From positions 727,551 through 791,550 of the forward strand of contig CP064998.1 in assembly GCA_016700035.1 (NCBI GenBank): a stretch of 64,000 nt of DNA. Reading direction: 5' to 3'. Below the pieces are notes generated by a model. It made no database searches. It was not told the DNA's origin and saw nothing but the letters and a program-made list of their open reading frames with translations. This stretch comes from a bacterium. GTDB lineage: Bacteria; Patescibacteriota; Saccharimonadia; CAILAD01; GCA-016700035. The translations under genes and the position numbers were made by a program. Positions 1 through 64,000 of the stretch are shown here, one piece after another. Within the stretch, counting starts at the first letter, position 1. The number at the start of each line of letters is the position of its first letter.

Positions 1-18
1 AACTCCGCCACTCATATT

Positions 19-3000
19 TTAATACCCAAATATTCCCTTCAGAGCATTAAGCACAATTGCAATCACACTATCTGACGCCTTGCCGATAACTGCCGATCTA
101 ACATCTCCTGAAGTTTCGTTACCCGCCCGATCTTTTGATAGTGGCTGCACACTATAGATATGTGACGTTGATAAGTCTGAAATAATTACAATGTGCTCGT
201 TAGACAATGCCGCATCCTCGCTGGTTCGGCTAGTAAACTGCTTGCGCCCTGAACCCTCGCCGTACGCTATTTGACTGGTCGCCGGTTCATCGGTGTACCA
301 AGAAACAACTATCTGCCCGCGAGCCTCTGCGCCTGTGCCACGGATAGCAGTTTCAACCTTCATACGACTTATTTTTGGGGGTCGGGTGTCGAGTGCCGTT
401 TTTAGTCGCTGAACATCGGACACCGCAAGGTTACCTCCCGCATCGCGAGATTCGGCAACCAATGAATACTCAGTGTCATCTATAAGATCATGAATAATTA
501 CTGTGTGTTCTGTCGTAAGTTTAGAGTCGCTAATCTCTTTTTGATAGCCGTCTTTTGGTGTGTAGCGCACCAAAGATGTTGTTGGCACGTTGGTAGTCCA
601 GCTCACCTGCTGGGTACTGGTTGGCTCTCCATCCATTGACTGATAACCTAGATTTAATATGCGCGGTCGTGCGGGAGTAGTGAAATTTAATACAGTACTA
701 CCCTGATACTCATTACCATCCGCATCATAGGTATTTAATCGATAGTCATATTTGGTTCCGTCATCTAAACCGACTAATTCAATTTCATAGGTGGACTCGG
801 AGAGTGATGTGGCAATTTCTTTTACGCCGCCAAAACTCGCTGACTTACCATACTGCACGACGACCCTAGCCGCCGACACAGAAGTAAAGCGGATTTGCGC
901 TGATGACAAGCCGACTCGAATTACAGATATATCCTGGGTGCTTGGTGCAGGCTGAGTCTTAAAGCTAAACTCGCTAGAAAGCCCGGTGTTACCATCTTCG
1001 TCGGTCCACGAAGCCTTGGCATAATAGGTGGTTCCAGCAGTCAAGTTGTTAAGCGAAACAGCATGATCGGTTACTTGAGCGTTACTTGCCACCTGAAACG
1101 GGTCATACTCACCAGACTTAGTGCCGATGGAAATCTTACTATCGCTAGCACGGTCGGTCGACCATCTAACCTTAGCCTTCTTGGACGTAATATCCAGCAG
1201 TACGGGTTGGCTCGTGATATTTGCCGGCTCCGTAAACTTGCCTGTCGGTGTATCGTCCACAGTAGCACTATTGGCACCACAGTTGTTGGCACTGTCACAA
1301 GCTTTAATGCGGTAATAGTATTTTTGTGAAGACAGCCCACCATCAACATGACTCGTACCGGTCGTGGTGGCCACTTGGCTAAAATTATTGTTGTCAGTAG
1401 AACGATAAATCCGGTAGCTGCCTATGCCCGCTCCGATATCCGTGGGCTCATTCCACGACAGAGCCAGGCGCCAAGTGCCGGATGTCTTGATGGAAACATC
1501 GGCAATATCTACGTTCAGTGGCATACCCGGAGCTGAAGTATTAGCAGTAAAGGTTACACTAGCAGCGGTAGCGTAGTTGATGTTGCCAGCTTCATCTTTA
1601 GCCACCACATAAAATGTATTATCACCTGGCTGAGTGGCGTAGGCACCTGCCGGCAGACTGGTAACGCCGCCGGCCGTAAAGGTACAGCTAGTGTTTGTTG
1701 GAATAGTATTAATACTGTAACAATACGTTAAATTGCCGGCCGAACCCTGGTAAGAGCTTGGAGCAGCCCAGGAAAAGGCAAAGCTATTAGTGGTGTTAGA
1801 GGCGGGTGTGGCACTCACATTTTGCGGGCTACTGGGTGAGATGGTATTAATTTTAATCACTGTCGTTACACTTGTGGCACTCACATTGCCGGCCTCATCC
1901 CAAGTCCTGAAATATACTACATTATTGCCTTCGCTCAGGTTGGCGTAATCAGGCGGGTCGGTAGTAGTGTATGAGCCATCATTGGCCAGCAGGTCGGAAT
2001 TATCTTGACTGCCAGTATGGCCATCTCCGTACCAAGTTGTGTTGCCTATTTTGTACTGCAGACCCTCCAGCCCAGAGTTAGTATCATTCGGGGCATCACC
2101 ACCGCTAGTAGGCCAAGTTAGGGTAACATTTTTTGAGGCGACAAACTGAGATGGGGCACTAATAAAGCTTGGATTGTTTGGCGGAGTATTATCAAATCGA
2201 AAACTGAACTGAGCTAGCGCGCCAGCATAGACATTGCCGGCATTATCAATCGCCCGGATACTTAAGTAGTATGGACTATTGGACGAAGTTAGAGCAGTCT
2301 GCAGATAGCCACTAGTCGCTAGATCTACATTAGTGGTACTAACTGCAAACTGGCAGTCTCCGTCGGTATTAATTGGACTAGCCCCCAGTAGCCCCTTGGT
2401 CGTGACTGGATTGGCAGTATTGTCTTGGCCAAGATACAAGCAGTAACCCTGAATACCCGAACCGCCCGAGTTATCCGTACCAGAATCCCATTCAAAGTAC
2501 GGGCTCACCCCGTTGGTCCAGGCGTTAGACGCAACGTTACTGCCACCGGCCACTCTTTTCATACTAAGATTGCTGGCATTAGTAACTGGCGGATCAATGT
2601 CCCATGGATCGTACTGAATAGCCACATCCTGCAGAGTGGGCGTAGTACCATTATCTACATTTAGAGTAACCTGGTATTGCACATAGCGATGATCATTGCT
2701 AACACAGCTCTGACCAGTTAAGTCAGCACCACTAGCAATACCGGTGCAGCCAGTAAAGGCTGGAGCGCCACTCATACCAGGATCGTTACTGGTACGTACC
2801 TTGACTGTCGTAAAGCTAGGCTTATCGGTAGTGTAGGTCAAAGTGTCCCAGTCGCCACCGTAACCAAGGTCAAAGACATTTGAAGTCAGAGTACCAGAAG
2901 TAAACTCATACAGAAAGACATTATCTATATAGATGGTTTTACCGGCAGTCACCTGCACACCGTACTTTTGACTTGCGGCCACCCCAGCAACTGTAGCTGT

Positions 3001-4761
3001 TAGCTTATACCATCCAGGAGTCGAAGTTGCAGTATAGGTTGTACTAACCGCACTCGATCCAACATACAAACTAGCATCTGCACTCGTAACGGCAGTCCCG
3101 TTGGTGTAGACATAAGCTTCTAGCGTATAGGAGTTGGTGTTGCCAACATTATACTGCTGGTATAAGGTGCCGACCCCACCGGTGGTAATTGCTTTTGCGG
3201 CGCCAGTTGAGCCATTGTAAGCCTGAGTCGTTGATCGCGTTGCCCCATCTGTGGTATTAGAAAAAATTGAAATTGTACTGGCGTTGTAATTTGAAACTGC
3301 AATATCAATATCTCCATCAGAATCAAGATCTGCCGCACCTACACCATAGGCTCCATCACCAGCAGTAAACGTAGCCGTATTGCCAAACGTACCATCACCA
3401 TTATTCCTTCGGATATGCAAATTGTCGCTGAGATAATTCGCTACAATCAGGTCTGGGTGTTCATCGCCATCAATATTGACCACCTCCACCTCCCTAACTC
3501 CCGAGGCAACAGGATAATCCACTTTAGCAGCAAACGTGCCATCGCCATTGTTCTTAAATACAGATGCAGTATTATTACCTTCGTTAGTTGTTATTACATC
3601 TAGATCGTTATCGGCATCAATGTCTGCGACGTCTACAAAGTACGACCCAGTCGAACCATTTGTGTATGACACCATCGCGGCAAAGGTTCCATCGCCGTTG
3701 TTTTTGTGCACTCCAATGGTAGTACTGGTGTATTTAGTATTAACTGCATCGATGTCGCCGTCGCCATCGATGTCGCCGGTGGCAAGACCATATGAATTAC
3801 TACCCGCCGAATAAGCTACCCTCGCAGCATACGTACCGTCACCATTATTTTTGAATACTGATATGGTCCCACCATTATTGTTTGTGAGCACCACATCAAG
3901 ATCGGTATCACCATCAACATCTACCAAACTTATTTGTGATGGTGTTGAACCGGCGCTGTAGTCTACCTTGGCAACAAAAGTACCGTTACCGTTGTTCTTG
4001 AATACCGAAATACTCGAACCACTATAGTTGGCCGCCACTATATCCTTGTCGCCGTCACTATCAATGTCGCCTGTTTGCAAATCTGCCACCCCCCAACCGG
4101 CGCTGTAGTCTACCTTGGCAACAAAAGTACCGTTACCGTTGTTCTTGAATACCGAGACTGTTGACGATCCATAATTTGGCACAACAGCATCACTATCACC
4201 GTCATTATCAATATCACTCAGGCGCGCCGACTGTGGATTGGTCTGGGTGCTATAGTCAACCTTACTAGCTAGAGACGCCGAAGATGGCGTGAATTTCCAA
4301 TCTCCCATATTTGACTCAAACCCATTATTGGATAGCTTTTCACTATCGGGCAACGTGAGCTGTCCACTCGTTGAGCTTGTAATATTATTGATGCTTTGGA
4401 ACTGATTACTAGTACTACTGCCCTGTCCACCGCTCCAGTCAGTCTGGTTCCAGGTGCTAAAGGCGTTAGCGGGCTTTGCAAACTGAAGGACAACCAGTAC
4501 GGCAACGACAGTCCATAGGACAACTATGCCCCAGTGTACATGCTTATGATGGATGCCTCGATAACTCCAACTGTGCCACCGGACATACCGCTTTGAGCGA
4601 CTCATCATATAGGTGTGAGGCTTATGCGCAAGATGCTTATGAATAAATAAGTAAAGCCTAGAAAACCAGCGCCAGCGCAATAAGCTGGACCGAATGATGC
4701 CGGCTATCTTTTTGAAAAAATACGACGCGCGCCCTAAAACTCGCGCCATCCTCCGTGTCAT
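19..4761 (-). CDS. Giant membrane-anchored surface protein (1580 aa). It has a basic His/Arg/Lys-rich N-terminal leader and a single TM helix, then FG-GAP/VCBS-like beta-propeller repeats and a long run of fibronectin-III/Ig-like domains.
   Basis: Long uninterrupted ORF. Repeated units of the form SVFKNNGNGTFVAKVDYSAG...GDIDSDGD are FG-GAP/VCBS-like Ca-binding motifs. The region PGWYKLTAT...NTPPNNPSF...LTWPTSGGDA is Fn3-like and Ser/Thr/Asn-rich. The leader MTRRMARVLGRASYFFKK...HHKHVHWGIVVLWTVVAVLVVL is followed by a TM helix. The C-terminal ~1000 aa is closely similar to ORF 21684..25004. Confidence 0.7.
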   Translation of the reverse strand: MTRRMARVLGRASYFFKKIAGIIRSSLLRWRWFSRLYLFIHKHLAHKPHTYMMSRSKRYVRWHSWSYRGIHHKHVHWGIVVLWTVVAVLVVLQFAKPANAFSTWNQTDWSGGQGSSTSNQFQSINNITSSTSGQLTLPDSEKLSNNGFESNMGDWKFTPSSASLASKVDYSTQTNPQSARLSDIDNDGDSDAVVPNYGSSTVSVFKNNGNGTFVAKVDYSAGWGVADLQTGDIDSDGDKDIVAANYSGSSISVFKNNGNGTFVAKVDYSAGSTPSQISLVDVDGDTDLDVVLTNNNGGTISVFKNNGDGTYAARVAYSAGSNSYGLATGDIDGDGDIDAVNTKYTSTTIGVHKNNGDGTFAAMVSYTNGSTGSYFVDVADIDADNDLDVITTNEGNNTASVFKNNGDGTFAAKVDYPVASGVREVEVVNIDGDEHPDLIVANYLSDNLHIRRNNGDGTFGNTATFTAGDGAYGVGAADLDSDGDIDIAVSNYNASTISIFSNTTDGATRSTTQAYNGSTGAAKAITTGGVGTLYQQYNVGNTNSYTLEAYVYTNGTAVTSADASLYVGSSAVSTTYTATSTPGWYKLTATVAGVAASQKYGVQVTAGKTIYIDNVFLYEFTSGTLTSNVFDLGYGGDWDTLTYTTDKPSFTTVKVRTSNDPGMSGAPAFTGCTGIASGADLTGQSCVSNDHRYVQYQVTLNVDNGTTPTLQDVAIQYDPWDIDPPVTNASNLSMKRVAGGSNVASNAWTNGVSPYFEWDSGTDNSGGSGIQGYCLYLGQDNTANPVTTKGLLGASPINTDGDCQFAVSTTNVDLATSGYLQTALTSSNSPYYLSIRAIDNAGNVYAGALAQFSFRFDNTPPNNPSFISAPSQFVASKNVTLTWPTSGGDAPNDTNSGLEGLQYKIGNTTWYGDGHTGSQDNSDLLANDGSYTTTDPPDYANLSEGNNVVYFRTWDEAGNVSATSVTTVIKINTISPSSPQNVSATPASNTTNSFAFSWAAPSSYQGSAGNLTYCYSINTIPTNTSCTFTAGGVTSLPAGAYATQPGDNTFYVVAKDEAGNINYATAASVTFTANTSAPGMPLNVDIADVSIKTSGTWRLALSWNEPTDIGAGIGSYRIYRSTDNNNFSQVATTTGTSHVDGGLSSQKYYYRIKACDSANNCGANSATVDDTPTGKFTEPANITSQPVLLDITSKKAKVRWSTDRASDSKISIGTKSGEYDPFQVASNAQVTDHAVSLNNLTAGTTYYAKASWTDEDGNTGLSSEFSFKTQPAPSTQDISVIRVGLSSAQIRFTSVSAARVVVQYGKSASFGGVKEIATSLSESTYEIELVGLDDGTKYDYRLNTYDADGNEYQGSTVLNFTTPARPRILNLGYQSMDGEPTSTQQVSWTTNVPTTSLVRYTPKDGYQKEISDSKLTTEHTVIIHDLIDDTEYSLVAESRDAGGNLAVSDVQRLKTALDTRPPKISRMKVETAIRGTGAEARGQIVVSWYTDEPATSQIAYGEGSGRKQFTSRTSEDAALSNEHIVIISDLSTSHIYSVQPLSKDRAGNETSGDVRSAVIGKASDSVIAIVLNALKGIFGY
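3948..4155. repeat. Two identical 61-bp intragenic direct repeats (3948-4008 and 4095-4155), 147 bp apart, inside the FG-GAP repeat region of the giant surface-protein gene.
   Basis: The string aaccggcgctgtagtctaccttggcaacaaaagtaccgttaccgttgttcttgaataccga occurs verbatim at both positions. The spacing equals 49 codons, one protein repeat unit. Confidence 0.8.
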
Positions 4762-5115
4762 ATTCGAATGAAATTCCTCAATAACTATAATGTATATACA
4801 TTATGCCACATCTATTCGCATAGCGCTTGTGCCATTTTAATATTTAACCGTCAATCATGAACTTTGTGACAGATACCCGCGCCACATCTCCGCGACGTAA
4901 GCTAGTTCACCTGACAGCGAACTAGCGCTTGAGTCTCCCCCTCCTATAAGAAATACCAAACAACGCACCCAGCCTACTTGAGCATCTAGTATTGGTAACT
5001 TCACGGATAATCCCGATAAGCCTACATAATTCGCCCAGGTACTTGAAATAGATTTCTGTGGCTTTAGTTATTATCAGACTCCTTCGAGGCTCAATTTTAC
5101 GAGAAAACTACCATT

Positions 5116-5146
5116 AAAAACGCCCAAGACGAGCTTGGGCGTTTTT
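5116..5146 (-). terminator. Intrinsic terminator hairpin (A5, stem cgcccaag/cttgggcg, T5). On the minus strand it sits immediately 3' of the tRNA-Glu remnant (attL), so it is probably the ancestral tRNA-Glu terminator.
   Basis: Sequence aaaaacgcccaagacgagcttgggcgttttt forms a perfect 8-bp GC-rich stem flanked by A and T runs, so it is bidirectional in form. It directly abuts the 19-bp tRNA 3'-end repeat. Confidence 0.6.
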
Positions 5147-5164
5147 GGTGACCCCACGGGGAAT
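5146..5164. repeat. attL: a 19-bp direct repeat (tggtgaccccacggggaat) identical to the 3' end of tRNA-Glu at 30474-30492, T-arm 3' half plus acceptor stem plus CCA.
   Basis: An exact 19-mer occurs at both coordinates. Flanks diverge immediately on both sides. The partner copy lies inside a tRNA next to a serine recombinase gene. Confidence 0.7.
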
Positions 5165-5259
5165 ACACTGTATAACTTCCTAAAAATGCTCGAAACAAGT
5201 TTCTGCGCGTTTTTTTTCGTTAGCGAACCCCTGCGGGGTTCGGCTCTCTCGCGAGAGCT

Positions 5260-5302
5260 ACCAAAGAAAAAGCCCGAGACAAGCTCGGGCTTTTTCTTTG
5301 GT
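5260..5302. promoter_or_regulatory. Perfect 19-bp-arm inverted repeat (accaaagaaaaagcccgag / ctcgggctttttctttggt, 5-nt loop). It is a sequence relative of the 5116-5146 terminator and belongs to a cluster of three palindromes (5230-5302) just inside the element end.
   Basis: The arms are exactly complementary. Nearby are the palindromes gaacccctgcggggttc and ctctcgcgagag. It could be a bidirectional terminator, or an oriT or recombinase/repressor binding region. Confidence 0.45.
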
Positions 5303-5424
5303 GAGCTCTCGTGTATTTGGGTGGAACACCCTGGAGGACGATCTCATACAATTATACAGGAATCTTGTGGAGCTGGGGGTTGAGTATCATGATGGTAAAG
5401 TCTACCTAGCCGATCTGGAGGAAG

Positions 5425-5898
5425 ATGATGTTTAGGAGACACACTAAGCGATACCAAACTGACCTGTTCAATCAGAACACATTCGATAAACCGTTTTTAC
5501 GAGATTTACACAACTGCCGAGAAAGCCTGATTATAGAAAGCCCGTTTATACGATCAAAGCGAGTTGAGGCTCTAATGCCCATACTCTCTAGGCTCCGCAG
5601 ACGTAATGTAAAAGTGACTATCAACACTCGTAACCCTATTGAGCATGATTATGAGTACCGACTGCAAGCCGAGCAGTCTATTGAGATGTTCCAAGCCCTC
5701 GATATTCAGGTACTTTATACGGTACGCCATCATAGAAAACTAGCAATTATTGACCGCTCAGTCATTTGGGAGGGTAGCCTTAATATTCTCTCTTATTACG
5801 ATAGTTGTGAGATAATGAGGCGGACAGCTTCTGCATATGATGCAGAAAGGCTGATTAAATTTATTGGACTGCAAAAGTATTTGCAGCGTGTGAGTTAA
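5425..5898 (+). CDS. Phospholipase-D superfamily single-HKD nuclease (Nuc-like endonuclease), 157 aa.
   Basis: The motif HxKx4Dx6GSxN is present as HRKLAIIDRSVIWEGSLN. The ~155-aa single-HKD size is typical of Nuc-family nucleases on conjugative plasmids. Confidence 0.65.
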   Translation: MMFRRHTKRYQTDLFNQNTFDKPFLRDLHNCRESLIIESPFIRSKRVEALMPILSRLRRRNVKVTINTRNPIEHDYEYRLQAEQSIEMFQALDIQVLYTVRHHRKLAIIDRSVIWEGSLNILSYYDSCEIMRRTASAYDAERLIKFIGLQKYLQRVS

Positions 5899-5902
5899 AA
5901 CT

Positions 5903-6139
5903 ATGTTAGACAAGAATGATTTTCAGAAAGTAAATCTATCCAAGGATGAAGAAGCTATAGCCAAGGCTATTAACTTGTTGAAGTACCATGACCCAGAGAA
6001 CGCAACCAGGGAAAATGCAATCTCGTACCTTGAATATATGTTCACAGCCGCAGAGTGGGCCAGCAAGCAAACTGATCTTACTTTTGATGACTTTTACGAA
6101 AAATATAGGGCAGAACAAGCAAAGAAATCTGGCAGTTAA
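5903..6139 (+). CDS. Hypothetical small acidic protein (78 aa).
   Basis: ORF immediately downstream of the PLD gene on the same strand. No recognisable motif. Confidence 0.3.
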   Translation: MLDKNDFQKVNLSKDEEAIAKAINLLKYHDPENATRENAISYLEYMFTAAEWASKQTDLTFDDFYEKYRAEQAKKSGS

Positions 6140-8721
6140 CCTGCGACTTCTTCAATTCCTAATCCTTGAGTGACAAGCTCAGGCTCTTTGGTAGCCTCCT
6201 CTTTAGATGTCTTGGGCTTACTGACTGGTTTGGTTTTCTTCGGTTCCTGTTTCTTGGCAAATGTTTCTTGTGAATGCTTTATAGCCCGCTTCGCAATCTT
6301 CACACTACCCTCATCTTCAAGTAATAAAGTTTGACCGGATAACGGTTCTTGAGAACGAACGGCAGACAACTTGGCATAGAAGTTATAGGCTGGTAAGTTA
6401 CTCATCTCGCCTGGCTCAATATACGGTGCAAATAACGGCAGTAGTAACCGTTCATCTTCAGGGTTACCACTCCTAAAACTAATGACTGTACCGACATTGG
6501 CTAAGATTATACTGACCATCTGTTGGTCTTTCTGCTGTGAAGTAGATTGCTCAGCCATGACCATGAACATTTTATATTTCCTCGCCTCAGATAGCATCTG
6601 TACAAATGAAGCGGTGGCAAAGTTTTGGAACTCATCAACATACAGATAGAAATGACGACGTTCTTTTTGAGGTATGCGAGCCCGGCGCAGACTTGCCAGC
6701 TGGAGTTTAGCCAGTACAGTAATACCAAACAGCTCTGAAGTATCTTCACCAAGCAGCCCTTTAGAAAAGTTACAAATCAGTATTTTGCCACTATTGATAA
6801 TGTCATCAAAATCAATTGTAGACTTTGGCTGTTCAAGCACTTGACGAGCAGAGGCCGAGAATAGAAATCGACCAATCTTAGCCGTAATACCGGCTGCCAT
6901 CTTTACTTTCTGCATATCACCAGCTTTGCCAAGTTCATTCTTCCAGAAGTTAATCAGGTTTTTGTCTTTTAGGTTCTTGAGCACCGCTTTTCTATACTTC
7001 GTGTCATTGAGTAAATCAAAGACCGTAAATAAGGTCGCATCCTCAATTGTTAAGGCCGTCTGAATGGTGTTACGTAGGACATATTCAATACGGTGTCCGC
7101 CAGTATCTTCCTCAGAGAATATTTTACGGAACACTGATATGACCGACTCCGTAATAAGGTCTTTCTCTCTAAGCAGCTCATTTCCAGAGATACCAGGCGT
7201 CAGTTCCAAGAGATTAAGCCCAAGCGGGTACTCTAGGTCGTCAGGATTAAAGTAGACTACATCATTCACTCGTTCTGGCGGTACATGTCTGAGTAGCGTT
7301 TCCGCCATGTCACCGTGTGGGTCAACCACGGCTAAGCCTTTCCCACTTTCCATATCCTGCACAATCGAGTACTGCATGATGGTCGTTTTACCGTTACCCG
7401 TACCACCAATAATATAGACGTGGCGTTCACGCTCAGCTTCAACTAAACCAATTGGTGTCTGAACTCCATGGTGAATATTCTCACCTAAGATTACATCAAG
7501 CACCTTGCTTTGCTTCAGCGAAACTGGTGCTGGCAAAGTTCGGCTTAATGAAGTAATCAGGTTATCTGTTTTACTGATGCTACTTGAGGGAAAGTGATAC
7601 AAACTCGCCACTTCAGCAGCCGACAATATGAGTGATCGTTTTTTGAACAGACTCGGTAGTCGCACATTGGCCAGCCTTTTCTGATAACCCGCTATCAATG
7701 GTAATCGTAATTTGGTGCGCAGTGCCTGATACGGCGGCATCGAGTAGCCGTCAAGAGCCGATCGTAGCGCCTCAAGCTGCTGTGTAGCGTGGTCACTGCT
7801 AGCCAGTACCCGCAAGCTAACCTGGAATAATGGCTGGGTGACTTTTTGGTGCATTGATTCCATCAGCTCCAATTCAAAGGCGCTGAGGGTTCTAGCTGGT
7901 CGCTGGCGTTTTTGGACTTGCGCCTGGAACGCAGCGTCCTTACTCGACTTGTCCTTATAGTAAGAGGAGGTAGAGCCGTTATAGACTTCGCCGATTGTAT
8001 CAGTCACCCCAATCATGGCACTACCCAGTAGTTCGCTTATCTTACCAACCTTAGAGAAACCACCCAAGGAAACTTTGCGAAGTATATCTTCGTTGCCTAA
8101 TATCCGACGAGACAACCGTGAGGCTTCATTAAGTTTGACTGGAGTCACCACTAACTGCATGGTCAACTGCTCATCGTCACTGAGTTTTGTCATAGCCGCA
8201 GTGACGTAAGACAGTGGGTCATGCTGCTCAAAAGTACGAGTAGACATCAGCGGCAGCACGTAGTGGTGGGCTTGCTTAAATTCAATGACGTTTGCTGGGT
8301 CAAATGGCTGGTAGTCGATAGGTTTTACTTTGGCATCAGGAATGTAGGCAGTAATAGTTTTCTCAAGAATATCTGCTCGTGTTTGCTCAACCTGTATAAG
8401 GTAGCGAATCCCGTCTCGTTTGGTGGAAACTATCTCAAAACTTAGTACTGGCGTTCGATCAAGCAACCGCTCTTTCAGTGAGCGAGCAGCCCGTAAGCCA
8501 TGTATGACCGAAAACAATTGTATGGTCGATTCTGGTGTTTTCTCGAGTTGAGCTGGTGGTGTCAGCTCTAGCCAGACCATTACTCGCCGTTTAAGATAGC
8601 GGCGGTTGATAACTACTCTCACGAGGGCAATAAACCAATAGAGTACAAACAGTAGCAGTAGCCCAGCCAGCACAAACAGACACAAGCGAATTATGGTTGC
8701 GAAATAGGCTGAGGTGTCCAC
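6136..8721 (-). CDS. Type IV coupling protein (VirD4/TraG/TcpA-like ATPase), 861 aa.
   Basis: N-terminal TM helices. Walker A YIIGGTGNGKTT, then AVVDPHGD. Walker B YLYVDEFQNF. The motif ARKYKMFMVMAEQSTSQ is typical of T4CP/TraG-family proteins. Confidence 0.7.
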   Translation of the reverse strand: MDTSAYFATIIRLCLFVLAGLLLLFVLYWFIALVRVVINRRYLKRRVMVWLELTPPAQLEKTPESTIQLFSVIHGLRAARSLKERLLDRTPVLSFEIVSTKRDGIRYLIQVEQTRADILEKTITAYIPDAKVKPIDYQPFDPANVIEFKQAHHYVLPLMSTRTFEQHDPLSYVTAAMTKLSDDEQLTMQLVVTPVKLNEASRLSRRILGNEDILRKVSLGGFSKVGKISELLGSAMIGVTDTIGEVYNGSTSSYYKDKSSKDAAFQAQVQKRQRPARTLSAFELELMESMHQKVTQPLFQVSLRVLASSDHATQQLEALRSALDGYSMPPYQALRTKLRLPLIAGYQKRLANVRLPSLFKKRSLILSAAEVASLYHFPSSSISKTDNLITSLSRTLPAPVSLKQSKVLDVILGENIHHGVQTPIGLVEAERERHVYIIGGTGNGKTTIMQYSIVQDMESGKGLAVVDPHGDMAETLLRHVPPERVNDVVYFNPDDLEYPLGLNLLELTPGISGNELLREKDLITESVISVFRKIFSEEDTGGHRIEYVLRNTIQTALTIEDATLFTVFDLLNDTKYRKAVLKNLKDKNLINFWKNELGKAGDMQKVKMAAGITAKIGRFLFSASARQVLEQPKSTIDFDDIINSGKILICNFSKGLLGEDTSELFGITVLAKLQLASLRRARIPQKERRHFYLYVDEFQNFATASFVQMLSEARKYKMFMVMAEQSTSQQKDQQMVSIILANVGTVISFRSGNPEDERLLLPLFAPYIEPGEMSNLPAYNFYAKLSAVRSQEPLSGQTLLLEDEGSVKIAKRAIKHSQETFAKKQEPKKTKPVSKPKTSKEEATKEPELVTQGLGIEEVAG

Positions 8722-9275
8722 GGGGCGGCTCCTTTCTTATCATGTATGAATGTATAGTAGGCGGCTGATTCTCGTGCAAACGTTCGTTGGCTGACAATAT
8801 TAAGTCCAACGTAGTTCATTTCCGAGATTGTCCATGCGCCAGTCTGACTATTGACGGCAATAACGTAAGCCACGTGTCCCCACTTACCGTTGTCGGACTG
8901 AAAAATCGCTCCGACAGCTGGCGTGTGATTCACTGCATAGCCATCACGAATCGCCCGATCATCCCAGGTATTAGCATCGCCCCACGTGGTTGGAATCGGG
9001 TAGCCTGCCGACAGGCGCATCGAAAATGCCCAGTAGGTACAGTTGCCCCACTCATAGGTATTGCCCGCAACTGGCCCACCCATGTAAAACCCCTGGGATT
9101 CGGCCGCTGCCAGGCTCGGCACATTAGATAGAAACGACACTACGTCCTCGCCCATGGCAAAGACGGCTGCAAACGGCAACGCCACAATAACCGCCATAGT
9201 GGCCAGCACCAGGCTGATCTGTTTTTTAACATTTCCGCCTGTCACCACATTAAGTGCGACCAGGGCTGGATTCAT
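8691..9275 (-). CDS. CHAP-domain peptidoglycan hydrolase (T4SS cell-wall hydrolase, functional analogue of VirB1/Orf14/TcpG), with an N-terminal TM helix.
   Basis: CHAP catalytic pattern GNCTYWA...GYPIP...WGDANTWDDRA...VGAIF...GKWGHVAYV with conserved Cys and His. Positioned between the VirB4 and T4CP genes. Confidence 0.7.
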   Translation of the reverse strand: MNPALVALNVVTGGNVKKQISLVLATMAVIVALPFAAVFAMGEDVVSFLSNVPSLAAAESQGFYMGGPVAGNTYEWGNCTYWAFSMRLSAGYPIPTTWGDANTWDDRAIRDGYAVNHTPAVGAIFQSDNGKWGHVAYVIAVNSQTGAWTISEMNYVGLNIVSQRTFARESAAYYTFIHDKKGAAPWTPQPISQP

Positions 9276-11032
9276 GCGTAGAGCTCCGTCGGGTCAGTGG
9301 TAATCAGCGGATGTTCTTTATCACTGGCCACAACCTTAACAGCAACGTGGTTCTGGTCGGCAATAATCAGGGCATCGCCACGCCCGCAGGTCAGCAGAAA
9401 GTTTTCCTCGTACTCACTCAAATGAAACTCGCTCGCCACATTCTTAATAGTGGTAGTGTCCTGGCGCATGAGAATTCTTAGGCTACTCTGTGAAGCGATC
9501 ACCCGACCATAGTTACTTTTGAGGAAATCATCAGCTTGCTGGGTAACAAACGATACACCGAGGTAGTATTTACGAGCCCGACGGACCAGTCCAGCAATAA
9601 AGCGGGCACTTGGTTCATGCTCTAGCAGTGACCAACCCTCATCAATCACCAACAGTCGCTTTTCGGGTTTTACTTTGACTTGGTTTTGAATGAAGTTAGA
9701 AACAATCAACATCATGATTGGCCTGAGATTAGCCGGCATATCTTTAATGTCAAAAATCACTAAACGGTTATCCAGTTTGATGTTAGTCTGTGAGTTAAAG
9801 ATTTCAGCACTGGAGCCACTAATATATTTCTCTAGCCGTTCACACAGTTGCAATTGACCAAGGCTGTGTAGTTCAGCATACAAATCTTCAAGCAGTGGAT
9901 GTTGCTTCTTAGCTTTTCTGTAGACTCGTAAGATTGCTTTATCGACCGCCGCTTTCTCACGTTTATCCAGTCCCTCCGCCATCAGGTCAATCACGGCCGT
10001 CAGGTCTTGGACGTGCTCAGCCAGGTCAGCTTTAGTGTGAAAAGTGGTTGCTAGGTCAAATGGGTTAATCTTTTGTTTGCTTTTAGCCGACAGTTTGATA
10101 TAGGTACCGTTGACGGTTTCACTCAGTCGTTTATATTCACGCTCTGGGTCAATCACCAGCACTTTCGTGCCTTGCATCAGTTGTCTAAGTATCTCAACCT
10201 TAGTGGTATAGCTTTTACCCGAGCCGGATTGAGCAAACACAATTGAATTGGCATTATGCAAGCTAAAACGATCCAAAATAACCAGCGAGTTATTGGACTT
10301 ATTCACGCCATACAAAATACCGGACTCTTGCACGAGTTCAGATGACATAAACGGAAATGTTAACGCTGCACTGGAGCTATCTAAGTTTCTCTTTTGCGCT
10401 AATTGATCTTCGCCTCTAGGCAAAATAGATTGCAAGGCTTCAAGTTGTTGGTAGCGGGCTACTTTGGAATAAAACAACCGAGCTGACATAGTTGCTTCCA
10501 GTAACTTGGTAGTTTTGTTGAGCTCCTCCAAGCTATCGGCTCGGATAGCTACGTAGATAGACATTTGAAACAGTTTTTCCTGGCCACGTTGGATTTTGTC
10601 TCTCAGTTCAATCGCCGATTCGAGCGGGTCAGTGATTTCTGAGCCAATAATCTTACCAGCTTGCATCATCGAGCGTCTGGTGCTTTCCAGTTCGGTAATC
10701 TTGCGGTGCAGTTTTGGCAGGGCGTGCAAGGCACTGACTTCATACAGATGGTAGCTAATGTCGGTATTGTGGTTGAAGTTAATGATGCTATCCAACCAAC
10801 CGGAACTGGCCGTAAATGGATAGCCAGAAATATAGATCGTCCGCATGTACACACCGTCGATCACGAGGTGGTCAACGTTTTCCTCTAGTCCAGCGTAACT
10901 AAGAGCATCAACGGCATCTTGTTCGCCAAATGCTAAGTTCAGTTCTTTTTGCTTTTCTTGCCTAGTTTTTTGGTAATTTTGCAGTGGTTCCAGCACTTTA
11001 TTGATATCAATCATCGGGGTCTCCTTTCTCAA
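9272..11032 (-). CDS. VirB4/TraC/TrbE-family conjugative ATPase, C-terminal ATPase portion (586 aa).
   Basis: Walker A AQSGSGKSYTTK. LVIDPEREY. Walker B-like RLLVIDEGWSLL. Sized as the C-terminal two-thirds of Gram-positive VirB4 homologues. Confidence 0.7.
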   Translation of the reverse strand: MRKETPMIDINKVLEPLQNYQKTRQEKQKELNLAFGEQDAVDALSYAGLEENVDHLVIDGVYMRTIYISGYPFTASSGWLDSIINFNHNTDISYHLYEVSALHALPKLHRKITELESTRRSMMQAGKIIGSEITDPLESAIELRDKIQRGQEKLFQMSIYVAIRADSLEELNKTTKLLEATMSARLFYSKVARYQQLEALQSILPRGEDQLAQKRNLDSSSAALTFPFMSSELVQESGILYGVNKSNNSLVILDRFSLHNANSIVFAQSGSGKSYTTKVEILRQLMQGTKVLVIDPEREYKRLSETVNGTYIKLSAKSKQKINPFDLATTFHTKADLAEHVQDLTAVIDLMAEGLDKREKAAVDKAILRVYRKAKKQHPLLEDLYAELHSLGQLQLCERLEKYISGSSAEIFNSQTNIKLDNRLVIFDIKDMPANLRPIMMLIVSNFIQNQVKVKPEKRLLVIDEGWSLLEHEPSARFIAGLVRRARKYYLGVSFVTQQADDFLKSNYGRVIASQSSLRILMRQDTTTIKNVASEFHLSEYEENFLLTCGRGDALIIADQNHVAVKVVASDKEHPLITTDPTELYA

Positions 11033-11642
11033 TCAGGGCGGTGTGGATGAGACTCAGGGCCGTTTCAGTCAGCGGTTGAACTTTAGCCTGAACAGGACTA
11101 TAGAAGCTGTAGAACAAATCAAGAATCTCCAAGCTACCAAGCTGGCGAGTGTGCATACCAAGCCGAGACATTCCCTTAGTCACGATGTCTATTTTGAGAT
11201 TGAGTTGCTCTTTAATTAACTCAAAGTCTGTTTTATTGTCAGCAGTGTACGGAATAATCAGGTAGAAGTGGCGGGTCAGGATTTTGTTGCTAGTAATCAG
11301 CGAGCGGATGAACTCATCGTAATTATGTAGTTGTTTTTGGTAGATTTTTTCAGTCTCACCTTTGAGGCGCTCCGCCAGATCTTCCAGGTATTTATCCATG
11401 TCAATCTCACGAGTACGAATCAGGACTTGTATGTTAGTGCCGAGTGAGTTTAAGAAATTCTCGTAGGTGTCTATGATAGCGTCCTGCTCAGTCTCACTTT
11501 TCAGCTCAAAGTTCAGTGCCGATACTTGCAGCACCACTCGGTACTGGTTGTGCGGCAAAAGCAATATACCGTCTCGTACGCCCTTAATAGCGATCTGGGA
11601 CCGAGCGCTACTTTTAGTCCTCGACTTCTGTAAGGCGAACAT
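11007..11642 (-). CDS. Probable N-terminal domain of a split VirB4 (211 aa). It overlaps the downstream ATPase ORF by 26 nt in another frame.
   Basis: 211 + 586 aa is about 800 aa, the size of PrgJ/TcpF/Orf16-type VirB4. The two ORFs are adjacent, on the same strand and overlapping. No independent motif was found in this piece. Confidence 0.4.
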   Translation of the reverse strand: MFALQKSRTKSSARSQIAIKGVRDGILLLPHNQYRVVLQVSALNFELKSETEQDAIIDTYENFLNSLGTNIQVLIRTREIDMDKYLEDLAERLKGETEKIYQKQLHNYDEFIRSLITSNKILTRHFYLIIPYTADNKTDFELIKEQLNLKIDIVTKGMSRLGMHTRQLGSLEILDLFYSFYSPVQAKVQPLTETALSLIHTALIEKGDPDD

Positions 11643-12117
11643 ATAAGGCTCCTTTCTTGGTCATTTCAAATCTTAAATTACTGCCAGGTTTGTTGATGGT
11701 TTCTAGCACTTGGGCAGCATCGTGAAAGGCTAGTTTCGGTAGAGGTGGTACCTTTGCGGCTGTCGTGCTTGTCTGCTCACTTGCATCAGTTTTTTTGATC
11801 GTATATTCTTCTCGGTAATCAGCACTTTTCTGAAATACATAGTGCCGAGGACGCAGGTTATAGCGCAGAATTGTAACCAGCCAGAAAAGCACAATCTTGC
11901 CTTTGATGCGGATAGCCAGGATGCCGGATAGAAGTGCAATCACACTCATCACCAGGTACTTATATATGTTGCCCTCCATAATAGGCGGCAGTATGACAAA
12001 TAGTCCGGCACCAACAAAGATTGGTACGATACATAACACCAGTTGAGAGAAACCCAGGTTACCCATAATCCGATCTTCTACGGTAGTAACTTGGGCGGGA
12101 ACGGCAGTGCTTCTCAT
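11614..12117 (-). CDS. VirB3/PrgI-like small T4SS membrane protein (167 aa, two TM helices).
   Basis: Two hydrophobic helices (IVPIFVGAGLFVILPP, LVMSVIALLSGILAI). Located directly upstream of VirB4, as in Gram-positive T4SS loci. Confidence 0.4.
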   Translation of the reverse strand: MRSTAVPAQVTTVEDRIMGNLGFSQLVLCIVPIFVGAGLFVILPPIMEGNIYKYLVMSVIALLSGILAIRIKGKIVLFWLVTILRYNLRPRHYVFQKSADYREEYTIKKTDASEQTSTTAAKVPPLPKLAFHDAAQVLETINKPGSNLRFEMTKKGALYVRLTEVED

Positions 12118-13604
12118 GATTTTGTCTCCTTACTTTTACTTGCTGATTGCTTGATAGCTCCATCTCGAGGGGTTGGCTTCAGGGCCTCATTAGTCGTACC
12201 AGTCTTACCGGACACCAATGTGCCTTTACGGTGTGGTGTGCTTGGGCTAGCTTCAGCACCTCTCTTGGTGGCATAACTCGCAGTCTGAGTCCGATCGGTC
12301 TTGAGTCCTTGCGGATGAGTGCCAGTGTGTGATCCAGCTGATTTCACACCACTAGTCTTACTGCCAGCTGCGCCTGCCACTGCTTTACCTTTGCCAGTCA
12401 TGTAGCTAACACCATTCATAAACTGGCTGCCGAGCTTGCGGGCATTACGTGAGCCCATGCTGACATAGCTAAACTGCATCATGACACCTTGGGTTTTGAG
12501 TAGCACCAGTACCGTAGCTAGTCCAACTACCATCGACATCAGGACATTCGGCACCTGATTATCCCCACTCGTCGCCGACATACCGGTAAACAGGGTGGCG
12601 GCCAGCATCAGTGTCACCACATGCACAAACAGCACAAAGATCGTCGTCACATAGGTCTTGATTGCCGACACCGAAAAGTCTCGGAAACTAGGGATTAGCC
12701 ACAATGCAATTACCATCGGGGACAGTACTGCACCCAGAAATAGCACGACTAAACGGCCGACGTAGTAGACCAGCAATATGACCGAGAAGATTAAAAAAGC
12801 CAGCATGACCAGCAGTGCTGCTGCACCTTGACCACCACTTTCTTTAACTACTGCCGTCAGTGTGTCCCAGACTGAACTCGCACCACTGACTTTAGTAATT
12901 GCAGTAATCAGTACGTTGGATAGTTCGATCAGAGCATCGATGAAGAAGATCGAGGTGTTGATGAGCAAGAAAGCCAGCCCTAGCCGGGGCAGCAACTTCT
13001 TGATATCGAGCTCATCGAAGCCAAATGTCGTTGCACTCATAACGTGGAAACCGAGCAGTGCCACTATCAGAATAAACAGCACATCCGTAATGCCAACTAC
13101 TGCCAACCATAGACTAAAGACCCCTGAGTTTTGCAGCATCAGGGGTGTCTCTTTCGTAAAGTAATCCAGCGCCGCAAGGAACGGCGCAGCCACCGCTTGA
13201 ATTATATTATTGAGAAATCCCGTCACCGCTTTAATTAACACTTCTACCAAGCCACTACCAACATTATCAGGTTCAATCGCTTGAAGTGTTGGCAGTGTGG
13301 CGTTATTGGTGCCCGATGGGTCACCATAAGCACCAGATAAAATCGTGGTCAGTGTGGCAGCACCAAGGACTAAGACCAGACCAATCAGGGCGTTCTTAAT
13401 AACCCGTTTGGCATTTTCCAGAGCCTCGGGATTGCCGCTGCTGGTGATGTACTGATAGCCACCATTGACCAGGAAAAAGACACAGGCGATTGAGGCCAGA
13501 CCGGCTAGCACCCGAATAGTCGGTCCAACGTAATCCCGCATTACGGTGATAGCACCCGAGGTGTCCGCCAGGATTGGCAGACTACTGTGCACGACATTAA
13601 TCAC
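12114..13604 (-). CDS. VirB6/TrbL-like polytopic T4SS membrane protein (496 aa), with a low-complexity S/T/G/K-rich C-terminal tail.
   Basis: At least six predicted TM helices. The N-terminal segment shares the motif YITSSGNPE with the upstream pilin-like protein. The C-terminal 120 aa are Ser/Thr/Gly/Lys-rich. Confidence 0.5.
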   Translation of the reverse strand: MINVVHSSLPILADTSGAITVMRDYVGPTIRVLAGLASIACVFFLVNGGYQYITSSGNPEALENAKRVIKNALIGLVLVLGAATLTTILSGAYGDPSGTNNATLPTLQAIEPDNVGSGLVEVLIKAVTGFLNNIIQAVAAPFLAALDYFTKETPLMLQNSGVFSLWLAVVGITDVLFILIVALLGFHVMSATTFGFDELDIKKLLPRLGLAFLLINTSIFFIDALIELSNVLITAITKVSGASSVWDTLTAVVKESGGQGAAALLVMLAFLIFSVILLVYYVGRLVVLFLGAVLSPMVIALWLIPSFRDFSVSAIKTYVTTIFVLFVHVVTLMLAATLFTGMSATSGDNQVPNVLMSMVVGLATVLVLLKTQGVMMQFSYVSMGSRNARKLGSQFMNGVSYMTGKGKAVAGAAGSKTSGVKSAGSHTGTHPQGLKTDRTQTASYATKRGAEASPSTPHRKGTLVSGKTGTTNEALKPTPRDGAIKQSASKSKETKS

Positions 13605-13608
13605 GGTG

Positions 13609-13947
13609 TTACCCTCCGAATGCGCTGCTTGCCAGTGAAGTTACGATATTGCTAATCACAAATGCACCGATCACGATAGCCAGGCCAATCAAGGAGTAGG
13701 TAATTGTTTTCTTACCACGATCTAAATGTTCAGGATTACCGGAGCTGGTGATATAGATAAAACCACCTGCAACTAAAAAGCCGGTCGCAACAAGACCGGC
13801 TAGTCCAGCAAAAACCGTGATAATTGATCTAATAAAGTTTTCGACATTACTAACCCCAGCAGTTGCAGCCAAAACAGGCGGAGCATACAAAAGTTGAGTC
13901 CCTGTTACCAAAAAGGCTATGAGTTTTAACTTAGTCCTAGATCGCAT
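13609..13947 (-). CDS. VirB2/TrbC-like pilin-family protein (113 aa): signal peptide plus two hydrophobic helices separated by a short polar loop. Start reassigned to ATG at 13947 with an upstream AAGGAGG RBS.
   Basis: MRSRTKLKLIAFLVTGTQLLYAPPVLAATAG is signal-peptide-like. The helices are FAGLAGLVATGFLVAGGFIYI and SLIGLAIVIGAFVISNIVT. The rc of cctcctt at 13954-13960 is the RBS. Confidence 0.45.
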   Translation of the reverse strand: MRSRTKLKLIAFLVTGTQLLYAPPVLAATAGVSNVENFIRSIITVFAGLAGLVATGFLVAGGFIYITSSGNPEHLDRGKKTITYSLIGLAIVIGAFVISNIVTSLASSAFGG

Positions 13948-14201
13948 GTTACTCCTCCTTATGTCTGTAATAAATCTAGCACACACTATTGCGTACATGC
14001 AAATTATATTATATACATAAGCAATATAAGGGGTGCGGCGTTGCCGCTTCATTGACAGGTTTGCTACACTAGTAGAGTGAAAGCTAAGATAAAAACTCGA
14101 AAACATAGACCACTTAGGCGTAAATTAGTCAGCTCGAAACTCAAACTTACACCGTACCTTGATATACCGCTCAAGTAGAATCATGACTCAAGGACAAAAC
14201 C

Positions 14202-14230
14202 TTGACATTATCTTAGAATTATATTATAGT
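14202..14230 (+). promoter_or_regulatory. Consensus sigma-70-type promoter P1 (TTGACA, 17-nt spacer, TATAGT) upstream of the DGR target gene.
   Basis: ttgacattatcttagaattatattatagt: exact -35 hexamer, 17-bp spacer, near-consensus -10. Confidence 0.5.
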
Positions 14231-14265
14231 TATATTCCTAATTTTCGGCGCGCTTTTTCTAAATT

Positions 14266-14293
14266 TTGACACTATGCTAAAGCTTGTTATAAT
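14266..14293 (+). promoter_or_regulatory. Second consensus promoter P2 (TTGACA, 16-nt spacer, TATAAT), overlapping the first ATG of the ORF track.
   Basis: ttgacactatgctaaagcttgttataat: perfect -35 and -10 hexamers. This implies translation starts downstream at ATG 14307. Confidence 0.5.
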
Positions 14294-14306
14294 ATTTTTG
14301 AATACC

Positions 14307-15191
14307 ATGAAGCGTGATGTACAACCCAGATCAAGTTTGAACACCGGCCGCCAAATTCTCGATAAATTTGTACGGTCAAGGCATAGTCGTGCCGCCATAC
14401 TCCTGGGAATTCTCGTCGCCGTTACTTTTGTCGGACTGAGAGTCTACCACGCCTACGCCGAAACGTACCCAGGCGGCAGCGACAATGGCCAGACCTCCCG
14501 TCTCAAAAGTTTGTCCGACGATCTGCAAACTTTAGGCTTCGGCAGCCCGACCAACTCCCCAGATTGGGGTTCTTTGTGGAATCGCATCAACACAGCATCT
14601 CGCTGGACACCGCCAGGTGATGTCACCACCTCGGACGTTCGTCTCGGAAAAAAGTTTTACAACAACAATCGCACAGAGCAGACCGGCACACTTTCAGCTG
14701 TTGGTCCGTGCCCAACTCAGGACTGGAACGACGGTCACGCCTCAGCCAATCAGACCGCAAACTGTGTCGACACTGTCACCTGGACAGTTCCATCACCAGT
14801 CGTCACTGGAGACGACAAGCGTGACCCTCGCACCGGACTTGCCTGGAGTCAGTGTCTCATCAACAGCAGTGGTACTGTGACTTTCGGACCATCTGGTTGC
14901 ACCAGCTGGTCCTGGGACGCCTCCGCTGCTGCCAATGTGGCAGTCGGTGGTAAAACGGCATCCCAGTTGTGCTCCGAGCGCAACGGCGGAGGCGTTTGGC
15001 GTCTTCCCACTCAGAAAGAACTCATGCAGGCCTACATTGACGGCTCAAGCTACAACCTTACTTCCACCGGTGCGACCCACTGGAGTCTGACCCAGTTCTC
15101 GGGTTCGGTTGCGTGGTTCGTGTACCTCAGTAATGGCACCACGGGTACCACCAATAAGACGAGTACCTACTATGTCCGTTGCGTCCGGTAA
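14307..15191 (+). CDS. DGR target protein: membrane-anchored, with a C-terminal C-type-lectin/DUF1566-like domain carrying the variable region. The ORF track starts at 14274, but 14307 is preferred because of promoter P2.
   Basis: TM helix AAILLGILVAVTFVGLRVY. The C-terminal WRLPTQKELMQAYIDGSSYNLTS...VRCVR resembles the DUF1566/FGE-type CLec fold of DGR targets. The last ~120 nt match TR 18479-18601 except at TR adenines. Confidence 0.8.
   Translation: MKRDVQPRSSLNTGRQILDKFVRSRHSRAAILLGILVAVTFVGLRVYHAYAETYPGGSDNGQTSRLKSLSDDLQTLGFGSPTNSPDWGSLWNRINTASRWTPPGDVTTSDVRLGKKFYNNNRTEQTGTLSAVGPCPTQDWNDGHASANQTANCVDTVTWTVPSPVVTGDDKRDPRTGLAWSQCLINSSGTVTFGPSGCTSWSWDASAAANVAVGGKTASQLCSERNGGGVWRLPTQKELMQAYIDGSSYNLTSTGATHWSLTQFSGSVAWFVYLSNGTTGTTNKTSTYYVRCVR
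15066..15188 (+). repeat. VR1: the active variable region of the DGR target gene.
   Basis: Codon-by-codon alignment with the TR. All 17 differences fall on TR adenines (for example aac to acc, ttc, tac or ggt). The shared 3' IMH-like end is gtccgttgcgtccgg. Confidence 0.8.
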
Positions 15192-15329
15192 TCATTTGGT
15201 TATTGGATTATTTGGTTATTAGTCTTACCGCCGTAGGCGGCCGAAGCAATTTTTTTCGGGGGTAGGAGTAAAGGGTAGTTTTGCCTTAAGGCTTAGAGAC
15301 ACTGAAGCTTTGCTATATACTACTCTACA

Positions 15330-15716
15330 ATGAAGATATTCGATATTCTTTTTGAAGATGGTGCAGAACCTGAACCCCACGAAATACAGACTGCACTCTT
15401 CCTGCGTAAGACAGGTAAGAAAATAACGTTCATAGCACCCAAGAATCGAACCGGTGTGAAAACACCAGATATCCGCATGGATAGCTTACATTGGGAAATT
15501 AAATCGCCTATGAGTGCCAGTGCACGATCAATTGAACATGCTTTTCGTAGCGCTCTTAAACAGTCCGGAAATGTGATATTTGACTTGCGGCGTAGCAAGG
15601 CAAGTGACATGGCTAATCTAGCAAAAATAAACCGACAGATAAAGTTGATAAAGGGTAAGAAACTACGACGGGTACTCGTAATCACAAAGAAAGAAAAACT
15701 ACTTGACTTAAAGTAA
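15330..15716 (+). CDS. Hypothetical 128-aa protein with a possible PD-(D/E)xK nuclease-fold motif.
   Basis: The segment GVKTPDIRMDSLHWEIKSP carries a PD...ExK arrangement with 11-aa spacing. This is weak, single-motif evidence. Confidence 0.3.
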   Translation: MKIFDILFEDGAEPEPHEIQTALFLRKTGKKITFIAPKNRTGVKTPDIRMDSLHWEIKSPMSASARSIEHAFRSALKQSGNVIFDLRRSKASDMANLAKINRQIKLIKGKKLRRVLVITKKEKLLDLK

Positions 15717-15838
15717 CTATTCATGCTAATGTATTGGTACAGGCACCGAGGCCTCTGCTGGATAGCTAGGGTTGCGGTGTCTTTATATGTATGTTTACTT
15801 ATGGTCAGTGACTAGACTTCAGGCTGCTTCCTTCCATA

Positions 15839-16027
15839 TTACCGGACGCAACGGACAAGGCGGGCACCCGTCTTAGCGGCGGTTTCCGTGACGCCATTAC
15901 CAAGGTACACCTGCCACGCACCAGTAACCGAGTTATGAGTCAAACTCCAGTGGGCCGCAGCGGTGGAAGTAAGGTTGTAGCTTGAGCCGTCAATGTAGGC
16001 CTGCATGAGTTCTTTCTGAGTGGGAAG
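15839..16027 (-). repeat. VR-like cassette 2 (minus strand): a promoterless 3' fragment of a target-type gene with a distinct variable region.
   Basis: It encodes ...PTQKELMQAYIDGSSYNLTSTAAAHWSLTHNSVTGAWQVYLGNGVTETAAKTGARLVRCVR*. The 5' and 3' ends (VRCVR plus stop) are conserved. The variable part has the same length (35 codons) as VR1 and the TR. Confidence 0.65.
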
Positions 16028-16110
16028 ACGGCTTGAACACTCCAAGTATAGCGGATTACTTATATTACCAAAAGTTGCCATCTTTAACTACTTTTGGTAG
16101 TATTGATATT

Positions 16111-17331
16111 ATGCTACTGCAACGAACCGAATATATCGATAGGCTACTCAAGCTTAGAGATAAAAATGTCATAAAGGTTATCACTGGTGTTCGCCGTTCG
16201 GGTAAGTCAACACTATTATCGATATATCGCAGTAAACTTGAGGAAAGTGGTGTGAGTCAGGCACGCATACAAACCTATAACTACGAAGATCCTCGAGTGA
16301 ATGACATGCTTGACTGGCGCGAAATATATCACTCTATAGAGAGCAAGCTCGTGAGTGATACGAAAAACTACGTGTTTCTAGATGAGATACAAGTTGTTCC
16401 TGAGTTCGAGAAATTAGTGGATGGTCTGTTTATTCATGATGACATCGACTTATACATTACTGGTTCAAATGCGTTCTTGCTATCGAGCGAACTAGCGACG
16501 CTTCTATCGGGTAGATACATTAGTACTCATGTTCTGCCTTTGTCTTTCGCTGAATACTCCCAGGCGTTTCCTGATGAGAATAGGGATCGTGTTTTTGAGC
16601 GCTACCTGAACAGTAGCACGCTACCTGAGACAATAGAGATCGCCGAAGGCAGTCCAGAGCTCGTTGCTGACTACGTGCGTGACGTATATCAGACGGTGGT
16701 ACAAAAAGACATTCGGAGTCGTTTTGCAATCCGCGATATGGATAACTTCGAAAAAGTCGTCAAGTTTGCTTTCGATAACATTGGCAACCTCGTATCTGCC
16801 AAAAGTATTGCTGATGCTCTGAATGCAGGCAATACTGCACATCAGCAAGACATATCACACAAAACAGTCACAAACTATCTCGAGTATCTCACGACATCAT
16901 ACCTTCTCTACAAAGCTGACCGCTACGATATTAAAGGTAAACAGCTCCTTAAAACACAAGAAAAATACTATGCGGTTGATCTCGGACTACGGAGCGTGTT
17001 GCTGGGGCAAAGGACAGATATTGATCTTGGGCATAAGCTTGAAAACATCGTGTATCTGGAATTACGCCGTCGCAATAACGGTCACATTCTCGTCGGTAAG
17101 TCAGATAGTAAAGAGGTGGATTTTGTCGTACAAAACACATCCGATGATCGGCAGTATTACCAGGTCGCCCTGACGGTTAAGGACGAAAAAACACTTGCCA
17201 GAGAGCTTGAGCCACTCCAAAGAATTCGTGACAATTACCAGAAGATTCTCTTAACGACTGATTACGATGACAGTGTGTATGAGGGCATCCGTAAGATCAA
17301 CGTGGTTGATTGGTTACTTACCACTGAATGA
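16111..17331 (+). CDS. AAA+ ATPase of the COG1373/DUF4143 family (406 aa from ATG 16111).
   Basis: P-loop GVRRSGKSTLL. Walker B VFLDEIQ. Length and motif order are typical of COG1373 ATPases. Confidence 0.6.
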   Translation: MLLQRTEYIDRLLKLRDKNVIKVITGVRRSGKSTLLSIYRSKLEESGVSQARIQTYNYEDPRVNDMLDWREIYHSIESKLVSDTKNYVFLDEIQVVPEFEKLVDGLFIHDDIDLYITGSNAFLLSSELATLLSGRYISTHVLPLSFAEYSQAFPDENRDRVFERYLNSSTLPETIEIAEGSPELVADYVRDVYQTVVQKDIRSRFAIRDMDNFEKVVKFAFDNIGNLVSAKSIADALNAGNTAHQQDISHKTVTNYLEYLTTSYLLYKADRYDIKGKQLLKTQEKYYAVDLGLRSVLLGQRTDIDLGHKLENIVYLELRRRNNGHILVGKSDSKEVDFVVQNTSDDRQYYQVALTVKDEKTLARELEPLQRIRDNYQKILLTTDYDDSVYEGIRKINVVDWLLTTE

Positions 17332-17437
17332 ACTAAAGCTCATCTAAGGATATTCGAAGATACCTTAATGGGCATACCAGATACATATCATGGTCAATTT
17401 CAGTAGATTGAGTTGTGGTAGCTTCCTTGCACAATAC

Positions 17438-17627
17438 CGGACGCAACGAACAGAGCTGGGCTGCGTCTTATTGGCGCTACCCGTGGCGCCATTACTGAGG
17501 GTCAAGGCCCACGCACTCGAACCCGAGTTCTGGGTCAAACTCCAGTTGCCCGCAGCGGTGGAAGTAAGGTTGTAGCTTGAGCCGTCAATGTAGGCCTGCA
17601 TGAGTTCTTTCTGAGTGGGAAAGAACT
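17438..17627 (-). repeat. VR-like cassette 3 (minus strand). The stop after VRCVR has mutated (taa to tat), giving a read-through tail.
   Basis: It encodes MQAYIDGSSYNLTSTAAGNWSLTQNSGSSAWALTLSNGATGSANKTQPSSVRCVRY.... Same conserved flanks and the same 35-codon variable segment. Confidence 0.65.
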
Positions 17628-17865
17628 CAGCCTTATGTAGATATGGAATTCAACTCCATTTTGCATTTAACCTAAGTATAATATTTCATCCTACCTATCC
17701 TTTTAAGAAAATACCGTATGTTCAGGTTCAGTACATTGAGAGCACCGCTACTTCATTAAGATACAGGCATAGAGAGAAAATAACCCCATTTCGGAATATC
17801 GTAGTATTATGGTTATAGTTAACTTTAATTAAACTAAAAAACGTCTAAATGGCAAGGGACGCATT

Positions 17866-18222
17866 GTGGCTCGTTACGAACACTTACCAGTATTCAATGA
17901 TACCTACGATCTAAACCTGTATTTCTTTAAGTTGTCACGTGGCTTTCCAAAAGACTATAAGTACGGTTTATCGCAAGAAATCAGGGCGCTGCTGACCGAA
18001 CTGTTAGATGACATCATTATTGCCAATAGTAGCCCCGATAAACAAACCGTTCTCAAGCGGGCTGCGCTCATAATAGAACGGATTAAGTTTAAGATTCGGA
18101 TATTAAAAGACCTTAAAATTATGAATGTCCGCAGTTACGAGTACTTTTCAAAGCGCCTAATTGCCGTATCGAAGCAAATTAATAAATGGGGTGACTGGTC
18201 GAGAGGCAAGCAGCCAGCCTAA
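17866..18222 (+). CDS. avd: DGR accessory variability determinant Avd (four-helix-bundle, 23S-rRNA-IVS-protein family), 118 aa.
   Basis: The motif FPKDYKYGLSQEIRA matches the FPKEEKYGLTSQ signature of Avd/IVS proteins. The ~120-aa size and the position upstream of TR and RT both fit. Confidence 0.7.
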   Translation: MARYEHLPVFNDTYDLNLYFFKLSRGFPKDYKYGLSQEIRALLTELLDDIIIANSSPDKQTVLKRAALIIERIKFKIRILKDLKIMNVRSYEYFSKRLIAVSKQINKWGDWSRGKQPA

Positions 18223-18478
18223 ACCAGTTGTCGGCCCATAGGTGTGCTAAAAACTCTGGCGCTCCACTTGGGCCTATAACAGGCCCAAAAGAAAGGCATA
18301 ACGTGAGAGCCGGTAGTTTTTGCTATTATGGCTATCTACCGGGAGGAAGCAAGTGCCCCATTACGGCTGTCGCTCCTATTCTTTTAATAGAGTAGGAATA
18401 CTATCAGGAGCTACTACACTGCTCGTCAGTGATGTGGTACCCCTAACTGGCCGAAAGTCGGCAGCAGATACCTAGGCC

Positions 18479-18601
18479 CCCGCTGCGAACCACTGGAGTC
18501 TGACCCAGAACTCGGGTTCGAATGCGTGGAACGTGAACCTCAGTAATGGCAACACGAATAACAACAATAAGACGAATACCAACTATGTCCGTTGCGTCCG
18601 G
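18479..18601 (+). repeat. DGR template repeat (TR): an asparagine-codon-rich (AAC/AAT) template lacking the 5' coding context.
   Basis: It translates as AANHWSLTQNSGSNAWNVNLSNGNTNNNNKTNTNYVRCVR, with 13 Asn codons. VR1 differs from it only at A positions. There is no start codon and no conserved MQAYIDGSS segment upstream. Confidence 0.8.
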
Positions 18602-18671
18602 TACAGGGGCGCCTTTCTTTTTAATAAGGTTAGTAAACCCAATAATGAATCTTTCCCACTTAAGATAAGAA

Positions 18672-18842
18672 CTCATGCAGGCCTACATTGACGGCTCAAG
18701 CTACAACCTTACTTCCCCCGCTGCGGGCCACTGGAGTTTGACTCAGAGCTCGGCTACGGCTGCGTGGACCGTGCTCCTCGGTAATGGCTACACGACTGGC
18801 ACCCTTAAACCGGATACCTACTATGTCCGTTGCGTCCGGTAC
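18672..18842 (+). repeat. VR-like cassette 4 (plus strand). It shares the ccc gct gcg 5' junction and the cggtacagg 3' flank with the TR.
   Basis: It encodes MQAYIDGSSYNLTSPAAGHWSLTQSSATAAWTVLLGNGYTTGTLKPDTYYVRCVRY. Most differences from the TR are at A positions, with a few at non-A positions. Confidence 0.65.
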
Positions 18843-18998
18843 AGGCCGCTTTTCTTTTTATTGAGCCCGATTAAGATATGTCAGAAACTTAGGCATTTAA
18901 TCTTCCAAGGCTAAACCAAAAAACTGAACCACTAAAAAAGAGCATAGTATCGACAAAAAGCTCAACGGCAGCTCTCAATGTTTTAGATTTACTCTCCA

Positions 18999-19167
18999 CT
19001 CATGCAGGCCTACATTGACGGCTCAAGCTACAACCTTACTTCCACCGCTGCGGCCCACTGGAGTTTGACTCAGAACTCGGTATCGAATGCGTGGTTCATG
19101 AACCTTAGTCTTGGCACCACGGATGCCATCGGTAAGACGAATACCCGCTCTGTCCGTTGCGTCCGGT
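18999..19167 (+). repeat. VR-like cassette 5 (plus strand), immediately upstream of the RT gene.
   Basis: It encodes MQAYIDGSSYNLTSTAAAHWSLTQNSVSNAWFMNLSLGTTDAIGKTNTRSVRCVRY. It belongs to the agt ttg act subfamily together with cassettes 2 to 4. Confidence 0.65.
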
Positions 19168-19225
19168 ATCGAACTATTGGTTTGTATGGGGTAGATTTAT
19201 GCTGTAGGTCTCGTACACTTTAGAT

Positions 19226-20341
19226 ATGGATACGTACTTCACGTTTGCAAACTTGCACCAGGCCTATTTAGATTGTAAAAAATACAAAAATCAAACTTTT
19301 TATCATCAAAAATTTGCCTACGACCTCGAGAAAAACCTGTCTAAGTTGGAACTCGATCTTGTAAATCGCACCTACCGGCCTGAACGTTCGATTGCCTTTG
19401 TGGTGACACAACCAAAAATTCGTGAAATTTTTGCGGCCGACTTCCGAGATCGTGTCATTCACCACTTGTTGTATAACTACTTGGCACCAGTGTTTGAACC
19501 ACGTTTTATCTATGATTCGTGGGCCTGCCGTCCGGCAAAAGGCACCCATGGGGCAATGCTGCGCTTGCAGCAATTTACTCGGAAAGTAAGTCAGAATCGC
19601 CGTTCTCGTGATTGTTACTACCTCAAGATGGACATAAAAAGCTTCTTTACCAGTATCGATAAACACATTCTGTACCAGCTGGTTGAACGCCGAGTCAAAA
19701 ACAAGGAAATCCGCTGGCTAGCACACGTTAACATCTTCCATGACTGTGCTCGTGACATCCCGCCACGTATCCAGAGTGCACCAACTCTTTTTGATAGTCT
19801 CCCACTAGACAAATCGCTGTTTACCGTCGAACCAGGCAAGGGGCTACCAATTGGCAATCTAACGTCGCAGTTCTTTGCCAATGTTTACCTACATGAACTG
19901 GATGCCTTTGTGAAGCACCACTTAAAAGCCAGGTACTACGTCCGCTACGTCGATGATTTCGTGATAGTACATGAGGACCAAACAGTGCTCGAACGCTACA
20001 AGCAGGAAATTACCGAGTTTGTCTGGCAGCGCCTGCGCTTAAAGGTTCACCCTGGCAAAGTGTTTATCCGCCCGATTAGCGACGGCATTGACTTTGTTGG
20101 CTACGTGGTACGCCCCGACTATATTTTAATCCGTCGGCGGGTCGTCGGTGAGTGGCGTAGGCGTATGGAGCAGGCCGCTACTCCTGACCAGCAGCAGACA
20201 ATTTACCACTCCTACCAAGCCCATGCCCGCTGGGCTGATTCACATAAACTACAGCGGGTCATGCGCAAACGATTACCAGATGTAGAAACAGTATATTCCA
20301 ATCCACCAATGAGCCTGAACGAGCCAGTACGAACTAGCTAG
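19226..20341 (+). CDS. DGR reverse transcriptase (371 aa).
   Basis: RT motif 4 appears in the DGR-specific form PIGNLTSQFFANVYL. Catalytic YVDD is present (VRYVDDFVIV). Gene order is Avd, TR, then RT. Confidence 0.85.
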   Translation: MDTYFTFANLHQAYLDCKKYKNQTFYHQKFAYDLEKNLSKLELDLVNRTYRPERSIAFVVTQPKIREIFAADFRDRVIHHLLYNYLAPVFEPRFIYDSWACRPAKGTHGAMLRLQQFTRKVSQNRRSRDCYYLKMDIKSFFTSIDKHILYQLVERRVKNKEIRWLAHVNIFHDCARDIPPRIQSAPTLFDSLPLDKSLFTVEPGKGLPIGNLTSQFFANVYLHELDAFVKHHLKARYYVRYVDDFVIVHEDQTVLERYKQEITEFVWQRLRLKVHPGKVFIRPISDGIDFVGYVVRPDYILIRRRVVGEWRRRMEQAATPDQQQTIYHSYQAHARWADSHKLQRVMRKRLPDVETVYSNPPMSLNEPVRTS

Positions 20342-21585
20342 CGTTTAGTTGTAAAGATTGTTTGAAACAGTCTGTCTTTGGCTTGTTGCATAGCAACTGC
20401 CCAAGCTGTATCGCTCTCAGCATACGCTATGGTATCCATCTGCGTAAAGCTAATACCTGGCTTGAGATAGGTTTCAGCTTTTGGCAGTGACTTTAGTTTC
20501 TCATACGGTACCATATAGCCCTTGGCTGGGTAGTGGTATGTACGCTTGCCAGTCTTTGTATCAACCTCGGTTTCTCGGTAACCGCAGGGTCTGTGGAAAT
20601 TGAGGTAGGGCACAAACCAATCACGGTACCAATCGTTAATCTCGGGTGCGTGTTCTCTAGGTATGTGGGCATAGCCTAATGCCTTACGGATAATACTGCC
20701 ATTCTTGGTCTCCACTAGGCCATTATCTCCACTCTGGTAGGCTCGTGACTTACTGAGTTTAATCAACATGGTCTTGAGCAGAACAGCAACCTGCTTGTTG
20801 ATGTACTCTGAGCCATTGTCAGCATGGAACTCGGTAAGCTGAAATGGGAATAGCGCAAGAGCTACTTCAAGTGCTGGTAGCATATAGCGTTCAGTGATCC
20901 GTTCTACTGCCACTACTACCTCCCACTGAGTGACCTCATCTACTAGGTTTATGTGGTACACCCCTTTCTGTTTGTCCATATCTCCTTGGTGTACTGTATC
21001 CACCCTAATGTAACCAGGACGGCCTTCAGGTCTTGGCTTTCGTCGCTCACCAATGGCTACGGCTGTAGCTTGGGTGCGTGTAAATGTTAGAGACTGGTTA
21101 CGGTAACCGATGCTACTACGTAGGTTGTAGATATGACTGACAGAAATACCCGCCAATCGCTGGTAACGTTCATCACCAAACCGTACATAGGCCCGAATAC
21201 AGAGCTCCCGAGCAGCTTTGCCACTCAGCCGATCATGAACATTGTCAACTTCAGCCAAGGCAGTACAATCCTCGGCTGTGTAGCGTAAAGCAAACTGATT
21301 ACGGCTATTGGTAGGTTCAAGGCGAAGCTGTCCGTTCTTAGCGTACTGGCTAATGAGCCGAGTAACCTGTGCTCGGCTGTAACCAGTCACTGCAATGGCA
21401 TAGGCTCGAACAATACCTTTGTCTGGTTTACTAAGTTTGAGATAGCTCTGCTGTACGAGTAGCTTTTGTAGCCACTCATAGGCCTCTATCTTACTGGTTG
21501 TTTTGCATTCCAGAGGACTAACAGCAGTGAACTGTCGCATCTCCTCCATGCTTGTGGTTACTGAAGCGTACATAGTGATAGTCAT
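20338..21585 (-). CDS. DDE transposase/integrase with an rve core, IS481-like family (415 aa). Its stop overlaps the RT stop.
   Basis: An N-terminal HTH-like region, then a catalytic core with ...HADNGSEYINKQ...LSKSRAYQSGDNGLVE.... This is the typical IS481/ISNCY rve-domain pattern. Confidence 0.65.
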   Translation of the reverse strand: MTITMYASVTTSMEEMRQFTAVSPLECKTTSKIEAYEWLQKLLVQQSYLKLSKPDKGIVRAYAIAVTGYSRAQVTRLISQYAKNGQLRLEPTNSRNQFALRYTAEDCTALAEVDNVHDRLSGKAARELCIRAYVRFGDERYQRLAGISVSHIYNLRSSIGYRNQSLTFTRTQATAVAIGERRKPRPEGRPGYIRVDTVHQGDMDKQKGVYHINLVDEVTQWEVVVAVERITERYMLPALEVALALFPFQLTEFHADNGSEYINKQVAVLLKTMLIKLSKSRAYQSGDNGLVETKNGSIIRKALGYAHIPREHAPEINDWYRDWFVPYLNFHRPCGYRETEVDTKTGKRTYHYPAKGYMVPYEKLKSLPKAETYLKPGISFTQMDTIAYAESDTAWAVAMQQAKDRLFQTIFTTKR

Positions 21586-21683
21586 ACCTCCATGCTAGAT
21601 CAGTTCGACCCTTCAGGCTCATACTGTTTTAGAACCCGATGCCTTGTTCAGGCTCATTTTGCTTTGGATAAGAGTGAAACTGT

Positions 21684-24600
21684 ATGATTAATTCTTCTTA
21701 TGGTACACTGAAAGACAAGGATTTTAAGCAAAGTATGTCTCAGGGTAAATTATATCGGTTCCACATTGGTCAAATCATACAAGCGCTGCGACAAGATGTA
21801 ATCGCACTCCTCAAGAAACTCGCAAAGCAGCCCAGTGTACGGTGGGTCAGAAACAAATTTCATAAGCTACACGTCCGCACCACCCAAAAAGTACATCACC
21901 ATACGACCAAGAAGTTACACGACCAGCTTTACCAGCGGGTTTCACTCTACGCTCGTCACTGGGAGTGGCGCTACCGTAAACATTTCCACGCTATTACAGT
22001 GTCACTGGTTGTTCTTGTGGTGGCCTTTAGCCTTGTCGCCAGCCATAAGCGGGCGTTGGCTAGCAGTGACATGCCGGTTACCGGCTACATAGCTGTTATG
22101 AATACCAACGAGAAAATCTACTTTGGCGGTGATCATGGCAGCAGCGTTACCCTAGATAACTTCACCCGCCAGATGGATGGTCATGCCTGGAGCCAAGATA
22201 TTGGCTGGGTTTCTTTTGGTACTGAGAGTAATCCTCAGGGACCAGTCACGGCTGGGGCTGATGGCGTTTTAAGCGGCAAGGCCAAAGCCCTCAACGTTGG
22301 TACGATCGACTTTGATGACTTTGGGTCGCATGTCGTGGTGTCTGATGGTCAGTTTTCGGGTTATGCCTGGAGTAATGACTTAGGCTGGCTGGATTTCAGC
22401 CATCTTGAAGCAGCCGGCTACGACCCTGATCTCGACCTGCCAGTCAACGCCAGCGATATTAACATCTACAAGAGTGATGGCGGTGCCAGCGTCGCTGAAA
22501 ACGGCTGGAATAATACTAATGGCTTCTTTACCTGGGAGCCCGCCACTGATGAATCTGGCGGTTCTGGTATCTTAGGCTACTGTTTGTATCTTGGCCAAGA
22601 CGAGAATGGTGACCCCGCCAGCAACAAAGGACTGCTTGGTAGTTCACCACTCAACACTAGCGGCAGCTGTCCGTTTGCGGTCCAAGATGCTCAAGTCAAT
22701 CTAGCCACGGCCGGTTATATCGCAACCGCTATGACTACCTCGGATGAACCATATTACCTGCGGATTAAAGCTATAGATAACGCCAAGAACATCTACGACG
22801 GTGAAGCAGCTGGTACCCATTTCCGCTATGACAATACGCCGCCAACCAATCCGGCCTTTATTACTGCTCCATCCCAGTTTGTGGCTTCCAAGAATGTCAC
22901 CTTGACCTGGCCAACCTCTGGCGGTGATGCAGCCCAAGATGCTAACTCAGGTATTAAAGGGCTTCAGTATCGGATTGGTAATAGCGGCACCTGGTACGGT
23001 GATGGCCACAGCGGCAGTCAGAACATCAGCGACCTGCTAGTCAACGATGGTAGTTACACGACCGTTGACCCCATTGATTACGACCAACTGCAAGAGGGCA
23101 ACAACATTGTGGCTTTCCGTACCTACGATGAAGCCGGTAACATTTCAATCGCTAATATTACGACGGTGATTAAGCTCAACACCAGTTCACCGTCAGCGCC
23201 GCAGAACTTGTCAGCCTCACCACCAACTAACACCGTCAACAGCTTCTCGTTTAACTGGTTAGCACCAGCCAGTTTCCAAGGTTCAGTTAGTGCCATTAGC
23301 TACTGTTACACGATTAACGTCGCTCCAACCAGCAGCAACTGTAGCTTTACCGCCCCAGGCGTTACCAGCCTGTCAGCTGGCCCATATGCGACTCAGCCAG
23401 GCAGTAACACCATATACGTGGTCGCTCGTGACGAAGCTGGCAACATTAACTACGCCACCGCCGCCACTGAGACATTCTCAGCCAACACCTCAGCCCCTGG
23501 CGTACCACTCAATGTCGATGTCGCTGATATCAGTGTTAAGAACACCAGCAACTGGAAGCTAACGGTTGCCTGGGAACCACCAACCAATGTCGGTGCTGGG
23601 GTCAGCAGCTACCGAGTGCTGCGCTCGACTGACAACAGTAGCTTTACTCAAGTTGCTACCACTGCCGGTACTAGCTATGTCGATACGGGCTTAAGCCAAA
23701 TCGCCTACTACTACAAGATTCAGGCTTGTGATAGTGCCAATAACTGTGGAGCTGCCAGCGCAACTGCTAGTCAAACACCAACTGGGCGCTTTACCACGCC
23801 AGCTGGCCTGGTTTCCAGCCCATCCGTCACCGTCAAATCCCGCTCAGCTCGTATTACGTGGGCAACAGATCGTAATAGCGACAGTCGTATTCAGCTCGGT
23901 ACTAGCTCCGGCAGCTACTTTGACGCTGAGACTGCCAAGTCCAACCAGACCAAGAACCATGTGATTGAGTTGAATAACCTTGAGGCTGATACTCAGTACT
24001 TCTACAAAGCTCGCTGGACAGATGAGGACGGCAACACTGGTAGCAGCAGCGAACTGGTCTTTAAGACGTTGCCAGCTCCAACCGTCAAAGATGTATCGAC
24101 CAGGCGGATTAACTTAAGCTCGGCAATTGTCCAGTTCACCTCCAAAGACGCTGTTCGGGTAAAAGTCTACTACGGTCCCAACGAGAGCTTTGGTGGTGTT
24201 ACGACCGTCAATACTTCCACCAGTGAATCTGCCTATACCGTCGAACTGGCCGGACTGAGTGACGGCACTAAATATTTCTACAAGATTAATACTATTGACT
24301 CTGACGGCAACGAGTACAATAGCAACCGAATTGACAGCTTCGTGACTCCTGCCCGACCACGGATTACCAATGTCCAGTTCCAACCGGTGACTGGTCAGCC
24401 TACTAGCACCCAGAAAATAACCTGGGAAACCAATGTGGCCTCCACTTCATTGATTCGCTACAAGACCAATGGTGAACCCCAGAAAGAAGTCAGTAACTCT
24501 GAGTTAACCCGCAACCACAGCATCACGATTGAGGGACTACTGGATGATAGTGTCTACAGCTTAACTGCCGAGTCACGGGACAGTTTAGGTAATCTGGCAA

Positions 24601-25004
24601 CCTCCGACGCTCAAACTTTCCGGACCGAACTTGATACTCGCTCACCAGAAGTCAGCCGACTAAAGGTAGAAACATCGATTCGAGGAGTTGGCAGTGACGC
24701 TCGAGGCCAGCTGATCGTGTCCTGGCGGACTGACGAACCAGCCACCAGCCAAGTTGCCTATGACAAGGGTGCCTCTGGCACGAACTACGCCTCCAGTACG
24801 GCCGAGGATGGGGCTTTGACCACCGAACACATGGTTATTATCTCTGATCTCGATACTTCCCAGGTTTTCCACTTGCAAGCCATTTCACGAGATAAAAGCG
24901 GCAACAGCGGTAAGAGTGATGACCGAGCAGCCATTATTGGTCAACCAAGTGATAGCGTCATCGATATTATCCTAGGCACGTTGGAGAGGATATTTGGCCT
25001 ATGA
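21684..25004 (+). CDS. Giant surface-protein paralogue (1106 aa): basic His/Lys-rich leader, TM helix, then Fn3-like repeats. The C-terminal ~1000 aa are collinear with ORF 19..4761.
   Basis: Blocks shared with ORF 19..4761 include GLLGSSP.NT.G.C.FAV..., YDNTPPTNPAFITAPSQFVASKNVTLTWPTSGGDA and the C-terminal SDSVIDIILGTLERIFGL. The leader is ...KLHVRTTQKVHHHTTKKLHDQ... followed by a TM helix. Confidence 0.7.
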   Translation: MINSSYGTLKDKDFKQSMSQGKLYRFHIGQIIQALRQDVIALLKKLAKQPSVRWVRNKFHKLHVRTTQKVHHHTTKKLHDQLYQRVSLYARHWEWRYRKHFHAITVSLVVLVVAFSLVASHKRALASSDMPVTGYIAVMNTNEKIYFGGDHGSSVTLDNFTRQMDGHAWSQDIGWVSFGTESNPQGPVTAGADGVLSGKAKALNVGTIDFDDFGSHVVVSDGQFSGYAWSNDLGWLDFSHLEAAGYDPDLDLPVNASDINIYKSDGGASVAENGWNNTNGFFTWEPATDESGGSGILGYCLYLGQDENGDPASNKGLLGSSPLNTSGSCPFAVQDAQVNLATAGYIATAMTTSDEPYYLRIKAIDNAKNIYDGEAAGTHFRYDNTPPTNPAFITAPSQFVASKNVTLTWPTSGGDAAQDANSGIKGLQYRIGNSGTWYGDGHSGSQNISDLLVNDGSYTTVDPIDYDQLQEGNNIVAFRTYDEAGNISIANITTVIKLNTSSPSAPQNLSASPPTNTVNSFSFNWLAPASFQGSVSAISYCYTINVAPTSSNCSFTAPGVTSLSAGPYATQPGSNTIYVVARDEAGNINYATAATETFSANTSAPGVPLNVDVADISVKNTSNWKLTVAWEPPTNVGAGVSSYRVLRSTDNSSFTQVATTAGTSYVDTGLSQIAYYYKIQACDSANNCGAASATASQTPTGRFTTPAGLVSSPSVTVKSRSARITWATDRNSDSRIQLGTSSGSYFDAETAKSNQTKNHVIELNNLEADTQYFYKARWTDEDGNTGSSSELVFKTLPAPTVKDVSTRRINLSSAIVQFTSKDAVRVKVYYGPNESFGGVTTVNTSTSESAYTVELAGLSDGTKYFYKINTIDSDGNEYNSNRIDSFVTPARPRITNVQFQPVTGQPTSTQKITWETNVASTSLIRYKTNGEPQKEVSNSELTRNHSITIEGLLDDSVYSLTAESRDSLGNLATSDAQTFRTELDTRSPEVSRLKVETSIRGVGSDARGQLIVSWRTDEPATSQVAYDKGASGTNYASSTAEDGALTTEHMVIISDLDTSQVFHLQAISRDKSGNSGKSDDRAAIIGQPSDSVIDIILGTLERIFGL

Positions 25005-26953
25005 GTCGCACCACCCCACCACTGATTGAGGCCAACCACGTCAGTAAAGATTTTGTGCTCAACAACCAAAATCTGAACGTCTTAAAAGACATTAGCTTCA
25101 ACGTGCCAGATGGTAGTTTCACAATTATTCATGGTCCATCGGGCAGCGGTAAGACTACTCTGCTTAACACCATTACTGGTATGGAAGCGCCAACCTCTGG
25201 GGTAGTTAAGTACGAAGGCAAAGATATCTATGAACTCAGTGAGAGTGAACTAGCTCATTTTCGGGCTAAGACCATGGGTATCGTCTACCAGTCCAACTAC
25301 TGGGTGCCATCGCTCAACATCCTGGAAAATGTTGCCTTGCCGCTCTATTTCTTAGGCTATGACCGGGCCAACGCTGAACGTGAAGCCCAAGAGTCGCTGC
25401 GTCGAGTTGGCATGGAAGAACACAAGCACACGCTGCCAATCCTGCTATCTGGTGGTGAGCAGCAGCGAGTGGCAATGGCTCGGGCGCTGGTCAGTAATCC
25501 AAACTATATCGTGGCTGATGAGCCAACCGGCAATCTAGACAGTAAAAACGGTGACAATATTATTGCGCTGCTGCAATACTTCCACCAAAAGCTCGACCGC
25601 ACGATTATTTTAGTCACCCATAACGAAAGCTACTTGAAATACGGCACTCAGGTACTCAGCCTCAAAGATGGCAAGATTGAAGAATCTACCTCAAAGAGAC
25701 CGAAACAGGCCACCAGCACCGCCCTACCAACTAACTCGGCCAAGTTTATGTCGGTGATTCAAAACCTCAAGCCAATTAAGTTACGCATGTTGACCCATAT
25801 GGCGCTGGCCAACCTAAAGTTTAAGCGTTTCCGAAGCAGCCTGACGATTTTAGGTGTCACCATTGGTATTGGCTCCGTCTTTTTGCTGTTGTCGTTTGGC
25901 CTGGGGTTGCAATCGCTCGTCCAAAAGCAGATTATTGGCACCGATTCAGTCAAGGTGATCAATGTGTCCAGTGCCAACTCAGAACTGCTGAAGCTGGATG
26001 ATACGGCTCTAGGGCGTTTTAATAACATCGGTGGTATTGAGAAGATTGGGAAACAGAATACATCAGCTGGGGCGTTTAAGATAGATTCAGCCAATTCGGA
26101 TGCCGTAGTTTACGGAGTAGATAAGAACTTCCTGGAGCTCAGTAACGTTAACCTCGCAGCTGGCAAGCAACTCAATCCGGATTCATCGAGTGAGTTGCTT
26201 ATAACCAAGTCACTGCTGAATTCAATGGGCTACGAAGATGCCAACAAAGCCCTCCAAAAACAAGTCAGTGTAAGTTTGAAGCTGGATGATGGTGAGAAGT
26301 CATTCGATCAGGCCTTTACGATTGTCGGCGTGATTGACGCTGGTAACAGTTCAGCCCTCTACATTCCGCAAGCCGACTTCTCGGCCATTGGCGTGAAAGA
26401 ATACAAACAGGTTAAAGTAGTCGCTCGAGACCAAAATGATGTAGGCACTATCCGCCAACAGCTAGAGACATTTGGCTACCAAACCTCCTCACCCCTCGAT
26501 ACCCTAGCCCAGGTCAACCGCTTCTTTAACTTCTTTAACGTGATTCTAGTCGGCTTTGGTGGCATTGGTATGTTTATTGCCGTAATTGGTATGGTCAATA
26601 CCTTAACTATTGCACTGGTGGAACGAACCAAAGAGATTGGCCTGATGATTGCTCTAGGCGCTCGCCGTCAAGACATGCGTCGACTGTTCATTACCGAATC
26701 GCTTCTCTTGTCACTCATCGGTGGCTTCATTGGGGTAATTGCGGCTATCGGCTTTGGCGCAGTGATTAATGAACTCCTGAAATACGTGTCAGCTCGTCGT
26801 GGTATTACCGAGAGTTTCTCACTATTTGCCACACCGATCTGGCTAATTCTACTGACTATCGGTTTTATGTGCGGAGTTGGCTATGTAGTTTCTTATCTTC
26901 CAGCCAGACGAGCAGGACGCATCAACCCGATTGACGCTCTGCGGCGGGAGTAA
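25001..26953 (+). CDS. MacB-type ABC transporter: a fused N-terminal ATPase and C-terminal FtsX-family permease (650 aa). Translationally coupled to the giant protein (ATGA overlap).
   Basis: Walker A GPSGSGKTTLLN. ABC signature LSGGEQQRVAMARAL. Walker B IVADEPTGNLD. Then one TM, a large extracytoplasmic domain and three C-terminal TM helices, which is FtsX-like. Confidence 0.75.
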   Translation: MSRTTPPLIEANHVSKDFVLNNQNLNVLKDISFNVPDGSFTIIHGPSGSGKTTLLNTITGMEAPTSGVVKYEGKDIYELSESELAHFRAKTMGIVYQSNYWVPSLNILENVALPLYFLGYDRANAEREAQESLRRVGMEEHKHTLPILLSGGEQQRVAMARALVSNPNYIVADEPTGNLDSKNGDNIIALLQYFHQKLDRTIILVTHNESYLKYGTQVLSLKDGKIEESTSKRPKQATSTALPTNSAKFMSVIQNLKPIKLRMLTHMALANLKFKRFRSSLTILGVTIGIGSVFLLLSFGLGLQSLVQKQIIGTDSVKVINVSSANSELLKLDDTALGRFNNIGGIEKIGKQNTSAGAFKIDSANSDAVVYGVDKNFLELSNVNLAAGKQLNPDSSSELLITKSLLNSMGYEDANKALQKQVSVSLKLDDGEKSFDQAFTIVGVIDAGNSSALYIPQADFSAIGVKEYKQVKVVARDQNDVGTIRQQLETFGYQTSSPLDTLAQVNRFFNFFNVILVGFGGIGMFIAVIGMVNTLTIALVERTKEIGLMIALGARRQDMRRLFITESLLLSLIGGFIGVIAAIGFGAVINELLKYVSARRGITESFSLFATPIWLILLTIGFMCGVGYVVSYLPARRAGRINPIDALRRE

Positions 26954-27090
26954 CATCAAGGATAAATTAAAAGAGACTTCCGTCCTCTCGCAAGTGATGT
27001 GACGCAAGCCTCTTATGCTGCTAAGTATACACTAGCTTCCGGCTGGGCATAAGGACCGGAATAAAGAAATCCACTTGCTTTGGACCTACT

Positions 27091-27906
27091 TTAGATATCG
27101 ACGAGTGTCATTAGCTCATCATCGTCCAGAGCTGTCCAGATCAGGGCTTCACTATCCATGTTATGTAGTGCTTTTTTGGTTGTGGTATAGACCTCCAGTT
27201 CTTCATCTGGTTCAAGGTGACTAATGACACCTTTGACGATACGGCGTATCATACGCTCCACACTGGCAGTTTCAGCAATGAACAAGAGTTTTGGTGGTTC
27301 TGTATTTGTAGCCTCCCAGCCGCCAGTATCAAAGAAGTTGATGTAGGCAGCTATACGCTGGAATAAGGGGCGTTTTTCTTGGGCGGCTGGTACCACATCA
27401 AGAAAGAAGCGCTTAGTGGTGTCTTTGATAGTCATTGATATAAAGGCATCGGGCGGCAGCTCGGGAAAGTAAGTAAATCGGCTCATGTCACGGCGCAGGT
27501 AGGCTTTGAGTTCAGGGTAGCGGGATTTGAGGGCTACAACGGCTGAAAAGACGTCTATATGATGAGTAATGGTGGGTTCTTTCAGGGATTTATCACGGTA
27601 GCTGGCTTTGATGACTTTCTCAGTAATGTAATCATGCTTGGGCAGACTGGCCAAGAAACGCAGACCTTTGGGTGTTAGAAAGTAGGCTGCTGGTAGGCCC
27701 CTAATCTTCGATTGGTTGTCTAGTTTGCTGCCCACTAACTCGTGTTTTATAAGGACCGAGAGCTTTTTATATAACGTGCTGTCATTTATTTGCAAGACTC
27801 TAGCAAGTAATACCCGACTACCAAACCGATATTTATACAGAACTTCTAATATGTCTATTTGACTTGGCTTTATGGCTGATCGACCATCTATCTTCTTCAT
27901 TATCAC
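27091..27906 (-). CDS. Winged-helix DNA-binding protein, possibly replication-relaxation family (element maintenance/replication), 271 aa.
   Basis: N-terminal wHTH-like segment SQIDILEVLYKYRFGSRVLLARVLQINDSTLYKKLSVLIKHELV. Assignment is tentative. Confidence 0.3.
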   Translation of the reverse strand: MIMKKIDGRSAIKPSQIDILEVLYKYRFGSRVLLARVLQINDSTLYKKLSVLIKHELVGSKLDNQSKIRGLPAAYFLTPKGLRFLASLPKHDYITEKVIKASYRDKSLKEPTITHHIDVFSAVVALKSRYPELKAYLRRDMSRFTYFPELPPDAFISMTIKDTTKRFFLDVVPAAQEKRPLFQRIAAYINFFDTGGWEATNTEPPKLLFIAETASVERMIRRIVKGVISHLEPDEELEVYTTTKKALHNMDSEALIWTALDDDELMTLVDI

Positions 27907-28382
27907 TCACTCGCTTCATTTCTATATATTTATATACAAGAAAGAGAGAAAAAGAGCAATAGACTACAGATGTAAATAAGGGTAAATAGGTGGAATATCG
28001 GGATTCCATGTAGTTTGAACAACGAAGTAAATAATTAGTATTGCTTTTTATTTTAATTAGTAATACTATTTATATAGAGGTTGTACGTTAACAATTCGGC
28101 TAATGAGAGGTAGTAAATAGGAGGGTATATGGTATCAACTAAGGTGTATCATGTCTTTACGAATGAACAGGATGAATACGTAGAGGATTATAGTAAGGCA
28201 CTGGTACTGTTTACTAAATGGGTTACCGAATACGGTAGTGCCCGACTTTACGAAGAGACGTTTGAAGACGATGAACTTCAGAGTGAAGACTGTATAGGCA
28301 GCTTCGGTTATTTTCCGTGGTAACTGATACGGATATACGCAGATAGTAGCAGAAAAGCAGATTATGCGTTAAAATAGGACTA

Positions 28383-28586
28383 ATGTCCAGAAAGATAGTC
28401 AGTATGCAAGTCAAGGTTTCAGAAGCGGTTAGAAAGCGCGCTAGAGCTGTTGCAAAAGATAATGGAAAAACACTCAATGAGTTTATTATGAGCCTGTTCT
28501 CCAATGCTGGAGATAAAGAACTTAAGAAACTCGTAGAACAAGAATTAAAAAGCAGACCAAAACCAGGACGACCCTGGGATAAGTAA
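28383..28586 (+). CDS. Small ribbon-helix-helix/CopG-like DNA-binding protein (67 aa).
   Basis: VKVSEAVRKRARAVAKDNGKTLNEFIMSLF is an RHH-type pattern (beta strand, then a helix with TLNEFI). Confidence 0.4.
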   Translation: MSRKIVSMQVKVSEAVRKRARAVAKDNGKTLNEFIMSLFSNAGDKELKKLVEQELKSRPKPGRPWDK

Positions 28587-28608
28587 TTATTAGCCGGATT
28601 GTTAGCGT

Positions 28609-28818
28609 ATGGGCCTCTTTATACATGGAGGGTATATGTCGAGGCCAAAAGGTAGCAAGAACAATTCAAAACCGCTCGTTGTTGAAACGTTTTCATACAC
28701 GACCGAGCAGCGGATTACGTTGTTTGCTCACCTGATTGTCGAGAAAATACTTGAAGATCAGCGCAATGGGCGTATTTTCCTCAAAGTGATAAGGCAAGAA
28801 GATGTCCCAAAACAGTAA
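28609..28818 (+). CDS. Hypothetical 69-aa protein immediately upstream of, and overlapping, the recombinase gene. It is a candidate recombination directionality factor.
   Basis: The position is its only support. No recognisable motif. Confidence 0.25.
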   Translation: MGLFIHGGYMSRPKGSKNNSKPLVVETFSYTTEQRITLFAHLIVEKILEDQRNGRIFLKVIRQEDVPKQ

Positions 28819-30514
28819 ACCTCGCAACGGACTACTTGCCATACGGGTGTCCTCTGATAAACAGGGGCTGGACGGTGACTCACCGGAAGCTCAACGTGAG
28901 CAAGGTGAACGCTACGCCGCTACACACAATATTATTATTACCGAAACTGTCATCCTGATGGAGTCTGCCTCGCACGAAGACCAGCCAATGCAGGAAGTTA
29001 TCAACCGCTGCAAAGACAAGAGTAAAGGCATTGAGGTAGTGTTAATTAAATCTATTGACCGCTTTACTCGTGGTGGCGGTGACTACTATTCCCCCTTAAA
29101 AAGACAGCTAACCAAACTTGGAGTTGCTCTTGAGGATATGTACGGTGTCATTGGTAAACGACAAGTTAATACGTTGGAACACACTGGCTTCAAATACTAC
29201 TGGAGTGAGTTCAATCCTACGCAGAAATCCGAATACTTAGAAGCGGAACGAGCTAAAGACGAAATGCGCGACATTATGAGCCGTATGATCGGTGCCGAAA
29301 TCCGCTACACCCAGCTTGGTTACTGGATGCGCCAGCCGCCGTATGGTTTTATTAGTCAGAAAGTTGATACCAAGAATGGTAAACGCCTTATCTTGCAACC
29401 ACATCCCGAAGAATCACCGTATATGATACGACTGTTTGAGATGAGAGCCGAGAGTATTTACAGCGACCAGCAGATCGCTGATGAACTCAATCGACTTGGT
29501 TTTAGAACCCGCATCCGCTATGTGCGTGATAAATATGATCGGACCAAGATTGTCAGACAAATCGGCGGACATAAAATGACCGCTAAAATGGTTGACCGCT
29601 ACGTACACAACCCGATATATGCTGGTGTGATTAAAGAGAAATGGACGTACGATAAACCAGTCAAAGCCCAGTTTGACGGTCTGGTATTGCCAGCACTGTA
29701 TAACGCAGCTAATCGGGGCAAGTACATCATTAAGATTGACGCTCAAAACGTCGTAACGCTGTACCGCAAACAACCGCCAGCACACTTGACGAATAAGAAT
29801 ATGCACAATCCAGAGTTTCCATACAAAAAGGTGGTGACATGTTCAGAGTGCAAGAGAACATTACTTGGCAGTGCCTCACGTGGTAAAGCCGGTAAATACT
29901 ACCCAGCCTACCATTGCAGTAAGGATGGCCACTATTTCCGTGTCCCAAAGGCTGTATTCGAGCAAACCATAGATGATGTTGTCAGACGGCTTGAGATTGC
30001 CCCAGAAAAGCTAGCCGACCTTATGAGCGCTATTGAGCAAGCATGGCTTGAGAAACAAGCTCAGACCGCCCAGGACAACCAGAAAGTCCTAGAACAACGC
30101 CAGGCTATTGAAACGCAGATTAAGGCTGGAGTAGACCGCATGAAACTCGTTACCAGCAAAACGGCAATTAAATACATAGAGGAGGATATTGAGGGGCTAG
30201 AAAAACAGCTTACCCAGCTAGATGAACAACAAGCTAATAAATCGGCAGAAACGGTAGATATGGAAGTCGTGTTGCAATATGCAAGATACTTGGTGGAACA
30301 CCTAGCAGATATACTGCTTCACCTCCGTAATCCGCTCCGAAAAGCAGCCTTTTTTGGCGCTATCTTTAACGCAGTACCAACTTACGAAGATTTAGTTGGT
30401 GGAACACAAAAAAACAGCCCGATACCAGGGGTAAATGAGCTGTTTCGTATTGCGTTGTCGCCAAATCCTAATATGGTGACCCCACGGGGAATCGAACCCC
30501 GATTGCCAGATTGA
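28802..30514 (+). CDS. Large serine recombinase (570 aa). Its 3' end overlaps the tRNA-Glu gene.
   Basis: N-terminal resolvase catalytic motif LLAIRVSSDKQ, with the Ser nucleophile. Recombinase domain. Zinc-ribbon CSECKRT...YHCSKDGH. C-terminal coiled-coil. The last ~13 codons are antisense to the tRNA. Confidence 0.8.
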   Translation: MSQNSKPRNGLLAIRVSSDKQGLDGDSPEAQREQGERYAATHNIIITETVILMESASHEDQPMQEVINRCKDKSKGIEVVLIKSIDRFTRGGGDYYSPLKRQLTKLGVALEDMYGVIGKRQVNTLEHTGFKYYWSEFNPTQKSEYLEAERAKDEMRDIMSRMIGAEIRYTQLGYWMRQPPYGFISQKVDTKNGKRLILQPHPEESPYMIRLFEMRAESIYSDQQIADELNRLGFRTRIRYVRDKYDRTKIVRQIGGHKMTAKMVDRYVHNPIYAGVIKEKWTYDKPVKAQFDGLVLPALYNAANRGKYIIKIDAQNVVTLYRKQPPAHLTNKNMHNPEFPYKKVVTCSECKRTLLGSASRGKAGKYYPAYHCSKDGHYFRVPKAVFEQTIDDVVRRLEIAPEKLADLMSAIEQAWLEKQAQTAQDNQKVLEQRQAIETQIKAGVDRMKLVTSKTAIKYIEEDIEGLEKQLTQLDEQQANKSAETVDMEVVLQYARYLVEHLADILLHLRNPLRKAAFFGAIFNAVPTYEDLVGGTQKNSPIPGVNELFRIALSPNPNMVTPRGIEPRLPD

Positions 30515-30548
30515 AAATCTGATGTCCTAACCGTTAGACGATGGGGCC
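30474..30548 (-). tRNA. tRNA-Glu (anticodon UUC) with encoded CCA. Its 3' 19 nt are duplicated at 5146-5164.
   Basis: A manual cloverleaf can be drawn. Acceptor GGCCCCA/TGGGGTC. D-arm GTCT..GGAC. Anticodon stem TCAGA/TCTGG with loop TTTTCAA. T-arm CGGGG TTCGATT CCCCG. Discriminator A plus CCA. Confidence 0.75.
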
Positions 30549-30698
30549 ACGGCTAGAAAACTTGAGCTATCTTACCAGTTTTAAGTAGTTTCTTCAAGAG
30601 TAAGACCATATTGCTTATTGACTTTTCATGCTACTTATGCTATTATAGTAATTATCTTCAAAATCTGAAGTGTACCCCTTTTACCCAGGAGGTGTGGC

Positions 30699-31262
30699 AT
30701 GGCCACCAAGAATACCCGACTGACAGCCATCACGCTAGTGGTGACACTGATCATCATGACGATCATCATTGTGATGATGGTTGCCCAAGGCAACCTGGTG
30801 CGCACCGAAGGCAAGCCTCAGTCGACACACGGCGTCGACATGGTGGTGGCAACCACCTCCACGATCGAAGTCACGCACGAACCACGTATAAACAGCGCCT
30901 TGCATGGGCGCAGTAGCCTGAACACAAACTGCGCCGTCGAGCTGGCCTTCATCAACAACACCGAGAGCGACGTCGTCATCTCGATCTACGTCGAGACGGT
31001 GACCAACTCCGATGAGCACGAGGAAATGATTCCTGCAAAGGGCTCGTTCACCGTGACGCTCATCCGAGCAGAACCTGTCACGTTCGTCTCGGCCGGTGAG
31101 GCATCCGGTAGCAGTGACGCACTGGTCAACTGGGCGCCAGACTACTCCGGCTGTCCTAACGGGCCGGCCGTCACCCCGCCCACCGGCGGAGTTGGCGACA
31201 GCCAGCAGATTGAGCGACCTGCACCCAGTGCAGATTTGAACTCAGACCTGAATGTCGCCTAA
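30699..31262 (+). CDS. Hypothetical membrane-anchored protein (187 aa) in a GC-rich (~58-60%) segment.
   Basis: N-terminal TM helix LTAITLVVTLIIMTIIIVMMV. Composition is strongly shifted relative to neighbouring genes. Confidence 0.45.
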   Translation: MATKNTRLTAITLVVTLIIMTIIIVMMVAQGNLVRTEGKPQSTHGVDMVVATTSTIEVTHEPRINSALHGRSSLNTNCAVELAFINNTESDVVISIYVETVTNSDEHEEMIPAKGSFTVTLIRAEPVTFVSAGEASGSSDALVNWAPDYSGCPNGPAVTPPTGGVGDSQQIERPAPSADLNSDLNVA

Positions 31263-31286
31263 GCTCTATCCCTGAACCGCTGGGTA

Positions 31287-31340
31287 GTTCAGGGGTCGAA
31301 CCCCGGTAAGCTAGCCAATAGCTTGCCGGGGTAATTTTTT
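31287..31340 (+). terminator. Rho-independent terminator (12-bp stem ccccggtaagct/agcttgccgggg, then a T7 run), preceded by a second hairpin at 31264-31289.
   Basis: aaccccggtaagctagccaatagcttgccggggtaattttttt. Confidence 0.6.
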
Positions 31341-32638
31341 TAATCTAAGCCACCAGCCTTAATAATATCGGCATATATTCTAGCGCTTGGTCGCACCGTC
31401 CGACGCATCGTCTTCCGATCCACTGCTACCAAACCAAACTTGGGCCAATATCCCTTGTCCCATTCAAAATTGTCCAGCAAAGCCCAATATATAAAGCCCT
31501 GCACATTCACGCCGGCTCGCATGGCCGAATGCACATTACGCAATAGCTCTTTTATATACCAAGCACGACTCTCATCCTGTCCATCAGCTAGGCCACACTC
31601 TGTAATAATTACTGGTTGCTTAGGATAGCGTGCGCCAATCATTTTTAATAATTCCTGCATCCCCTCTGGATGTAAGCCCCAGCCCATGTCGGACGGGTTC
31701 TGATCCGAGATTCGCCAATGCAAGCCACGCAAGGTAAATTTAAAATAATAATTCAAGCCAATATAATCTTGGTAAGCTTTAATTTGATCTAAAAAATAAT
31801 AATTCCCAAACCAGTTTTGCATACCAGCTAAAACCGGTGTCAATAATCTGCCATCGGCGGCATACCACATCATATTTTTAGAAATCCCCACTTTGGCTTT
31901 TGGAGAATGCCTCTTAATAGCCTTGTAGGCTCGAATGTGAGCTCGAGGCATTAGTGATGTATATGCCATAAACGCCGCTGCAATATTCTTTTGCTGTGGT
32001 GGCCAAAATCCCAACCAATACGAAAAACTAGCAAAAACCTCCGGCTCATTCATGGTGCACCAGTAGCGTACATCATGGCCAAATTCCTTTGCCATACGCT
32101 CGGCGTAGTGCTCAAAATCAGTAATGGTCTTAGGATTAGTAAAGCCACCCTGATCTTCCACCCACTTTGGCAATGAAAAATGCCATAACGTAACCAGTGG
32201 TTCAATTCCGCGCCGATGAAGTGCCGTGATGACTCGACGATAATGCTCAATTGCCGAGCTATCAAAAACACCACGCTGAGGCTGAATACGACTCCACTCG
32301 AAAGAAAAACGATGGGCATTATGATGCAAGGTGCGGGCAATATCAAAATCTTTTTCGTACCGATTAAAGTGATCCACACCTCGCCCAGAAATATAATTTT
32401 CAGCCGTAATGGCTTCATCTTTAATGCGATACCAATGCACTGCTGGAGTGTCGAAAGCTTTTTTAGATCCTCGCGCTAATGCTGTAGCGTGCTTTTTTTC
32501 CCATTCGGTCCAATTATTATCCTGATGACCCTCAACTTGGTGCGAACTTGTGGCAGCTCCCCACAAAAAGTTCTTTGGAAACTGCAGGTGTGGTGATTTA
32601 TTAGACATATACCCATTATTATACTTGTCAGTGGACAT
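31340..32638 (-). CDS. Glycoside hydrolase family 1 (beta-glucosidase/6-phospho-beta-glucosidase-like), 432 aa.
   Basis: GH1 N-terminal motif FPKNFLWGAATSSHQVEG. Acid/base motif TMNEPEV. The nucleophile region is ITECG where GH1 normally has ITENG, which is atypical. Confidence 0.65.
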   Translation of the reverse strand: MSTDKYNNGYMSNKSPHLQFPKNFLWGAATSSHQVEGHQDNNWTEWEKKHATALARGSKKAFDTPAVHWYRIKDEAITAENYISGRGVDHFNRYEKDFDIARTLHHNAHRFSFEWSRIQPQRGVFDSSAIEHYRRVITALHRRGIEPLVTLWHFSLPKWVEDQGGFTNPKTITDFEHYAERMAKEFGHDVRYWCTMNEPEVFASFSYWLGFWPPQQKNIAAAFMAYTSLMPRAHIRAYKAIKRHSPKAKVGISKNMMWYAADGRLLTPVLAGMQNWFGNYYFLDQIKAYQDYIGLNYYFKFTLRGLHWRISDQNPSDMGWGLHPEGMQELLKMIGARYPKQPVIITECGLADGQDESRAWYIKELLRNVHSAMRAGVNVQGFIYWALLDNFEWDKGYWPKFGLVAVDRKTMRRTVRPSARIYADIIKAGGLD

Positions 32639-32691
32639 AACTTCGAGTTAGCATAAACATAATACCCTCAAAAACCAGGAGGAGGCGCACC

Positions 32692-33081
32692 TTGTCTAAA
32701 CGTAAGCGACGCCCCTATGCCCGTTTTAGCGTCAAGGCAACTCGGCGTAACCTAACTAAGTTACTGGAACTCGACTTAAACGTTCATCATATACACTACC
32801 CACGTCGTGCCTATGAAGCCGATCCGATCGCCAAACAATTTCGCGAGCTCCCCTGCCAACGCGTTATTACTGAGGTTAGCGACCACACCGCCCTGCACCG
32901 CAATCAGCCACAGCCCAATATGCCAACTCATCGGCAGATGGTAGCCGTTATCAACAACTGCTCCAACTCTGGTTGTGATCGACAGGGCTGCACTAAGCCG
33001 ATTAAGCTCGCTTGCGACCCGACACGAATAGACTTGGCCACTTTGCCGGCAACAGTAGTGGCAATCCGTCCATTTACGTAA
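32692..33081 (+). CDS. Hypothetical basic protein (129 aa). May not be a real gene.
   Basis: ORF only. No motif. Confidence 0.2.
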   Translation: MSKRKRRPYARFSVKATRRNLTKLLELDLNVHHIHYPRRAYEADPIAKQFRELPCQRVITEVSDHTALHRNQPQPNMPTHRQMVAVINNCSNSGCDRQGCTKPIKLACDPTRIDLATLPATVVAIRPFT

Positions 33082-33177
33082 TTTTTTTCAATACCCCGCT
33101 GCATCAGTCGTGTGGGGTAATTTATCGATCAGTTTATGCGCTCATAACAAAACCCTTATGGTATAATTTAGCTCAAG

Positions 33178-34764
33178 ATGCAGATTGCCTCGATTAAAGC
33201 CTACCAGGTACTCGACTCGAGGGGGGAGCCGACAATCCGCGTTCGTATGGAATCCGCCAGTGGTAACCATGCGCGGTTTGATGCGCCCAGCAGTTTGTCG
33301 GTTGGAGTGCGCGAGGCCAAAGAGCGTCGTGATAATGCTGGTGGTGGTTACGACGGCAATACTGTTACTGGCAATATTGAAGCTATTGAAAATATCATTG
33401 CGCCAAAATTTATTGGTTACCCCCTAGCCCATCAAGCTGACTTTGACACTCTCCTCAATGCCCTCGATGGTACGCCGGATAAATCCAACCTGGGTAGCAA
33501 CACCTTAACTGCTATGAGTGGAGCCTACTTCCTGCTTTCCTGCTACGAGCAAGATAAAGAAGTTTGGCGTGCCACCGCCGATATTCTTGGCACTACACCA
33601 GATATGCCTCGACTATATGCCAATTTAGTGTCGGGCGGTGCCCATGCTCCAGGTTTGGATGTGCAGGAATTTATGATTGTACCTAAGAGTACCGATCCTG
33701 CCGCCTCGCTTGAACTAATTTATAGCGTGCACCATACAGCCAAGCAAATTTTCCGCTCACTCTATGGTCCTAGCGTTGAACTAGTTTCTGAAGAAGGATC
33801 GATGGCGCCAATTGGCATTGCCACCGAAACTGTGCTGGAAGCTTTTGAGCAACTTTCCCGACGCTACAATCAGGCCTATCAAATCGCCCTCGACATGGCC
33901 GCCTATAATCTCTTCCAGGACGGACAATACACTCTGGGCGGTCAGGCTATCTCAATGGATCAGCTGGGCGCTACTTATATGCAGTGGGATCAGCGCTTCC
34001 CAATTCTTTCCATTGAAGATCCGTTCGCAGAAAATGATATTGAGGGATTAAAATACCTACTCACCCAACCGAGTCGTAAATTTATGGCTATTGGCGATGC
34101 CACAACCGCAACTGCAGCTGGCCGGATTGCCGAGCTTGGCCAGCAACGACTAATTGGCGGAGCAGTCATTAAGCCCGATCAAACCGGCACAATTACCGAA
34201 ATGCTAGATGCCATTCGGGCTGCTCTGCAATCTGGCGTGAAGGTAATTCTAGCTCATCGATCAGGCGAAACAAACGATACTTATCTAGCTGATATTGCTT
34301 ATGGCGTTGGAGCTTTTGGACTCAAGGCTGGAGCGCCTGTGCGCGGTGAGCGAGTGGCAAAATATAATCGGCTAATAGAAATTGCCGATGATATCCGACC
34401 GCCAGCTCAGCCGGTGCAACAAAATACAACAGCCGCAGTTAATCCAGGCCTAGCTCCACTACCTCCTCAGAGTCCACCGCCTACGCCGCAAGCTCCGCCT
34501 GTTATGCCAGCGCCATTAGTCAACCAAATGCCCCCTACGCCACAAGCTCCGCCACCAGCACAAACAGCTAGCGCCATACACTTTGATCGACCTCTCTACC
34601 CCACACCAGCTCCACCAATCCCTCAGGCCCCGCCACTCACACCAATTCAATCACCTCCGCCCATTCCTGCACCAAGGCCCCAAATTTCACCTAGCGTGAG
34701 TGATAGTCAGCCCCTCGCCGAGCCAGGACCAACCGCAAGCTACAATAGCGGCGCCCCTCTTTAA
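33178..34764 (+). CDS. eno: Enolase (phosphopyruvate hydratase) with a ~110-aa proline-rich C-terminal extension.
   Basis: N-terminal IKAYQVLDSRGEPTIRV. C-terminal core SGETNDTYLADIAYGVGAFGLKAGAPVRGERVAKYNRLIEI. After that comes a PQAPP/PPxP-repeat tail that canonical enolases lack. Confidence 0.75.
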   Translation: MQIASIKAYQVLDSRGEPTIRVRMESASGNHARFDAPSSLSVGVREAKERRDNAGGGYDGNTVTGNIEAIENIIAPKFIGYPLAHQADFDTLLNALDGTPDKSNLGSNTLTAMSGAYFLLSCYEQDKEVWRATADILGTTPDMPRLYANLVSGGAHAPGLDVQEFMIVPKSTDPAASLELIYSVHHTAKQIFRSLYGPSVELVSEEGSMAPIGIATETVLEAFEQLSRRYNQAYQIALDMAAYNLFQDGQYTLGGQAISMDQLGATYMQWDQRFPILSIEDPFAENDIEGLKYLLTQPSRKFMAIGDATTATAAGRIAELGQQRLIGGAVIKPDQTGTITEMLDAIRAALQSGVKVILAHRSGETNDTYLADIAYGVGAFGLKAGAPVRGERVAKYNRLIEIADDIRPPAQPVQQNTTAAVNPGLAPLPPQSPPPTPQAPPVMPAPLVNQMPPTPQAPPPAQTASAIHFDRPLYPTPAPPIPQAPPLTPIQSPPPIPAPRPQISPSVSDSQPLAEPGPTASYNSGAPL

Positions 34765-34780
34765 GCGCTAAAATTAAAGA

Positions 34781-35128
34781 CTATCTGTTTACGCTCGAAG
34801 AAGATGGCCCCATACAAACTCGGTGCCATACATCGCTATCGGGCTCCATGTTTGCACTATGCATCTGATAAAACTGAGCTGCCTTACTATTTGGATTACA
34901 GTACCGCTTTAAACCATTGTTAATTAAAACATTATCGCTAGCTGGTGTATAAATCCAATAGATTAGAAAGATAAAAATAATCATCCAAATAACATTTAAA
35001 CTAAAACTTAAGAAGAACAACAGCCTATAGGTTCGATCCTGACGCGATAGATGAGCTTCAATTTTATCGCGTCCCACAAATTTATGTAGTTTGGATGTTT
35101 TGGGTTTCGATTGAGCTTTCTTTGCCAT
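34781..35128 (-). CDS. Hypothetical small membrane protein (115 aa).
   Basis: One strongly hydrophobic helix NVIWMIIFIFLIYWIY. Confidence 0.3.
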   Translation of the reverse strand: MAKKAQSKPKTSKLHKFVGRDKIEAHLSRQDRTYRLLFFLSFSLNVIWMIIFIFLIYWIYTPASDNVLINNGLKRYCNPNSKAAQFYQMHSANMEPDSDVWHRVCMGPSSSSVNR

Positions 35129-35137
35129 GATCTTCTC

Positions 35138-36316
35138 CTACTTTGTTAATGCCATCACTGCAGGCAACTTCTTGCCAGCTAATAGCTCCAGGGCTGCACC
35201 ACCGCCAGTTGAGATAAATCCAAACTCCTTATGCATACCCAAAGAGTCAATAAATCCAACCGTATCACCACCTCCAATAACCGACAAAGCCCTAGAGCTA
35301 GCAATTGTTTTTGCAACTACTGTTGAGGCCGTGCGGAAAGCTTCTTCCTCGGTGTAACCAAGCGTACCATTCCAAAATATTGTTCGAGCATCCTGCAAGG
35401 CAACATGTATATTGGTGGTACTAGCCGGACCGATATCAAGCGCCATATCACCATCATCTAACTGCCCAACAGTAACCGTTCGTGTACGCTTCGATGTCGG
35501 ACTAGATGCCACCACTACATCAACTGGCAAAATAATTTCAATATTCTTATGTTTTGCAGTAGCTAGTATCTCACGGGCAACCGTGAAGCCTTTTTTATCC
35601 AGTACACTAGCTTGCATATTATGGCCTTGTGCCGCCAAAAAAGTATTGGCCATCACTCCAGAAATAATAATTGTGTCAGCTTTTTTCATGAGATTTTTCA
35701 TAAACTCAATCTTGTCAGATATTTTTGCCCCACCAATGATGGCTACAAACGGTTTTTTGGGTGCGGTCATCAAGCTAGATAATGTCACCACTTCGGTCTG
35801 CAATAATTTACCAGAAGCATGAGGTAAGAGTTTAGGTACCCCCACCAAAGACGCATGCGCCCGATGAGCTACCGCAAAAGCATCATCTACATATACTTCT
35901 GCCAAATCTGCGAGCTGACGCGCAAACTTAGGATCGCCAGCCTCTTCTTCAGCGTGATAACGTAAATTCTCCAATAAAGCTACCTGACCGAAACGCATCT
36001 GCAAAACTTTTTCTCGCACCGAATCTCCCACGCAGTCGTGCAAAAATAACACCTCACGCCGTAACAACTTTGAAAGCAATACTGCAACTGGCTCCAGAGA
36101 ATATTGTGGATCGGACTTACCGTCTGGGCGACCAAGGTGACTCGCTAAAATTATTTTGGCCCGCTGACTGATTAAGTATTGAATAGTTGGCAGAGCTGCC
36201 TCAATCCGCAACTCATCTATTACTACACCTTTGTGGAGTGGTACGTTAAAGTCTACTCGTACCAATACGCGCTTATCTCGCACAATCAAATCTTCTAATC
36301 TATTCATCACTATCAT
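35138..36316 (-). CDS. pgk: Phosphoglycerate kinase. Start reassigned to ATG 36316 with a GAGGAAA RBS.
   Basis: RVDFNVPL and ILASHLGRP signatures. About 392 aa. Confidence 0.85.
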   Translation of the reverse strand: MIVMNRLEDLIVRDKRVLVRVDFNVPLHKGVVIDELRIEAALPTIQYLISQRAKIILASHLGRPDGKSDPQYSLEPVAVLLSKLLRREVLFLHDCVGDSVREKVLQMRFGQVALLENLRYHAEEEAGDPKFARQLADLAEVYVDDAFAVAHRAHASLVGVPKLLPHASGKLLQTEVVTLSSLMTAPKKPFVAIIGGAKISDKIEFMKNLMKKADTIIISGVMANTFLAAQGHNMQASVLDKKGFTVAREILATAKHKNIEIILPVDVVVASSPTSKRTRTVTVGQLDDGDMALDIGPASTTNIHVALQDARTIFWNGTLGYTEEEAFRTASTVVAKTIASSRALSVIGGGDTVGFIDSLGMHKEFGFISTGGGAALELLAGKKLPAVMALTK

Positions 36317-36317
36317 A

Positions 36318-36554
36318 TTAATTTTCCTCTTGAAGCTGGAAGAGTTGTGCCGGATCAGCATAGCGCCCGTCCCACCGCCCCAGGTTGTTATAAGTAATCA
36401 TTGCAGCTACCAGTAAGGCAAATATCAATACTCCAATCCGATAATTCTTACTCTTATCTTTACGAATAAGATGGATAATTTTAACAAACCCCGCCCCCAG
36501 CAAATAGAAAATGATAAAAATCACCAAAAACATGCCAAGATCAATCAACTGCAT
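36318..36554 (-). CDS. Hypothetical small two-TM membrane protein (78 aa).
   Basis: ORF with two hydrophobic helices. Confidence 0.3.
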   Translation of the reverse strand: MQLIDLGMFLVIFIIFYLLGAGFVKIIHLIRKDKSKNYRIGVLIFALLVAAMITYNNLGRWDGRYADPAQLFQLQEEN

Positions 36555-36601
36555 ACTTCTAGTCTATCGCCTACACGGGGCTTTGTGCAACTTACTTATG
36601 C

Positions 36602-37024
36602 TTAAGCCGAAGCTTCACCTAGTTTACGTCGGATTAATTCCAGGACACCACGAGGAGTTTGATCGGCTTTTATAAGATAATCCGCCCCCATCGACTTAGC
36701 TTTTTCAATATCATTTGGATTGTTGGAGTTGGTAAGAAAAACAATTTTAGTACGTGAAAAATCGTAGCCATCATTTTTTAGTTGATTAACCGCTTCAATA
36801 CCAGTCATCTCGGGCATATTAATATCAACCAAGGCTAGGCGTGGTTGATGCTGCTTAATTAGCGTCACTGCCTCGCGACCATTTACACCCATGGCGATAT
36901 GGTAACCAGCTTTAGCTAGCTTGACTTGATACATGCGTGAAATAAACGGATCATCTTCAACAACAACGACATCGGCCTTTTCATTGACACTCGGAACATC
37001 AGATTTATGCACTTTATCTTCCAT
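36602..37024 (-). CDS. Single-domain response regulator (CheY-like receiver only), 140 aa.
   Basis: VVVVEDDPFI...LALVDINMPEMTG...KIVFLT. The phospho-acceptor Asp is in context. Confidence 0.75.
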   Translation of the reverse strand: MEDKVHKSDVPSVNEKADVVVVEDDPFISRMYQVKLAKAGYHIAMGVNGREAVTLIKQHQPRLALVDINMPEMTGIEAVNQLKNDGYDFSRTKIVFLTNSNNPNDIEKAKSMGADYLIKADQTPRGVLELIRRKLGEASA

Positions 37025-37172
37025 GATTAAAAATTATACCGCTTATCCTATCTGATGGCTAGCAACCAACCCCGACCTATATCCTACTAGTAATAAACTT
37101 ATTAGTATAAAAACCCTGAAAATCCTTGTATCCCTCTTTTCTAATACTAAAAACCCCCTGTTTAATACCAGA

Positions 37173-39353
37173 TTACTCCGTAGCCGCCTCATCACCCACA
37201 GCACCAGTCAAATCCTCGCCCGCGGCCTTGACTGGTAACTTAAAGCCAAAGGTCGACCCCTTACCCTCTTCGCTCTCAAAAATAACTTCACCACCCTGAT
37301 CTTTCGTAACTCTACCAACTAAGAATAAGCCAAGCCCCGTGCCATCAGGGCGAGTCTTTTGAGCATTCGGTGCACGATAAAACTTTTGAAAGAGCTTGGC
37401 TTGTTCAGCCTTTGGCACACCAATACCGTTGTCTACTACCCTAAAGCTTACCCAGCCAGCATTAGCTTCGAGATAAACATCCACCTTACCACCATCTCGA
37501 GCAGTCGATGAATAATAAATTGCATTGTCCATCAAGTTCATCAAGCACTGCCTGGTCTTACCTTCGTCAATCTGCAAAATTGGCACTGGCTCTTTTGGTA
37601 CATGAAAATTAATCACCACGTGCTTCATTTCTGCCGCAGTTGCTAGCATACTAATTTCTTCCGGTAAAACTTTATTGAGATCTACATCCGTGCGCTCAAT
37701 CTTAAATTTACCAGATTGAATACGCGATACATTCAAAAGGTCATCCACTAAGCGCGTCATCCGTGTAGCGGCATCAAAAGACTGCTTGAGTGTTTCCTTC
37801 TGCTCTTTTGAAACTCGCCCAAAGTCCCCATCCATCACCATCGAAGTATAGCCCCGCACAGCCGTTAATGGCGTACGTAATTGATGTGAAGCCATCGAGA
37901 TAAACTCATCTTTGGCTTTATCCAGCTCTTTCAATTCTGCGTTGGCATGTCGCAACTCGGCCGTCGCCTGACGAACTTTTTCACGCAATGTTTCGTTAAA
38001 GCCCTGAATCTCCTGATATGAACGCGCGTTATTAATTGCAATCGCCAATTCATCAGAAATAATCTGCAAGGTCTGTACATCTTGCGAAGAGAATATATCT
38101 CCCGACTGCTTCTCCCCCAGCAAAAGGTACCCCACAAACGCCTCTCTAGTACGCAATGGAAAAACAGCCCGAACGTTGTGGCGATCAAGAATATCTCGTT
38201 TTTGGGCATCTACTACCTCATCTACCAGCGTCACACCCTTATTAAACCGTGTAAGTTCCGGTGCATGATAGAGCTGCTGGATTTTATTAGCATGGGTTTG
38301 ATAAAAAATACCATCTTCACCCATCACCACAATATTACTATTGGCTAGATGTATCTGCGCATCAAGTATTTTTAGCACCTTGGCGGAAAGTTTTTCTAAT
38401 AAAATTTCTGATGCTAATACTCGACCAATGTCTGAAACAAGTTTCTGTGGGTCGTAGCGATCTCGATAAAATACCCTGTCTGTTATCTTCTCGAAAAAGC
38501 GCCGAATAGTTGGAAAAGTAAAAGCCAAAACGACGGCCAAAACGACATTAAAGATCTGACGTGAAAGCTGGGTGGTAAGTACATTTTTTAGCAATACTCC
38601 TTGCGCCAAACCAAAGGCCAGAAAAGCGTAGATGAGAGAAAAGGCACCAATCGAGAATACGTAGGCTAGCGAGCGAGCGACGACGGCTCGGATATTGAGT
38701 AGCCGGTGACGCACAATAGCAAATGAGCTAAAGGCAACAAAAATAAGCACAAAACTGGGTCCGGTATCCAAAAAACTATTAATCCCAAACAAAATTGCCA
38801 CTGCATTAGTAAAGATAACTGGCACAAATGCAAGAATAATACCGGTAAAGACATATAAGATCTGTTGACGAAGCATACCTCTGGCTTTACGGTAGCTTGT
38901 GCCAAGTACGATTAGACCACCACCTACACATAGCAACAGATATGCCAACAGCGGGATGTAGAGTGGGCCTACGACTAGATTATTCTGGCCGGCTGTTATG
39001 GATGTGGCGTTCAAATTAGTTGGCGCCAAAAACGTAAAACTAAGCGACGCAACCGCCAAGGCAACAATTAGCCACGGTCGCTTTTTCGGACTAGGTTGAA
39101 AACTCAAGCTTAATAAGAGAAAAAATGAGGCACTCAGAACAGCGGGTATAACTGCCAGACGCGACCACAACAATGCAGACGTATCTCGTGTCGCAATCGA
39201 GGCTAAAAAATTCGTCAAAAGCCACAGACTTGCCGAAAAGTTGAAGCAAGCTAGCAGTCGGTTTTGGTAACCCTTTGAATTCGCTAGTATGACGATAAGC
39301 CCCAGCACGCCAATAGCGACAATGCTAAAGATATACAACACATTGGAAAACAT
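37173..39353 (-). CDS. Sensor histidine kinase (726 aa) with a polytopic N-terminal membrane sensor domain.
   Basis: H-box MASHQLRTPLTAVRGY. HATPase_c G-boxes VVDNGIGVP and GTGLGLFLV. At least seven N-terminal TM helices. Confidence 0.8.
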   Translation of the reverse strand: MFSNVLYIFSIVAIGVLGLIVILANSKGYQNRLLACFNFSASLWLLTNFLASIATRDTSALLWSRLAVIPAVLSASFFLLLSLSFQPSPKKRPWLIVALAVASLSFTFLAPTNLNATSITAGQNNLVVGPLYIPLLAYLLLCVGGGLIVLGTSYRKARGMLRQQILYVFTGIILAFVPVIFTNAVAILFGINSFLDTGPSFVLIFVAFSSFAIVRHRLLNIRAVVARSLAYVFSIGAFSLIYAFLAFGLAQGVLLKNVLTTQLSRQIFNVVLAVVLAFTFPTIRRFFEKITDRVFYRDRYDPQKLVSDIGRVLASEILLEKLSAKVLKILDAQIHLANSNIVVMGEDGIFYQTHANKIQQLYHAPELTRFNKGVTLVDEVVDAQKRDILDRHNVRAVFPLRTREAFVGYLLLGEKQSGDIFSSQDVQTLQIISDELAIAINNARSYQEIQGFNETLREKVRQATAELRHANAELKELDKAKDEFISMASHQLRTPLTAVRGYTSMVMDGDFGRVSKEQKETLKQSFDAATRMTRLVDDLLNVSRIQSGKFKIERTDVDLNKVLPEEISMLATAAEMKHVVINFHVPKEPVPILQIDEGKTRQCLMNLMDNAIYYSSTARDGGKVDVYLEANAGWVSFRVVDNGIGVPKAEQAKLFQKFYRAPNAQKTRPDGTGLGLFLVGRVTKDQGGEVIFESEEGKGSTFGFKLPVKAAGEDLTGAVGDEAATE

Positions 39354-39386
39354 AAACTCATTATATAGTAAAAGAATGGGGAGGTC

Positions 39387-39983
39387 TCATAAGACCTCCC
39401 CATATACTGGAGCCGAGATCATGCCCTCAGTGGCCCACGCGTAAAACGCGGGATCACAGTCATGCATATTCTTCTCAAACTCCAGCAGATCCATGATGTA
39501 GGGCGGGATTGCCCAATCATGAAAGCCGATATCGCCACATTGCTCGAAGGTAGTATGAATGGCGGTATTGAGAAACTCAGTCCTCTCTGCCTCCATCACG
39601 ATACCCCAGTGGGTTACCCCCAAACCTCGAGAAGTCTGGAAGGCTGCCCGGTACAACTCGAGTGCGATATTGGCAGATCGGCTCGCCTCAACTACAACCA
39701 CCGTACCAAGCTCCTCAAGTTGCCCCGTGTGAAAAAGTGCCATCGGGACTTCCGGATGCCAGAGCTGGCAGTCGGTAATGAATGGCGGCAAATGCCGACC
39801 GGCGCCGATCATGCGCAACGCCCCGATGCAGATGTCACCGTCAAACGCGCCGAAAACGCGGCTCTGGTCGTCGAACTGGCGGTAGTCGTAGGGGTAGTTC
39901 TCCTCGCGGAAGATCTTCTCCTCAACAGCCAGTGCGGCCTCACGCTCAGCACCCTCGACCAATCGCACCTGAATGTCGGTCAT
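39387..39983 (-). CDS. GC-rich hypothetical protein, possibly a GNAT-fold acyltransferase (199 aa from MTDIQVRL).
   Basis: GC about 60%. Fold assignment is weak. The ORF track extends it to 40136 across an upstream GC-rich run. Confidence 0.3.
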   Translation of the reverse strand: MTDIQVRLVEGAEREAALAVEEKIFREENYPYDYRQFDDQSRVFGAFDGDICIGALRMIGAGRHLPPFITDCQLWHPEVPMALFHTGQLEELGTVVVVEASRSANIALELYRAAFQTSRGLGVTHWGIVMEAERTEFLNTAIHTTFEQCGDIGFHDWAIPPYIMDLLEFEKNMHDCDPAFYAWATEGMISAPVYGEVL

Positions 39984-39999
39984 CTTGATTCCTTTCCGC

Positions 40000-40407
40000 T
40001 CAACGTGAGCGAGTCGATTTGCGCACAAAGCGCATTCGGATAGCTGACAACTTCTCTCGCATTCGGTCCACCTTCGCGGCAAGCCGCAACAGTAGACCAT
40101 GGCCCAACTGATATTTGAACACCAGCGTGAGCGCAACCATGAAGGCGATGCTGGACGGGATGAGCCACTGGGGAAAGTTACGCCCCCACACCAGCACGTA
40201 AATGTACGGTGCGAAGGTTACAACGCGGTTGTACCAGATGGCTCGCCGAAAAGCGACCTTGTCGCTGCACCGATAAGAGCGCACGAGCAAGTACCACGAA
40301 TACCATACCTGAGGCCAAGTAATGAGGTATAAAGCAATGAAAATGGCGGGGTTAACCGCATAGTAGTCGGCCCTATCTAGGAGGCCATTCCAGAAATCGT
40401 GAAGCAT
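40000..40407 (-). CDS. GC-rich hypothetical integral membrane protein (135 aa).
   Basis: Several hydrophobic, aromatic-rich helices. Same compositional islet as 39387-39983. Confidence 0.35.
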   Translation of the reverse strand: MLHDFWNGLLDRADYYAVNPAIFIALYLITWPQVWYSWYLLVRSYRCSDKVAFRRAIWYNRVVTFAPYIYVLVWGRNFPQWLIPSSIAFMVALTLVFKYQLGHGLLLRLAAKVDRMREKLSAIRMRFVRKSTRSR

Positions 40408-40481
40408 GGCTACTCCTTATTTGAGGTACTTTTCACGAATAGGTATATGATTATATCATATTTATTCATTTTTTACAATAT

Positions 40482-41573
40482 TTATTTGTCAAAAATTGCC
40501 CTTGGAGGCTTGAAGCCATTAAAGCCATTTGCAAGCGCATTCGTGTATGCTCCAACATCATAAAAACGCAATTTATCGCCTAATTTTAGGTCATGAGGTA
40601 GCCGCACAGAAGTTGTAATTGTATCAATACTGTCACAGGTTGGTCCCGCTAAAACATAGCTTGCCTGCTTTGTTGACTTATTCTCAAGTGCCTCAACCCG
40701 ATACTGAATGTTGCCCTGGAAGTTCATTGCTTCAAAAAGTGCATTATATGTTCCAGCGTCTAGGTAAAGCCAGGTCCCTCCACGCCGCACTGTCCGATGA
40801 ATAATACTAGTAGTTAACGTTGCCACATTTGCCACCATGAATCTTCCCGGCTCAGCGAAAACAACTGGAATTTTGAGTGAGCGAACATATGGCCTGATCA
40901 CTTTTGCTATGTCTAAGAGGCTGGGTGCCTTCATATTGCGATACCCGTAAGGAAATCCACCCCCTAGATCCAGGGCTTCTATTTCTATTCCCTGTGCACG
41001 TAGTACACCCTGTATTCTCTTCACTTTCTCAAGTGCATATTTCCACGTATTGAGCTTGAGCGACTGCGAGCCAACATGAAAACTCAGTCCATAAAAGCGC
41101 AAACCTGCCTCTTGGGCTTTCTTCACTAAAGCCAGAGCTTGTCGCTCTTCTGCTCCAAACTTATCTTGCAATGAAAATACGCTCCCACGTTCGTAAACAC
41201 GAAGACGCAAAAGCACCGAAGCTCCAGGTGCACCTTTTGAAATCTTCGAGATTTCTTCTGCAGAATCATAGGCAAAGACCGTTATACCTTTCCTATGAGC
41301 GAATTCAATGTCTCCTGGTATTTTAACCGGATTACTAAAAATTATTTCCCTTGGATCAACATCATTCGCAATTAATAGCGCTATCTCACTTTTAGACGCA
41401 ACTTCAAAGCCCGACCCTAATCCCTGTAAAGTTTTCACTACTTCCGGCATTGGATTGCTTTTAAGCGCGTATCTCAAAGCAATACCAGGTAAGGCCTTCT
41501 CAAAAACACTATAATTCTTATGGATTTTTTCTAAGTCATACGAATAATATGGAGTTTTTTCTGCAAGATTCAT
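40482..41573 (-). CDS. Fold-type III PLP-dependent decarboxylase (Orn/DAP/Arg decarboxylase family), 363 aa.
   Basis: PLP-lysine motif YALKSNP. LDLGGGFP. GPTCDSID substrate/cofactor motif. Confidence 0.7.
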   Translation of the reverse strand: MNLAEKTPYYSYDLEKIHKNYSVFEKALPGIALRYALKSNPMPEVVKTLQGLGSGFEVASKSEIALLIANDVDPREIIFSNPVKIPGDIEFAHRKGITVFAYDSAEEISKISKGAPGASVLLRLRVYERGSVFSLQDKFGAEERQALALVKKAQEAGLRFYGLSFHVGSQSLKLNTWKYALEKVKRIQGVLRAQGIEIEALDLGGGFPYGYRNMKAPSLLDIAKVIRPYVRSLKIPVVFAEPGRFMVANVATLTTSIIHRTVRRGGTWLYLDAGTYNALFEAMNFQGNIQYRVEALENKSTKQASYVLAGPTCDSIDTITTSVRLPHDLKLGDKLRFYDVGAYTNALANGFNGFKPPRAIFDK

Positions 41574-41697
41574 CTCTTCATACTCTACAATTTTCCCGAT
41601 AAAAATACTAGAATATAACTAATGTGTAGTGCTAGGCACAATAGTATTGACTATACTTAGCATAACTGTTATAATATACACATAATTCAATCTTTCT

Positions 41698-42357
41698 ATG
41701 GATACAACACAATCACGAAAAAACATTGGCTTCCCCGCAAAGCGTAGCGACTGGAACAAAACTCCAGCCGTTTTTGATGACCACACGCTTAAAATTTCCG
41801 GACACCCCGTTATGGAAGACTGGGAAGACGGCTATATGAAGCGCCTTGCCCAAATTGCAACTATGCAGGGTGGTCGAGTGCTGGAGCTTGGTTTCGGTAT
41901 GGGTATCTCAGCGGGCTACATACAAAGCTCAGAAAACCTCAAAGAGCATATAGCTATAGAATGCCACCCGGATGTGATCAAGAATGCCGTTTCTATGTAT
42001 CCTGATCAAATAGCAAGTGGCAAAATGCATCTTATGTCTGGTTTTTGGGAAGATATTACTCCACTACTTAAGGATAGTAGCTTTGACGGTATTCTTTTTG
42101 ATACGTACCCACTAACAGAAAAAGAGATTCATGGTAATCACTTCTGGTTCTTCGAAGAGGCATATCGACTCCTGAAAAAAGGCGGGGTACTCACCTACTA
42201 TTCTGATGAGGCAACTAAATTCTCAGAAAAACATCTATTGCGCCTTAAAGCTGCCGGATTTCATGATATTACTTATGAAGTAGTTGACGTCGATCCTCCA
42301 GCTGATTGTGAATATTGGCAAGATAAAACAATCATTGCTCCAATTGTAGCGAAATAG
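41698..42357 (+). CDS. Guanidinoacetate N-methyltransferase (GAMT)-like SAM-dependent methyltransferase (219 aa).
   Basis: Collinear similarity to GAMT across the whole length: GHPVMEDWEDGYM, GGRVLELGFGMGI, IECHPDV, FWEDITP...FDGILFDTYPLTE...LLKKGGVLTY, DPPADCEYW. The comparison is from memory of the human GAMT sequence. Confidence 0.6.
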   Translation: MDTTQSRKNIGFPAKRSDWNKTPAVFDDHTLKISGHPVMEDWEDGYMKRLAQIATMQGGRVLELGFGMGISAGYIQSSENLKEHIAIECHPDVIKNAVSMYPDQIASGKMHLMSGFWEDITPLLKDSSFDGILFDTYPLTEKEIHGNHFWFFEEAYRLLKKGGVLTYYSDEATKFSEKHLLRLKAAGFHDITYEVVDVDPPADCEYWQDKTIIAPIVAK

Positions 42358-42442
42358 TAGAACTCATTAATACTTTGACCCCGTGCAAGCAAGCTCTGCT
42401 CGCCTGATCAAATTCGCTAATGCCTGAGGGGAGCCATGTTAC

Positions 42443-43774
42443 TCAAACACCCTCTAATTCCGCTAACAAACTTTCTTCAGTCATATCTTCAGCTTGGGTG
42501 ACGACCGAAAGTAGCCAATGTGCTTCTTTAGCTGATAAATACTTTTTGGCCACTACGCGCATATCTTCTATCGTAACTGAATCTAGCTCGGCATAATATT
42601 CAGCTGGCGATTGTAATTTCCGCCTATGACATAATTCGTCAAAATACCAGTTGAGAAAATCACTCGAGCGCTGCAGGCCTCCCTCTTGAGAGTTCATTAT
42701 TTGACCTTTAGCCCGCGCAAACGCAACTTCATCAATCTCGCCATCCGCAATCGATTGTACATACGTAAAACATTTCTGCAAAAGATGCTCTAGATTTTTA
42801 TGTGGAACTTGGTCAGAAAAGCCAAACCCACTATGCTCCGATTGATTCATCACAAACGCTCGAATGCCGTAGGTTAAGCCAGCTTCGCGCAGTTCACGTT
42901 GCATAACAGAACCCAAGCCACCTGCCAGATATGTTCGCAAAACTCGTCTTGTGGCCAGTGTTTGATCATCTAAATAAGGTACGTAGAAGCGCAGATCAAA
43001 CGTTGATACATCTTGTGCGGTTGCTCGCGAAACAATAATATTCTTTTTCGAAATACGATTTAGCTGAGGTTTATAAAAACTATGCTTTCCTTGAGGTGCA
43101 TATTTTAGGCCCAATCTAAACTGCTGCTTCAGCTTCTTGATAGCAGAGTTAGAAATATCACCACAGACCACAAAATGCAAATTTTGGAGAATATAATACT
43201 GATGATAAAAATCTAAAATATCTTGGCGTGAGATCTTTGGTAGTTTTACAATACGATCATTAATTGTTGATGTAATATCACCCCACAATGCTTGAGAGAT
43301 ATTTTCCCACACCAGATAACCGTCTTCTTCACGATTACGATGTAGCTCATTATGAATTACCTGCTTTTGCTGGGTAATAGATTTTTCTGCAAACAGTGGA
43401 GTGTAGAGCTGAGCAATGACGTGTTTCTGAATCAGCCCTAGCGAAGCCTGTGGGCCACTGAATTCGTACCAGTTAAACCCTGGACTGGTGGCAGCATTGT
43501 GATAAATGCCGGCAGTTTCAAGCTCAATCGACATTGTCTTGCCACTAGGATATGTAGAGTTACCTTCAAAAGCTAGATGCTCTAAAAGATGTGGTAGTTC
43601 GTATTGGTGTTTTGGTGCTAGATTAAAGCCGCTATTTACAATGGTCATAAAATGCACCATTGCCTTACCGGGTGTTTGAATAATGGTTAGTGGCACACCA
43701 GGAAATATTTCATCCTGCACAATTGCGTGGTCGAGATACGCCGCCATACTACTCCTTGTCTTTTTCGCGGGCAA
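42443..43774 (-). CDS. M16-family (pitrilysin/insulinase-like) zinc peptidase, 443 aa.
   Basis: Inverted zinc-binding motif HLLEHLAFEG (HxxEH). Confidence 0.65.
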   Translation of the reverse strand: MPAKKTRSSMAAYLDHAIVQDEIFPGVPLTIIQTPGKAMVHFMTIVNSGFNLAPKHQYELPHLLEHLAFEGNSTYPSGKTMSIELETAGIYHNAATSPGFNWYEFSGPQASLGLIQKHVIAQLYTPLFAEKSITQQKQVIHNELHRNREEDGYLVWENISQALWGDITSTINDRIVKLPKISRQDILDFYHQYYILQNLHFVVCGDISNSAIKKLKQQFRLGLKYAPQGKHSFYKPQLNRISKKNIIVSRATAQDVSTFDLRFYVPYLDDQTLATRRVLRTYLAGGLGSVMQRELREAGLTYGIRAFVMNQSEHSGFGFSDQVPHKNLEHLLQKCFTYVQSIADGEIDEVAFARAKGQIMNSQEGGLQRSSDFLNWYFDELCHRRKLQSPAEYYAELDSVTIEDMRVVAKKYLSAKEAHWLLSVVTQAEDMTEESLLAELEGV

Positions 43775-45440
43775 GATGATGGACTTTTACGTATCCCGCT
43801 GTCTCTTTTTCGCTCAGTACCCTACCTTCTTGAATTACTGCAAATCTAGATATCTTGGCGTCATCTAAAAATTCTCGATCATGACTGACCACAATGAGAG
43901 AACCAGGATAGGTAGCCAGCGCTTTACCGAGCGCTTCGGCGGCCCGTACATCGAGGTGGTTGGTTGGCTCGTCCATAATAAGCAAGTTTGTAGCTCGCAG
44001 GGCGTGTACGGCTAAAAATGCCTTACCCCGCTGACCAGGACTCACTCGATTAGCCGGTAACATTTGCGATTCGCGTGCAATACCAAAGCGAGCTAATTCG
44101 GTGGCAGCTTTCGTGCCATCGGCACCAGACATCCGGGCCACATTATCCACCAATGGCTCATCCGGGCGATCAAACTCTGGCTGTTGCTCCACTAGCCCAA
44201 TACATGTAGCTTCAGCAACCTCACGCTTACCTTTTGCTGGCATCAATAAGCCTGCGAGTAGCTTTACAAAAGTAGATTTCCCTTCGCCGTTTGGGCCAAT
44301 CACCGCCACTCGATCACCACCGCGAACTGTATAATTATACGGACCGAGCTCCTTGTCTTCGTACTTGGCAGTGGCTTTTTCGAGCTTCACCATATCGCCA
44401 CCCGGCTTTGTATCGGTCGTAGGGAAGAGTAGCTTCAAATCTATCTCCTCATCTGGTCTTTCAATATCCTCCAGCCGACCCAGGCGAGTCTCCAGGGCCT
44501 TAGAAGCTTTAGCTAGTGTCTTGCTGGCATTCTCATTTTTCTTATCAGTAGCCATTTTATCGTTATCTTTGGCACCCTTTTCCGCCCGATCAGTCCGCAC
44601 ACTCTGAGCCATCTTACGTTGCATCGCACCTTCAAGCTTAGCCCGCTCGTTAACAGCTTCACGATGGGCTTTGGCCTGGCTGGCCCGCTCCCGCTCCTGA
44701 GCCACACGCCAATCGGTATAGCCACCGCCAAAAAACTCCATCCCACCAGCATCTGGCTTAAGATCAACAATTTTATTCATGGTTTCTTTTAAGAATCGAC
44801 GGTCGTGCGAGATAATTAGAAAGCCAGCCTTAGAGCCAGCTATAAAGCGCTCGAGTATTTCAATCCCAGCAATGTCCAAATTATTGGTCGGCTCATCCAG
44901 GAGGAAGATATCATATTTGGCCACCAAAATAGAGGCCAGAGCCAGCTTGGTTTGCTGACCACCGGAAAGATCGCCAACTTTCTTATCTAGAAAACTAGTT
45001 GTCAGGCCAACTTCTTGGAGGGCCCGTGGCAAACGCTCGTCTAACGTATAAGCGCCGATAGAATCAACTTTTTCTAGGGCCGTATTATAGGCATCTTCGT
45101 CTTCTAGCATATTAGCACTGGCCGTCTCCAGCTCGGCATAGGCTACTCGAATACCAGTCAGCTCTTCAATGCACTCACGACAAGTGAGATTATGCCAAGG
45201 CGTAAGCTCTTGGGGCATAAAGCCGGCGATATCACGCGTACGGTCAATCTGCCCATCGGTTGGCACGAGCTTGCCCTCAATGAGTTTCAAAAGTGTAGAT
45301 TTTCCAGCACCGTTTGAGCCCACCAAACCAATGCGATCGCCAGGCCCTATCGTAAACGAGATTCCACTGAGTACCGGGGTATGATTATATTCAAATCGTA
45401 AATTATTAATCTTTATCATTGATGTTTTCCGAACTTTCAT
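43749..45440 (-). CDS. ABC-F family ATPase (two tandem ABC domains, no TMD), 563 aa.
   Basis: Two Walker A motifs (GSNGAGKSTLL, GPNGEGKSTFV). Two signature motifs (LSGGQQTKLALA, SPGQRGKAFLA). The charged inter-domain linker is characteristic of ABC-F. Confidence 0.75.
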   Translation of the reverse strand: MKVRKTSMIKINNLRFEYNHTPVLSGISFTIGPGDRIGLVGSNGAGKSTLLKLIEGKLVPTDGQIDRTRDIAGFMPQELTPWHNLTCRECIEELTGIRVAYAELETASANMLEDEDAYNTALEKVDSIGAYTLDERLPRALQEVGLTTSFLDKKVGDLSGGQQTKLALASILVAKYDIFLLDEPTNNLDIAGIEILERFIAGSKAGFLIISHDRRFLKETMNKIVDLKPDAGGMEFFGGGYTDWRVAQERERASQAKAHREAVNERAKLEGAMQRKMAQSVRTDRAEKGAKDNDKMATDKKNENASKTLAKASKALETRLGRLEDIERPDEEIDLKLLFPTTDTKPGGDMVKLEKATAKYEDKELGPYNYTVRGGDRVAVIGPNGEGKSTFVKLLAGLLMPAKGKREVAEATCIGLVEQQPEFDRPDEPLVDNVARMSGADGTKAATELARFGIARESQMLPANRVSPGQRGKAFLAVHALRATNLLIMDEPTNHLDVRAAEALGKALATYPGSLIVVSHDREFLDDAKISRFAVIQEGRVLSEKETAGYVKVHHLAREKDKE

Positions 45441-45550
45441 TTTACTACAGATACAGAATAAATGCGCATAAGATTAACGGTTATCTGGGCGGCCGGAAAG
45501 ATAAAAAAGTTATCTCTAGTACAAAATCTTGAATATGCAGCTAAGGTGAG

Positions 45551-46027
45551 CTATTGAGTTGGCGCAATCGCAATTACCTTAATGTGAACCTCACCGCTAG
45601 GTAGTGAAAAAGATCGCTCTTCACCTACTCTAGCGCCCAATAGTGCTATTCCCAGCGGAGCCTTCACACTGGCCCAATTTTCGTCCATCAGCCAGGCCGC
45701 ATCACCCGCCAAGCAAACCGAGTGTTCTTGTCCGGCATCTTCATTAAAATACGTCACACATGTACCTATCTCAACTTTTTTTGGATTTTCTGACGGCTCA
45801 ATAATTTTGGCTTGCTTATACAGGGCCTCTAATCTCGTTAGGCTCAGTGTGGCGATGTTCTTTCTATCTTTTGCAGCATCAAAGGCGGCATTATCATGCC
45901 AAGTTTCAGCACCGTTATTAGTAGCTTCAGCCAGCTCCTGCGTAGCTTGCTCATCTTCACTCCGCAGTACTGCGATGCGTCGCTCAATAGCTTCATATTC
46001 TGCTCGACTAATTTTCGGCTGTGTCAT
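45551..46027 (-). CDS. greA: Transcription elongation factor GreA (158 aa).
   Basis: Size and coiled-coil N-terminus plus a C-terminal FKBP-like domain pattern. Confidence 0.6.
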   Translation of the reverse strand: MTQPKISRAEYEAIERRIAVLRSEDEQATQELAEATNNGAETWHDNAAFDAAKDRKNIATLSLTRLEALYKQAKIIEPSENPKKVEIGTCVTYFNEDAGQEHSVCLAGDAAWLMDENWASVKAPLGIALLGARVGEERSFSLPSGEVHIKVIAIAPTQ

Positions 46028-46151
46028 TTATAAATTATAGCAAAAAAGCGTATATAAGGCGAACCTATCAAAGCCATATATTGCCCTAAAGCTAGATATA
46101 TGATATTATTGGTTGGTTTTTATTATCTTTGATCAATCACTTTTTATTATC

Positions 46152-46706
46152 ATGAAAAAACGCTTACAAATTGGTGTTATGGGTTCGGCCGCAGATCTTG
46201 AAAAAAATCAAGATTTATTTTCACTTGCCGAAAAAGTGGGTCAACTAATCGCAAAACAAAATGCCATACTAGTTTTTGGAGCCGAAAAAGACTATGACTC
46301 CCTATCTACGGCGGCATGTCGTGGGGCAAAAAAAGCGAATGGATTGACGGTTGGTGTAACATACGGTAAAGATCTCGCCACCTATGAAGATGCTGATGTA
46401 ATAATTGCTACAGGATTAGAGCGTGGAGGTGGAAGAGAATTCTCACTCGCCCTAAGCTGTGATGCTATTATTGCTATATCAGGTGGGTCTGGCACTCTCA
46501 ATGAGATGGTTGTAGCATATCAAGCCAACATACCCCTTATTGCTCTTACGGGGACTGGTGGCTGGGCCGATAAAATGGCTGGGCAATACTTCGATGGTCG
46601 TAAGCATGTGAAAATAGAGGCGGCAAAAAATCCAGAAGAAGCTGTAAATCTTGCGATAAGCCTTGCAACAAAATCAAGTAATCGTACAGAACACGAACAT
46701 TTATAA
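46152..46706 (+). CDS. TIGR00725/LOG-family Rossmann-fold protein (SLOG-like), about 184 aa from MKKRLQIGV.
   Basis: IGVMGSA...GGGREFSLALSCDAIIAISGGSGTLNE pattern of the LOG/TIGR00725 family. Confidence 0.5.
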   Translation: MKKRLQIGVMGSAADLEKNQDLFSLAEKVGQLIAKQNAILVFGAEKDYDSLSTAACRGAKKANGLTVGVTYGKDLATYEDADVIIATGLERGGGREFSLALSCDAIIAISGGSGTLNEMVVAYQANIPLIALTGTGGWADKMAGQYFDGRKHVKIEAAKNPEEAVNLAISLATKSSNRTEHEHL

Positions 46707-46772
46707 TACTTCTATAATAGTTAAATTAAAAATAACCCCGAGCTTTCACTCGGGGTTTTGTGTAGTAAGCCG

Positions 46773-47810
46773 CTACGTAGCCTGATACAGATCGAACGCG
46801 ACTGCATGCGAGAGTTCATTCAAGAACTCTCCTACAGCTTCCCGTCGCGTGAAGCCTGGGGTACCGTGATCGAGGCGGAATGGAATGGTCACCGGCTGTG
46901 GTGCCGCCAAAACCTCCTCGATCCTCACCTTGTGGTCGTTCATCAAATCGAGCTTGGTATAGATCTGCTGACTCAAGGACAGACAGACCTTCGCCAAATC
47001 CCGCTTGGTAGCAGTGGGAATACTCGCCCAATCCTCCACCGGGGAGAAAGGATGCAAGTACGGAATGGAATACGCGGCCCGCGTGGGCGAGTAGTAGGGC
47101 ACCGGATCCCCAAATGGCAACACGCCGAGAATGCGGCCGCAATTTGGAACCATCGGGAGGAAATCGTGATCAGGGACCCAGTCCACCAAATCGCCGAACT
47201 CTTCGAGCCAGGTGACCTCAACCCCCATCCCCATCAAAGTATCGATGCGCTCCTGTGACCCCGGAAAACGAAAGCCGACCACCACCTGGCTAACCTCGAT
47301 GCCAGCCTGCCGACACCTGTCAACAATGAACTGCACAGTGCCCCCAGAGAAGATACCATCTTCCACGATAACTACAGGACGATCCTAGGCGTGCAACTTG
47401 ATCACGCGCAACTGTTCGTCGATACTGTCTGCACCAGGCCGCGGGCCGATTCCGAGACTCTTACCCGACTGATCAACCATACGATTGATGTCGAGTGTAA
47501 CCCCCTTCATCGGTTCAGCGAACTCACGGCAAGTACTGACAATCAAACCACCTTCCGTCTTGCGGGCACGGTAGGCATGCGACAACACTTCACCTGCGAG
47601 ATCCGACATACTGACGGTTCGGACAGGAATATCATTACCGAGCGCCTCCTGCAACGCATCCACTGCGTCGCACTGGATGCGTCGGAAGAATGGGTCGTCA
47701 GCAGGTGGCGTCTTGATTCCAACATTCTGGAACGATGCCACCTTCTCGCCAATGTCCAGAGTCACCAGAAATTCCCGGCGACCACCAGCGTGAGCAGGAT
47801 CTCCACTCAT
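46773..47810 (-). pseudogene. GC-rich phosphoribosyltransferase-domain gene interrupted by one in-frame TAG (47385-47387). This is either a pseudogene or a read-through.
   Basis: ORFs 47385..47810 and 46773..47366 are in the same frame, 6 codons apart. The PRPP-binding motif VVIVEDGIFSGGT spans the junction. GC is about 58%. Confidence 0.5.
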
Positions 47811-47835
47811 CTTGGTTTCCTTTCAGTTGTAGGTA

Positions 47836-49140
47836 CTAGGAGAGCTTCTTGATAAGGGCGTCGATGGTAAGCAAATCCTGCTCGCCAGACACCATATCCT
47901 TAACCGTGTACACATCCTCGGCTACTTCTTTTTCACCAACGATGACCGCACACGGCACACCGAGTCGATCGGCATAGCGTAATTGCTTAGCCAGCTTCAC
48001 GACCTCGAGGTAGATCTGGGTTGAAATACCGGCCTCGCGCAATTGACTTGCCAGCTTGATAGCACCCGATCGCCCTGTCTCATCTATGGGGCACAGCAGT
48101 ACACGAGAAGGCGTAGATGATCCAGACTCCACCACACCAGCCTCACGCAGCTTGTAAAACAAGCGGGTAAGACCAATGGAGATACCAACACCTGGAAGAC
48201 GCGTCTTAGTGTAGTAAGATGCCAGATCATCATATCGCCCACCTGAGCAGACGCTACCTACGCCTGGATAATCGTTCAGAACCGTCTCGTAAACGGTTCC
48301 AGTGTAGTAGTCGAGACCTCGAGCAATCGCAAGGTCGAGCCGGAAGTTCTCTTCCGGAATCCCGAAACCTCGCATCGCCTCCAGAATGGTGGTGAGCTCA
48401 TCAACCCCCTCTTGGAAGAGGTCATTCTTGACATCCAGCGCACGTAAGCCAGCAATCACATCATCAGGACTGCCATCGATTGCAAGAAAGGTCATCAAGC
48501 GCTCGACGGCGCCTGAGGACATGCCAAGGGTAGCAAGCTGAGATCGCACCTCTTCAGATCCAATCTTTTCCAGCTTGTCGACCACTCGCATTACCTGAAC
48601 CGATTGATCGCCGGCACCAAGCTCTGCGAACAGTCCGTTGAGCGTCTTACGGTTGTTTACACGAATCGTGAAATCCGTGAACCCCAGCGCACGCATGGTT
48701 GCATAGATGACACTCGGAACTTCAGCGTCATAGAGGACGCAGTCAGAACCGATGATGTCGATATCGCACTGGTAGAACTCACGAAATCGCCCCGCCTGAG
48801 CACGCTCAGCTCGCCACACCTTCCCAATCGCGTAACGACGGAACGGAAATGACAATTCACCTTCGTACTGCGCGACGTAACGTGCGGTGGGTACCGTCAG
48901 ATCGTAACGCAGGGCCATATCGCGGCCACCACGCTCGAATCGGTAAACCTCCTGCTCAGTCTCACCTCCGCCCTTTGCAAAAAGAATCTCCGACAATTCG
49001 ATAGCCGGGGTTTCAACGGGCGTAAAGCCAAATAGTTCATATACGCCACGAATCGTGTCGAGCATCCTATTGAAGATGATCTGATCTGATGGATTAAGCT
49101 CCATGAAACCGGATTGAATACGTGGTTTTACAATGGCCAT
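47836..49140 (-). CDS. hisS: Histidyl-tRNA synthetase (434 aa).
   Basis: Class II aaRS motifs in HisRS arrangement: RYDLTVPTARY, YQCDIDIIGS, GGRYDDL. C-terminal anticodon-binding domain. Confidence 0.85.
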   Translation of the reverse strand: MAIVKPRIQSGFMELNPSDQIIFNRMLDTIRGVYELFGFTPVETPAIELSEILFAKGGGETEQEVYRFERGGRDMALRYDLTVPTARYVAQYEGELSFPFRRYAIGKVWRAERAQAGRFREFYQCDIDIIGSDCVLYDAEVPSVIYATMRALGFTDFTIRVNNRKTLNGLFAELGAGDQSVQVMRVVDKLEKIGSEEVRSQLATLGMSSGAVERLMTFLAIDGSPDDVIAGLRALDVKNDLFQEGVDELTTILEAMRGFGIPEENFRLDLAIARGLDYYTGTVYETVLNDYPGVGSVCSGGRYDDLASYYTKTRLPGVGISIGLTRLFYKLREAGVVESGSSTPSRVLLCPIDETGRSGAIKLASQLREAGISTQIYLEVVKLAKQLRYADRLGVPCAVIVGEKEVAEDVYTVKDMVSGEQDLLTIDALIKKLS

Positions 49141-49693
49141 ATGTCTACTTTCCCTTGTAGTTTACAGGTTTCGAAGGTACTTTTCCAGGTCTTTCTCGAT
49201 TGAACCTGAAAATTGTATAAACACTACATTATATTTATAAAAATGTCAATATTTTTTAAAACATCTACCCTTAATGTAAGTAGAATACCTAAAACTACCT
49301 ACACCTCACTTCGATAAGGCTCTTGTTATAAACTACTCACTATCATTGCACCTACCGGTGAAATTGATTCAGTAATGTAAGTTGATCTTCAAACCAACAA
49401 GATAACAAAGCCCTTCCGAGGATCACCATTGTTTAGAGAAAATACATTAGTACACATCCGACTTGCTATTCCTGGAGAAGCACTAATCATCAAACTTACC
49501 AATGTATTATATTAATAATAGAATCCAACTAGGCATAAGTATTGCAAATTCCCCACACAAGACTATAATGGTTTTCAGCAGTAGCACTGCTAAAACTAGC
49601 AGCACCAAAAACCAAGTTGTGGCAGCAGCACACTTGGTTTTTTAGTTCCTCTCGATTTAGTCAGATTATTCAGGTATAATAACCATCTAGCAA

Positions 49694-49770
49694 GCGCCCT
49701 TAGCTCAGCTGGATAGAGCGTGTGGCTTCGGACCACAAGGTCGGGGGTTCGAATCCCTCAGGGCGCGCCA
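49694..49770 (+). tRNA. tRNA-Arg (anticodon UCG).
   Basis: Cloverleaf: acceptor GCGCCCT/AGGGCGC, D-arm GCTC AGCTGGATA GAGC, anticodon loop CTTCGGA, T-arm GGGGG TTCGAAT CCCTC, CCA encoded. Confidence 0.8.
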
Positions 49771-49889
49771 TTTTATTGAGCGCAAGTTATCATCGAGAGC
49801 CATAAACAAGTCCTCAGATTGCAACATTCACCACTATAAAAGACGAGTATTGAAACTCGTCTTTTATAGTGACACGTAGCCCCTTAGGG

Positions 49890-50342
49890 CTAACTGGCTA
49901 CTGGAGTTGCCGGAGGAGGTGCAGGTGGTGGCGTAGTAGAACTTGCATCTACCCCCTGATATTGAGCTTTACCAAAGCCAAGCATTGGATAGCCAACCCA
50001 ACCAAATATGATCAACCCAAATATACCAAAGACCGTACTCTTACCAAATACCTTAGCTAGATCTAGCGCAATAATAATTGCAATTACAATATTCACAAAC
50101 GGAATCAGAAATAATAGTAGCCACCATACCGGGCGACCAACAATCTTGAGCATAATATAATAATTATAGATTGGTATAATTGCAGCCCAGCCCGGTTGAC
50201 CAGCCTTAGTAAATATTTTCCACAGTGAAGCTATGAGCACTAATGCAAGAGCTAGCCAAAAAAACATATAAAACATAGCAAATGCCGGATCAACAACTGG
50301 CCCAGGCGTGCTAGAAAAACTAACCGAGGGATCACTATACAT
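49890..50342 (-). CDS. Hypothetical polytopic membrane protein with a Pro/Thr-rich C-terminus (150 aa).
   Basis: Three or four TM helices. The tail is TPPPAPPPATP. Confidence 0.35.
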   Translation of the reverse strand: MYSDPSVSFSSTPGPVVDPAFAMFYMFFWLALALVLIASLWKIFTKAGQPGWAAIIPIYNYYIMLKIVGRPVWWLLLFLIPFVNIVIAIIIALDLAKVFGKSTVFGIFGLIIFGWVGYPMLGFGKAQYQGVDASSTTPPPAPPPATPVAS

Positions 50343-50513
50343 AATAAAGACTCCTTTAAATATTTATGTTTTAAGCATAAACCCAGACTTCACACATTTC
50401 AATGTTCTATTCTGGAGCTAATCTTGAAAATTACCACTAGATATAGTAAAATATCCTAGTTTTCAGCCGATTATGCAGTTACAATAAGATATCTCCACAG
50501 GAATTTCCCGCGT

Positions 50514-50590
50514 GGGCCATTAGCTCAGTTGGTTAGAGCACCTGCCTCTTAAGCAGGGTGTCCTGGGTTCGAGTCCCAGATGGCCCTCCA
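50514..50590 (+). tRNA. tRNA-Lys (anticodon CUU).
   Basis: Acceptor GGGCCAT/ATGGCCC, D-arm AGCTCAGTTGGTTAGAGC, anticodon loop CTCTTAA, T-arm CTGGG TTCGAGT CCCAG, CCA. Confidence 0.8.
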
Positions 50591-50623
50591 AAGATAATAT
50601 TTCAGGCACTTCAAAATAACTGT

Positions 50624-50980
50624 ATGAAACATACGGCATCCATCGACACCTATTTTAATCAGCTTGACCCAAACCAGCGGGCAGAGCTAGAACGTATTCG
50701 CGATATAGTTTTAGCTGTTGCGCCCGAGGCTTTAGAAAAAATTAGCTACGGTATGCCAACTATGACCTACAAAGGCAAAGTACTGGTGCATTTTGCAGCC
50801 TTTAAAAACCATCTGAGCCTCTTCCCTACATCTGGACCTACCGAAGAGCTAGCCTCAAAACTTCAAGACTATAAAACCTCAAAGGGCACAATTCAATTTA
50901 GTGTAGAAAATCCCCTGCCGGAAAAATTAATTCGTGAGATTATTACTATTCGAATACGCGACATCAATCAAGCGCAGTAA
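50624..50980 (+). CDS. DUF1801 (YdhG-like) domain protein. Start moved to MKHTAS (50624) to clear the tRNA.
   Basis: The ORF track starts it inside tRNA-Lys. The downstream ATG gives a 118-aa protein with the typical DUF1801 size. Confidence 0.4.
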   Translation: MKHTASIDTYFNQLDPNQRAELERIRDIVLAVAPEALEKISYGMPTMTYKGKVLVHFAAFKNHLSLFPTSGPTEELASKLQDYKTSKGTIQFSVENPLPEKLIREIITIRIRDINQAQ

Positions 50981-51031
50981 CTTAGAGATCATTGAAAAAT
51001 AGTAATATATCTGATAGAATATGGCAGTTTT

Positions 51032-51108
51032 CGGGGTGTGGCGCAGTTGGCTAGCGCGCCTGGTTTGGGACCAGGAGGCCGGAGGTTCGAGTCCTCTCAC
51101 CCCGACCA
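51032..51108 (+). tRNA. tRNA-Pro (anticodon UGG).
   Basis: Acceptor CGGGGTG/CACCCCG, D-arm GCGCAGTTGGCTAGCGC, anticodon loop TTTGGGA, T-arm GGAGG TTCGAGT CCTCT, CCA. Confidence 0.8.
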
Positions 51109-51148
51109 ATTCGATTATTCGTAATTATTTAGGTATATAATACAAACT

Positions 51149-51415
51149 ATGGATCAGAACATTTTTAATCAATCAATCGGGAATTTTATAGAACAAAACT
51201 TTCTATGGATTGCCTTGGTGTATGCTTGGTCACTTTTCTGGAAGGCAGTTGCACTTTGGAAAACCGCACGATCTAATGACAAGGTTTGGTTTATAGTTTT
51301 TCTAATTATTAATACTCTGGGAATTTTAGAAATTTTGTATATTTTTCACTTTTCAAAACACCCAGGCCTACCAAAACAACTAAGTCGTAAAAAAGAGCAA
51401 AAAAATACCACGTAG
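51149..51415 (+). CDS. Hypothetical small two-TM membrane protein (88 aa).
   Basis: ORF with two hydrophobic helices. Confidence 0.3.
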   Translation: MDQNIFNQSIGNFIEQNFLWIALVYAWSLFWKAVALWKTARSNDKVWFIVFLIINTLGILEILYIFHFSKHPGLPKQLSRKKEQKNTT

Positions 51416-51452
51416 CTTTGTCACTACGTGGTTTAGTTGAAGTAAATTACTG

Positions 51453-51947
51453 TCAGGCCTCTGAGTCACCAGTCATTACGGCCGAAGGCATGGTATCGCT
51501 GGCGTATGGATTGTCGAACCACCGTGTTAGCCCTTCGTACCGCAGTTCTGCATCCAGGTCGGGAAGCTCGCCGGCGTCGAAGGCGTCGATGAACACCTGT
51601 AGCTGTTCTGGCAACTGCACGTCATAAACGGTTGCCGTATTGCCAAATACCGGTCGCATGTCCTCATCCACTGATTCGATGGAGCAAGCCCGAGGCGACA
51701 CGCCCCAAGCTTCCCCAACCGCTGTTGCATCACCACGATCACTAACAAGGACACGATCGCAATACACAGCCACCGGCTGAGGTAGTGAGGCTCGGAATGC
51801 CCGAGAGATTACGCAGTCCAGTGGACTCTTACGAAAACCCACTGGCAGCTTTGCTGGTCGCTCGCCACCAAGTGCGCTGATGGCGTTACCAACCAGACCA
51901 AGGGCGGCTGCCCTCACATCTCGATACTGCAGGTCACCACTCATCAC
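51453..51947 (-). CDS. GC-rich (~57%) hypothetical protein, about 164 aa from MSGDLQ.
   Basis: Compositional outlier. No motif. Confidence 0.3.
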   Translation of the reverse strand: MMSGDLQYRDVRAAALGLVGNAISALGGERPAKLPVGFRKSPLDCVISRAFRASLPQPVAVYCDRVLVSDRGDATAVGEAWGVSPRACSIESVDEDMRPVFGNTATVYDVQLPEQLQVFIDAFDAGELPDLDAELRYEGLTRWFDNPYASDTMPSAVMTGDSEA

Positions 51948-52075
51948 ATTCCCTTTCTTATAGAAGGTGCAGGGTTGCCAACAGTGTACTCCGATATAAG
52001 ACTCTCGGCAATACGTAGTTTGCATTTTTTCTAAGCTCTTGCGATAAACCCCATGCACCTGCGAGAATAGCTACA

Positions 52076-53440
52076 ATGCAGAAAATACGCACAACTCCCG
52101 CCAATCTACTTGGCTGGGTGAGAAAACACCAGGTAGGTGTAGCTATTGCAGTCCTTCTCGTCGCCAGCTTTGTGTCGCGCTTTTATTTATTCGGCTATCC
52201 CAATCAGATAGTTTTTGATGAAGTTTATTTTGGTAAATTTGTCGGAGCTTACTTCTCTGGTCAATATTATTTTGATATTCACCCACCTTTCGCCAAGCTC
52301 CTCATCGCCGGCTTTGCTAAGCTCATGGGCTATAACCCAACCTCATCTTTCGCTTCAATCGGTACCACTTTCACCGATAATGGGTATCTATACTTACGCT
52401 TCCTACCTTCATTAGCTGGCGCCCTATTACCACTCGTATTGTTTTCCATTGCACGCGAGCTAGGTCTCAAGACCCGTTCGGCTTTTCTGGTTGGAATGCT
52501 GGTAGTTTTAGACACCGCCCTACTGGCTCAAAGTAGATTCATCCTCATCGACAGCTTACTTTTGACTTTTAGCTTCGCGTCACTCTGGCTATTTTTAGTA
52601 TGGCGACGCCGAAAGAAATTATGGATACTACTGCTCGCCACCATACTAGTTAGCTTGGCAATTAGCGTAAAGTGGATTGCGCTACCGTTTATACTCATCC
52701 CCATCCTCTACGAGTTTTTACACCATGCAAGCTTTAAACGAATGCTAAAAATATTAGTTGCCTACCTTGGGGTTGCGATTACTCTCTATAGCCTCTTCTT
52801 TGTCATCCATGTGACTCTGCTTACAAAAACAGGTGATGGCGATGCTTTTATGTCACAAGCCTATCAACATACTCTAGTTGGTAATCAGTATGCAGATGAC
52901 TCTAGCCAACCGCCCATCTCTCTAATAGGCAAGATATTAGAACTAAATCGTGAAATGTACGCTGCTAATGCTCGACTGACTGCCGACCATCCTTATGGTA
53001 GTAAATGGTATGGCTGGCCGGTTATGATTAAGCCAATTTCCTATTGGATTCAAGGCGATGCTCAAATCTGGCTGGTTGGTAATCCAATAGTTTGGTGGGG
53101 TGGAGCAATAGCTGTTATCTGGCTGGTAATCGACTTAGTCAGTAAAAAAATTACTACCAAAAAATTACCAACCGCACTTTTCCTATTGCTCTGTTTTTTT
53201 ATGGCCTGGCTACCATTTGCACTTATTTCGCGCGTTATGTTCCTCTACCACTATTTTATTCCGCTTTGTTTTGCCATATTAATAATTGGCTTTGTGGCAG
53301 ACCGAATCGAGTGGAAAGCGCAAATAACTATCATATTGCTAGCTATTGCTGGCTTTATTTTATTTATGCCGGCAGCTTATGGCTTGGCTTTCATTCAAGC
53401 TTTTACTAATATCCGTAACTTTATTCCGGGCTGGAATTAG
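52076..53440 (+). CDS. GT39-family (PMT/ArnT-like) lipid-carrier-dependent glycosyltransferase (454 aa).
   Basis: The N-terminal loop motif DEVYFGKF...FDIHPPFAKL matches the DE/HPP motifs of protein O-mannosyltransferases. About 11 TM helices. Confidence 0.65.
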   Translation: MQKIRTTPANLLGWVRKHQVGVAIAVLLVASFVSRFYLFGYPNQIVFDEVYFGKFVGAYFSGQYYFDIHPPFAKLLIAGFAKLMGYNPTSSFASIGTTFTDNGYLYLRFLPSLAGALLPLVLFSIARELGLKTRSAFLVGMLVVLDTALLAQSRFILIDSLLLTFSFASLWLFLVWRRRKKLWILLLATILVSLAISVKWIALPFILIPILYEFLHHASFKRMLKILVAYLGVAITLYSLFFVIHVTLLTKTGDGDAFMSQAYQHTLVGNQYADDSSQPPISLIGKILELNREMYAANARLTADHPYGSKWYGWPVMIKPISYWIQGDAQIWLVGNPIVWWGGAIAVIWLVIDLVSKKITTKKLPTALFLLLCFFMAWLPFALISRVMFLYHYFIPLCFAILIIGFVADRIEWKAQITIILLAIAGFILFMPAAYGLAFIQAFTNIRNFIPGWN

Positions 53441-53455
53441 ACTTATGCTAACCGT

Positions 53456-53869
53456 TTGGGCTATACTCGGGGTATGAAAAAGACTCCAATTATCATCATC
53501 GTATCAATCATCGCCTTAACCGCTATTGGCTTTGGCCTCTATACCCTCACCGTCCAACCGACCACAACATCAACTCCACCTAGCGCCAGTGTGGTATCAC
53601 CACAAACCTCGAGTAGCCCAGAGGCAAGTAATCCAGTCACGGCCGCAGAGCTAGCAAAAAATAATGGTCAAAATGGTAGCGCTTGCTGGATAGCTGTCAA
53701 TGGTACCGTCTATGATGTAACTGGTAACGCGGCCTTTGGTGATGGTACTCATAAGCCATACAGTAGTCAGGTGCAGTGCGGACAAGACGAATCGGCCGCC
53801 ATCGGCAAGTCGCCACACGGAGAAAGCGTTCTCTCTAAGCTTCCTGTTATCGGTCCATTAGCTAACTAA
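53456..53869 (+). CDS. Membrane-anchored cytochrome b5-like heme/steroid-binding domain protein (137 aa).
   Basis: N-terminal TM helix. C-terminal ELAKNNGQNGSACWIAVNGTVYDVTG...FGDGTH is a cyt-b5-like pattern. Confidence 0.5.
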   Translation: MGYTRGMKKTPIIIIVSIIALTAIGFGLYTLTVQPTTTSTPPSASVVSPQTSSSPEASNPVTAAELAKNNGQNGSACWIAVNGTVYDVTGNAAFGDGTHKPYSSQVQCGQDESAAIGKSPHGESVLSKLPVIGPLAN

Positions 53870-53872
53870 GTA

Positions 53873-54238
53873 TCATTTCTTTGGTTTAGTTTTAGTTCTT
53901 TTGGTAGTCTTAGATTTTTGAGTACTAGTTTTAGCTACAATCTCCGCCTCTGAATATTTCTTATCGGCAAGCTTACGAGGTTGCTTAATAACGTAATAAT
54001 AAACTACGGCAGTTATACCCCACAGCTGCACGAATAAGCTTAATATAAGCACAATTGTCCACACCATCCGCTCATCATCACTGCTCCAGTCGGTCCGCGT
54101 GAGTGCATCAATCAACATCATGGCCCACAAGACAAATAGAAAAATCATCAAGCCCATTAACAATAAGCCAAGCACTAATACCACCAGAATAACAAAAAAC
54201 ATCAACCCGGAATTTGTGACTTGCGCCAATCCAAACAT
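53873..54238 (-). CDS. Hypothetical membrane protein with a Lys-rich C-terminus (121 aa).
   Basis: Three hydrophobic helices and a KTTKRTKTKPKK tail. Confidence 0.3.
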   Translation of the reverse strand: MFGLAQVTNSGLMFFVILVVLVLGLLLMGLMIFLFVLWAMMLIDALTRTDWSSDDERMVWTIVLILSLFVQLWGITAVVYYYVIKQPRKLADKKYSEAEIVAKTSTQKSKTTKRTKTKPKK

Positions 54239-54347
54239 AATAATTACTCCATTATATTTTCAGTATACTAATCATCCTTTTTTAAGCCAACCACTTGGAA
54301 AATAACAGATATAATGGTAAAATAATGCGGTCTTTGAAAAATATTTT

Positions 54348-54422
54348 GCGGGTATGGTATAACGACTATTATTCCTGCCTTCCAAGCAGGCGATGCGGGT
54401 TTGATTCCCGCTACCCGCTCCA
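54348..54422 (+). tRNA. tRNA-Gly (anticodon UCC) with an atypical D-arm (no GG in the D-loop).
   Basis: Acceptor GCGGGTA/TACCCGC. Anticodon stem-loop CCTGC CTTCCAA GCAGG. T-arm GCGGG TTTGATT CCCGC. Discriminator T plus CCA. D-arm pairing is irregular. Confidence 0.6.
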
Positions 54423-54439
54423 CTTTTTTTCAGGACAGA

Positions 54440-54698
54440 TCTTCCCCTATGATAGGTGCCCTATCCATTCCTTTGTATGTGGGCTTTGTCCCGATAACTT
54501 AAGGTGGATGTCGAGCGCAAGCGAGCAATATAAATGTCTGCTCTATCCATTTCTTGGCTTAAGCGCATAGAATTGTGAATATATGTAAGTTTTGCCCCGA
54601 TAGCTTAAGCTGGATGTCGAGCGCAAGCGAGCAATATAGGTGCCTGCTCTATCCATTTCTTGGCTAAGCGCATAGAATTGTGAATGTATGTAAGTTTT
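54440..54698. repeat. Tandem ~105-bp repeat array of about 2.5 units, degenerating leftwards. Each unit carries a copy of the 5' 22 nt of tRNA-Arg(UCU), an inverted copy of its D-arm, and the tRNA upstream flank.
   Basis: Units at 54586-54690 and 54481-54585 are about 93% identical. The motifs gccccgatagct[tc]a.gctggat, ctgctctatccat and ttcttggct.aagcgcatagaattgtgaat.tatgtaagtttt recur. A shorter degenerate copy lies at 54440-54480. Confidence 0.7.
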
Positions 54699-54775
54699 GC
54701 CCCGATAGCTCAGCTGGATAGAGCAGGAGACTTCTAAGCTCAAGGTCGTAGGTTCGAATCCTACTCGGGGCGCCA
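54699..54775 (+). tRNA. tRNA-Arg (anticodon UCU) with an imperfect anticodon stem (G27·A43 and A31·G39 mismatches). It could be functional or a decaying copy.
   Basis: Acceptor GCCCCGA/TCGGGGC. Canonical D-arm GCTC AGCTGGATA GAGC. Anticodon loop CTTCTAA. T-arm GTAGG TTCGAAT CCTAC. CCA. Confidence 0.55.
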
Positions 54776-54776
54776 T

Positions 54777-54854
54777 GGTGGGTGTAGCTCAGTTGGTTAG
54801 AGCGCCGGGTTGTGGTCCCGGAGGTCGTGGGTTCGAGACCCATCACTCACCCCA
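54777..54854 (+). tRNA. tRNA-His (anticodon GUG) with a genomically encoded G-1.
   Basis: An extra 5' G opposite discriminator C73. Acceptor GTGGGTG/CACTCAC. Anticodon loop TTGTGGT. T-arm GTGGG TTCGAGA CCCAT. CCA. Confidence 0.8.
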
Positions 54855-54957
54855 TATACTTATTTAAAATAACCCTAAACTTGGGTTATTTTTATTGACA
54901 ATTGATATATTTTATTATAAAATACTTTTAATTAGTACCTCCAACCAAAGGATTGGC

Positions 54958-55512
54958 ATGACTAGCAAACCAAGCCCCACTCATATTGCAGGAGTTGAGA
55001 TCATTGATCTCGTGACTGCTTATGAGCCCGACTCAATCGACCCAGAGCACAAAGATACGATACACAACCGAGCCTCAGTGGCACAAACCTACTACCTACT
55101 GAAGAATGGCTCCATCATAGCCCAGGAAGTTGTAGTCCCCTCTAGTGTCCGGATTGGTACGGGATGCGTCATTGACAGCAGTGTCGTACTGGCCGAAAAC
55201 GTAACGCTGCATGACTTTGCACAGCTCAACTACGACGTTAGTATCGGAGCTGGTTCAGTAATTGGCAGTTGGGCAATGATTGCGATGGGCTGTAGGCTTG
55301 GAGATAACGTCCGGATTGGGCGGCGTAGCTATGTCGGTCCGGAAAACTATCTTCCTGATAATTTCCAGCTGGGGCCCGACTCGGCAATCGCCTGCGAGAC
55401 CGCAGATGAAAATGCATTCTCTAAGATTGCCCAGTATATCGGCACCGATCGCCCTACCATCATCGTCCCCTCGCAGTGGAACAGTGGTGTCCAGCTCCTT
55501 GTCATGGAGTAG
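54958..55512 (+). CDS. Left-handed beta-helix (hexapeptide-repeat) acyl/acetyltransferase, about 184 aa from MTSKPS.
   Basis: Tandem hexapeptide repeats IGTGCVIDSSVVLAENVTL...VSIGAGSVIGSWAMIAMGCRLGDNVRIG. Confidence 0.55.
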   Translation: MTSKPSPTHIAGVEIIDLVTAYEPDSIDPEHKDTIHNRASVAQTYYLLKNGSIIAQEVVVPSSVRIGTGCVIDSSVVLAENVTLHDFAQLNYDVSIGAGSVIGSWAMIAMGCRLGDNVRIGRRSYVGPENYLPDNFQLGPDSAIACETADENAFSKIAQYIGTDRPTIIVPSQWNSGVQLLVME

Positions 55513-55555
55513 TGGCACTTGAAGCTCACAGGCTTTTGACCCGTGGGCTTTTCTT

Positions 55556-56872
55556 TTATGCCCCCTTTGCGAGAAGCATATTCGCCAATGATAGAAAAAC
55601 AAAGAACCCACCCACATCTGTACATGTTGTAATAAAGATTGTGGCCGAAGTAGCTGGATCTTTGCCAAAAGCCTTCATAATAAGCGGTATGACGGCACCA
55701 AAAAAACCAGCAATAATCAAGTTTACCACCATGGCAATCGCCAACACTACTCCCAGCATTGGCGAATGATTAAAGAACGTTGCCACTAATCCGACGATCA
55801 GACCATTAACAGCCCCGTTCATAGCACCAGATAATATTTCGTTTCCAATAAACTTCCAGCCCGAAGCCAGATCAATTTCTTTAAGCACAATGCCACGCAC
55901 CGCTACCGCCATGGTTTGCGTGCCGGCATTTCCGCCCATCCCAGCAACAATTGGCATATAAACTGCTAAAAGAGTGAAGGCTGCAATTGTCTCCTCAAAC
56001 ATCCCCACCACAGAAGCCGCCATAAATGCCGTACCCAGATTAATAACCAACCACAGCCAACGATGCTTAAACTTATCCATCGGTGAATCAAGCGCACCCT
56101 CTTCGTTAGAAACACCAGCAAAACGGAATAGATCTCGCGTGGTGCGCTTATCGAGAATAGCTAAGATATCATCCGAATGAATTACCCCCAATACACTTTT
56201 ATCTTCATCCAATACCACCACTTTGCGATGCGGGTGCTTTAAAAAGGTCGTTACCACCTCTCGCTCATCGGTGTTGTATATGAGTGATGGAAGTCGCTTG
56301 ACGCTGGCACTAATTTTTGCTCGAGCAGGCTTTAGGGCTAAAGCATAGATTGGCAGTTCACCCAGAAGCTTTGACGCCTCATCCATTACCAGAATAATTG
56401 GCGGACGGCCCGTTTCTAAGTCGTGCTTTTCTATTAGTTTAGACACGTTACCAAATGTCTGATCCTGATGCACAATAATATAGTCAACATCCATCATGCC
56501 GGCTGCTGTTTTTGGATGGAAGCGTAATAGAAATTCAACTTTTTCACGTACCTGTTCAGAAAGCTGAGTTGTAAGGTGCTTGGCCTTTTTATCCGGCAAT
56601 AGCCGCATCAAATCGGTTGCTTGATCTGGGTCAACGCTATTAAGTAGCGGGATTAGCTCATGAGTATTCAATCTTGTTACGATTGCCTTTTGCACTCGAG
56701 TAGATTGGCAAACAATTACACGTGCCTGATCAGCCGTTTCTAAGCTACGAAATATCTCCATGCGCTGATGAGGCTTACGTAGTAGTTTTTCAACCACATC
56801 CTTGTCGCCAATCTGACAAACAGCCTGGCTGGTATTTTTCTTTTTTAATAATGAAGCCATGTTAGCCCACAT
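55556..56872 (-). CDS. mgtE: Magnesium transporter MgtE (438 aa).
   Basis: MgtE N-domain, CBS pair (VVVLDEDKSVLGVIHSDDILAIL), a membrane domain with the GNAGTQTMAV motif, and 5 TM helices. Confidence 0.8.
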   Translation of the reverse strand: MWANMASLLKKKNTSQAVCQIGDKDVVEKLLRKPHQRMEIFRSLETADQARVIVCQSTRVQKAIVTRLNTHELIPLLNSVDPDQATDLMRLLPDKKAKHLTTQLSEQVREKVEFLLRFHPKTAAGMMDVDYIIVHQDQTFGNVSKLIEKHDLETGRPPIILVMDEASKLLGELPIYALALKPARAKISASVKRLPSLIYNTDEREVVTTFLKHPHRKVVVLDEDKSVLGVIHSDDILAILDKRTTRDLFRFAGVSNEEGALDSPMDKFKHRWLWLVINLGTAFMAASVVGMFEETIAAFTLLAVYMPIVAGMGGNAGTQTMAVAVRGIVLKEIDLASGWKFIGNEILSGAMNGAVNGLIVGLVATFFNHSPMLGVVLAIAMVVNLIIAGFFGAVIPLIMKAFGKDPATSATIFITTCTDVGGFFVFLSLANMLLAKGA

Positions 56873-56899
56873 TATACCGCTTATGTCATGGATATGCGA

Positions 56900-57700
56900 C
56901 TATATTTCAGTTTGGCGCTCGACTCGCTCAATTGATTTGGCGAGGCCTGTTTTGGTATCAATATCAATAAGTACAGCCGACAACGTAGCCGACCCTGATG
57001 TTGGAACTTCGTGACGACGTGGAGCATCTTCTAGCCAACGGTGAATAATGATTTCTTTTTTTACACCAAGAACTGTATTATCTGGCCCCGTCATACCAAC
57101 ATCGGAAATATGAGCTGTGCCCCTTGGCAATACTCGCGCATCAGCCGTCGGCACATGAGTATGCGTACCAACTACGGCACTTACTCGCCCATCAAAATAG
57201 TGGCCCGATGCAATTTTCTCACTCGTGAGATCTCCGTGCAGATCAATGAGTGAACCAGCTAGCTTCTCGCCAGTGTATTTTTTAAGAATTTCGTCGGCAA
57301 TTTTTAGTGGATGGGATAGTTCCGATTGATCGGCATTATAGCGAGATCCCTCAATAGAAATGAGAAGAAATTTTCCATACGGCGTATCAAGTGTCAGTGA
57401 ACCACGACCCGGCCGAGAATCTGGGTAATTAGCCGGGCGTAAAACCGGTATTGAATGGTCTTCAAAGTACGGGTAAAAAACGGACTTCTTAAAACTATGG
57501 TTTCCACCAGTAAACGCATCCACGCCCGCATCCATCAACTCCTGAATAGCTTTTATTGTCAGCCCATTTCCAGTTGTCATATTCTCAGACTGAGCAATGA
57601 CGAGGTCTAGCTCCAGCTCCGTACGCAAGCCCGGTAAGAGCTTCTGCACTGTGCGGCGACCAATCCGCGCCACCACATCACCAATAAAAAGGGCTTTCAT
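56900..57700 (-). CDS. ymdB: YmdB-like metallophosphoesterase (TIGR00282; 2',3'-cyclic-nucleotide phosphodiesterase family), 266 aa.
   Basis: MKALFIGDVV...GNGLT...GNH pattern. Located immediately downstream of rny, as in Firmicutes. Confidence 0.7.
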   Translation of the reverse strand: MKALFIGDVVARIGRRTVQKLLPGLRTELELDLVIAQSENMTTGNGLTIKAIQELMDAGVDAFTGGNHSFKKSVFYPYFEDHSIPVLRPANYPDSRPGRGSLTLDTPYGKFLLISIEGSRYNADQSELSHPLKIADEILKKYTGEKLAGSLIDLHGDLTSEKIASGHYFDGRVSAVVGTHTHVPTADARVLPRGTAHISDVGMTGPDNTVLGVKKEIIIHRWLEDAPRRHEVPTSGSATLSAVLIDIDTKTGLAKSIERVERQTEI

Positions 57701-57702
57701 GG

Positions 57703-59217
57703 CTATTTCGCGTACTCCTCGGCGCGAGTTTCACGAATCACGTTTACCTTAATTGTGCCTGGATATTTAAGCGTTGCTTCGATTTTTGTGGCAATTTCTT
57801 GTGCCAGCTTGATTGCTGATAGATCATCAATCTCGGCCGGACGTACAAATACACGAATTTCTCGACCGGCCGACATGGCATAGGTTTTCTCTAGCCCCGG
57901 AAATGTATTGGCGATATTCTCTAAGTCTTTCATGCGCTTAGCGAAGTTCTCCACTGAATCCCCGCGTGCACCTGGTCGGCCAGCTGAGAGCGCATCGACC
58001 GCACGCACAATCACCGCCTCGGGAGTTGTAGCTTCGATATCATCATGATGAGCCTCGGCGGCGTGAATCGTTGGTTCATCCAAGCCATATTTTTCAAGCA
58101 ACACACGGGTGAGATGATGATGCTTGCCTTCCATCTCGTGCGTTACAGCTTTGCCCAAATCATGCAAATAAGCAGCCCGTCGCGAAATACGTACATCTGC
58201 GCCAACTTCTTCGGCAATCATTGCCGCCAGGTGCGCCATCTCCACCGAGTGCTTTAAAACATTTTGAGAGTAGCTGGTGCGAAATTTCATCGAACCCATG
58301 AGGCGAACAATTTCTGGTGGCAAGCCGACCACACCGGCATCTCGCCCGGCTTCTTCGCCAGCTTTTTTGATCTCATCCTCAATCTCATTTTGGGCTTTCT
58401 TAACCACCTCTTCGATACGTGCAGGATGTATCCGCCCATCTTTTATAAGTTTCTCTAAGGCCACTCGTGCAACCTGACGCCGAACTGGATCAAAGCCAGA
58501 TAGCACCACAACGCCGGGTGTTTCATCAACCAATATATCCACACCGGTAGCCCGCTCGAGAGCCTGAATATTGCGTCCTTCTTTACCAATAATTCTTCCC
58601 TTTACATCATCACTTGGCAATACGACAGTGGTTACCACGCGCTCGGTAGCAACCTCATTTGCCATGCGCTCCATTGCCTCCACCATAATTTCCGAAGCGT
58701 TGTGATCGGCTGTCTCCTTGGCTTCACGTTTGCGCTTTTCGATGTACTCAACTAAGTCATGCTTAATTTCTTTCTCGGTCATTTCCATAATTTTTTTTGT
58801 AGCATCGGCCTTTTTTAGCTTAGCAATTTTTTCTAGATTCTCTTCCTGTTTTTTACGGATTGTCCGTAACTCATCTTTAATGGCATCAATCTCTTTCTCG
58901 CTAGATTTTAAATTATCACTCTTGCGCTCTAAATCAGAAAACTTAGCATCTAGACTAGCTTCTCGATTAGCTACGCGTTTTTCTGCATCATCCAATTTTT
59001 CGCGCCGACGCCGTTCATCGGCTTTCGCCTCTTCGGCTATCTTCACCGATTCTTCTTTGGCGGCAAGGGTAATTTCTTTAGCCTTAGCTTTAGCACTATC
59101 AACTACTTTTTTTGCCTCACCTTCCGCAGATTTGGAGCGGTTTTTATCATAGACTGACTTTGCCCCTACACCAGCAACGAGCGCAACAACTGCAACGCCA
59201 AGTGTAATTGGTTCCAT
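57703..59217 (-). CDS. rny: Ribonuclease Y (N-terminal TM, coiled-coil, KH and HD domains), 504 aa.
   Basis: KH GRIIGKEGRNIQALE. HD motif AAYLHDLGKA. A Lys/Glu-rich coiled coil follows the TM helix. Confidence 0.85.
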   Translation of the reverse strand: MEPITLGVAVVALVAGVGAKSVYDKNRSKSAEGEAKKVVDSAKAKAKEITLAAKEESVKIAEEAKADERRRREKLDDAEKRVANREASLDAKFSDLERKSDNLKSSEKEIDAIKDELRTIRKKQEENLEKIAKLKKADATKKIMEMTEKEIKHDLVEYIEKRKREAKETADHNASEIMVEAMERMANEVATERVVTTVVLPSDDVKGRIIGKEGRNIQALERATGVDILVDETPGVVVLSGFDPVRRQVARVALEKLIKDGRIHPARIEEVVKKAQNEIEDEIKKAGEEAGRDAGVVGLPPEIVRLMGSMKFRTSYSQNVLKHSVEMAHLAAMIAEEVGADVRISRRAAYLHDLGKAVTHEMEGKHHHLTRVLLEKYGLDEPTIHAAEAHHDDIEATTPEAVIVRAVDALSAGRPGARGDSVENFAKRMKDLENIANTFPGLEKTYAMSAGREIRVFVRPAEIDDLSAIKLAQEIATKIEATLKYPGTIKVNVIRETRAEEYAK

Positions 59218-59384
59218 AATTCACCTCTTTTCTTAACATCAATTAGCAGTCGGTGGAGCTGCTCAATTGGTTAAATAATAATGTGTTGTATTTCAAAAAA
59301 TAATCAAAAACAGATTTACGGTACATTACTATTGTTCGCCTTTTTACAAGTAAGTGCAAGCGTGAAGCGTGTATACTGATAGCT

Positions 59385-59822
59385 ATGAAGATGGGTCCCG
59401 ATATTCCAGATAGTTATTATCGAGTTAGTGTAAAAGCTCTCGTTACCGATGAAAATAACCACATACTCGTAGTTAATGAGCGTGGTACAGGCTGGGGTTT
59501 GCCTGGTGGTGGCCTAGATTGGGGAGAAAGTGCTGAAACCGCCCTCGAGCGTGAGATTTGGGAAGAGCTTGGTTGTGCTGCGCAAATAGAGGAACAGCCC
59601 GTACTCATATCGCCAGCTCATGCCCACCCATATAACCAGCATGTACTTTGGATTATCTATCGGGCCAACATTAAGCCAGAAGAAATTAAGCGTACTAACA
59701 ATGTGGTTGATGCTAAATTTATGACTATCTCAGAGCTGAGAAAAAATGAGGAAGACTATGAGATGAAGTGGGAAAGCCCAATCAGTTTCTGGAATGAGCT
59801 AGAAAAACTTATTACTATATAA
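59385..59822 (+). CDS. NUDIX hydrolase (145 aa).
   Basis: Nudix box GLPGGGLDWGESAETALEREIWEELG. Confidence 0.75.
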   Translation: MKMGPDIPDSYYRVSVKALVTDENNHILVVNERGTGWGLPGGGLDWGESAETALEREIWEELGCAAQIEEQPVLISPAHAHPYNQHVLWIIYRANIKPEEIKRTNNVVDAKFMTISELRKNEEDYEMKWESPISFWNELEKLITI

Positions 59823-59964
59823 AAGCTGCTTAAACACCGTATCAAGGGTATAAAATATCAAGTTGTTCCACCAATACACGGACCAATATTATCGCGCATG
59901 GCAACAAAATCAGCCTCGTCTTGAGCGGAAAATAGTACCAATTTTTGAATACGCTTATCCATGG

Positions 59965-60357
59965 CTACTGCCTAGGTTTCGTTATATTTGGTTCACGATC
60001 ATAGGTGGGCGCTACATAGTTGCCCGGCTTGGTTGATTTTAGCTTCATCGCGCCACCTGTAAGCCAATTCTCACCTTCGCCAGCTACCACGGCAATACCA
60101 TGCGAATAGGCTAGGGCATTAGCCACTGTCGCACCTATACGCAAACCAGTAAATGAACCACTGCCAGAAAAAATGATTATGCCAGTCAAAGCTTGTGTAC
60201 CTACACTATTATCTGCTAAAAACTCATCAATCTTACTTACTAACGTGGTGGCCAATGCACGATGAGCTTCCCATGAGTAATTAGCCTGCGTATTCCCTGC
60301 CTCATCAAGTAAAACTAACTCCGCTACTGGCTTATCGGTACGGATGGCTAAAATCAT
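59965..60357 (-). CDS. tsaB: tRNA t6A37 biosynthesis protein TsaB (YeaZ), short form (130 aa).
   Basis: MILAIRTD...FSGSGSFTGLRIGATVANALAY is the pattern of the YeaZ N-terminal domain. Confidence 0.55.
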   Translation of the reverse strand: MILAIRTDKPVAELVLLDEAGNTQANYSWEAHRALATTLVSKIDEFLADNSVGTQALTGIIIFSGSGSFTGLRIGATVANALAYSHGIAVVAGEGENWLTGGAMKLKSTKPGNYVAPTYDREPNITKPRQ

Positions 60358-60857
60358 GTTATTGACTCCAATTCTTGCCTAACATCATTAAGTCTATTTT
60401 GAGTTGATTCGCCTGTACCAAAAATATCGTAGCGACGAGTCGACTCATCAATAAACTTTACTTCCACCACAAATCTATCCGCTATAAGGTGCTCACGAAA
60501 GTGGTCTGCCCACTCCACACAAATAATAGTGTCACCACCAACAATAACTTCGCGCATTTCCTCTAGCAAGATTTCATCTTCGCCTAGTCTATATAAATCA
60601 TAATGCTCAAGCCTACCACCTCTAGGTATTTTATAGGAGCGCTGAATGTTATAGGTTGGACTCGTAACAGTCTGCCCTATCCCCAGTCCAGCAGCAATCC
60701 CCTTAATGAAGGCTGTTTTACCACCACCTAAATCACCCACAAACTCCAGCACATCGCCCAGCTGGAGAACTTCTCCTAGCTTATGACCGAGCGCTAAACT
60801 TTGCCCGTAGCTTCGTGATAAAAGATGTAATCTCTGGTCGGTATTCATATATTCCAT
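60354..60857 (-). CDS. tsaE: tRNA t6A37 biosynthesis ATPase TsaE (YjeE), 167 aa.
   Basis: P-loop GDLGGGKTAFIKG...VTSPTYNI is typical of TsaE. Confidence 0.65.
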   Translation of the reverse strand: MEYMNTDQRLHLLSRSYGQSLALGHKLGEVLQLGDVLEFVGDLGGGKTAFIKGIAAGLGIGQTVTSPTYNIQRSYKIPRGGRLEHYDLYRLGEDEILLEEMREVIVGGDTIICVEWADHFREHLIADRFVVEVKFIDESTRRYDIFGTGESTQNRLNDVRQELESIT

Positions 60858-62088
60858 ATCCTAACGCAAGTACCCCTAGCCCGGCTACTAGCCACACCCA
60901 CGGTACTGTCTGTGTCTGCGCATCGACAGGATCGGATGCACCATTTGAAACTGAGGCACTGGCTGTTTTTGCAAGCTTTGGTGTCTTTGTTTTTGCAGAG
61001 GTTGCTTTCTTTTTTGCAGATTTAGCAGAATCTTTCTTAGATTTAGTCTTCGAGCTAGCCGCCGCTACAACATCTTCCTTAGCCAATGCAGTATTAACCG
61101 CATTTGGTGTTACTGACGCTAACCAACCCCAGCCCTCTACAGTCACACCAAATGATAGACCTTCTTTTGCATCCACGTAATTTGGTGTTTCCATCACGAC
61201 ACTCCCAGATGGATCAAGCAGTGAGATTGTGTCGCCAGAATTATTTAGAGATAATTTTGTCTGTGCCGACATCAGCGCCTTATATTGACCCGGAGCTAAC
61301 ACCGTTCCGTCTAGCTTTGCCGAATGCCCAGCAGCATCTTGTAATTTCCATCCTGCTAGACTAACAGCTTCAGAGCCGGCATTATAAAGCTCTATAAATT
61401 CATCCGAGCTGTCACTGGCTGGGTTTTTTGGATCTGGTAATAACTCGGTAATCTCAATACTTACATCTACTGCAGCTACCGTATCGATAGTTAGTGTAGT
61501 GGGACTCACAACTCCTTCAGTATTGTTCGCTAAAGAAGTCTCTAAGCTGACCACCTCAAAATCATTACTATTATCCCCAGTATCCACGCCAACTCCATTG
61601 CTGTCGATCTTTCGTGAAAGCTCATTGCCGGGCGATAGAGCCACCGTAGCAACCCCCTCTGGGGCATCTCCAGCACCCCAAGCAACCGCATCTAAAATGC
61701 CTCCCTTGGCATCAATCAGGCGCAGATTGCCATCTTTCTGCGCAAAACCACTGGTCATCTCCGCATCACGTTCTCGCTTAGTGGCAAAGATATACTGTTG
61801 TCCAGCAGATATTAATACTCCATCTCCAACTCGAGCTTTTTCATACCAACTCTTACCCGTAGCTGCTTTATACTCAATGGTATACCCACTAATATCTAGT
61901 GTTTCGGATGATGTATTAATAATTACAATAAACTCATCTGATGCATCAGTTTTTGAACCGAAAAATGCCTGACTGATTAATGCGTGAGATGTATTTTGTA
62001 CTAAATTAGACTCCGCAGCATTAACATTTTGTACAAACGGAACCAGGGCCATCGCAGAAGCCAACATCCCAAATAATATTCGTTTCAT
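60781..62088 (-). CDS. Secreted/anchored protein with two lamin-tail domains (LTD), a signal peptide and a C-terminal TM anchor (435 aa). Its 3' end overlaps tsaE by about 70 nt.
   Basis: LTD motifs SDEFIVIINTS and ITELLPDPKNPASDSSDEFIELYNAGSEAV. Signal peptide MKRILFGMLASAMALVPFVQNVNA. A Lys/Ser-rich linker precedes the C-terminal TM helix. Confidence 0.55.
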   Translation of the reverse strand: MKRILFGMLASAMALVPFVQNVNAAESNLVQNTSHALISQAFFGSKTDASDEFIVIINTSSETLDISGYTIEYKAATGKSWYEKARVGDGVLISAGQQYIFATKRERDAEMTSGFAQKDGNLRLIDAKGGILDAVAWGAGDAPEGVATVALSPGNELSRKIDSNGVGVDTGDNSNDFEVVSLETSLANNTEGVVSPTTLTIDTVAAVDVSIEITELLPDPKNPASDSSDEFIELYNAGSEAVSLAGWKLQDAAGHSAKLDGTVLAPGQYKALMSAQTKLSLNNSGDTISLLDPSGSVVMETPNYVDAKEGLSFGVTVEGWGWLASVTPNAVNTALAKEDVVAAASSKTKSKKDSAKSAKKKATSAKTKTPKLAKTASASVSNGASDPVDAQTQTVPWVWLVAGLGVLALGYGIYEYRPEITSFITKLRAKFSARS

Positions 62089-62225
62089 TTATTCCCCCTT
62101 ATTTTCAACTGTTAAACACCATACAGCAATAAAAAACCGAAAGTAAAGCGTATGCACAATACTTTCTTAAAAAACGACACCAATCACCCGCGTGTAACTT
62201 GCTTATGCTAAAATAGATGTTAATT

Positions 62226-64000
62226 ATGCGTATCTCTGTCGAAACACTCAAAAAACTCCTTATTTCGAGCGGTAAAGTAACGCCCGAAGTTTTAAAGCAA
62301 GCTGAAACTACTGCCGCGCAAACCAGCCAGCCACTAGAGCAAATCGTTATTCATCGACACATAATTGGTGAGCGTGAGCTGGTGGCACTATATGCAAAAA
62401 GCCTTAACCTCCCCTATGTTGACCTCACTAATGTCAAGATACCTCGAGAGATACTGTCTCGAATTCCCGAGCGAATCGCTAAAAAATACCAGGTCGTTCT
62501 ATTTGGTCAAAACCCTAAAACTCACGGTTGGCAACTTGCTATGTCCGACCCCGAAGATGTACAGGCTGTTGATATAATTGACAAACAACTGGGCGGTAAC
62601 CTACAAGTTTATGTGGCGACACAAAGCGATATTCTAACGGTCTTAGATCAATATCGCACTGGCCTTGATAATGAGATCAATAAAGCAATCCGTGAGAGCG
62701 CCACAACTGGTGATGGAGCCACCAAACAGGATACAGTGAGTGCCGAAGACATCTCGGAAGATGCTCCGATCGCCAAAACAGTCAATATCATATTGGAGTA
62801 TGCAGTAAAAAGTGGTGCTTCGGACGTACATATTGAACCGCGCGAGGGCATTGTGCAAATCCGCTATCGTATTGATGGTATTTTGCGCGAGTCAATGACT
62901 CTACCGCGTCAAATATTACCAGCCGTAGTCAGTCGTATTAAAATACTTGCCAATCTTAAAATAGACGAACATCGCGTCCCTCAAGATGGTCGTTTTAAGG
63001 CTACAATTGGTTCTAAAACAGTTGCTATTCGTGTTGCCACCCTGCCAGTTATGGAGGGTGAAAAAGTAGTAATGCGAATTTTAAATGAATCCACAAAAGC
63101 CGCTACCTTAGAGGAACTGGGTTTTTCCGGGCAAGCATTGTCCTCAATTAAAAATGGAATCAAGCAACCAGACGGCATGATACTCGTAACTGGTCCAACC
63201 GGTGCTGGAAAATCTACTACGCTCTACAGCGTATTGACACTTATGAATACTCCGAGCGTGAATATATCGACCATTGAAGATCCGGTAGAGTACCGTGTTC
63301 CAGGAGTTAACCAAACACAGGTCAATACTCAAGCTGGGATGACCTTCGCAAATGGATTGCGGGCGCTACTACGTCAAGATCCCAATATCATTATGGTGGG
63401 AGAGATTCGTGATGCCGAAACTGCCGACTTAGCTATCCAAGCCGCCCTCACCGGCCACACCGTACTCTCTACGCTCCATACCAATAACGCTGCCACCACC
63501 CTACCACGGCTCCTCGATATGAACATCGAACCGTTCTTGATTGCTACCACTGTAAATACAGTCATTGCTCAACGTCTAGTGCGTAAGCTCTGTACAAAAT
63601 GCAAAACCCCCTACACACCAAGTGGATCTCTGTTAGATGAAATTGAGTCTACCTTTGACTTAACTCGTGTACTACCCCATCTTAATACCGAATCATCGGC
63701 CACAGATACCCCTCAACAAGCTTCTGCCTCTGACCCTACCCCAGCTCCAAAGCCAATTGCCGATACCGCCCCAATTCGCAAAGACTCATCTCGAAAAGTT
63801 ATCCCCGTACCAGAAAATCTTGACCTCGAACGACGTAGTATTCTCGATCGTATCGCTCAAGACCCAAATATTATCGATCGCCCATCGGGAGACGGAGACG
63901 ACTCATCGATTGGGTTGCCAACAGACAATATCAAACCAAATCCAGTTCAACCACCACAAGCTACTGGTGAAGACAAAATCCAGCAAATTGTCGAGGGACC
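62226..64000 (+). CDS. pilB: Type IV pilus / type II secretion ATPase PilB/GspE. It is 3'-partial and runs off the window. A low-complexity insertion follows the zinc-ribbon CxxC.
   Basis: ATG at 62226 with an open frame to the window end. T2SSE_N-like N-terminus (LPYVDL...IPERIAKKYQVV). Walker A GPTGAGKSTTL. Asp box, His box TGHTVLSTLHTN. CTKCKTPY tetracysteine motif start. Missing from the ORF track because it has no stop in the window. Confidence 0.8.
   Translation, partial: MRISVETLKKLLISSGKVTPEVLKQAETTAAQTSQPLEQIVIHRHIIGERELVALYAKSLNLPYVDLTNVKIPREILSRIPERIAKKYQVVLFGQNPKTHGWQLAMSDPEDVQAVDIIDKQLGGNLQVYVATQSDILTVLDQYRTGLDNEINKAIRESATTGDGATKQDTVSAEDISEDAPIAKTVNIILEYAVKSGASDVHIEPREGIVQIRYRIDGILRESMTLPRQILPAVVSRIKILANLKIDEHRVPQDGRFKATIGSKTVAIRVATLPVMEGEKVVMRILNESTKAATLEELGFSGQALSSIKNGIKQPDGMILVTGPTGAGKSTTLYSVLTLMNTPSVNISTIEDPVEYRVPGVNQTQVNTQAGMTFANGLRALLRQDPNIIMVGEIRDAETADLAIQAALTGHTVLSTLHTNNAATTLPRLLDMNIEPFLIATTVNTVIAQRLVRKLCTKCKTPYTPSGSLLDEIESTFDLTRVLPHLNTESSATDTPQQASASDPTPAPKPIADTAPIRKDSSRKVIPVPENLDLERRSILDRIAQDPNIIDRPSGDGDDSSIGLPTDNIKPNPVQPPQATGEDKIQQIVEG

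Follow-up and report, generated by a model that had tools for sequence, protein, structure and literature searches.

In the diversity-generating retroelement (DGR) of Bordetella phage BPP-1, which has the gene order mtd-avd-TR-brt, adenine-specific transfer from a template repeat (TR) to a variable repeat (VR) alters a C-type-lectin-fold protein at its C-terminus; the repeats share a GC-rich, IMH-like 3' end. In this system, sequence upstream of the VR is dispensable, either target orientation works and a hairpin raises efficiency (PMC3240598). In the Legionella pneumophila DGR and in target category 'd' of Wu et al., DUF1566/CLec2, the VR is placed in the DUF1566/Lcl_C domain of a short, surface-exposed target (PMC5758913). 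Cellular DGRs are known from Patescibacteria/CPR (clade 2 of Roux et al., 2021, PMC8144416; CPR set of Wu et al.), and CPR DGRs often show non-A differences (PMC5758913). Moreover, one TR may be accompanied by several VRs in both orientations; the additional VRs of the described multi-VR DGRs belong to full-length paralogous genes, with 'A exchanges without accumulation of other mutations', and a precedent for a single non-coding VR is known from Pelodictyon phaeoclathratiforme (PMC3521204).

The DNA stretch analyzed here (the window, 64,000 nucleotides) contains a complete DGR at 14202-20341, consisting of a DGR-clade reverse transcriptase (RT), Avd, an Asn-codon-rich TR and a membrane-anchored target that ends in VR1 (Table 1). 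The presence of these parts together with the TR/VR1 adenine bias bears out the DGR call of the initial annotation, and the identification as such is practically beyond doubt; the full explanation, a CPR-type chromosomal DGR combined with the interpretation of the additional VR copies favored below, is highly probable. The element is a chromosomal DGR of the Patescibacteria (CPR) type, cellular as in the CPR sets cited above and unlike the phage-borne BPP-1 element: where its RT and target have named homologues, these stem from Patescibacteria and Saccharibacteria MAGs, and one exact-motif scan of viral contigs gave no match. It is flanked by a type IV secretion pilin cluster on one side and a conserved fn3-protein/ABC-transporter pair on the other, and relatives with 65-74% RT identity keep the order target-Avd-TR-RT-fn3-ABC. 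In the annotated order target, Avd, TR, RT, the CdiA_C-like ORF, the AAA_14/DUF4143 ATPase and the four VR-like cassettes in between had been omitted; the locus is not compact, and neither the extra cassettes nor the insertion sequence (IS) in the 3' end of the RT gene had been recorded. A DGR that rewrites the tip of a surface-protein gene is ordinary for this bacterial group, while the four gene-less extra copies are unusual; on the whole, the element belongs to a familiar kind but bears an unusual and puzzling decoration.

Table 1. Features of the DGR locus (positions in the window; mismatches are counted against the TR).
Feature	Position	Strand	Remarks
Promoter-like matches	14202-14293	+	two sigma-70-like consensus matches 5' of target
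DGR target gene	14307-15191	+	294 aa; Lcl_C/DUF1566 C-type-lectin-like C-terminal domain, N-terminal membrane helix
VR1	15064-15190	+	at 3' end of intact target; A-mutagenised part corresponds to TR 18488-18585
Two GC-rich hairpins	15228-15259	+	CCGCC-GTAG-GGCGG and CCGAAG...CGG with T-run, ~40 nt past VR1
CdiA_C-like ORF	15330-15716	+	128 aa, toxin-like domain; PF18451, E 4.8e-12
VR2 cassette	15805-16030	-	VR 15840-15966; target residues 232-294 only; ends TAA as VR1; 32 mismatches, 21 on A (P 1e-6)
Strain-variable block	15808-17768	.	1961 bp: VR2 cassette, ATPase gene, VR3 cassette, 147 nt
AAA_14/DUF4143 ATPase	16111-17331	+	Pfam; PADLOC PDC-S01 candidate-defence family, E 8.6e-142
VR3 cassette	17400-17624	-	VR 17435-17561; target residues 234-294; no stop after CVR; 23 mismatches, 17 on A (P 1.6e-6)
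Avd accessory protein	17866-18222	+	118 aa, GTG start
TR	18477-18603	+	outside any plausible gene
TR 3' hairpin	18594-18622	+	TR 3' end pairs with GGGGCGC, then CTTTCTTTTT; terminator-like
VR4 cassette	18650-18865	+	VR 18715-18841; chimeric; 24 mismatches, 19 on A (P 3e-8)
VR5 cassette	18998-19168	+	VR 19042-19168; 58 nt 5' of RT start; 23 mismatches, 16 on A (P 1.5e-5)
DGR RT	19226-20341	+	371 aa; IGNLTSQ, YVDD
IS481-like insertion sequence	20308-21658	-	rve transposase 20338-21585; 19-nt inverted repeats

TR and VR1 align without gaps over 127 nt. The initial annotation had reported 17 substitutions, all on TR adenines, and identity of all other bases: the number holds, 15 of the 17 fall on adenines, and the claimed identity fails slightly at the 5' edge, where two cytosines within the stretch it had aligned are changed (18479 C>A and 18483 C>G). 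Past these two, from position 18484 on, each of the 15 mismatches affects an adenine. Tabulation by template base, a check it had proposed, yielded a strong A bias rather than an even spread over the four bases (hypergeometric P of at least 15 of 17 on A = 1.2e-7, given 38 A in the 127 nt of the TR), and its count of 13 AAC/AAT codons in the TR agrees with ours. The A-site substitutions between TR and VR1 fall on codon position 1 or 2 without exception, and the 3' end GTCCGTTGCGTCCGGTA, noted before as common to TR and VR1, is unchanged in the TR and every VR copy. When each of the six repeat copies was treated as the template, 74% of mismatches fell on its own A for the TR as compared to 19-35% for the others; the TR is the sole copy that behaves as a template. 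An identical TR was found in another sample (L182). In contrast to BPP-1, IMH and IMH* are here identical through GGTA and diverge afterwards, and the TR's own 3' end makes a terminator-like hairpin, which may form the 3' terminus of the TR RNA or serve in priming; the motif GGTACnGGGGCGCCTTTCTTTTT is retained 3' of the TR in relatives.

VR1 varies between strains. Eight distinct alleles were present on contigs from other samples with 93-98% identical flanks, and the varying positions comprise 27 of 38 A sites but 11 of 89 non-A sites (Fisher P 1.3e-10), a favorable outcome, for contigs compared between strains, of the VR-polymorphism test that had been suggested. Each allele has 7-24 mismatches to the TR of the window, with 0-2 on non-A bases in seven alleles and seven in L182, six of them at its contig start. 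Alleles that differ almost only at TR-adenine positions indicate that the DGR has been active among the related strains of this group.

The RT is most similar, among solved structures, to the BPP-1 DGR RT (8ub7, E 8.5e-48; best group II intron RT 6.5e-15), and similarity search thus agrees with the earlier assignment to DGR-type rather than group II intron RTs, as does IGNLTSQ, the SQ motif of which has its DGR meaning from PMC3521204. The motifs named before are indeed present, IGNLTSQ and YVDD in the 371-aa ORF and FPKDYKYGLSQ in the 118-aa ORF annotated as Avd. The latter, a counterpart of the Avd partner in BPP-1, reaches 48.9 bits with PF22296 (bAvd), above the Pfam cutoff of 40, although its match to NF033474 (E 3e-16) lies under the NCBIfam equivalog cutoff. 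The last ~10 residues of the RT (~361-371) are encoded by the inserted IS481-like element, which is no DGR component; it is present at this position in L001-L003 and was not found there in relatives L005, L011, L174 and L177. Furthermore, TR and RT gene are separated by 588 bp of cassettes, and this spacer or the replaced RT end could have silenced the element recently.

Of the two tandem consensus promoters described upstream of the target, both matches exist, TTGACA-17-TATAGT (14202-14230, 11/12) and TTGACA-16-TATAAT with extended TG (14266-14293, 12/12), and as consensus matches they are putative promoters. The second covers ATG 14274, the start of the 305-aa ORF assumed previously, so that ATG 14307 is more likely the true start; the resulting 294 aa are in accordance with the 294-295 aa of the homologues. 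The description of the target as a membrane-anchored DUF1566/C-type-lectin-like protein stands: it matches PF07603 (E 5.5e-14), residues 26-43 are helical in its AlphaFold model (pLDDT 83), and for the predicted C-terminal domain Foldseek ranks the Legionella Lcl C-terminal domain (8q4e) first, with C-type-lectin-like folds also matching. The target domain is thus Lcl_C/DUF1566 and not Mtd as in BPP-1, with the VR placed as in L. pneumophila and category 'd'; in contrast to these, the anchor is an N-terminal transmembrane helix and not a lipoprotein signal. The two GC-rich hairpins, located ~40 nt past VR1 and not immediately after the VR as in BPP-1, are candidates for a homing-enhancing cruciform and/or a terminator. 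They are unique to VR1 among the VR copies and statistically weak (z -1.55); strain L010 keeps the stems with a changed loop.

Directly visible are the anatomy of the locus, its adenine-specific TR/VR pattern and the hypervariability of VR1 between strains. Following the BPP-1 paradigm, we propose that Avd and TR would be transcribed, that RT with Avd would turn the TR RNA into cDNA with misincorporation opposite adenines, and that this cDNA would replace VR1. Up to 13 Asn-templated positions would thereby be recoded, presumably on the ligand-binding face of the membrane-anchored surface protein.

The four further VR copies, VR2 to VR5, lie in stubs of ~190-220 bp, each of which combines 44-60 nt derived from the target with the VR and the common GC-rich 3' end. 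The stubs correspond to the last 55-63 target codons and start between residues 232 and 239 of the target; no gene body precedes them, and they encode less than half of the CLec domain. VR4 has a target-type flank at its 5' side and a degenerate copy of the TR hairpin flank at its 3' side. All A-site mismatches of the stubs are on codon position 1 or 2; of their non-A differences from the TR, ~40-50% are bases found in TR alleles of relatives and about half are not accounted for. Stub presence varies between strains. In contrast to the described multi-VR DGRs, four of the five VRs here are stubs with non-A differences, and no comparable stub was found in ~104 other DGR loci examined, which sets this locus apart from other CPR DGRs as well.

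The reading that we favor, at slightly better than even confidence, is that the stubs are gene-less pseudo-targets that arose by rearrangement and into which the DGR has written in the past and may continue to write at a low rate. They may have been left or spread by DNA-level events such as TR/VR recombination and insertion of the ATPase block and the IS, and since they retain TR homology and an IMH-like 3' end, the DGR has in our view written into them in place, less often than into VR1 and, for a part at least, with an earlier TR allele as the template. That 16-21 of their 23-32 mismatches affect adenines of the TR (P 1e-5 to 3e-8) argues for writing by the DGR. In-place rewriting is suggested by P0246, which in a protein-level comparison combines the N-terminal 17 residues and a near-identical read-through tail of VR5 with a VR differing at ~20 residues, mostly Asn-templated, and by the VR2 of L010, which has the same junction as that of the window and differs from it mostly at A sites. 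The same two cases speak against the alternative that the stubs are inert, DNA-level copies of the target 3' end that preserve old VR1 alleles from different times and were never homing targets, which would also require a process that repeatedly carried ~200 bp from the end of one gene to neighboring positions, in either orientation. We consider this alternative unlikely. In its favor, VR5 does not differ between the window and four other near-identical samples, each stub has 5-11 non-A differences as compared to 0-2 in VR1 alleles (except L182, with its extras at the contig start), and no stub has a GC hairpin downstream. Under the favored reading, these observations, together with the non-A bases shared with TR alleles of relatives, may point to less efficient targets and an older template. 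Random rearrangement, however, explains neither why the four stubs are truncated at a nearly common point on their 5' side nor their perfectly conserved 5' flank.

VR1, VR2 and VR3 share this flank with 100% identity, and VR4 and VR5 do so over its last 44-47 nt; moreover, 14997-15063 is free of strain differences, as compared to 4-7 in the preceding 100 nt. Neisseria pilS and Borrelia vls likewise consist of one expressed gene and several promoter-less partial copies with conserved flanks around a variable core. The layout here is superficially alike, and the 60-nt 5' flank and 17-nt 3' end could serve as homology arms if DGR-made variants were stored in the stubs and moved into VR1 by gene conversion. 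Such an archive is improbable: the VR1 alleles compared gave no sign of stub-to-VR1 transfer, the stub non-A signature (T at 18500 or 18505) occurs in none of eight VR1 DNA alleles, and SVS, SVT or SAT replaces SGS in none of the further protein alleles of the cluster. Strains such as L011 have a normal target without any stub, flank conservation is just marginally significant (~0.03), and the open reading frames of all stubs are to be expected in any case, because AAC-templated changes cannot give stop codons. Unlike in silent-cassette systems, variability is here explained by the retroelement. Expression of the stubs as variable peptides of 55-80 aa, and thus as additional true DGR targets, would fit the in-frame ATG (MQAYIDGSS...) at the start of or within each stub, the GenBank annotation of the VR2 ORF as a hypothetical protein of 80 aa and a weak promoter-like match (9/12) facing VR3. 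It is nevertheless highly improbable, since the fragment comprises half a helix and four strands (~43% of the CLec domain) without membrane anchor or signal, three of four stubs read through into unrelated tails, most related strains have no stubs and no comparable short target occurs in the ~104 other loci. That VR strain variants were stitched in tandem during long-read metagenome assembly is scarcely credible. Although the window has its match in a MAG contig of 916 kb and such repeats break short-read assemblies (L001-L004 all begin at the VR5 edge), these independent short-read contigs hold the VR5-RT junction, a VR2-type cassette adjoins the target in the independent contig L010, L182 runs from the VR4 3' flank into the VR5 5' flank, P0246 holds a VR5-type ORF and the unique flanks differ between cassettes.

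The locus is an insertion hot spot. The CdiA_C-like ORF between target and Avd is a sub-lineage passenger gene and no known DGR part: an identical protein is encoded next to the target in 18 contigs, and it was not found in relatives L006, L173 and L177. The ATPase gene is likewise a passenger, flanked by the VR2 and VR3 cassettes as direct repeats of 222 nt (15805-16026 and 17400-17621, 81% identical). In all ten other contigs spanning this junction, ~55 bp stand in place of the strain-variable block, and strain L010 has another ATPase at the same cassette boundary. Additionally, L182 is devoid of 18604-18841, and in L011 the Avd-TR-RT module has been swapped.

The element is a complete diversity-generating retroelement (DGR) of a known kind, from a CPR lineage as judged by the names of its homologues and with a target of the DUF1566/CLec2 type, and as such it is ordinary; what is unusual and only partly explained are four orphan copies of its variable repeat (VR), their polymorphism and their mixed pattern of adenine and non-adenine differences. 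The overall interpretation of the initial annotation was right, and the locus is more complicated than described there. The reverse transcriptase (RT), a 371-aa RVT_1 protein according to Pfam, has as its best solved relative the bRT of the Bordetella phage BPP-1 DGR (8ub7, E 8.5e-48), as compared to 6.5e-15 for the best group II intron RT (6ar1). Both LPIGNLTSQFFANVYL and YVDD are found in it, and its named homologues come from Patescibacteria and Saccharibacteria; the SQ dipeptide is the published hallmark of DGR RTs (PMC3521204). The proposed membership in the DGR clade is thus borne out by similarity search; none of the NCBIfam RT models attained its cutoff with this protein. The predicted Avd, a 118-aa ORF, passes the Pfam bAvd threshold (PF22296, 48.9 bits, cutoff 40) and matches the NCBI DGR Avd model NF033474 at 59.6 bits, under its cutoff of 80. 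In the database record, the RT is labelled merely as a group II intron RT-domain protein and the target merely as a DUF1566-domain protein. The DGR itself is one more among thousands in CPR bacteria, and its recognition corrects the labelling and teaches nothing new.

The template repeat (TR) and VR1 align without gaps over 127 nt. All of their 17 differences had initially been placed on TR adenines; the count holds, and 15 of the 17 are indeed on adenines (P(>=15/17) = 1.2e-7 given 38 A in 127 nt), the remaining two hitting cytosines right at the 5' edge (18479 C>A, 18483 C>G), inside the interval that had been compared. From 18484 on, the differences are all on A (A to T seven times, A to C and A to G four times each). 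The 13 AAC/AAT codons ascribed to the TR were found in the VR frame, and in all copies A-site substitutions are confined to codon positions 1 and 2. Among all repeat copies, only the TR has mismatches concentrated on its own adenines. The expected shared 3' end consists of the last 17 nt, GTCCGTTGCGTCCGGTA, which are GC-rich and identical across the TR and every VR, divergence beginning after GGTA; they are candidates for the IMH of the VRs and the IMH* of the TR. GC-rich hairpins, candidates for the inverted repeat expected downstream of a VR, are present 40-70 nt past VR1 and after VR1 only, and they are statistically weak (z -1.55). The TR 3' end and a conserved GGGGCGC(C) ahead of a T-run form a terminator-like hairpin by base pairing; it is kept after the TRs of three relatives (L005, L006 and L011; 67-74% RT identity), and it may mark where the TR RNA ends on its 3' side or be a priming structure.

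The target was described as a membrane-anchored DUF1566/C-type-lectin-like protein, which is supported by a Pfam match to Lcl_C/DUF1566 (E 5.5e-14), by an N-terminal membrane helix in the AlphaFold model (58 homologues; pLDDT 83, and 95-98 in the C-terminal domain) and by the best PDB match of this model, the C-terminal domain of Legionella Lcl (8q4e, E 1.6e-5), followed by C-type-lectin-like chains. VR1 forms the last 41 codons of the 294-aa protein. The two promoters ahead of the gene are near-consensus matches (11/12 and 12/12), and only these two near-perfect matches stand out: the total of promoter- and terminator-like matches in the region shows no excess over shuffles. Because the second promoter match covers the ATG at 14274 and homologues have 294-295 aa, the target probably starts at 14307 and not at that ATG.

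Clustering of target proteins at 90% identity gave sequences that are near-identical outside the VR and differ at Asn-templated positions, and two database homologues (P0243 and P0244), on 32-40-kb NCBI contigs, represent two further VR1 alleles. At the DNA level, contigs from other samples that carried either an identical neighbouring CdiA_C-like protein or the target itself yielded eight distinct VR1 alleles with flanks 93-98% identical. Each allele has 7-24 mismatches to the window TR, with 0-2 non-A mismatches in seven alleles and 7 in that of contig L182, six of them at its contig start. Variation affects 27 of 38 A sites as compared to 11 of 89 non-A sites (Fisher P 1.3e-10). This population check for VR polymorphism, made between samples and not within the source sample, supports the view that the DGR has been active in this strain group. 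Within a single study, the samples link one VR1 allele to two Avd-TR-RT modules that differ strongly, namely a window-type module in contig L183 and a divergent one in L011, L012, L179 and L181. The divergent module is 81% identical to the window over Avd-TR and ~69% in the RT gene, with a TR that departs from the window TR at 26 non-A positions; the L011-type target VR fits the window TR (12 mismatches, 11 on A) and not the adjacent one. Since this VR fits the window TR but adjoins a divergent module, TR modules appear to have been exchanged between lineages; the difference between L011 and L183 stems either from a recent swap of the module or from a metagenome contig being chimeric.

A single VR had been reported. 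VR1 is real, and with the TR as query the window yields five VR copies, four of them unreported (VR2-VR5, below referred to as stubs or, with their flanks, cassettes).

Features of the DGR locus and its surroundings, in window positions
Feature	Position	Strand	Description
Pilin genes	12114-14106	-	Type IV secretion, TrbC/VirB2-like and TrbL-like
DGR	14202-20341		Complete element
Cassette 5' flank	14997-15063		67 nt before VR1
VR1	15064-15190		3' end of target gene
GC-rich hairpins	15228-15259		
CdiA_C-like ORF	15330-15716	+	Between target and Avd
Addition 1	15808-17768		1961-bp block: VR2 cassette, AAA_14/DUF4143 ATPase, VR3 cassette, 147 nt more
VR2	15840-15966	-	32 mismatches to TR, 21 on adenines, P 1e-6
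ATPase	16111-17331	+	Between VR2 and VR3
VR3	17435-17561	-	23 mismatches to TR, 17 on adenines, P 1.6e-6
Avd	17866-18222		
TR	18477-18603		
Terminator-like hairpin	18594-18622		At 3' end of TR
Addition 2			588 bp between TR and RT, carries VR4 and VR5
VR4	18715-18841	+	24 mismatches to TR, 19 on adenines, P 3e-8
VR5	19042-19168	+	23 mismatches to TR, 16 on adenines, P 1.5e-5
RT	19226-20341		
Addition 3	20308-21658		IS481-like element, rve transposase, 19-nt inverted repeats; at 3' end of RT gene
tRNA gene	30474-30548		
tRNA genes	49694-54854		

The stubs are gene fragments, adenine-biased relative to the TR and variable in presence between strains. Unlike VR1, none of them is at the 3' end of a target gene. 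Upstream of each stub lie 44-60 nt that exactly match the sequence ahead of VR1 and encode (LPTQKE)LMQAYIDGSSYNLTS; each stub ends in the shared 3' end, and outside these limits the flanks are unrelated. In tblastn with the target, they start at residues 232, 234, 238 and 239 of 294, with no trace of a gene body upstream and no other target gene in the 64 kb; according to the model, the fragment comprises half a helix and four strands, ~43% of the lectin-like domain. Non-A differences from the TR amount to 5-11 per stub, whereas VR1 alleles have almost none, and some are common to the stubs (T at 18500 in four of four, T at 18505 in three of four). VR4 is a chimera in that its 3' flank, GGTACAGGCCGCTTTTCTTTTT, is a degenerate version of the hairpin and T-run found after the TR both here and in relatives, GGTACnGGGGCGCCTTTCTTTTT. 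The boundary CGTCTTCCCACT is common to VR1 and VR2, and a variant, TCTTTCCCACT, to VR3 and VR4.

In relatives whose RTs are 65-74% identical, the order is compact and ancestral, running target, (CdiA_C-like ORF), Avd, TR, RT, fn3 protein and ABC transporter, with ~65 nt from TR to RT; to this order the window adds three segments. In the first, the VR2 and VR3 cassettes form a 222-nt direct repeat, and the whole block is replaced by ~55 bp in all ten other junction-spanning contigs (10/10). With respect to the second, L182 has a TR identical to that of the window, followed directly by the 3' flank of VR4 and lacking 18604-18841, as expected from recombination between TR and VR4. The third is absent in relatives and lies in the last RT codons, which gives the RT a foreign C-terminal tail of ~10 residues. 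The ATPase is a full-length match to the PADLOC candidate-defence family PDC-S01 (E 8.6e-142), and a search of viral contigs for it gave no match. Contig L010 has a VR2-type cassette with the same left junction, and from exactly the same boundary begins the N-terminus of a different, very divergent P-loop ATPase (L010 8754-8937); on this account the cassettes may serve as constant arms flanking a defence-type gene that can be exchanged. The locus is an insertion hot spot that has received a toxin-like ORF, a candidate defence ATPase and an IS, and the TR/VR repeats themselves promote rearrangements there.

With regard to origin and role, we lean slightly towards the stubs being gene-less pseudo-targets that arose by DNA-level rearrangement and into which the DGR writes rarely or formerly wrote. 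Work on BPP-1 found that the region upstream of the VR can be dispensed with, that the target works in both orientations and that the downstream hairpin boosts efficiency (PMC3240598); a stub with TR homology and the 3' end intact could therefore still receive cDNA, though less often. P0246, a 73-aa ORF from another metagenome, shares the first 17 residues of VR5 and nearly the same read-through tail from the VR5-RT spacer, and its VR differs from VR5 at ~20 mostly Asn-templated residues in the protein comparison; the VR2 of L010 likewise differs from the window VR2 mostly at A sites. Both comparisons suggest that stubs were rewritten in place; a protein-cluster look-up of the stub ORFs gave nothing further. 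VR5 is unchanged in four samples with an RT identical to that of the window, which, together with the non-A differences and the presence of GC-rich hairpins after VR1 only, points to poorer or former targets. The main alternative, that the stubs are inert copies of old VR1 alleles, appears rather unlikely. Approximately 40-50% of the stub non-A bases are those of TR alleles of relatives (18500 T, 18505 T, 18516 C, 18518 A, 18541 T, 18589 T), in keeping with a previous or another TR allele having done the writing, chance matches not being negligible. Neutral decay does not account for the non-A differences, as they cluster at few positions common to the stubs and the adjoining flank has none; nor is VR4 a second template, its non-A bases being absent from every VR1 allele.

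A further possibility is that the cassettes are maintained and not decaying, i.e., that, as a second tier of diversification, VRs written by the DGR are parked promoter-less with perfectly conserved arms and swapped into the target or between strains by homologous recombination, combining a mutator with pilS-like switching. The cassette 5' flank shows no differences in five strains as compared to 4-7 in the preceding 100 nt, and the conserved stretch coincides with the cassette boundary; given ~5% divergence, this conservation is marginal (P ~0.03). Exact 29-mer scans for this flank in genome, metagenome and viral contigs gave no match. None of the stub-specific non-A bases occurs in VR1 alleles, hence donor tracts of the gene-conversion type were not found, and the target protein alleles retain SGS where the stubs carry SVS/SVT/SAT. 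A donor-cassette role thus finds no support in the allele comparisons, and we regard this scheme of maintained cassettes as very improbable. As to how the stubs were formed, a cDNA origin by reverse transcription of target mRNA or template switching is unlikely: of ~18 flank adenines, none is changed in VR2, VR3 and VR5. Independent random truncations of full paralogues were likewise rejected, since the start points of all four stubs fall within 8 codons of one another and no trace of a gene body lies upstream. Assembly artefacts were dismissed because independent short-read contigs contain the VR5-RT junction (L001-L004), the VR2-type cassette (L010) and the VR4-to-VR5 spacer (L182).

To survey the frequency of orphan VRs, 146 loci with DGR-type RTs were scanned, drawn from GTDB genomes, from JGI metagenomes and from the close relatives, with the window as positive control. 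Adenine-biased repeat pairs were detected at 104 of these loci, and 139 of their VRs belonged to ORFs having 100 or more codons ahead of the repeat. No stubs like VR2-VR5 were found with the filter used, which requires 60-70% of mismatches to be on A and a position no more than 10 kb from the RT and which decayed stubs elsewhere would escape; the 'short' calls, few in number, came from reversed pairs, from contig edges or from targets with 86-99 upstream codons. DGRs with multiple VRs are common, and one VR outside any coding region is found in Pelodictyon (PMC3521204), while CPR DGRs often carry several non-A differences (PMC5758913). One large DGR survey dropped targets <300 nt (PMC8144416), and since standard pipelines apply this 300-nt minimum, such stubs would systematically escape them. 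If the DGR writes into the stubs, ~200 bp comprising TR homology and the GC-rich 3' end would be enough for retrohoming in a CPR element, and homing would persist on DNA coding for nothing. Moreover, the stubs may preserve a fossil record of earlier TR alleles.

Several features of the neighbourhood were additionally observed. The CdiA_C-like ORF encodes a free-standing protein of 128 aa whose toxin-like domain matches PF18451 (E 4.8e-12); the protein occurs with 100% identity in 18 contigs of many samples, also beside different Avd-TR-RT alleles; no partner or immunity gene was evident. The pilin genes are divergently adjacent to the target, an arrangement kept in L006, a relative with 67% RT identity, and in L009 and L010 a full type IV secretion set accompanies them (PrgI, TraC, VirB4 and CHAP, with TraG too in L009). 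A functional link between pilin and target, e.g., adhesion for the secretion apparatus, is possible. In a relative, L177, another bAvd gene lies at 19154-20088, some 9 kb away from the first DGR; it comes with a separate TR/VR pair (17 of 20 mismatches on A) in a 327-aa protein, with no second RT in view. Finally, the window contains seven tRNA genes unrelated to the DGR, six of which are loosely clustered (Arg, Lys, Pro, Gly, Arg, His).

What the first reader, a model, noticed from the sequence alone, without database searches (positions are those of the whole stretch)
15839..19167. Four extra promoterless VR cassettes around the DGR: possible silent-cassette archive layered on mutagenic retrohoming
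Besides the expressed target, four truncated copies of the target 3' end occur at 15839-16027(-), 17438-17627(-), 18672-18842(+) and 18999-19167(+). Each keeps the conserved 5' segment MQAYIDGSSYNLTS and the 3' VRCVR/IMH-like end. Between them is a 35-codon variable segment of identical length but different content, and the differences concentrate at positions where the TR has Asn codons. They also carry shared non-A differences (agt ttg act versus the TR's agt ctg acc), so they form an older sub-family. None has an upstream gene body or promoter. Two flank a COG1373 ATPase gene as direct repeats, and two sit between the TR and the RT, an unusually long 620-bp TR-RT spacer. They could be relics of former targets, products of ectopic retrohoming, or silent cassettes able to replace the expressed VR by gene conversion. 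The last would be pilS-like, a combination not usually described for DGRs.
Basis: partly seen in the sequence, partly recalled or inferred. Interest (0 to 1): 0.75.

Follow-up and report, generated by a model that had tools for sequence, protein, structure and literature searches.

The report
Gene-less variable-repeat copies around a DGR
Four gene-less copies of the hypervariable end of a retroelement's target gene surround that retroelement in a Saccharibacteria genome; they look like recombination-prone leftovers that kept being rewritten after losing their gene, not a proven store of spare variants.

Summary
One diversity-generating retroelement (DGR) is present: target gene, Avd, template repeat (TR) and reverse transcriptase (RT). 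It carries four extra truncated variable-repeat (VR) copies, C1-C4. Each has an identical 42-nt 5' block, a 127-nt TR-homologous segment and the same 3' end. Independent assemblies reproduce every junction, so they are not artefacts.

Differences from the TR fall mainly at TR adenines (16-21 of 38, against 5-11 of 89 other sites). The expressed VR has only 2 non-adenine differences, so the cassettes are stale.

Close relatives lack some or all cassettes. A strain 5-8% diverged keeps cassettes at the same junctions, but with different, adenine-biased content and a different defence-type ATPase between C1 and C2.

The copies recombine. TR x C3 deletions occur in three contigs. One TR carries a C3-derived patch. 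The 5' junction of C2 switches between variants.

None of eight expressed VR alleles carries a cassette marker, so the pilS-like archive idea has no support, though it is not excluded.

Best reading: non-coding pseudo-VRs, spread and homogenised by homologous recombination and only rarely rewritten. Their visible effect is structural instability of the DGR locus. This is a new variant of a known kind, of moderate interest.

The parts
14307..15191 (+). Expressed DGR target gene: N-terminal membrane anchor plus an Lcl_C/DUF1566 C-type-lectin-like domain. The ORF listing ORF starts at 14274. The likely start is 14307, downstream of a 12/12 promoter match at 14266-14293.
   Evidence: PF07603, E 5.5e-14; the closest homologue, P0001, is 294 aa
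15064..15190 (+). Expressed variable repeat (VRm). It differs from the TR at 15/38 adenine sites and 2/89 other sites.
15228..15240 (+). GC-rich hairpin (CCGCC-GTA-GGCGG) 38 nt downstream of VRm. It is conserved, with compensatory changes, in relatives (L105, L106, L056). None of the four cassettes has an equivalent.
   Evidence: requirement known from PMC3240598
15330..15716 (+). 128-aa CdiA_C-like protein gene between the target and the cassettes. It is variable cargo: strain J lacks it.
15839..16030 (-). Cassette C1. Stop codon 15839-15841, TR-homologous 127 nt at 15840-15966, 42-nt block at 15965-16006, about 25-30 nt of gene sequence upstream. Annotated in NCBI as an 80-aa hypothetical protein.
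16111..17331 (+). AAA_14/DUF4143 ATPase, matching the PADLOC candidate defence family PDC-S01. It lies between direct repeats C1 and C2. In strain J a 19%-identical member of the same family sits in this place.
17435..17625 (-). Cassette C2. TR-homologous part 17435-17561, 42-nt block 17560-17601. Its 5' junction is polymorphic between strains. It shares a 3' flank with C1 and a 5' junction with C3.
17866..18222 (+). Avd accessory protein gene
   Evidence: PF22296, E 1.1e-12
18477..18603 (+). Template repeat (TR): 38 adenines in 127 nt, mostly in AAC/AAT codons.
18594..18622 (+). Terminator-like hairpin formed by the TR 3' end with 'flank A' (GCGTCC...GGGCGC followed by a T run). The flank is conserved after the TR of distant relatives (L106, L005).
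18650..18841 (+). Cassette C3. It has a decayed 5' junction, the 42-nt block at 18675-18716, and the variable part at 18715-18841. It is followed by 'flank B' (18842-18997), whose first ~30 nt resemble the TR's own 3' flank. C3 is absent from L009, L015 and L020.
18998..19168 (+). Cassette C4. Homology to the gene starts only 4-5 nt before the ATG of the 42-nt block (19002-19043). The variable part is 19042-19168. It ends 57 nt before the RT start codon.
19226..20341 (+). DGR reverse transcriptase; contains IGNLTSQFFANVYL (the SQ motif).
   Evidence: motif per PMC3521204
20338..21585 (-). IS481-like transposase (rve) inserted directly after the RT. Absent in L005 and L110.

Best explanation
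C1-C4 are non-coding pseudo-VRs: 3'-terminal fragments of the DGR target gene, running from about 5-30 nt before the codons MQAYIDG to the last base shared with the TR.

Inferred: they were copied around the DGR by DNA-level duplication and homologous recombination in a very plastic accessory region.

Each copy keeps the TR-homologous segment and the GC-rich 3' end. For that reason they went on receiving adenine-mutagenised sequence after they lost their gene. The route was either occasional, inefficient and often partial retrohoming, or gene conversion from other VR copies.

They lack the GC hairpin that follows the real VR, so they are overwritten much less often than the expressed VR. As a result they retain states written by earlier TR alleles plus ordinary drift.

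Short-tract gene conversion between copies keeps the 42-nt block identical.

Their visible consequence is structural. They act as dispersed repeats that cause insertions, deletions and mosaics in the DGR locus. Examples are loss of the TR-C3 interval, transfer of a C3 patch into the TR, and exchange of the defence ATPase lying between C1 and C2.

No adaptive role is required.

Shown: the anatomy, the adenine bias, the staleness, the presence/absence polymorphism and the recombinant haplotypes. Inferred: the route of rewriting, the low efficiency, and the absence of function.
For: 1. Truncation and flanks. The open frame extends only 16-41 codons upstream of each cassette. Flanks are shared between copies: C1/C2 share a 3' flank (family D2), C2/C3 share a 5' junction, and the C3 3' flank resembles the TR flank.

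2. Adenine bias against the TR in all four cassettes, and in three further cassettes of strain J.

3. Staleness. Expressed VRs show 0-2 non-adenine differences from the TR; all seven cassettes show 5-11. T24 is in all four window cassettes but in no expressed VR and no strain-J cassette. The rate of non-adenine differences falls from 8-11% in the 5' half to 3% at the 3' end, as expected if overwriting starts at the 3' end.

4. Change after truncation. Strain J (L105+L110, joined by an exact 55-nt overlap) has cassettes with the same C1 and C2 junctions. Orthologous pairs nevertheless differ at 18-25 of 38 adenine sites against 9-12 of 89 other sites (p 8e-5 to 4e-10).

5. Presence/absence. Contigs L005-L015, from 11 different samples, join window 15807 to 17769 through a 55-nt filler, with no C1-ATPase-C2. 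L005/7/8 have no cassette between TR and RT. L106 is a canonical one-VR DGR.

6. Recombination.
- TR is joined directly to flank B in L009, L015 and L020.
- The L015 TR carries exactly the four C3 states at positions 54, 59, 60 and 65.
- Strain J has one cassette with the C3-type 5' junction and the C4-type 3' flank.
- The C2 5' junction is C3-like in L016/18/19/21/L109 but gene-like in the window, although L109 is otherwise 99.3% identical.

7. The hairpin is present after VRm in four lineages and absent after the cassettes. In phage BPP-1, sequences upstream of the VR are dispensable, and the hairpin is needed for efficient homing but not for residual homing (PMC3240598).

8. Among 57 other DGR loci with a detectable TR (RT 39-62% identical), every extra TR-like copy had at least 80% of its mismatches at adenines. 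No locus had a set of short-ORF copies.
Against: - The 42-nt block shows 0 differences in 5 copies, while the adjacent variable part has about 5-12% non-adenine divergence and the flanks are far more diverged. I explain this by gene conversion, and one such event is seen. Selection on the block for an unknown function would fit equally well.
- Cassettes at the C1 and C2 sites persist with the same junctions across 5-8% divergence. That is longer than expected for useless repeats that are also deletion-prone.
- All cassettes remain indel-free and in frame.
- I could not separate direct retrohoming from conversion by other VRs. Window C4 shares 9 of 10 adenine-site states with strain-J C2, which shows that cassette content also moves between sites.
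- The comparison among near-identical strains is uninformative. Cassettes are identical there, but so is the expressed VR (L111).
- The hairpin requirement is transferred from a phage DGR and was not tested here.
Confidence: 0.55

Rival explanations
1. Silent-cassette archive (pilS-like). The cassettes store earlier VR variants. They can replace the expressed VR, or reprogram the TR, by RecA-type gene conversion that uses the 42-nt block and the 3' end as homology arms.
For: - The architecture fits: several gene-less, in-frame, indel-free copies with perfectly conserved flanking blocks.
- Gene conversion between copies occurs: the C2 junction, and a C3 patch inside the TR of L015.
- Cassettes are retained at the same sites in a strain 5-8% diverged.
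Against: - None of 8 expressed VR alleles carries a cassette-specific non-adenine state such as T24 or T29. The only overlap is a single T-to-A at position 41 in L011 (the L013 contig carries the same VR), without the neighbouring T40.
- Many strains lack the cassettes and still diversify the VR.
- The 3' homology arm is only about 23 nt.
- The one transfer seen goes into the TR. It removes four adenines, so it degrades the template rather than serving the target.
- Statistical power is low, because only two of the sampled VR alleles come from cassette-bearing strains.
Confidence: 0.07
2. Products of aberrant or ectopic retrohoming. Each cassette began as a cDNA that started at the TR 3' end and ran on into target-gene sequence by template switching. 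It was then inserted near the DGR.
For: - Every cassette ends exactly at the last base shared by TR and VR (GGTA).
- Each carries its own adenine-mutagenised pattern.
- The cassettes lie within 3.5 kb of the RT, in both orientations.
Against: - C1 and C2 share about 35-40 nt of 3' flank beyond GGTA.
- C2 and C3 share the 5' junction, including a derived 2-nt insertion and about 15 nt of upstream flank.
- C3 carries about 30 nt of TR-type 3' flank.
- Independent cDNA insertions would not share flanks. The exact 3' boundary is equally explained if the TR homogenises only the TR-homologous part while the flanks decay.
Confidence: 0.1
3. Recombination handles. The cassettes are kept because, as conserved repeats, they allow modules to be swapped by homologous exchange between strains. 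The modules are the defence ATPase between C1 and C2, and Avd-TR between the inverted pair C2/C3.
For: - Two PDC-S01 ATPases only 19% identical occupy exactly the interval between C1 and C2 in two strains. Divergence starts at the C1 5' junction and about 12 nt beyond the C2 3' end.
- L005-type strains carry a different Avd-TR-RT module in the same context.
Against: - Flanking single-copy genes could serve as arms just as well.
- The L005-type module swap happened in a haplotype without cassettes.
- No inversion of Avd-TR was seen in three assemblies that span it (window, L109, L110).
- The evidence is an association in two strains only.
Confidence: 0.1
4. The short ORFs (73-80 aa, starting at or before MQAYIDG) encode small functional proteins that the DGR diversifies.
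For: - All four are open from an ATG to the VRCVR end or beyond.
- The C1 ORF is annotated in NCBI.
- The homology of C4 begins 4-5 nt before the ATG.
Against: - They cover only the last ~40-72 of 117 positions of the Lcl_C domain model and score below its cut-off.
- They have no signal peptide or anchor like the real target.
- C2, C3 and C4 have lost the native stop codon and read into arbitrary flank.
- No strong promoter is present.
- They are absent from many strains.
- The upstream junctions of C2 and C3 carry frame-breaking changes.
Confidence: 0.03

Closest known systems
DGRs with several VRs in paralogous target genes, about one seventh of the DGRs in the DiGReF survey (PMC3521204). 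Saccharibacteria contigs with three full-length DUF1566 proteins also exist (P0018, P0063 and P0082 share a contig length).
   Same: One TR/RT serves several homologous repeats that end in the same IMH-like sequence. The differences are adenine-biased.
   Different: There, each VR is the 3' end of an intact gene. In my check of 57 related DGR loci, all extra copies had at least 80% adenine mismatches and no locus had a set of short-ORF copies. Here the four extra copies have no gene, carry 5-11 non-adenine differences, and two of them sit inside the TR-RT spacer.
Isolated reports of orphan or remnant VRs: one of four VRs of Pelodictyon phaeoclathratiforme BU-1 lies outside any coding region (PMC3521204). 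Nostoc PCC 7120 all3226 shows remnant TR-VR homology (PMC7517822).
   Same: VR-like sequence that is not part of a working target next to its DGR.
   Different: Those are single cases noted in passing. Here there is a family of four, with population data on gain, loss, rewriting and recombination with the TR. Standard pipelines would discard such copies, because they require at least 75% adenine mismatches and targets longer than 300 nt (PMC8144416).
Silent-cassette antigenic variation: Neisseria pilE/pilS, Borrelia vlsE, chicken Ig pseudo-V gene conversion (from my own knowledge of these systems).
   Same: Promoterless partial copies with conserved segments bracketing a variable segment, clustered near the expressed gene. 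Gene conversion between copies occurs.
   Different: The defining one-way transfer from silent copy to expressed locus was looked for and not seen. The variation in the copies is itself made by a retroelement. The only transfer observed is into the template.
Canonical BPP-1 DGR target rules (PMC3240598)
   Same: Sequence upstream of the VR is dispensable. This explains how a gene-less fragment can still be a recipient.
   Different: The cassettes lack the downstream GC hairpin needed for efficient homing. In addition, in this element the TR and VR are identical through the whole GC-rich 3' end and diverge only after GGTA.

Membership tests
Diversity-generating retroelement (the locus as a whole) | Reverse transcriptase of the DGR clade with the SQ motif in motif 4 | tested here: met
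   RVT_1 domain. The sequence contains IGNLTSQFFANVYL. Motif per PMC3521204.
Diversity-generating retroelement (the locus as a whole) | TR/VR pair whose mismatches fall at TR adenines, with the VR at the 3' end of a gene | tested here: met
   VRm: 15/38 adenine sites against 2/89 others. Eight different VRm alleles across strains differ almost only at adenine sites.
Diversity-generating retroelement (the locus as a whole) | Accessory protein Avd and a C-type-lectin-like target | tested here: met
   bAvd, E 1.1e-12; Lcl_C, E 5.5e-14
Bona fide DGR target (applied to C1-C4) | The VR lies in a protein-coding gene with a body upstream | tested here: not met
   Only 16-41 open codons upstream. The upstream DNA is an ATPase gene on the other strand, Avd upstream sequence, TR flank, or spacer.
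Bona fide DGR target (applied to C1-C4) | GC-rich 3' element identical to the TR, plus homology for 5' cDNA integration | tested here: met
   GTCCGTTGCGTCCGGTA is present in all four, with one mismatch in C2. There are 127 nt of TR homology.
Bona fide DGR target (applied to C1-C4) | GC-rich hairpin/cruciform shortly downstream of the VR | tested here: not met
   Present after VRm (window, L105, L106, L056, with compensatory changes). No comparable hairpin lies within 50 nt of any cassette.
Bona fide DGR target (applied to C1-C4) | Ongoing adenine-specific variation | tested here: inconclusive
   Orthologous cassettes of two strains differ in an adenine-biased way. Among near-identical strains neither the cassettes nor VRm vary. 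No read-level data were available.
Silent-cassette gene-conversion system (pilE/pilS type) | Multiple promoterless partial copies with conserved segments flanking a variable segment | tested here: met
Silent-cassette gene-conversion system (pilE/pilS type) | Non-reciprocal transfer of cassette sequence into the expressed locus | tested here: not met
   No cassette-specific non-adenine marker in 8 expressed VR alleles. Power is low.
Silent-cassette gene-conversion system (pilE/pilS type) | Dedicated initiation element and dependence on recombination proteins | not testable with these tools
   Needs genetics in a cultivated host.

The most novel reading that the evidence does not exclude
Information in this DGR does not flow only from TR to VR. 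The gene-less cassettes form a reservoir that feeds sequence back by gene conversion, into the TR (as in contig L015) and possibly into the expressed VR. Past variants could then be recalled, and the template itself could be reprogrammed. This would be a retroelement-written, recombination-read archive.
Probability: 0.07. Interest if true: 0.8.

Novelty: new variant of a known kind. Interest (0 to 1): 0.4.

Why it matters
DGR theory treats the TR as invariant, information flow as one-way, and VRs as parts of genes.

This locus gives a natural case where gene-less VR fragments persisted and changed in an adenine-biased way. That bears on what a DGR target minimally needs in nature.

It also shows repeats generated around a DGR recombining with its TR, deleting the TR's conserved 3' flank or replacing template adenines. 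This is a concrete route by which DGR templates evolve or decay, and it would explain the non-adenine mismatches that surveys usually filter out.

The case also shows that current DGR pipelines would miss such copies.

If the cassettes did donate sequence to the expressed gene, it would be the first combination of mutagenic retrohoming with cassette-based variation. The present evidence does not support that.

Tried and rejected
- Two scans of JGI metagenome contigs found nothing: a gapped VR pattern and a 24-nt piece of the block.
- The ATPase look-up with the ATG start found nothing. The TTG-start form worked.
- The genome-contig scan with the RT gave no close relative (best 61-62% identity). 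I used it only as a survey of 80 DGR loci. In a few of them my crude ORF test failed at contig ends or for minus-strand VRs, so they are not counted as evidence.
- Rfam gave no meaningful hit in 14000-20500.
- I first read the identity of C4 (5 assemblies) and of C1/C2 (L109, L023/24) as 'static cassettes against an active VR'. I rejected this after L111 showed the expressed VR is also 100% identical in window-like strains. The 10 SNPs of L109 are also clustered in the ATPase gene, so they do not act as a clock.
- Pairwise sharing of adenine-site states between the expressed VR and the cassettes is near the 1/3 chance level. Weak excesses of the same size also appear among unrelated VR alleles, so there is no sign of transfer.
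- I considered inversion of Avd-TR between the inverted pair C2/C3. All three spanning assemblies have the same orientation.
- A protein search with the C3 ORF returned only two short ORFs. One of them led to contig L110.

Full report
**What is there.** The window holds one diversity-generating retroelement (DGR) of a Saccharibacteria/CPR bacterium. Target homologues are annotated as Saccharibacteria or Patescibacteria DUF1566 proteins. The C1 ORF is QQS26800.1, on a 916-kb NCBI contig.

The order of features is:
- target gene, 14307-15191 (+), with an Lcl_C/DUF1566 domain; its variable repeat VRm is at 15064-15190
- a CdiA_C-like 128-aa gene
- cassette C1 (-)
- an AAA_14/DUF4143 ATPase (+)
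- cassette C2 (-)
- Avd
- TR, 18477-18603
- cassette C3 (+)
- cassette C4 (+)
- RT, 19226-20341
- an IS481-like transposase (-)

The RT carries the DGR SQ motif, IGNLTSQFF (PMC3521204).

**Check of the observation.**
- The 3' end GTCCGTTGCGTCCGGTA occurs six times against 0.05 expected.
- The 42-nt block encoding MQAYIDGSSYNLTS occurs five times with no mismatch against 0 expected.
- All copies are colinear without indels.
- Against the 127-nt TR, the cassettes differ at 16-21 of 38 adenine sites and at 5-11 of 89 other sites (p 1e-5 to 3e-8). VRm differs at 15 and 2.
- T24 is shared by all four cassettes and T29 by three.
- The open frame reaches only 16-41 codons upstream of each cassette, against 283 for VRm.
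- TR end to RT start is 622 nt, against 54-82 nt in L106, L005 and L056.

**The cassettes are not artefacts.**
- L109, a MEGAHIT contig from another sample, spans C1-ATPase-C2 at 99.3% identity.
- L105 and L110, two JGI contigs with an exact 55-nt overlap, span a homologous locus.
- Short-read contigs end in the repeated block, as expected, but reproduce every unique junction.

**Relatives: gain, loss and rearrangement.**
- Contigs L005-L015, retrieved through the 128-aa protein (L015 through Avd) from 11 different samples, join window 15807 directly to 17769 through an unrelated 55-nt filler. They have no C1-ATPase-C2 block.
- L005/7/8 carry a divergent Avd-TR-RT module and no cassette at all between TR and RT.
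- L106 (target 67% identical) is a plain one-VR DGR.
- L009, L015 and L020 have the TR followed directly by the sequence that follows C3 in the window ('flank B'). This is the expected product of recombination between the TR and C3.
- Strain J (L105+L110, 5-8% diverged) has C1' and C2' at the same junctions. It has one cassette between TR and RT, with the C3-type 5' junction and the C4-type 3' flank.
- No relative shows a cassette as the end of an intact gene.

**How the copies are related.**
- C1 and C2 share 3' flanking DNA beyond the last TR-homologous base (family D2).
- C2 and C3 share their 5' junction, including a derived 2-nt insertion seen in most strains. They form an inverted pair around Avd-TR (I5).
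- C3 is followed by about 30 nt that resemble the TR's own conserved 3' flank, CAGGGGCGCCTTTCTTTTT. That flank also follows the TR in L106 and L005.

Shared flanks indicate DNA-level duplication and recombination, not independent cDNA insertions.

The flanks are strongly diverged while the 42-nt block is identical in all copies and strains, so something homogenises the block. One such event is visible. The C2 junction reads CTTGAGTCAAG (C3-like) in L016, L018, L019, L021 and L109, but CTCAGAAAG (gene-like) in the window. L109 is otherwise 99.3% identical to the window.

A second conversion touches the template. The TR of L015 carries exactly the four C3 states at positions 54, 59, 60 and 65, and is TR-like on both sides. 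The identical runs between TR and C3 on either side of the patch are 8-9 nt, too short for a k=31 assembly chimera. This is my reasoning from the sequences; I assume k=31 for Logan contigs.

**Are the cassettes DGR substrates?**
- They were substrates at some time, as the adenine bias shows.
- They are stale relative to the expressed VR. Expressed VRs of the window and strain J have 2 and 0 non-adenine differences from the TR, which is identical in both strains. All seven cassettes have 5-11.
- Some of these states match other TR alleles in the population. For example, ACT at codon 42-44 in C1 matches the L005-type TR. They are best read as a record of earlier templates plus drift.
- The rate of non-adenine differences falls from 8-11% in the 5' half to 3% near the 3' end. 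This fits overwriting that starts at the 3' end and is often partial.
- The truncated junctions at the C1 and C2 sites are shared by the window and strain J, so truncation predates their split. Yet orthologous cassettes differ at 18-25 of 38 adenine sites against 9-12 of 89 others. Adenine-specific change therefore continued in gene-less copies.
- That change came either by direct retrohoming or by conversion from other VR copies. Window C4 shares 9 of 10 adenine-site states with strain-J C2, so content also moves between sites.
- Direct retrohoming is plausible. In phage BPP-1, sequences upstream of the VR are dispensable (PMC3240598).
- Low efficiency is also plausible. VRm is followed by a GC hairpin conserved with compensatory changes in four lineages: CCGCC/GGCGG, GCCGCC/GGCGGC, GTCGCC/GGCGAC and CCGCC/GGCGG. 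No cassette has one. In BPP-1 that hairpin is needed for efficient homing, though residual homing occurs without it.

**The pilS-like idea.** The prerequisites are present. I looked for the defining step, cassette sequence in the expressed VR. Eight expressed alleles (window, L005, L006, L009, L011, L012, L014 partial, strain J) are all different and differ from the TR almost only at adenines, so the DGR is active across the population. None carries T24, T29 or another cassette-specific tract. Sharing of adenine-site states between VRm and the cassettes is near chance. The test is weak, because only two of these alleles come from cassette-bearing strains.

My initial 'static cassettes' argument does not hold. 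C4 is identical in L001-L004, and C1/C2 are identical in L109 and L023/24. But the expressed VR is also identical in a window-like contig from another sample (L111).

**Side finding.** The ATPase between C1 and C2 matches the PADLOC candidate defence family PDC-S01 (E 8.6e-142). In strain J the same interval holds another PDC-S01 member that is only 19% identical. Divergence begins exactly at the C1 5' junction and about 12 nt beyond the C2 3' end. The interval between the two cassettes thus behaves as an exchangeable cargo slot.

**How unusual it is.** Among 57 other DGR loci with a detectable TR (RT 39-62% identical), every extra TR-like copy had at least 80% adenine mismatches, and no locus had a set of short-ORF copies. 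A few single cases where my ORF test failed are not counted.

The literature held here reports multi-VR DGRs, a single VR outside any ORF in Pelodictyon (PMC3521204), and remnant TR-VR homology in Nostoc (PMC7517822). I found no report of cassette families or of VR-to-TR transfer. Large surveys discard repeats with under 75% adenine mismatches and targets under 300 nt (PMC8144416), so such copies would be missed.

**Verdict.** The feature is real and unusual, and the anatomy is well supported. The most likely explanation (confidence 0.55) is that these are non-coding pseudo-VRs. They are spread and homogenised by homologous recombination and overwritten only rarely. Their visible effect is to destabilise and remodel the DGR locus, including its template.

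The silent-archive reading is not supported, but these data do not exclude it (probability about 0.07). I rate the finding as a new variant of a known kind, with interest 0.4.

Noticed in passing
L005:4995-5121 and L005:6483-6609 (also L007, L008, L010): In these strains the target VR matches the window-type TR, with differences almost only at its adenines. The TR actually next to it belongs to a divergent Avd-TR-RT module (Avd-TR 81% and RT 69% nucleotide identity). That TR differs from the VR at many non-adenine sites and in the 3' end (GTCCGCTGTGTCCGGTA). The DGR module appears to have been swapped without the VR yet being rewritten.
   Followed up: partly
window 16111-17331; L105:8754-8936 + L110:1-1128: The gene between C1 and C2 is a PADLOC PDC-S01 candidate defence ATPase. 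A strain 5-8% diverged has a 19%-identical PDC-S01 member in exactly the same inter-cassette interval.
   Followed up: partly
window 15330-15716: A 128-aa stand-alone protein with a CdiA_C toxin-like domain (E 4.8e-12) lies between the DGR target and Avd. It is 100% conserved in at least 18 contigs, but strain J (L105) has about 400 nt of unrelated DNA in its place.
   Followed up: no
window 20338-21585 (-): An IS481-like transposase (rve) ORF overlaps the RT stop by 4 nt. It is absent in L005 and L110, where the fn3-repeat protein gene follows the RT directly. The window RT is 371 aa, about 15-20 aa longer at the C-terminus than the RTs of relatives (351-356 aa).
   Followed up: no
window 18594-18622; L106 and L005 TR flanks: The 3' end of the TR pairs with the following GGGCGC and is followed by a T run, forming a terminator-like hairpin. 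This flank (CAGGGGCGCCTTTCTTTT) is conserved after the TR in relatives whose targets are only 67% identical. It may be the start of the functional spacer RNA. In L009, L015 and L020 it is replaced by the weaker flank B.
   Followed up: partly
window 17600-17630: In the window only, the 5' junction of C2 forms a 10-nt perfect inverted repeat (GAGTTCTTTC / GAAAGAACTC) around a 7-nt loop. Other strains have different sequence here (L109, L016, L017).
   Followed up: partly
window 14266-14293: A perfect sigma-70-type promoter match (TTGACA-16-TATAAT with TG) lies inside the first codons of the longest target ORF. The real start is probably the ATG at 14307, which gives the 294 aa seen in the closest homologue (P0001).
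   Followed up: no
window 9272-14106; L006, L105: The DGR lies directly downstream of a type IV secretion gene set (VirB4/TraC-like, TrbL, PrgI-like, pilin-like, CHAP). In L005 the same DGR target sits instead next to relaxase/HTH genes, so the DGR module moves between contexts.
   Followed up: no
L107:3943-4779, L108: A 61%-identical paralogue of the target sits directly upstream of the same fn3-repeat protein and ABC transporter genes, with no RT, Avd or TR on the contig.
   Followed up: no

Follow-up and report, generated by a model that had tools for sequence, protein, structure and literature searches.

A conserved pair of decarboxylase and GAMT-family methyltransferase in Patescibacteria, probably acting within a larger gene set on an arginine-derived amine that is methylated and acylated

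The window analysed here is a stretch of 64,000 nucleotides from contig CP064998.1 (assembly GCA_016700035.1), which originates from a member of the Saccharimonadia, and all positions refer to this stretch. Two divergently transcribed genes are at the centre of the analysis. One of them codes for a fold-III PLP-dependent basic-amino-acid decarboxylase of 363 aa (DC, 40482..41573, minus strand), the other for a SAM-dependent N-methyltransferase of 219 aa which belongs to the GAMT family (MT, 41698..42357, plus strand). The intergenic region of 124 bp (41574..41697) is associated with promoter-like sites in both directions. On the MT side, a consensus scan matched 11 of 12 positions of TTGACT-17-TATAAT, with an upstream TG as in an extended -10 element (41647-41675, plus strand), and the ATG of MT is found 22 nt past this site. 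The promoter-like site on the DC side (41698-41671, minus strand) is a weaker pattern match with 9 of 12 positions.

Public gene callers start MT at Met39, which results in a protein of 181 aa. We consider the length of 219 aa to be correct because residues 1-38 are conserved throughout the family and can be aligned to GAMT. A preceding sequence-only reading of this DNA had given the same extent for the pair, the length of 219 aa for MT and the divergence over 124 bp, all of which were borne out. The larger unit around the pair, with a FeeM-like acyl synthase, a small membrane protein, a 7TM kinase and a receiver protein, was absent from that reading.

Residues 18-219 of MT align to residues 19-235 of human GAMT (PDB 3orh) with an E-value of 1.3e-42, and the match to rat GAMT (1xcj) has an E-value of 4e-41. 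The AF2 model of MT has a pLDDT of 95. Its top Foldseek matches are GAMT structures (TM 0.86-0.89, identity 40-42%), while spermidine synthase, the next structural class, is at a TM of about 0.6-0.67 with an identity of ~15%. Homologues of MT carry the Pfam domain PF27704 ('GuanidinoAc_N-MeTrfase') and have been named 'guanidinoacetate N-methyltransferase' by their source annotations. A faint NCBIfam match of MT is to polyamine aminopropyltransferase. The collinearity with GAMT over the full length, which had been proposed from the letters of the sequence, is thus confirmed, and the two segments that had been highlighted are present at residues 129-141 (FDGILFDTYPLTE) and 199-207 (DPPADCEYW).

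A residue census was made for 79 homologues. Residue E43 of MT corresponds to Glu45 of rat GAMT, and the Glu is kept in 77 of the 79 copies. We take Glu45 to be the guanidino-binding residue of GAMT, a role that has reportedly been described for the animal enzyme. Residue D135 corresponds to Asp134 of rat GAMT, and this Asp is kept in all 79 copies. Asp134 is the catalytic base of the rat enzyme (PMC12471008, PMC12842229). SAM motif I of MT is ELGFGMG (residues 63-69), compared to EVGFGMA in GAMT, and conforms to the pattern E-x-G-F/Y-G-M-G/A. The sequence YYSDE at residues 167-171 is invariant. MT thus shares full-length homology, fold, motif I and both carboxylate residues with animal GAMT (EC 2.1.1.2), and it is a member of the GAMT family rather than a generic SAM-dependent methyltransferase.

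There are also differences between MT and GAMT. Ile184 of GAMT is replaced by an invariant Glu, Gln147 by His and Tyr222 by Trp. In addition, a loop of 13 residues (C168-K180 in GAMT) is missing from each of the 79 prokaryotic copies. The backbone of L170/T171 within this loop is said to bind the carboxylate of guanidinoacetate (GAA). Deletion of the loop in all copies argues for a guanidino acceptor which does not have the GAA carboxylate.

DC was found to have both Pfam domains of fold-III decarboxylases (PF02784, E 7e-50; PF00278, E 2e-15), in agreement with its earlier assignment to the Orn/DAP/Arg type of these PLP enzymes. The motifs YALK38SNP, FH166VGSQ, GGG204-206, E241PGR, C313-D314 and GAY343 were identified in alignments, and we assume that their residues (K38, H166, G204-206, E241, C313-D314, Y343) have the PLP-related and catalytic roles of their ODC-type counterparts. 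The best PDB match is the Lys/Orn decarboxylase from Selenomonas (E 4e-62), and eukaryotic ODCs are also among the closest solved relatives. In eukaryote-type ODC, Asp332 presumably binds the terminal amine. The equivalent position of DC is F285 or Q286, and none of 18 family members has an acidic residue there, while E281, which precedes this position by one helical turn, is invariant. DC stays below the curated cut-offs for LysA (TIGR01048, 174 vs 297.9) and SpeA (TIGR01273, 49.5 vs 624.1) and also below that for nspC (NCBIfam). When the C-terminal segment of DC was compared to solved structures, the chlorella-virus ADC (Glu296) was not among the matches listed.

The association between MT and a decarboxylase was analysed across loci. 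A decarboxylase gene is found within about 400 bp of MT in 53 of 69 informative loci, with 30 cases being of the PLP type and 23 of the AdoMetDC type. Upon de-redundancy at 90%, 20 PLP-type clusters and 20 AdoMetDC-type clusters are obtained. The PLP-type genes occur in convergent, co-directional and divergent arrangement with respect to MT. Three unrelated decarboxylase folds directly adjoin MT, namely PLP fold III, AdoMetDC-like and HDC-like, the latter being represented by an HDC-family pyruvoyl decarboxylase directly upstream of MT in the two related loci L075 and L077. A PvlArgDC is encoded 1.4 kb from MT in a single locus (L090), with a transposase-like ORF in between. There are also fusion proteins, one between PLP-DC and MT (P0132) and three between MT and AdoMet_dc (L008, L086, P0131). 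The pairing of MT with a decarboxylase is not due to chance. The replacement of one decarboxylase by another between lineages makes sense only if one amino acid is the common substrate of all of them. The pair is widespread in Saccharibacteria and in other Patescibacteria; its conservation across genomes is thus established, while the earlier remark that it would be unusual for a reduced genome was mistaken with respect to rarity. There are 12 non-redundant MT clusters without a nearby decarboxylase, and some of these adjoin SET-domain proteins, which indicates that function varies within the MT family.

In the AdoMetDC-like partners the processing residues (Ser, His, Cys) are retained, and the ESH motif is present. 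The Pro which marks genuine AdoMetDC and follows ESHxxxHT(W/Y) is missing in 16 of 18 partner copies, while the AdoMetDC structures 1tlu and 2iii have it. The partners are also devoid of the motif QxxETS, which belongs to the ornithine enzymes. It has been described that AdoMetDC homologues were neofunctionalised as arginine (SpeDA) or ornithine (SpeDC) decarboxylases, that the invariant Pro is a criterion for genuine AdoMetDC, and that such a set of residues represents the SpeDA pattern (Li et al., JBC 2023; PMC10407285). Like SpeDA, the pyruvoyl partners of MT have the processing residues and are without the AdoMetDC Pro, and judged by these motifs they show the signature of an arginine decarboxylase. 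The published SpeDA and SpeDC enzymes serve in the making of polyamines, and their genes are clustered with speB, speY or speE (PMC10407285). In contrast, the MT-linked enzymes cluster or are fused with a GAMT-family methyltransferase, a GNAT and a 7TM kinase, a linkage of which there is no mention in that paper (PMC10407285).

Four further genes are encoded beyond DC on the minus strand. TM135 (40000..40407) is a small membrane protein of 135 aa with about 3 hydrophobic segments and with zero Pfam or NCBIfam matches. It is conserved with the module, being co-located with it in Saccharibacteria loci (with two copies in L075), and it is fused onto the N-terminus of acylA in L032/L035. The acylA gene (39387..39983, minus strand) codes for a protein of 198 aa from the GNAT superfamily which is predicted to be a FeeM-like N-acyl (amino acid/amine) synthase. 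According to homologue alignments it starts at ATG 39983 and not at TTG 40136, and an identical protein of 198 aa has been called in public assemblies. Its AF2 model (pLDDT 89) has FeeM (2g0b) as top Foldseek match, with a TM of 0.70-0.76 and an E-value of 1e-9, compared to about 0.5 for ordinary GNATs. Thus, acylA is predicted to have the fold that is seen in FeeM and in synthases of long-chain N-acyl amino acids. Homologues of acylA carry PF21926 and PF00583, and its match to TIGR03694 (PEP-CTERM/exosortase-associated acyltransferase) is weak (34.6 vs a cut-off of 111.95). The acyl-transfer partner in other Patescibacteria is a different GNAT (gnatB), so that the acyl group may differ there or may be acetyl. 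As homology between acylA and gnatB is undetectable by hhalign (probability 3%), we do not claim orthology of the acyltransferases across the two classes.

A terminator-like hairpin, detected by a pattern scan (39376..39403, minus strand), overlaps the stop codon of acylA and is located between acylA and the kinase gene. It has a 12-bp stem with 7 GC pairs and is followed by a T-rich tail. The histidine kinase (726 aa, 37173..39353, minus strand) consists of a sensory 7TM region at the N-terminus (HisKA_7TM, PF16927, 57.3 bits with a cut-off of 28.6), a GAF-like middle region, and HisKA (PF00512) and HATPase_c (PF02518) domains. Downstream of it is a response regulator of 140 aa which consists only of a receiver domain (36602..37024, minus strand; PF00072, E 2e-20). 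For loci of at least 7 kb, a kinase with the same architecture is found in 10 of 13 from the PLP class and in 11 of 11 from the AdoMetDC class. The kinase gene directly follows MT in L075, L092, L093 and L095 and is one gene further downstream in L082. The receiver-only regulator is conserved in L004, L029/L031 and L035, while in other Patescibacteria its place is taken by a regulator of the OmpR type, which is encoded upstream of MT. Outside the Saccharibacteria the module occurs as one co-directional string of genes for response regulator, MT, DC, GNAT and histidine kinase.

Taken together, MT and DC form a conserved pair inside a larger set of genes, whose product is probably an amine that derives from arginine and is methylated and acylated. 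The explanation that we prefer, with a probability of roughly one half, is a genuine two-enzyme unit within a six-gene module (MT divergent from DC, with TM135, acylA, the 7TM kinase and the receiver) which is devoted to arginine/agmatine chemistry. The PLP decarboxylase would convert L-arginine to agmatine, and MT would use SAM to methylate a guanidino nitrogen, which may be the internal (delta-type) one by analogy with GAMT and Rmt2. Alternatively, MT might act on arginine ahead of decarboxylation. The FeeM-like synthase could N-acylate the free primary amine, which would result in an amphiphilic compound of the N-acyl-N'-methylagmatine type at the membrane, where TM135 might be the partner or the anchor of the synthase. 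The 7TM kinase and the receiver may sense the product or may control its synthesis. The protein families, the conserved catalytic residues and the coupling in the genomes with its fusions are direct observations of this analysis, and what is inferred are substrate, product, sequence of the steps and function of the kinase.

A guanidino amine of the methyl-agmatine type had already been suggested in the sequence-only reading, and neither of the two outcomes named there as refuting, a generic methyltransferase and a pair that is not conserved in other genomes, was obtained. This idea has gained support from four sides, as the carboxylate-binding loop of GAMT is gone from every copy, the AdoMetDC-like partners are SpeDA-like, a PvlArgDC is found near MT in L090, and PLP-DC lacks Asp332 of ODC. 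It is weakened by the nearest solved relatives of DC, which are Lys/Orn decarboxylases, and by the HDC-family enzyme which occupies the decarboxylase slot in L075/L077. Both points also count against our preferred explanation, as no rule assigns DC to arginine and histidine is the only substrate of HDC-family enzymes known to us. The HDC fold is also that of pyruvoyl arginine decarboxylase, so that a change of substrate in the L075/L077 branch is plausible. Also to be counted against it are the PvlArgDC evidence, which comes from one locus with a distance of 1.4 kb and the intervening transposase-like ORF, and the source of the acyl donor, as CPR bacteria to our knowledge generally lack fatty-acid synthesis.

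Several other explanations have to be weighed. DC might be an ornithine or lysine decarboxylase, with MT making N-methylputrescine or N-methylcadaverine, and this would be polyamine modification rather than guanidino chemistry. Such a function would fit the best solved relatives of DC, including the eukaryotic ODCs; ornithine decarboxylases exist among AdoMetDC homologues (PMC10407285), and the carboxylate pair E43/D135 of MT could in principle bind ammonium. We nevertheless consider it unlikely, as the position of Asp332 is not acidic in DC, the AdoMetDC-like partners carry ESH and not the ornithine-type QxxETS, nearly all MT copies keep the exact guanidino-binding and catalytic residues of GAMT, and the decarboxylase near MT in L090 is a PvlArgDC. 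It is very unlikely that the methyltransferase-fold protein is an aminopropyltransferase which uses dcSAM from the AdoMetDC homologue, with PLP-DC supplying putrescine in Saccharibacteria. The ranking of spermidine synthase behind GAMT in the structural comparison (TM about 0.6-0.67), the 23 loci with an adjacent or fused AdoMet_dc-family gene, and the faint NCBIfam match would agree with this function. However, 16 of 18 AdoMetDC-like partners lack the invariant Pro of AdoMetDC, sequence identity to spermidine synthases is only ~15%, and the AdoMetDC homologue is replaced in other lineages by a PLP decarboxylase, an HDC-type enzyme or PvlArgDC. Moreover, MT shares the motif I sequence G-F-G-M-G with GAMT and has a Met in place of the Asp of GGGDGG, which in aminopropyltransferases binds the amine of dcSAM. 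The function stated by automatic annotations, a true guanidinoacetate N-methyltransferase which makes creatine, is in accord with the 40-42% identity to animal GAMT and with conservation of the catalytic Asp, but it is extremely improbable. The 13-residue loop, reportedly the binder of the GAA carboxylate, is missing in 79 of 79 copies, and an amidinotransferase adjoining MT was not found among the window neighbours or in the loci. A 360-aa ORF in L091 had been guessed to be one but has zero Pfam matches and was dropped. The conserved partner is instead a decarboxylase, an enzyme without a role in creatine synthesis, so that the substrate of MT is probably not guanidinoacetate. For hundreds of proteins from prokaryotes, the automatic label 'guanidinoacetate N-methyltransferase' probably names the wrong substrate.

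MT might also be an Rmt2-like protein arginine methyltransferase whose target is the kinase, the regulator or a protein of the ribosome, with the decarboxylase as a mere neighbour. The title of PDB 1khh calls GAMT a template for protein arginine methyltransferases. MT directly precedes the 7TM kinase, without a decarboxylase, in L092, L093 and L095, it is located beside or fused with SET-domain proteins in L087 and P0149, and it is found beside the EF-Tu/ribosomal operon in L047, L048 and L061. Such a function may apply to the clades without a decarboxylase. For the family as a whole it seems decidedly unlikely, as three unrelated decarboxylase folds adjoin MT, a fourth is nearby, and covalent fusions with MT exist for two kinds, which is hard to explain unless both enzymes share a small-molecule pathway. 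Finally, histidine could be the shared substrate, with histamine being N-methylated and then acylated, as might be suspected from the HDC-family decarboxylase directly upstream of MT in L075 and L077. There is little chance of this, as the support comes from two related loci only, MT keeps the guanidino-binding residues of GAMT, and we know of no fold-III or AdoMetDC-family enzyme which has histidine as substrate.

Parts of the module resemble known systems. Yeast Rmt2 has a GAMT-like domain and is a delta-N protein arginine methyltransferase, which methylates the internal guanidino nitrogen of the arginine side chain. It provides a precedent for arginine-type acceptors; its target is a ribosomal protein, and it is not known to have a decarboxylase partner. 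That a decarboxylase and an N-acyl synthase can work jointly has a precedent in the PEP-CTERM set (TIGR03694 and the PLP decarboxylase TIGR03099), to which acylA and DC have weak matches far below the curated cut-offs. The module differs from this set by the lack of an exosortase context, and the known systems have neither a GAMT-family methyltransferase nor a 7TM kinase. CqsA/CqsS and LuxM/LuxN are pairs of an autoinducer synthase and a multi-pass membrane kinase. The likeness to these is in layout only, with genes for small-molecule biosynthesis, a polytopic sensor kinase and a regulator as neighbours, while the enzymes are unrelated. The literature searched on GAMT in CPR, on methylated or acylated agmatine, and on HisKA_7TM yielded no description of this module. 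Saskemycin contains N-methylagmatine units, and its cluster was found via an arginine methyltransferase of the SznE type, which is from an unrelated family.

The genomes of Patescibacteria (CPR) are tiny and encode very few biosynthetic pathways, and there is next to no knowledge of the small molecules which these bacteria make or sense. The module is compact and widely conserved, with a decarboxylase being maintained beside the GAMT-family methyltransferase despite swaps to other folds, and its neighbour is one of the small number of sensor kinases which these genomes encode. If the proposed product is real, guanidino-amine N-methyltransferase would be a new activity in the GAMT family, which would suggest that creatine synthesis in animals derives from a guanidino-amine activity by gain of the carboxylate-binding loop. 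Agmatine would have a fate outside of polyamine synthesis, and there would be a testable candidate for a ligand, or for a regulated product, of the uncharacterised HisKA_7TM kinases. A more speculative and rather doubtful extension is a self-contained signalling circuit of Patescibacteria, Saccharibacteria included, in which a lipid-like signal of the methylated, acylated agmatine type would be made by decarboxylase, methyltransferase and N-acyl synthase, would be exported or inserted into the membrane and would be read by the adjacent 7TM kinase and regulator. This would amount to an autoinducer-like system, or to one for host contact, in ultra-small episymbionts and would provide the first ligand for HisKA_7TM.

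Further membrane proteins are associated with MT in individual loci and, together with the fold of acylA and its fusion to TM135, they speak for an acylated product at the membrane. A membrane domain is fused to MT in L009/L063. A search for TM135 similarity in the membrane domain at the N-terminus of the L009 fusion yielded zero HMM matches, and the domain has a sub-threshold Pfam match to MtN3/SWEET-like proteins. An EamA transporter is encoded inside the cluster in L012.

The divergent gene pair described by the sequence-only reading, a fold-III PLP decarboxylase (PLP-DC, 363 aa, 40482..41573, minus strand) and a GAMT-like methyltransferase (MT, 219 aa, 41698..42357, plus strand) separated by 124 bp, agrees with the ORFs of the window. 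MT is collinear with guanidinoacetate N-methyltransferase (GAMT) over essentially its full length, as had been claimed (human GAMT, E 1.3e-42; rat GAMT, E 4e-41), and the two peptide segments quoted in support are both there (residues 129-141 and 199-207). A model of MT, obtained with AlphaFold from 44 homologues, has a pLDDT of 95, and its top structural matches are GAMT chains (TM 0.86-0.89, 40-42% identity). Public gene callers start MT at Met39, which results in a protein of 181 aa and cuts off window positions 41698-41811. The 219-aa reading is correct, because residues 1-38 are conserved throughout the family and align with GAMT; a promoter-like site, near-consensus and of the extended -10 type, stops 22 nt short of this start codon. 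The window belongs to a Saccharibacteria genome, and close relatives of its MT are carried by Saccharibacteria MAG contigs.

Loci around MT homologues were collected from species genomes (11), from metagenomes (80, by MT-derived patterns only) and by exact protein look-up (8), and all neighbours of the window MT were searched in them by tblastn and profile HMMs. In 69 loci MT has flanks of 1.3 kb or more at either side; 53 of these encode a decarboxylase no further than about 400 bp from it. In Saccharibacteria this is the same fold-III PLP enzyme (30 loci, reduced to 20 clusters by 90% de-redundancy). The two genes are found in convergent, co-directional and divergent arrangement and thus their adjacency has outlived repeated rearrangement. 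Other Patescibacteria (Paceibacterota, Falkowbacteria and others) have a pyruvoyl enzyme of the AdoMetDC family (PF02675) instead (23 loci, 20 clusters). In two loci the slot directly upstream of MT is occupied by an enzyme of the pyruvoyl histidine decarboxylase family (PF02329, E 2e-38) whose ORF overlaps MT (L075, 7184-8005; L077, 930-1733). A pyruvoyl arginine decarboxylase of the PvlArgDC family (PF01862, E 1e-61) is encoded in L090 (916-1458, minus strand), 1.4 kb from MT, with a transposase-HTH-like ORF in between. Fusions also occur. MT is fused to an AdoMetDC-family domain in three cases (L008, L086, P0131), while the 600-aa protein P0132 consists of an N-terminal fold-III PLP decarboxylase (36% identical to that of the window) and a C-terminal MT (54% identical). 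Genomic evidence for a common pathway can hardly be much stronger than Rosetta-stone fusions combined with non-orthologous displacement involving several unrelated folds, and we assign a probability of about 0.9 to MT and the decarboxylase acting in one pathway. Known enzyme families are joined in a combination which has not been described so far and which is widely conserved. In the open-access papers searched we found no description of a GAMT homologue in CPR bacteria or of an agmatine N-methyltransferase, and nothing on N-acyl agmatines or on what HisKA_7TM kinases bind as ligand.

In an alignment of 79 full-length MT copies with rat and human GAMT, Asp134 (GAMT numbering), the catalytic base of GAMT (PMC12471008, PMC12842229), is invariant. 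Glu45 is retained in 77 of the 79 copies and motif I is identical to that of GAMT, so that MT is not a generic SAM-dependent methyltransferase devoid of GAMT substrate residues. Komoto et al. 2004 are said to have found the guanidino group held by Glu45 and Asp134, and the carboxylate of guanidinoacetate (GAA) reportedly held by the backbone of L170/T171 in the loop C168-K180. These 13 loop residues are absent throughout the prokaryotic family, which also differs constantly from GAMT at Ile184 (an invariant Glu), Gln147 (His) and Tyr222 (Trp). By sequence, fold and catalytic residues MT is thus a member of the GAMT family, but it lacks the sole feature tied to GAA, the loop with its reported role in carboxylate binding. 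With Glu45 and Asp134 kept and this loop gone, MT should act on a guanidino nitrogen of an acceptor that lacks the carboxylate of GAA. Databases call MT homologues "guanidinoacetate N-methyltransferase", a name that probably gives the wrong substrate, since the family fails in this GAA-linked feature.

The window decarboxylase has both domains of the fold-III family, which confirms its earlier assignment, and the standard PLP and catalytic motifs are in place. At the position of ODC Asp332 there is no acidic residue, while an invariant Glu occurs one helical turn before, and the protein scores under the curated cut-offs of LysA, SpeA and NspC. As judged from these features, it is not a canonical ODC, LDC or DapDC. 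In one MT-linked PLP-DC subclade (e.g. L013, L020, L022, L028, L036, L037, L088) the ODC "CD" motif has Gly in place of Cys360 (GPTGD), whereas the window clade retains GPTCD. For the pyruvoyl partners, Li et al. have described that AdoMetDC homologues were repeatedly turned into arginine (SpeDA) or ornithine (SpeDC) decarboxylases, that genuine AdoMetDCs always have a Pro following ESHxxxHT(W/Y) whereas SpeDA has lost it, and that SpeDC proteins carry a distinct motif (PMC10407285; ornithine domain QLIETS…GHF versus genuine ESH…HSWPE in Figure S5). The MT-linked enzymes show (I/M)(V/M)ESHISIHTY(S/E/A), where solved AdoMetDCs have HTWPE. Because the Pro is missing in 16 of 18 and the ornithine-type motif was found in none of the 18, they fit the arginine decarboxylase pattern. 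Arginine is the best common denominator of the pyruvoyl partners, the PLP-DC and the PvlArgDC enzyme; the histidine decarboxylase family enzyme of L075/L077 is the one observation not easily reconciled with it.

The most serious alternative to a guanidino acceptor is methylation by MT of a diamine derived from ornithine or lysine. That the MT fold represents an aminopropyltransferase might be considered, as spermidine synthases follow GAMT as the second structural class matching the model and as the pyruvoyl partner is of the AdoMetDC family. This is disfavoured by the loss of the AdoMetDC Pro from the partners, by a Met in MT at the position of the aminopropyltransferase motif I Asp, and by the exchange of the AdoMetDC homologue for amino-acid decarboxylases of other folds. 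Creatine synthesis proper is likewise disfavoured, given that the loop is deleted and that no amidinotransferase was found among the window neighbours or in the loci. MT clades without decarboxylase, which are found beside the EF-Tu operon in some CPR, beside or fused to SET-domain proteins, and in DPANN archaea, may act as protein arginine methyltransferases; such a role leaves the MT-decarboxylase fusions unexplained.

Having come through the two checks proposed with it, on GAMT substrate residues and on conservation of the pair, the interpretation that the product may be a methylated guanidino amine such as methyl-agmatine is strengthened. It is incomplete in that the module exceeds the pair. 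Downstream of the decarboxylase, on the same strand, follow a 135-aa membrane protein of no known family (TM135, 40000..40407), a 198-aa protein (acylA, 39387..39983), a strong hairpin with T tail (39403-39376), a histidine kinase of 726 aa whose sensor region is HisKA_7TM (37173..39353) and a single-domain receiver (36602..37024). This order recurs in L002-L006, L018, L029/31, L032/35 and L097-99. The conserved start of acylA is the ATG at 39983; a mechanical listing has a TTG at 40136 (249 aa), which is 51 codons too long and overlaps TM135 (39984-40136). Sequence matches of acylA are weak (TIGR03694; E about 0.2-0.4 for FeeM and further GNATs), while PF21926 and PF00583 are present on its homologues. 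Its model (pLDDT 89) shares the fold of FeeM, a long-chain N-acyl amino acid synthase (TM 0.70-0.76, well over ordinary acetyltransferases). In L032/L035, TM135 is joined to the N-terminus of acylA as one protein.

Outside Saccharibacteria the module has a fixed order: OmpR-type regulator, MT, pyruvoyl decarboxylase, a GNAT-superfamily protein (gnatB, roughly 220-247 aa, matching GphF/CurA-type GNATs and N-acetyltransferases) and 7TM kinase. A comparison of acylA with gnatB detected no relationship. Among loci of at least 7 kb, the kinase occurs in 10 of 13 with a PLP enzyme and in all 11 with an AdoMetDC-family enzyme. It immediately follows MT in L075, L092, L093 and L095 and is one gene further downstream in L082; in L075 the histidine decarboxylase family gene is also accompanied by two TM135-like genes and a weak GNAT. 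Further variants have an EamA transporter (L012) or MT fused to a membrane domain (L009/63). Some versions have an additional methyltransferase inserted, a member of the NNMT/PNMT/TEMT family (L008, 7041-7871, PF01234 with E 3e-21; L076 and L084, about 4590-5210 and 7515-8135), which suggests further N-methylation of the amine.

PLP and pyruvoyl decarboxylases require a free alpha-amino group, and therefore the acylA step would have to follow decarboxylation, with acylA acylating the newly freed primary amine; methylation could occur before or after decarboxylation. We give the scheme from arginine via methylagmatine to an N-acyl product an even chance.

The MT family is moderately large, with 91 representatives at E <= 1e-30 and 569 at E <= 1e-10 (50% clustering). 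A rough distance tree places animal GAMT, which differs from the prokaryotic family by the 13-residue insertion, as a long branch nested among prokaryotic sequences. The creatine enzyme may accordingly be derived, having gained the loop. Lone copies without decarboxylase or kinase occur on DPANN-archaeal-looking contigs with MCM- and TBP-like neighbours (L033, L041, L045, L056, L062) and in CPR, divergent from an EF-Tu/S10 ribosomal protein operon (L047, L048, L061). Their first motif, MQRWETNYM, is nearer to animal GAMT. Two SET-domain ORFs are located immediately 5′ of MT in L087 (1068-2214) and a SET domain is fused to MT in P0149, which hints that one clade may methylate proteins. On a 635-kb actinobacterial contig with an EspB/PPE-type gene (L014, 2964-7711), MT is the last gene of an operon-like string after a carbamoyltransferase and two TauD-family oxygenases, with an APH phosphotransferase and a thioesterase upstream. 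This resembles a natural-product cluster whose substrate would be an arginine-derived guanidine. In L091 (3-3375) the context differs: ahead of MT are a class I/II aminotransferase-fold protein, an ORF of 360 aa without match in a Pfam search, and a second class-I methyltransferase.

Four genes from MT, the window codes for a SLOG/LOG-like protein (46113-46706, plus strand; PF18306 LDcluster4, E 1e-31) with no evident link to the module; its weak match to PF03641 "Possible lysine decarboxylase" does not reach the gathering cut-off and gives no evidence of a decarboxylase. In the region 28802-30548, a 570-aa ORF, the N-terminus of which resembles that of a serine recombinase by eye, overlaps with its 3′ end an opposite-strand tRNA-Glu gene (30474-30548). 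An integrated element may have its edge here; upstream, at about 6100-13600, large minus-strand ORFs follow one another.
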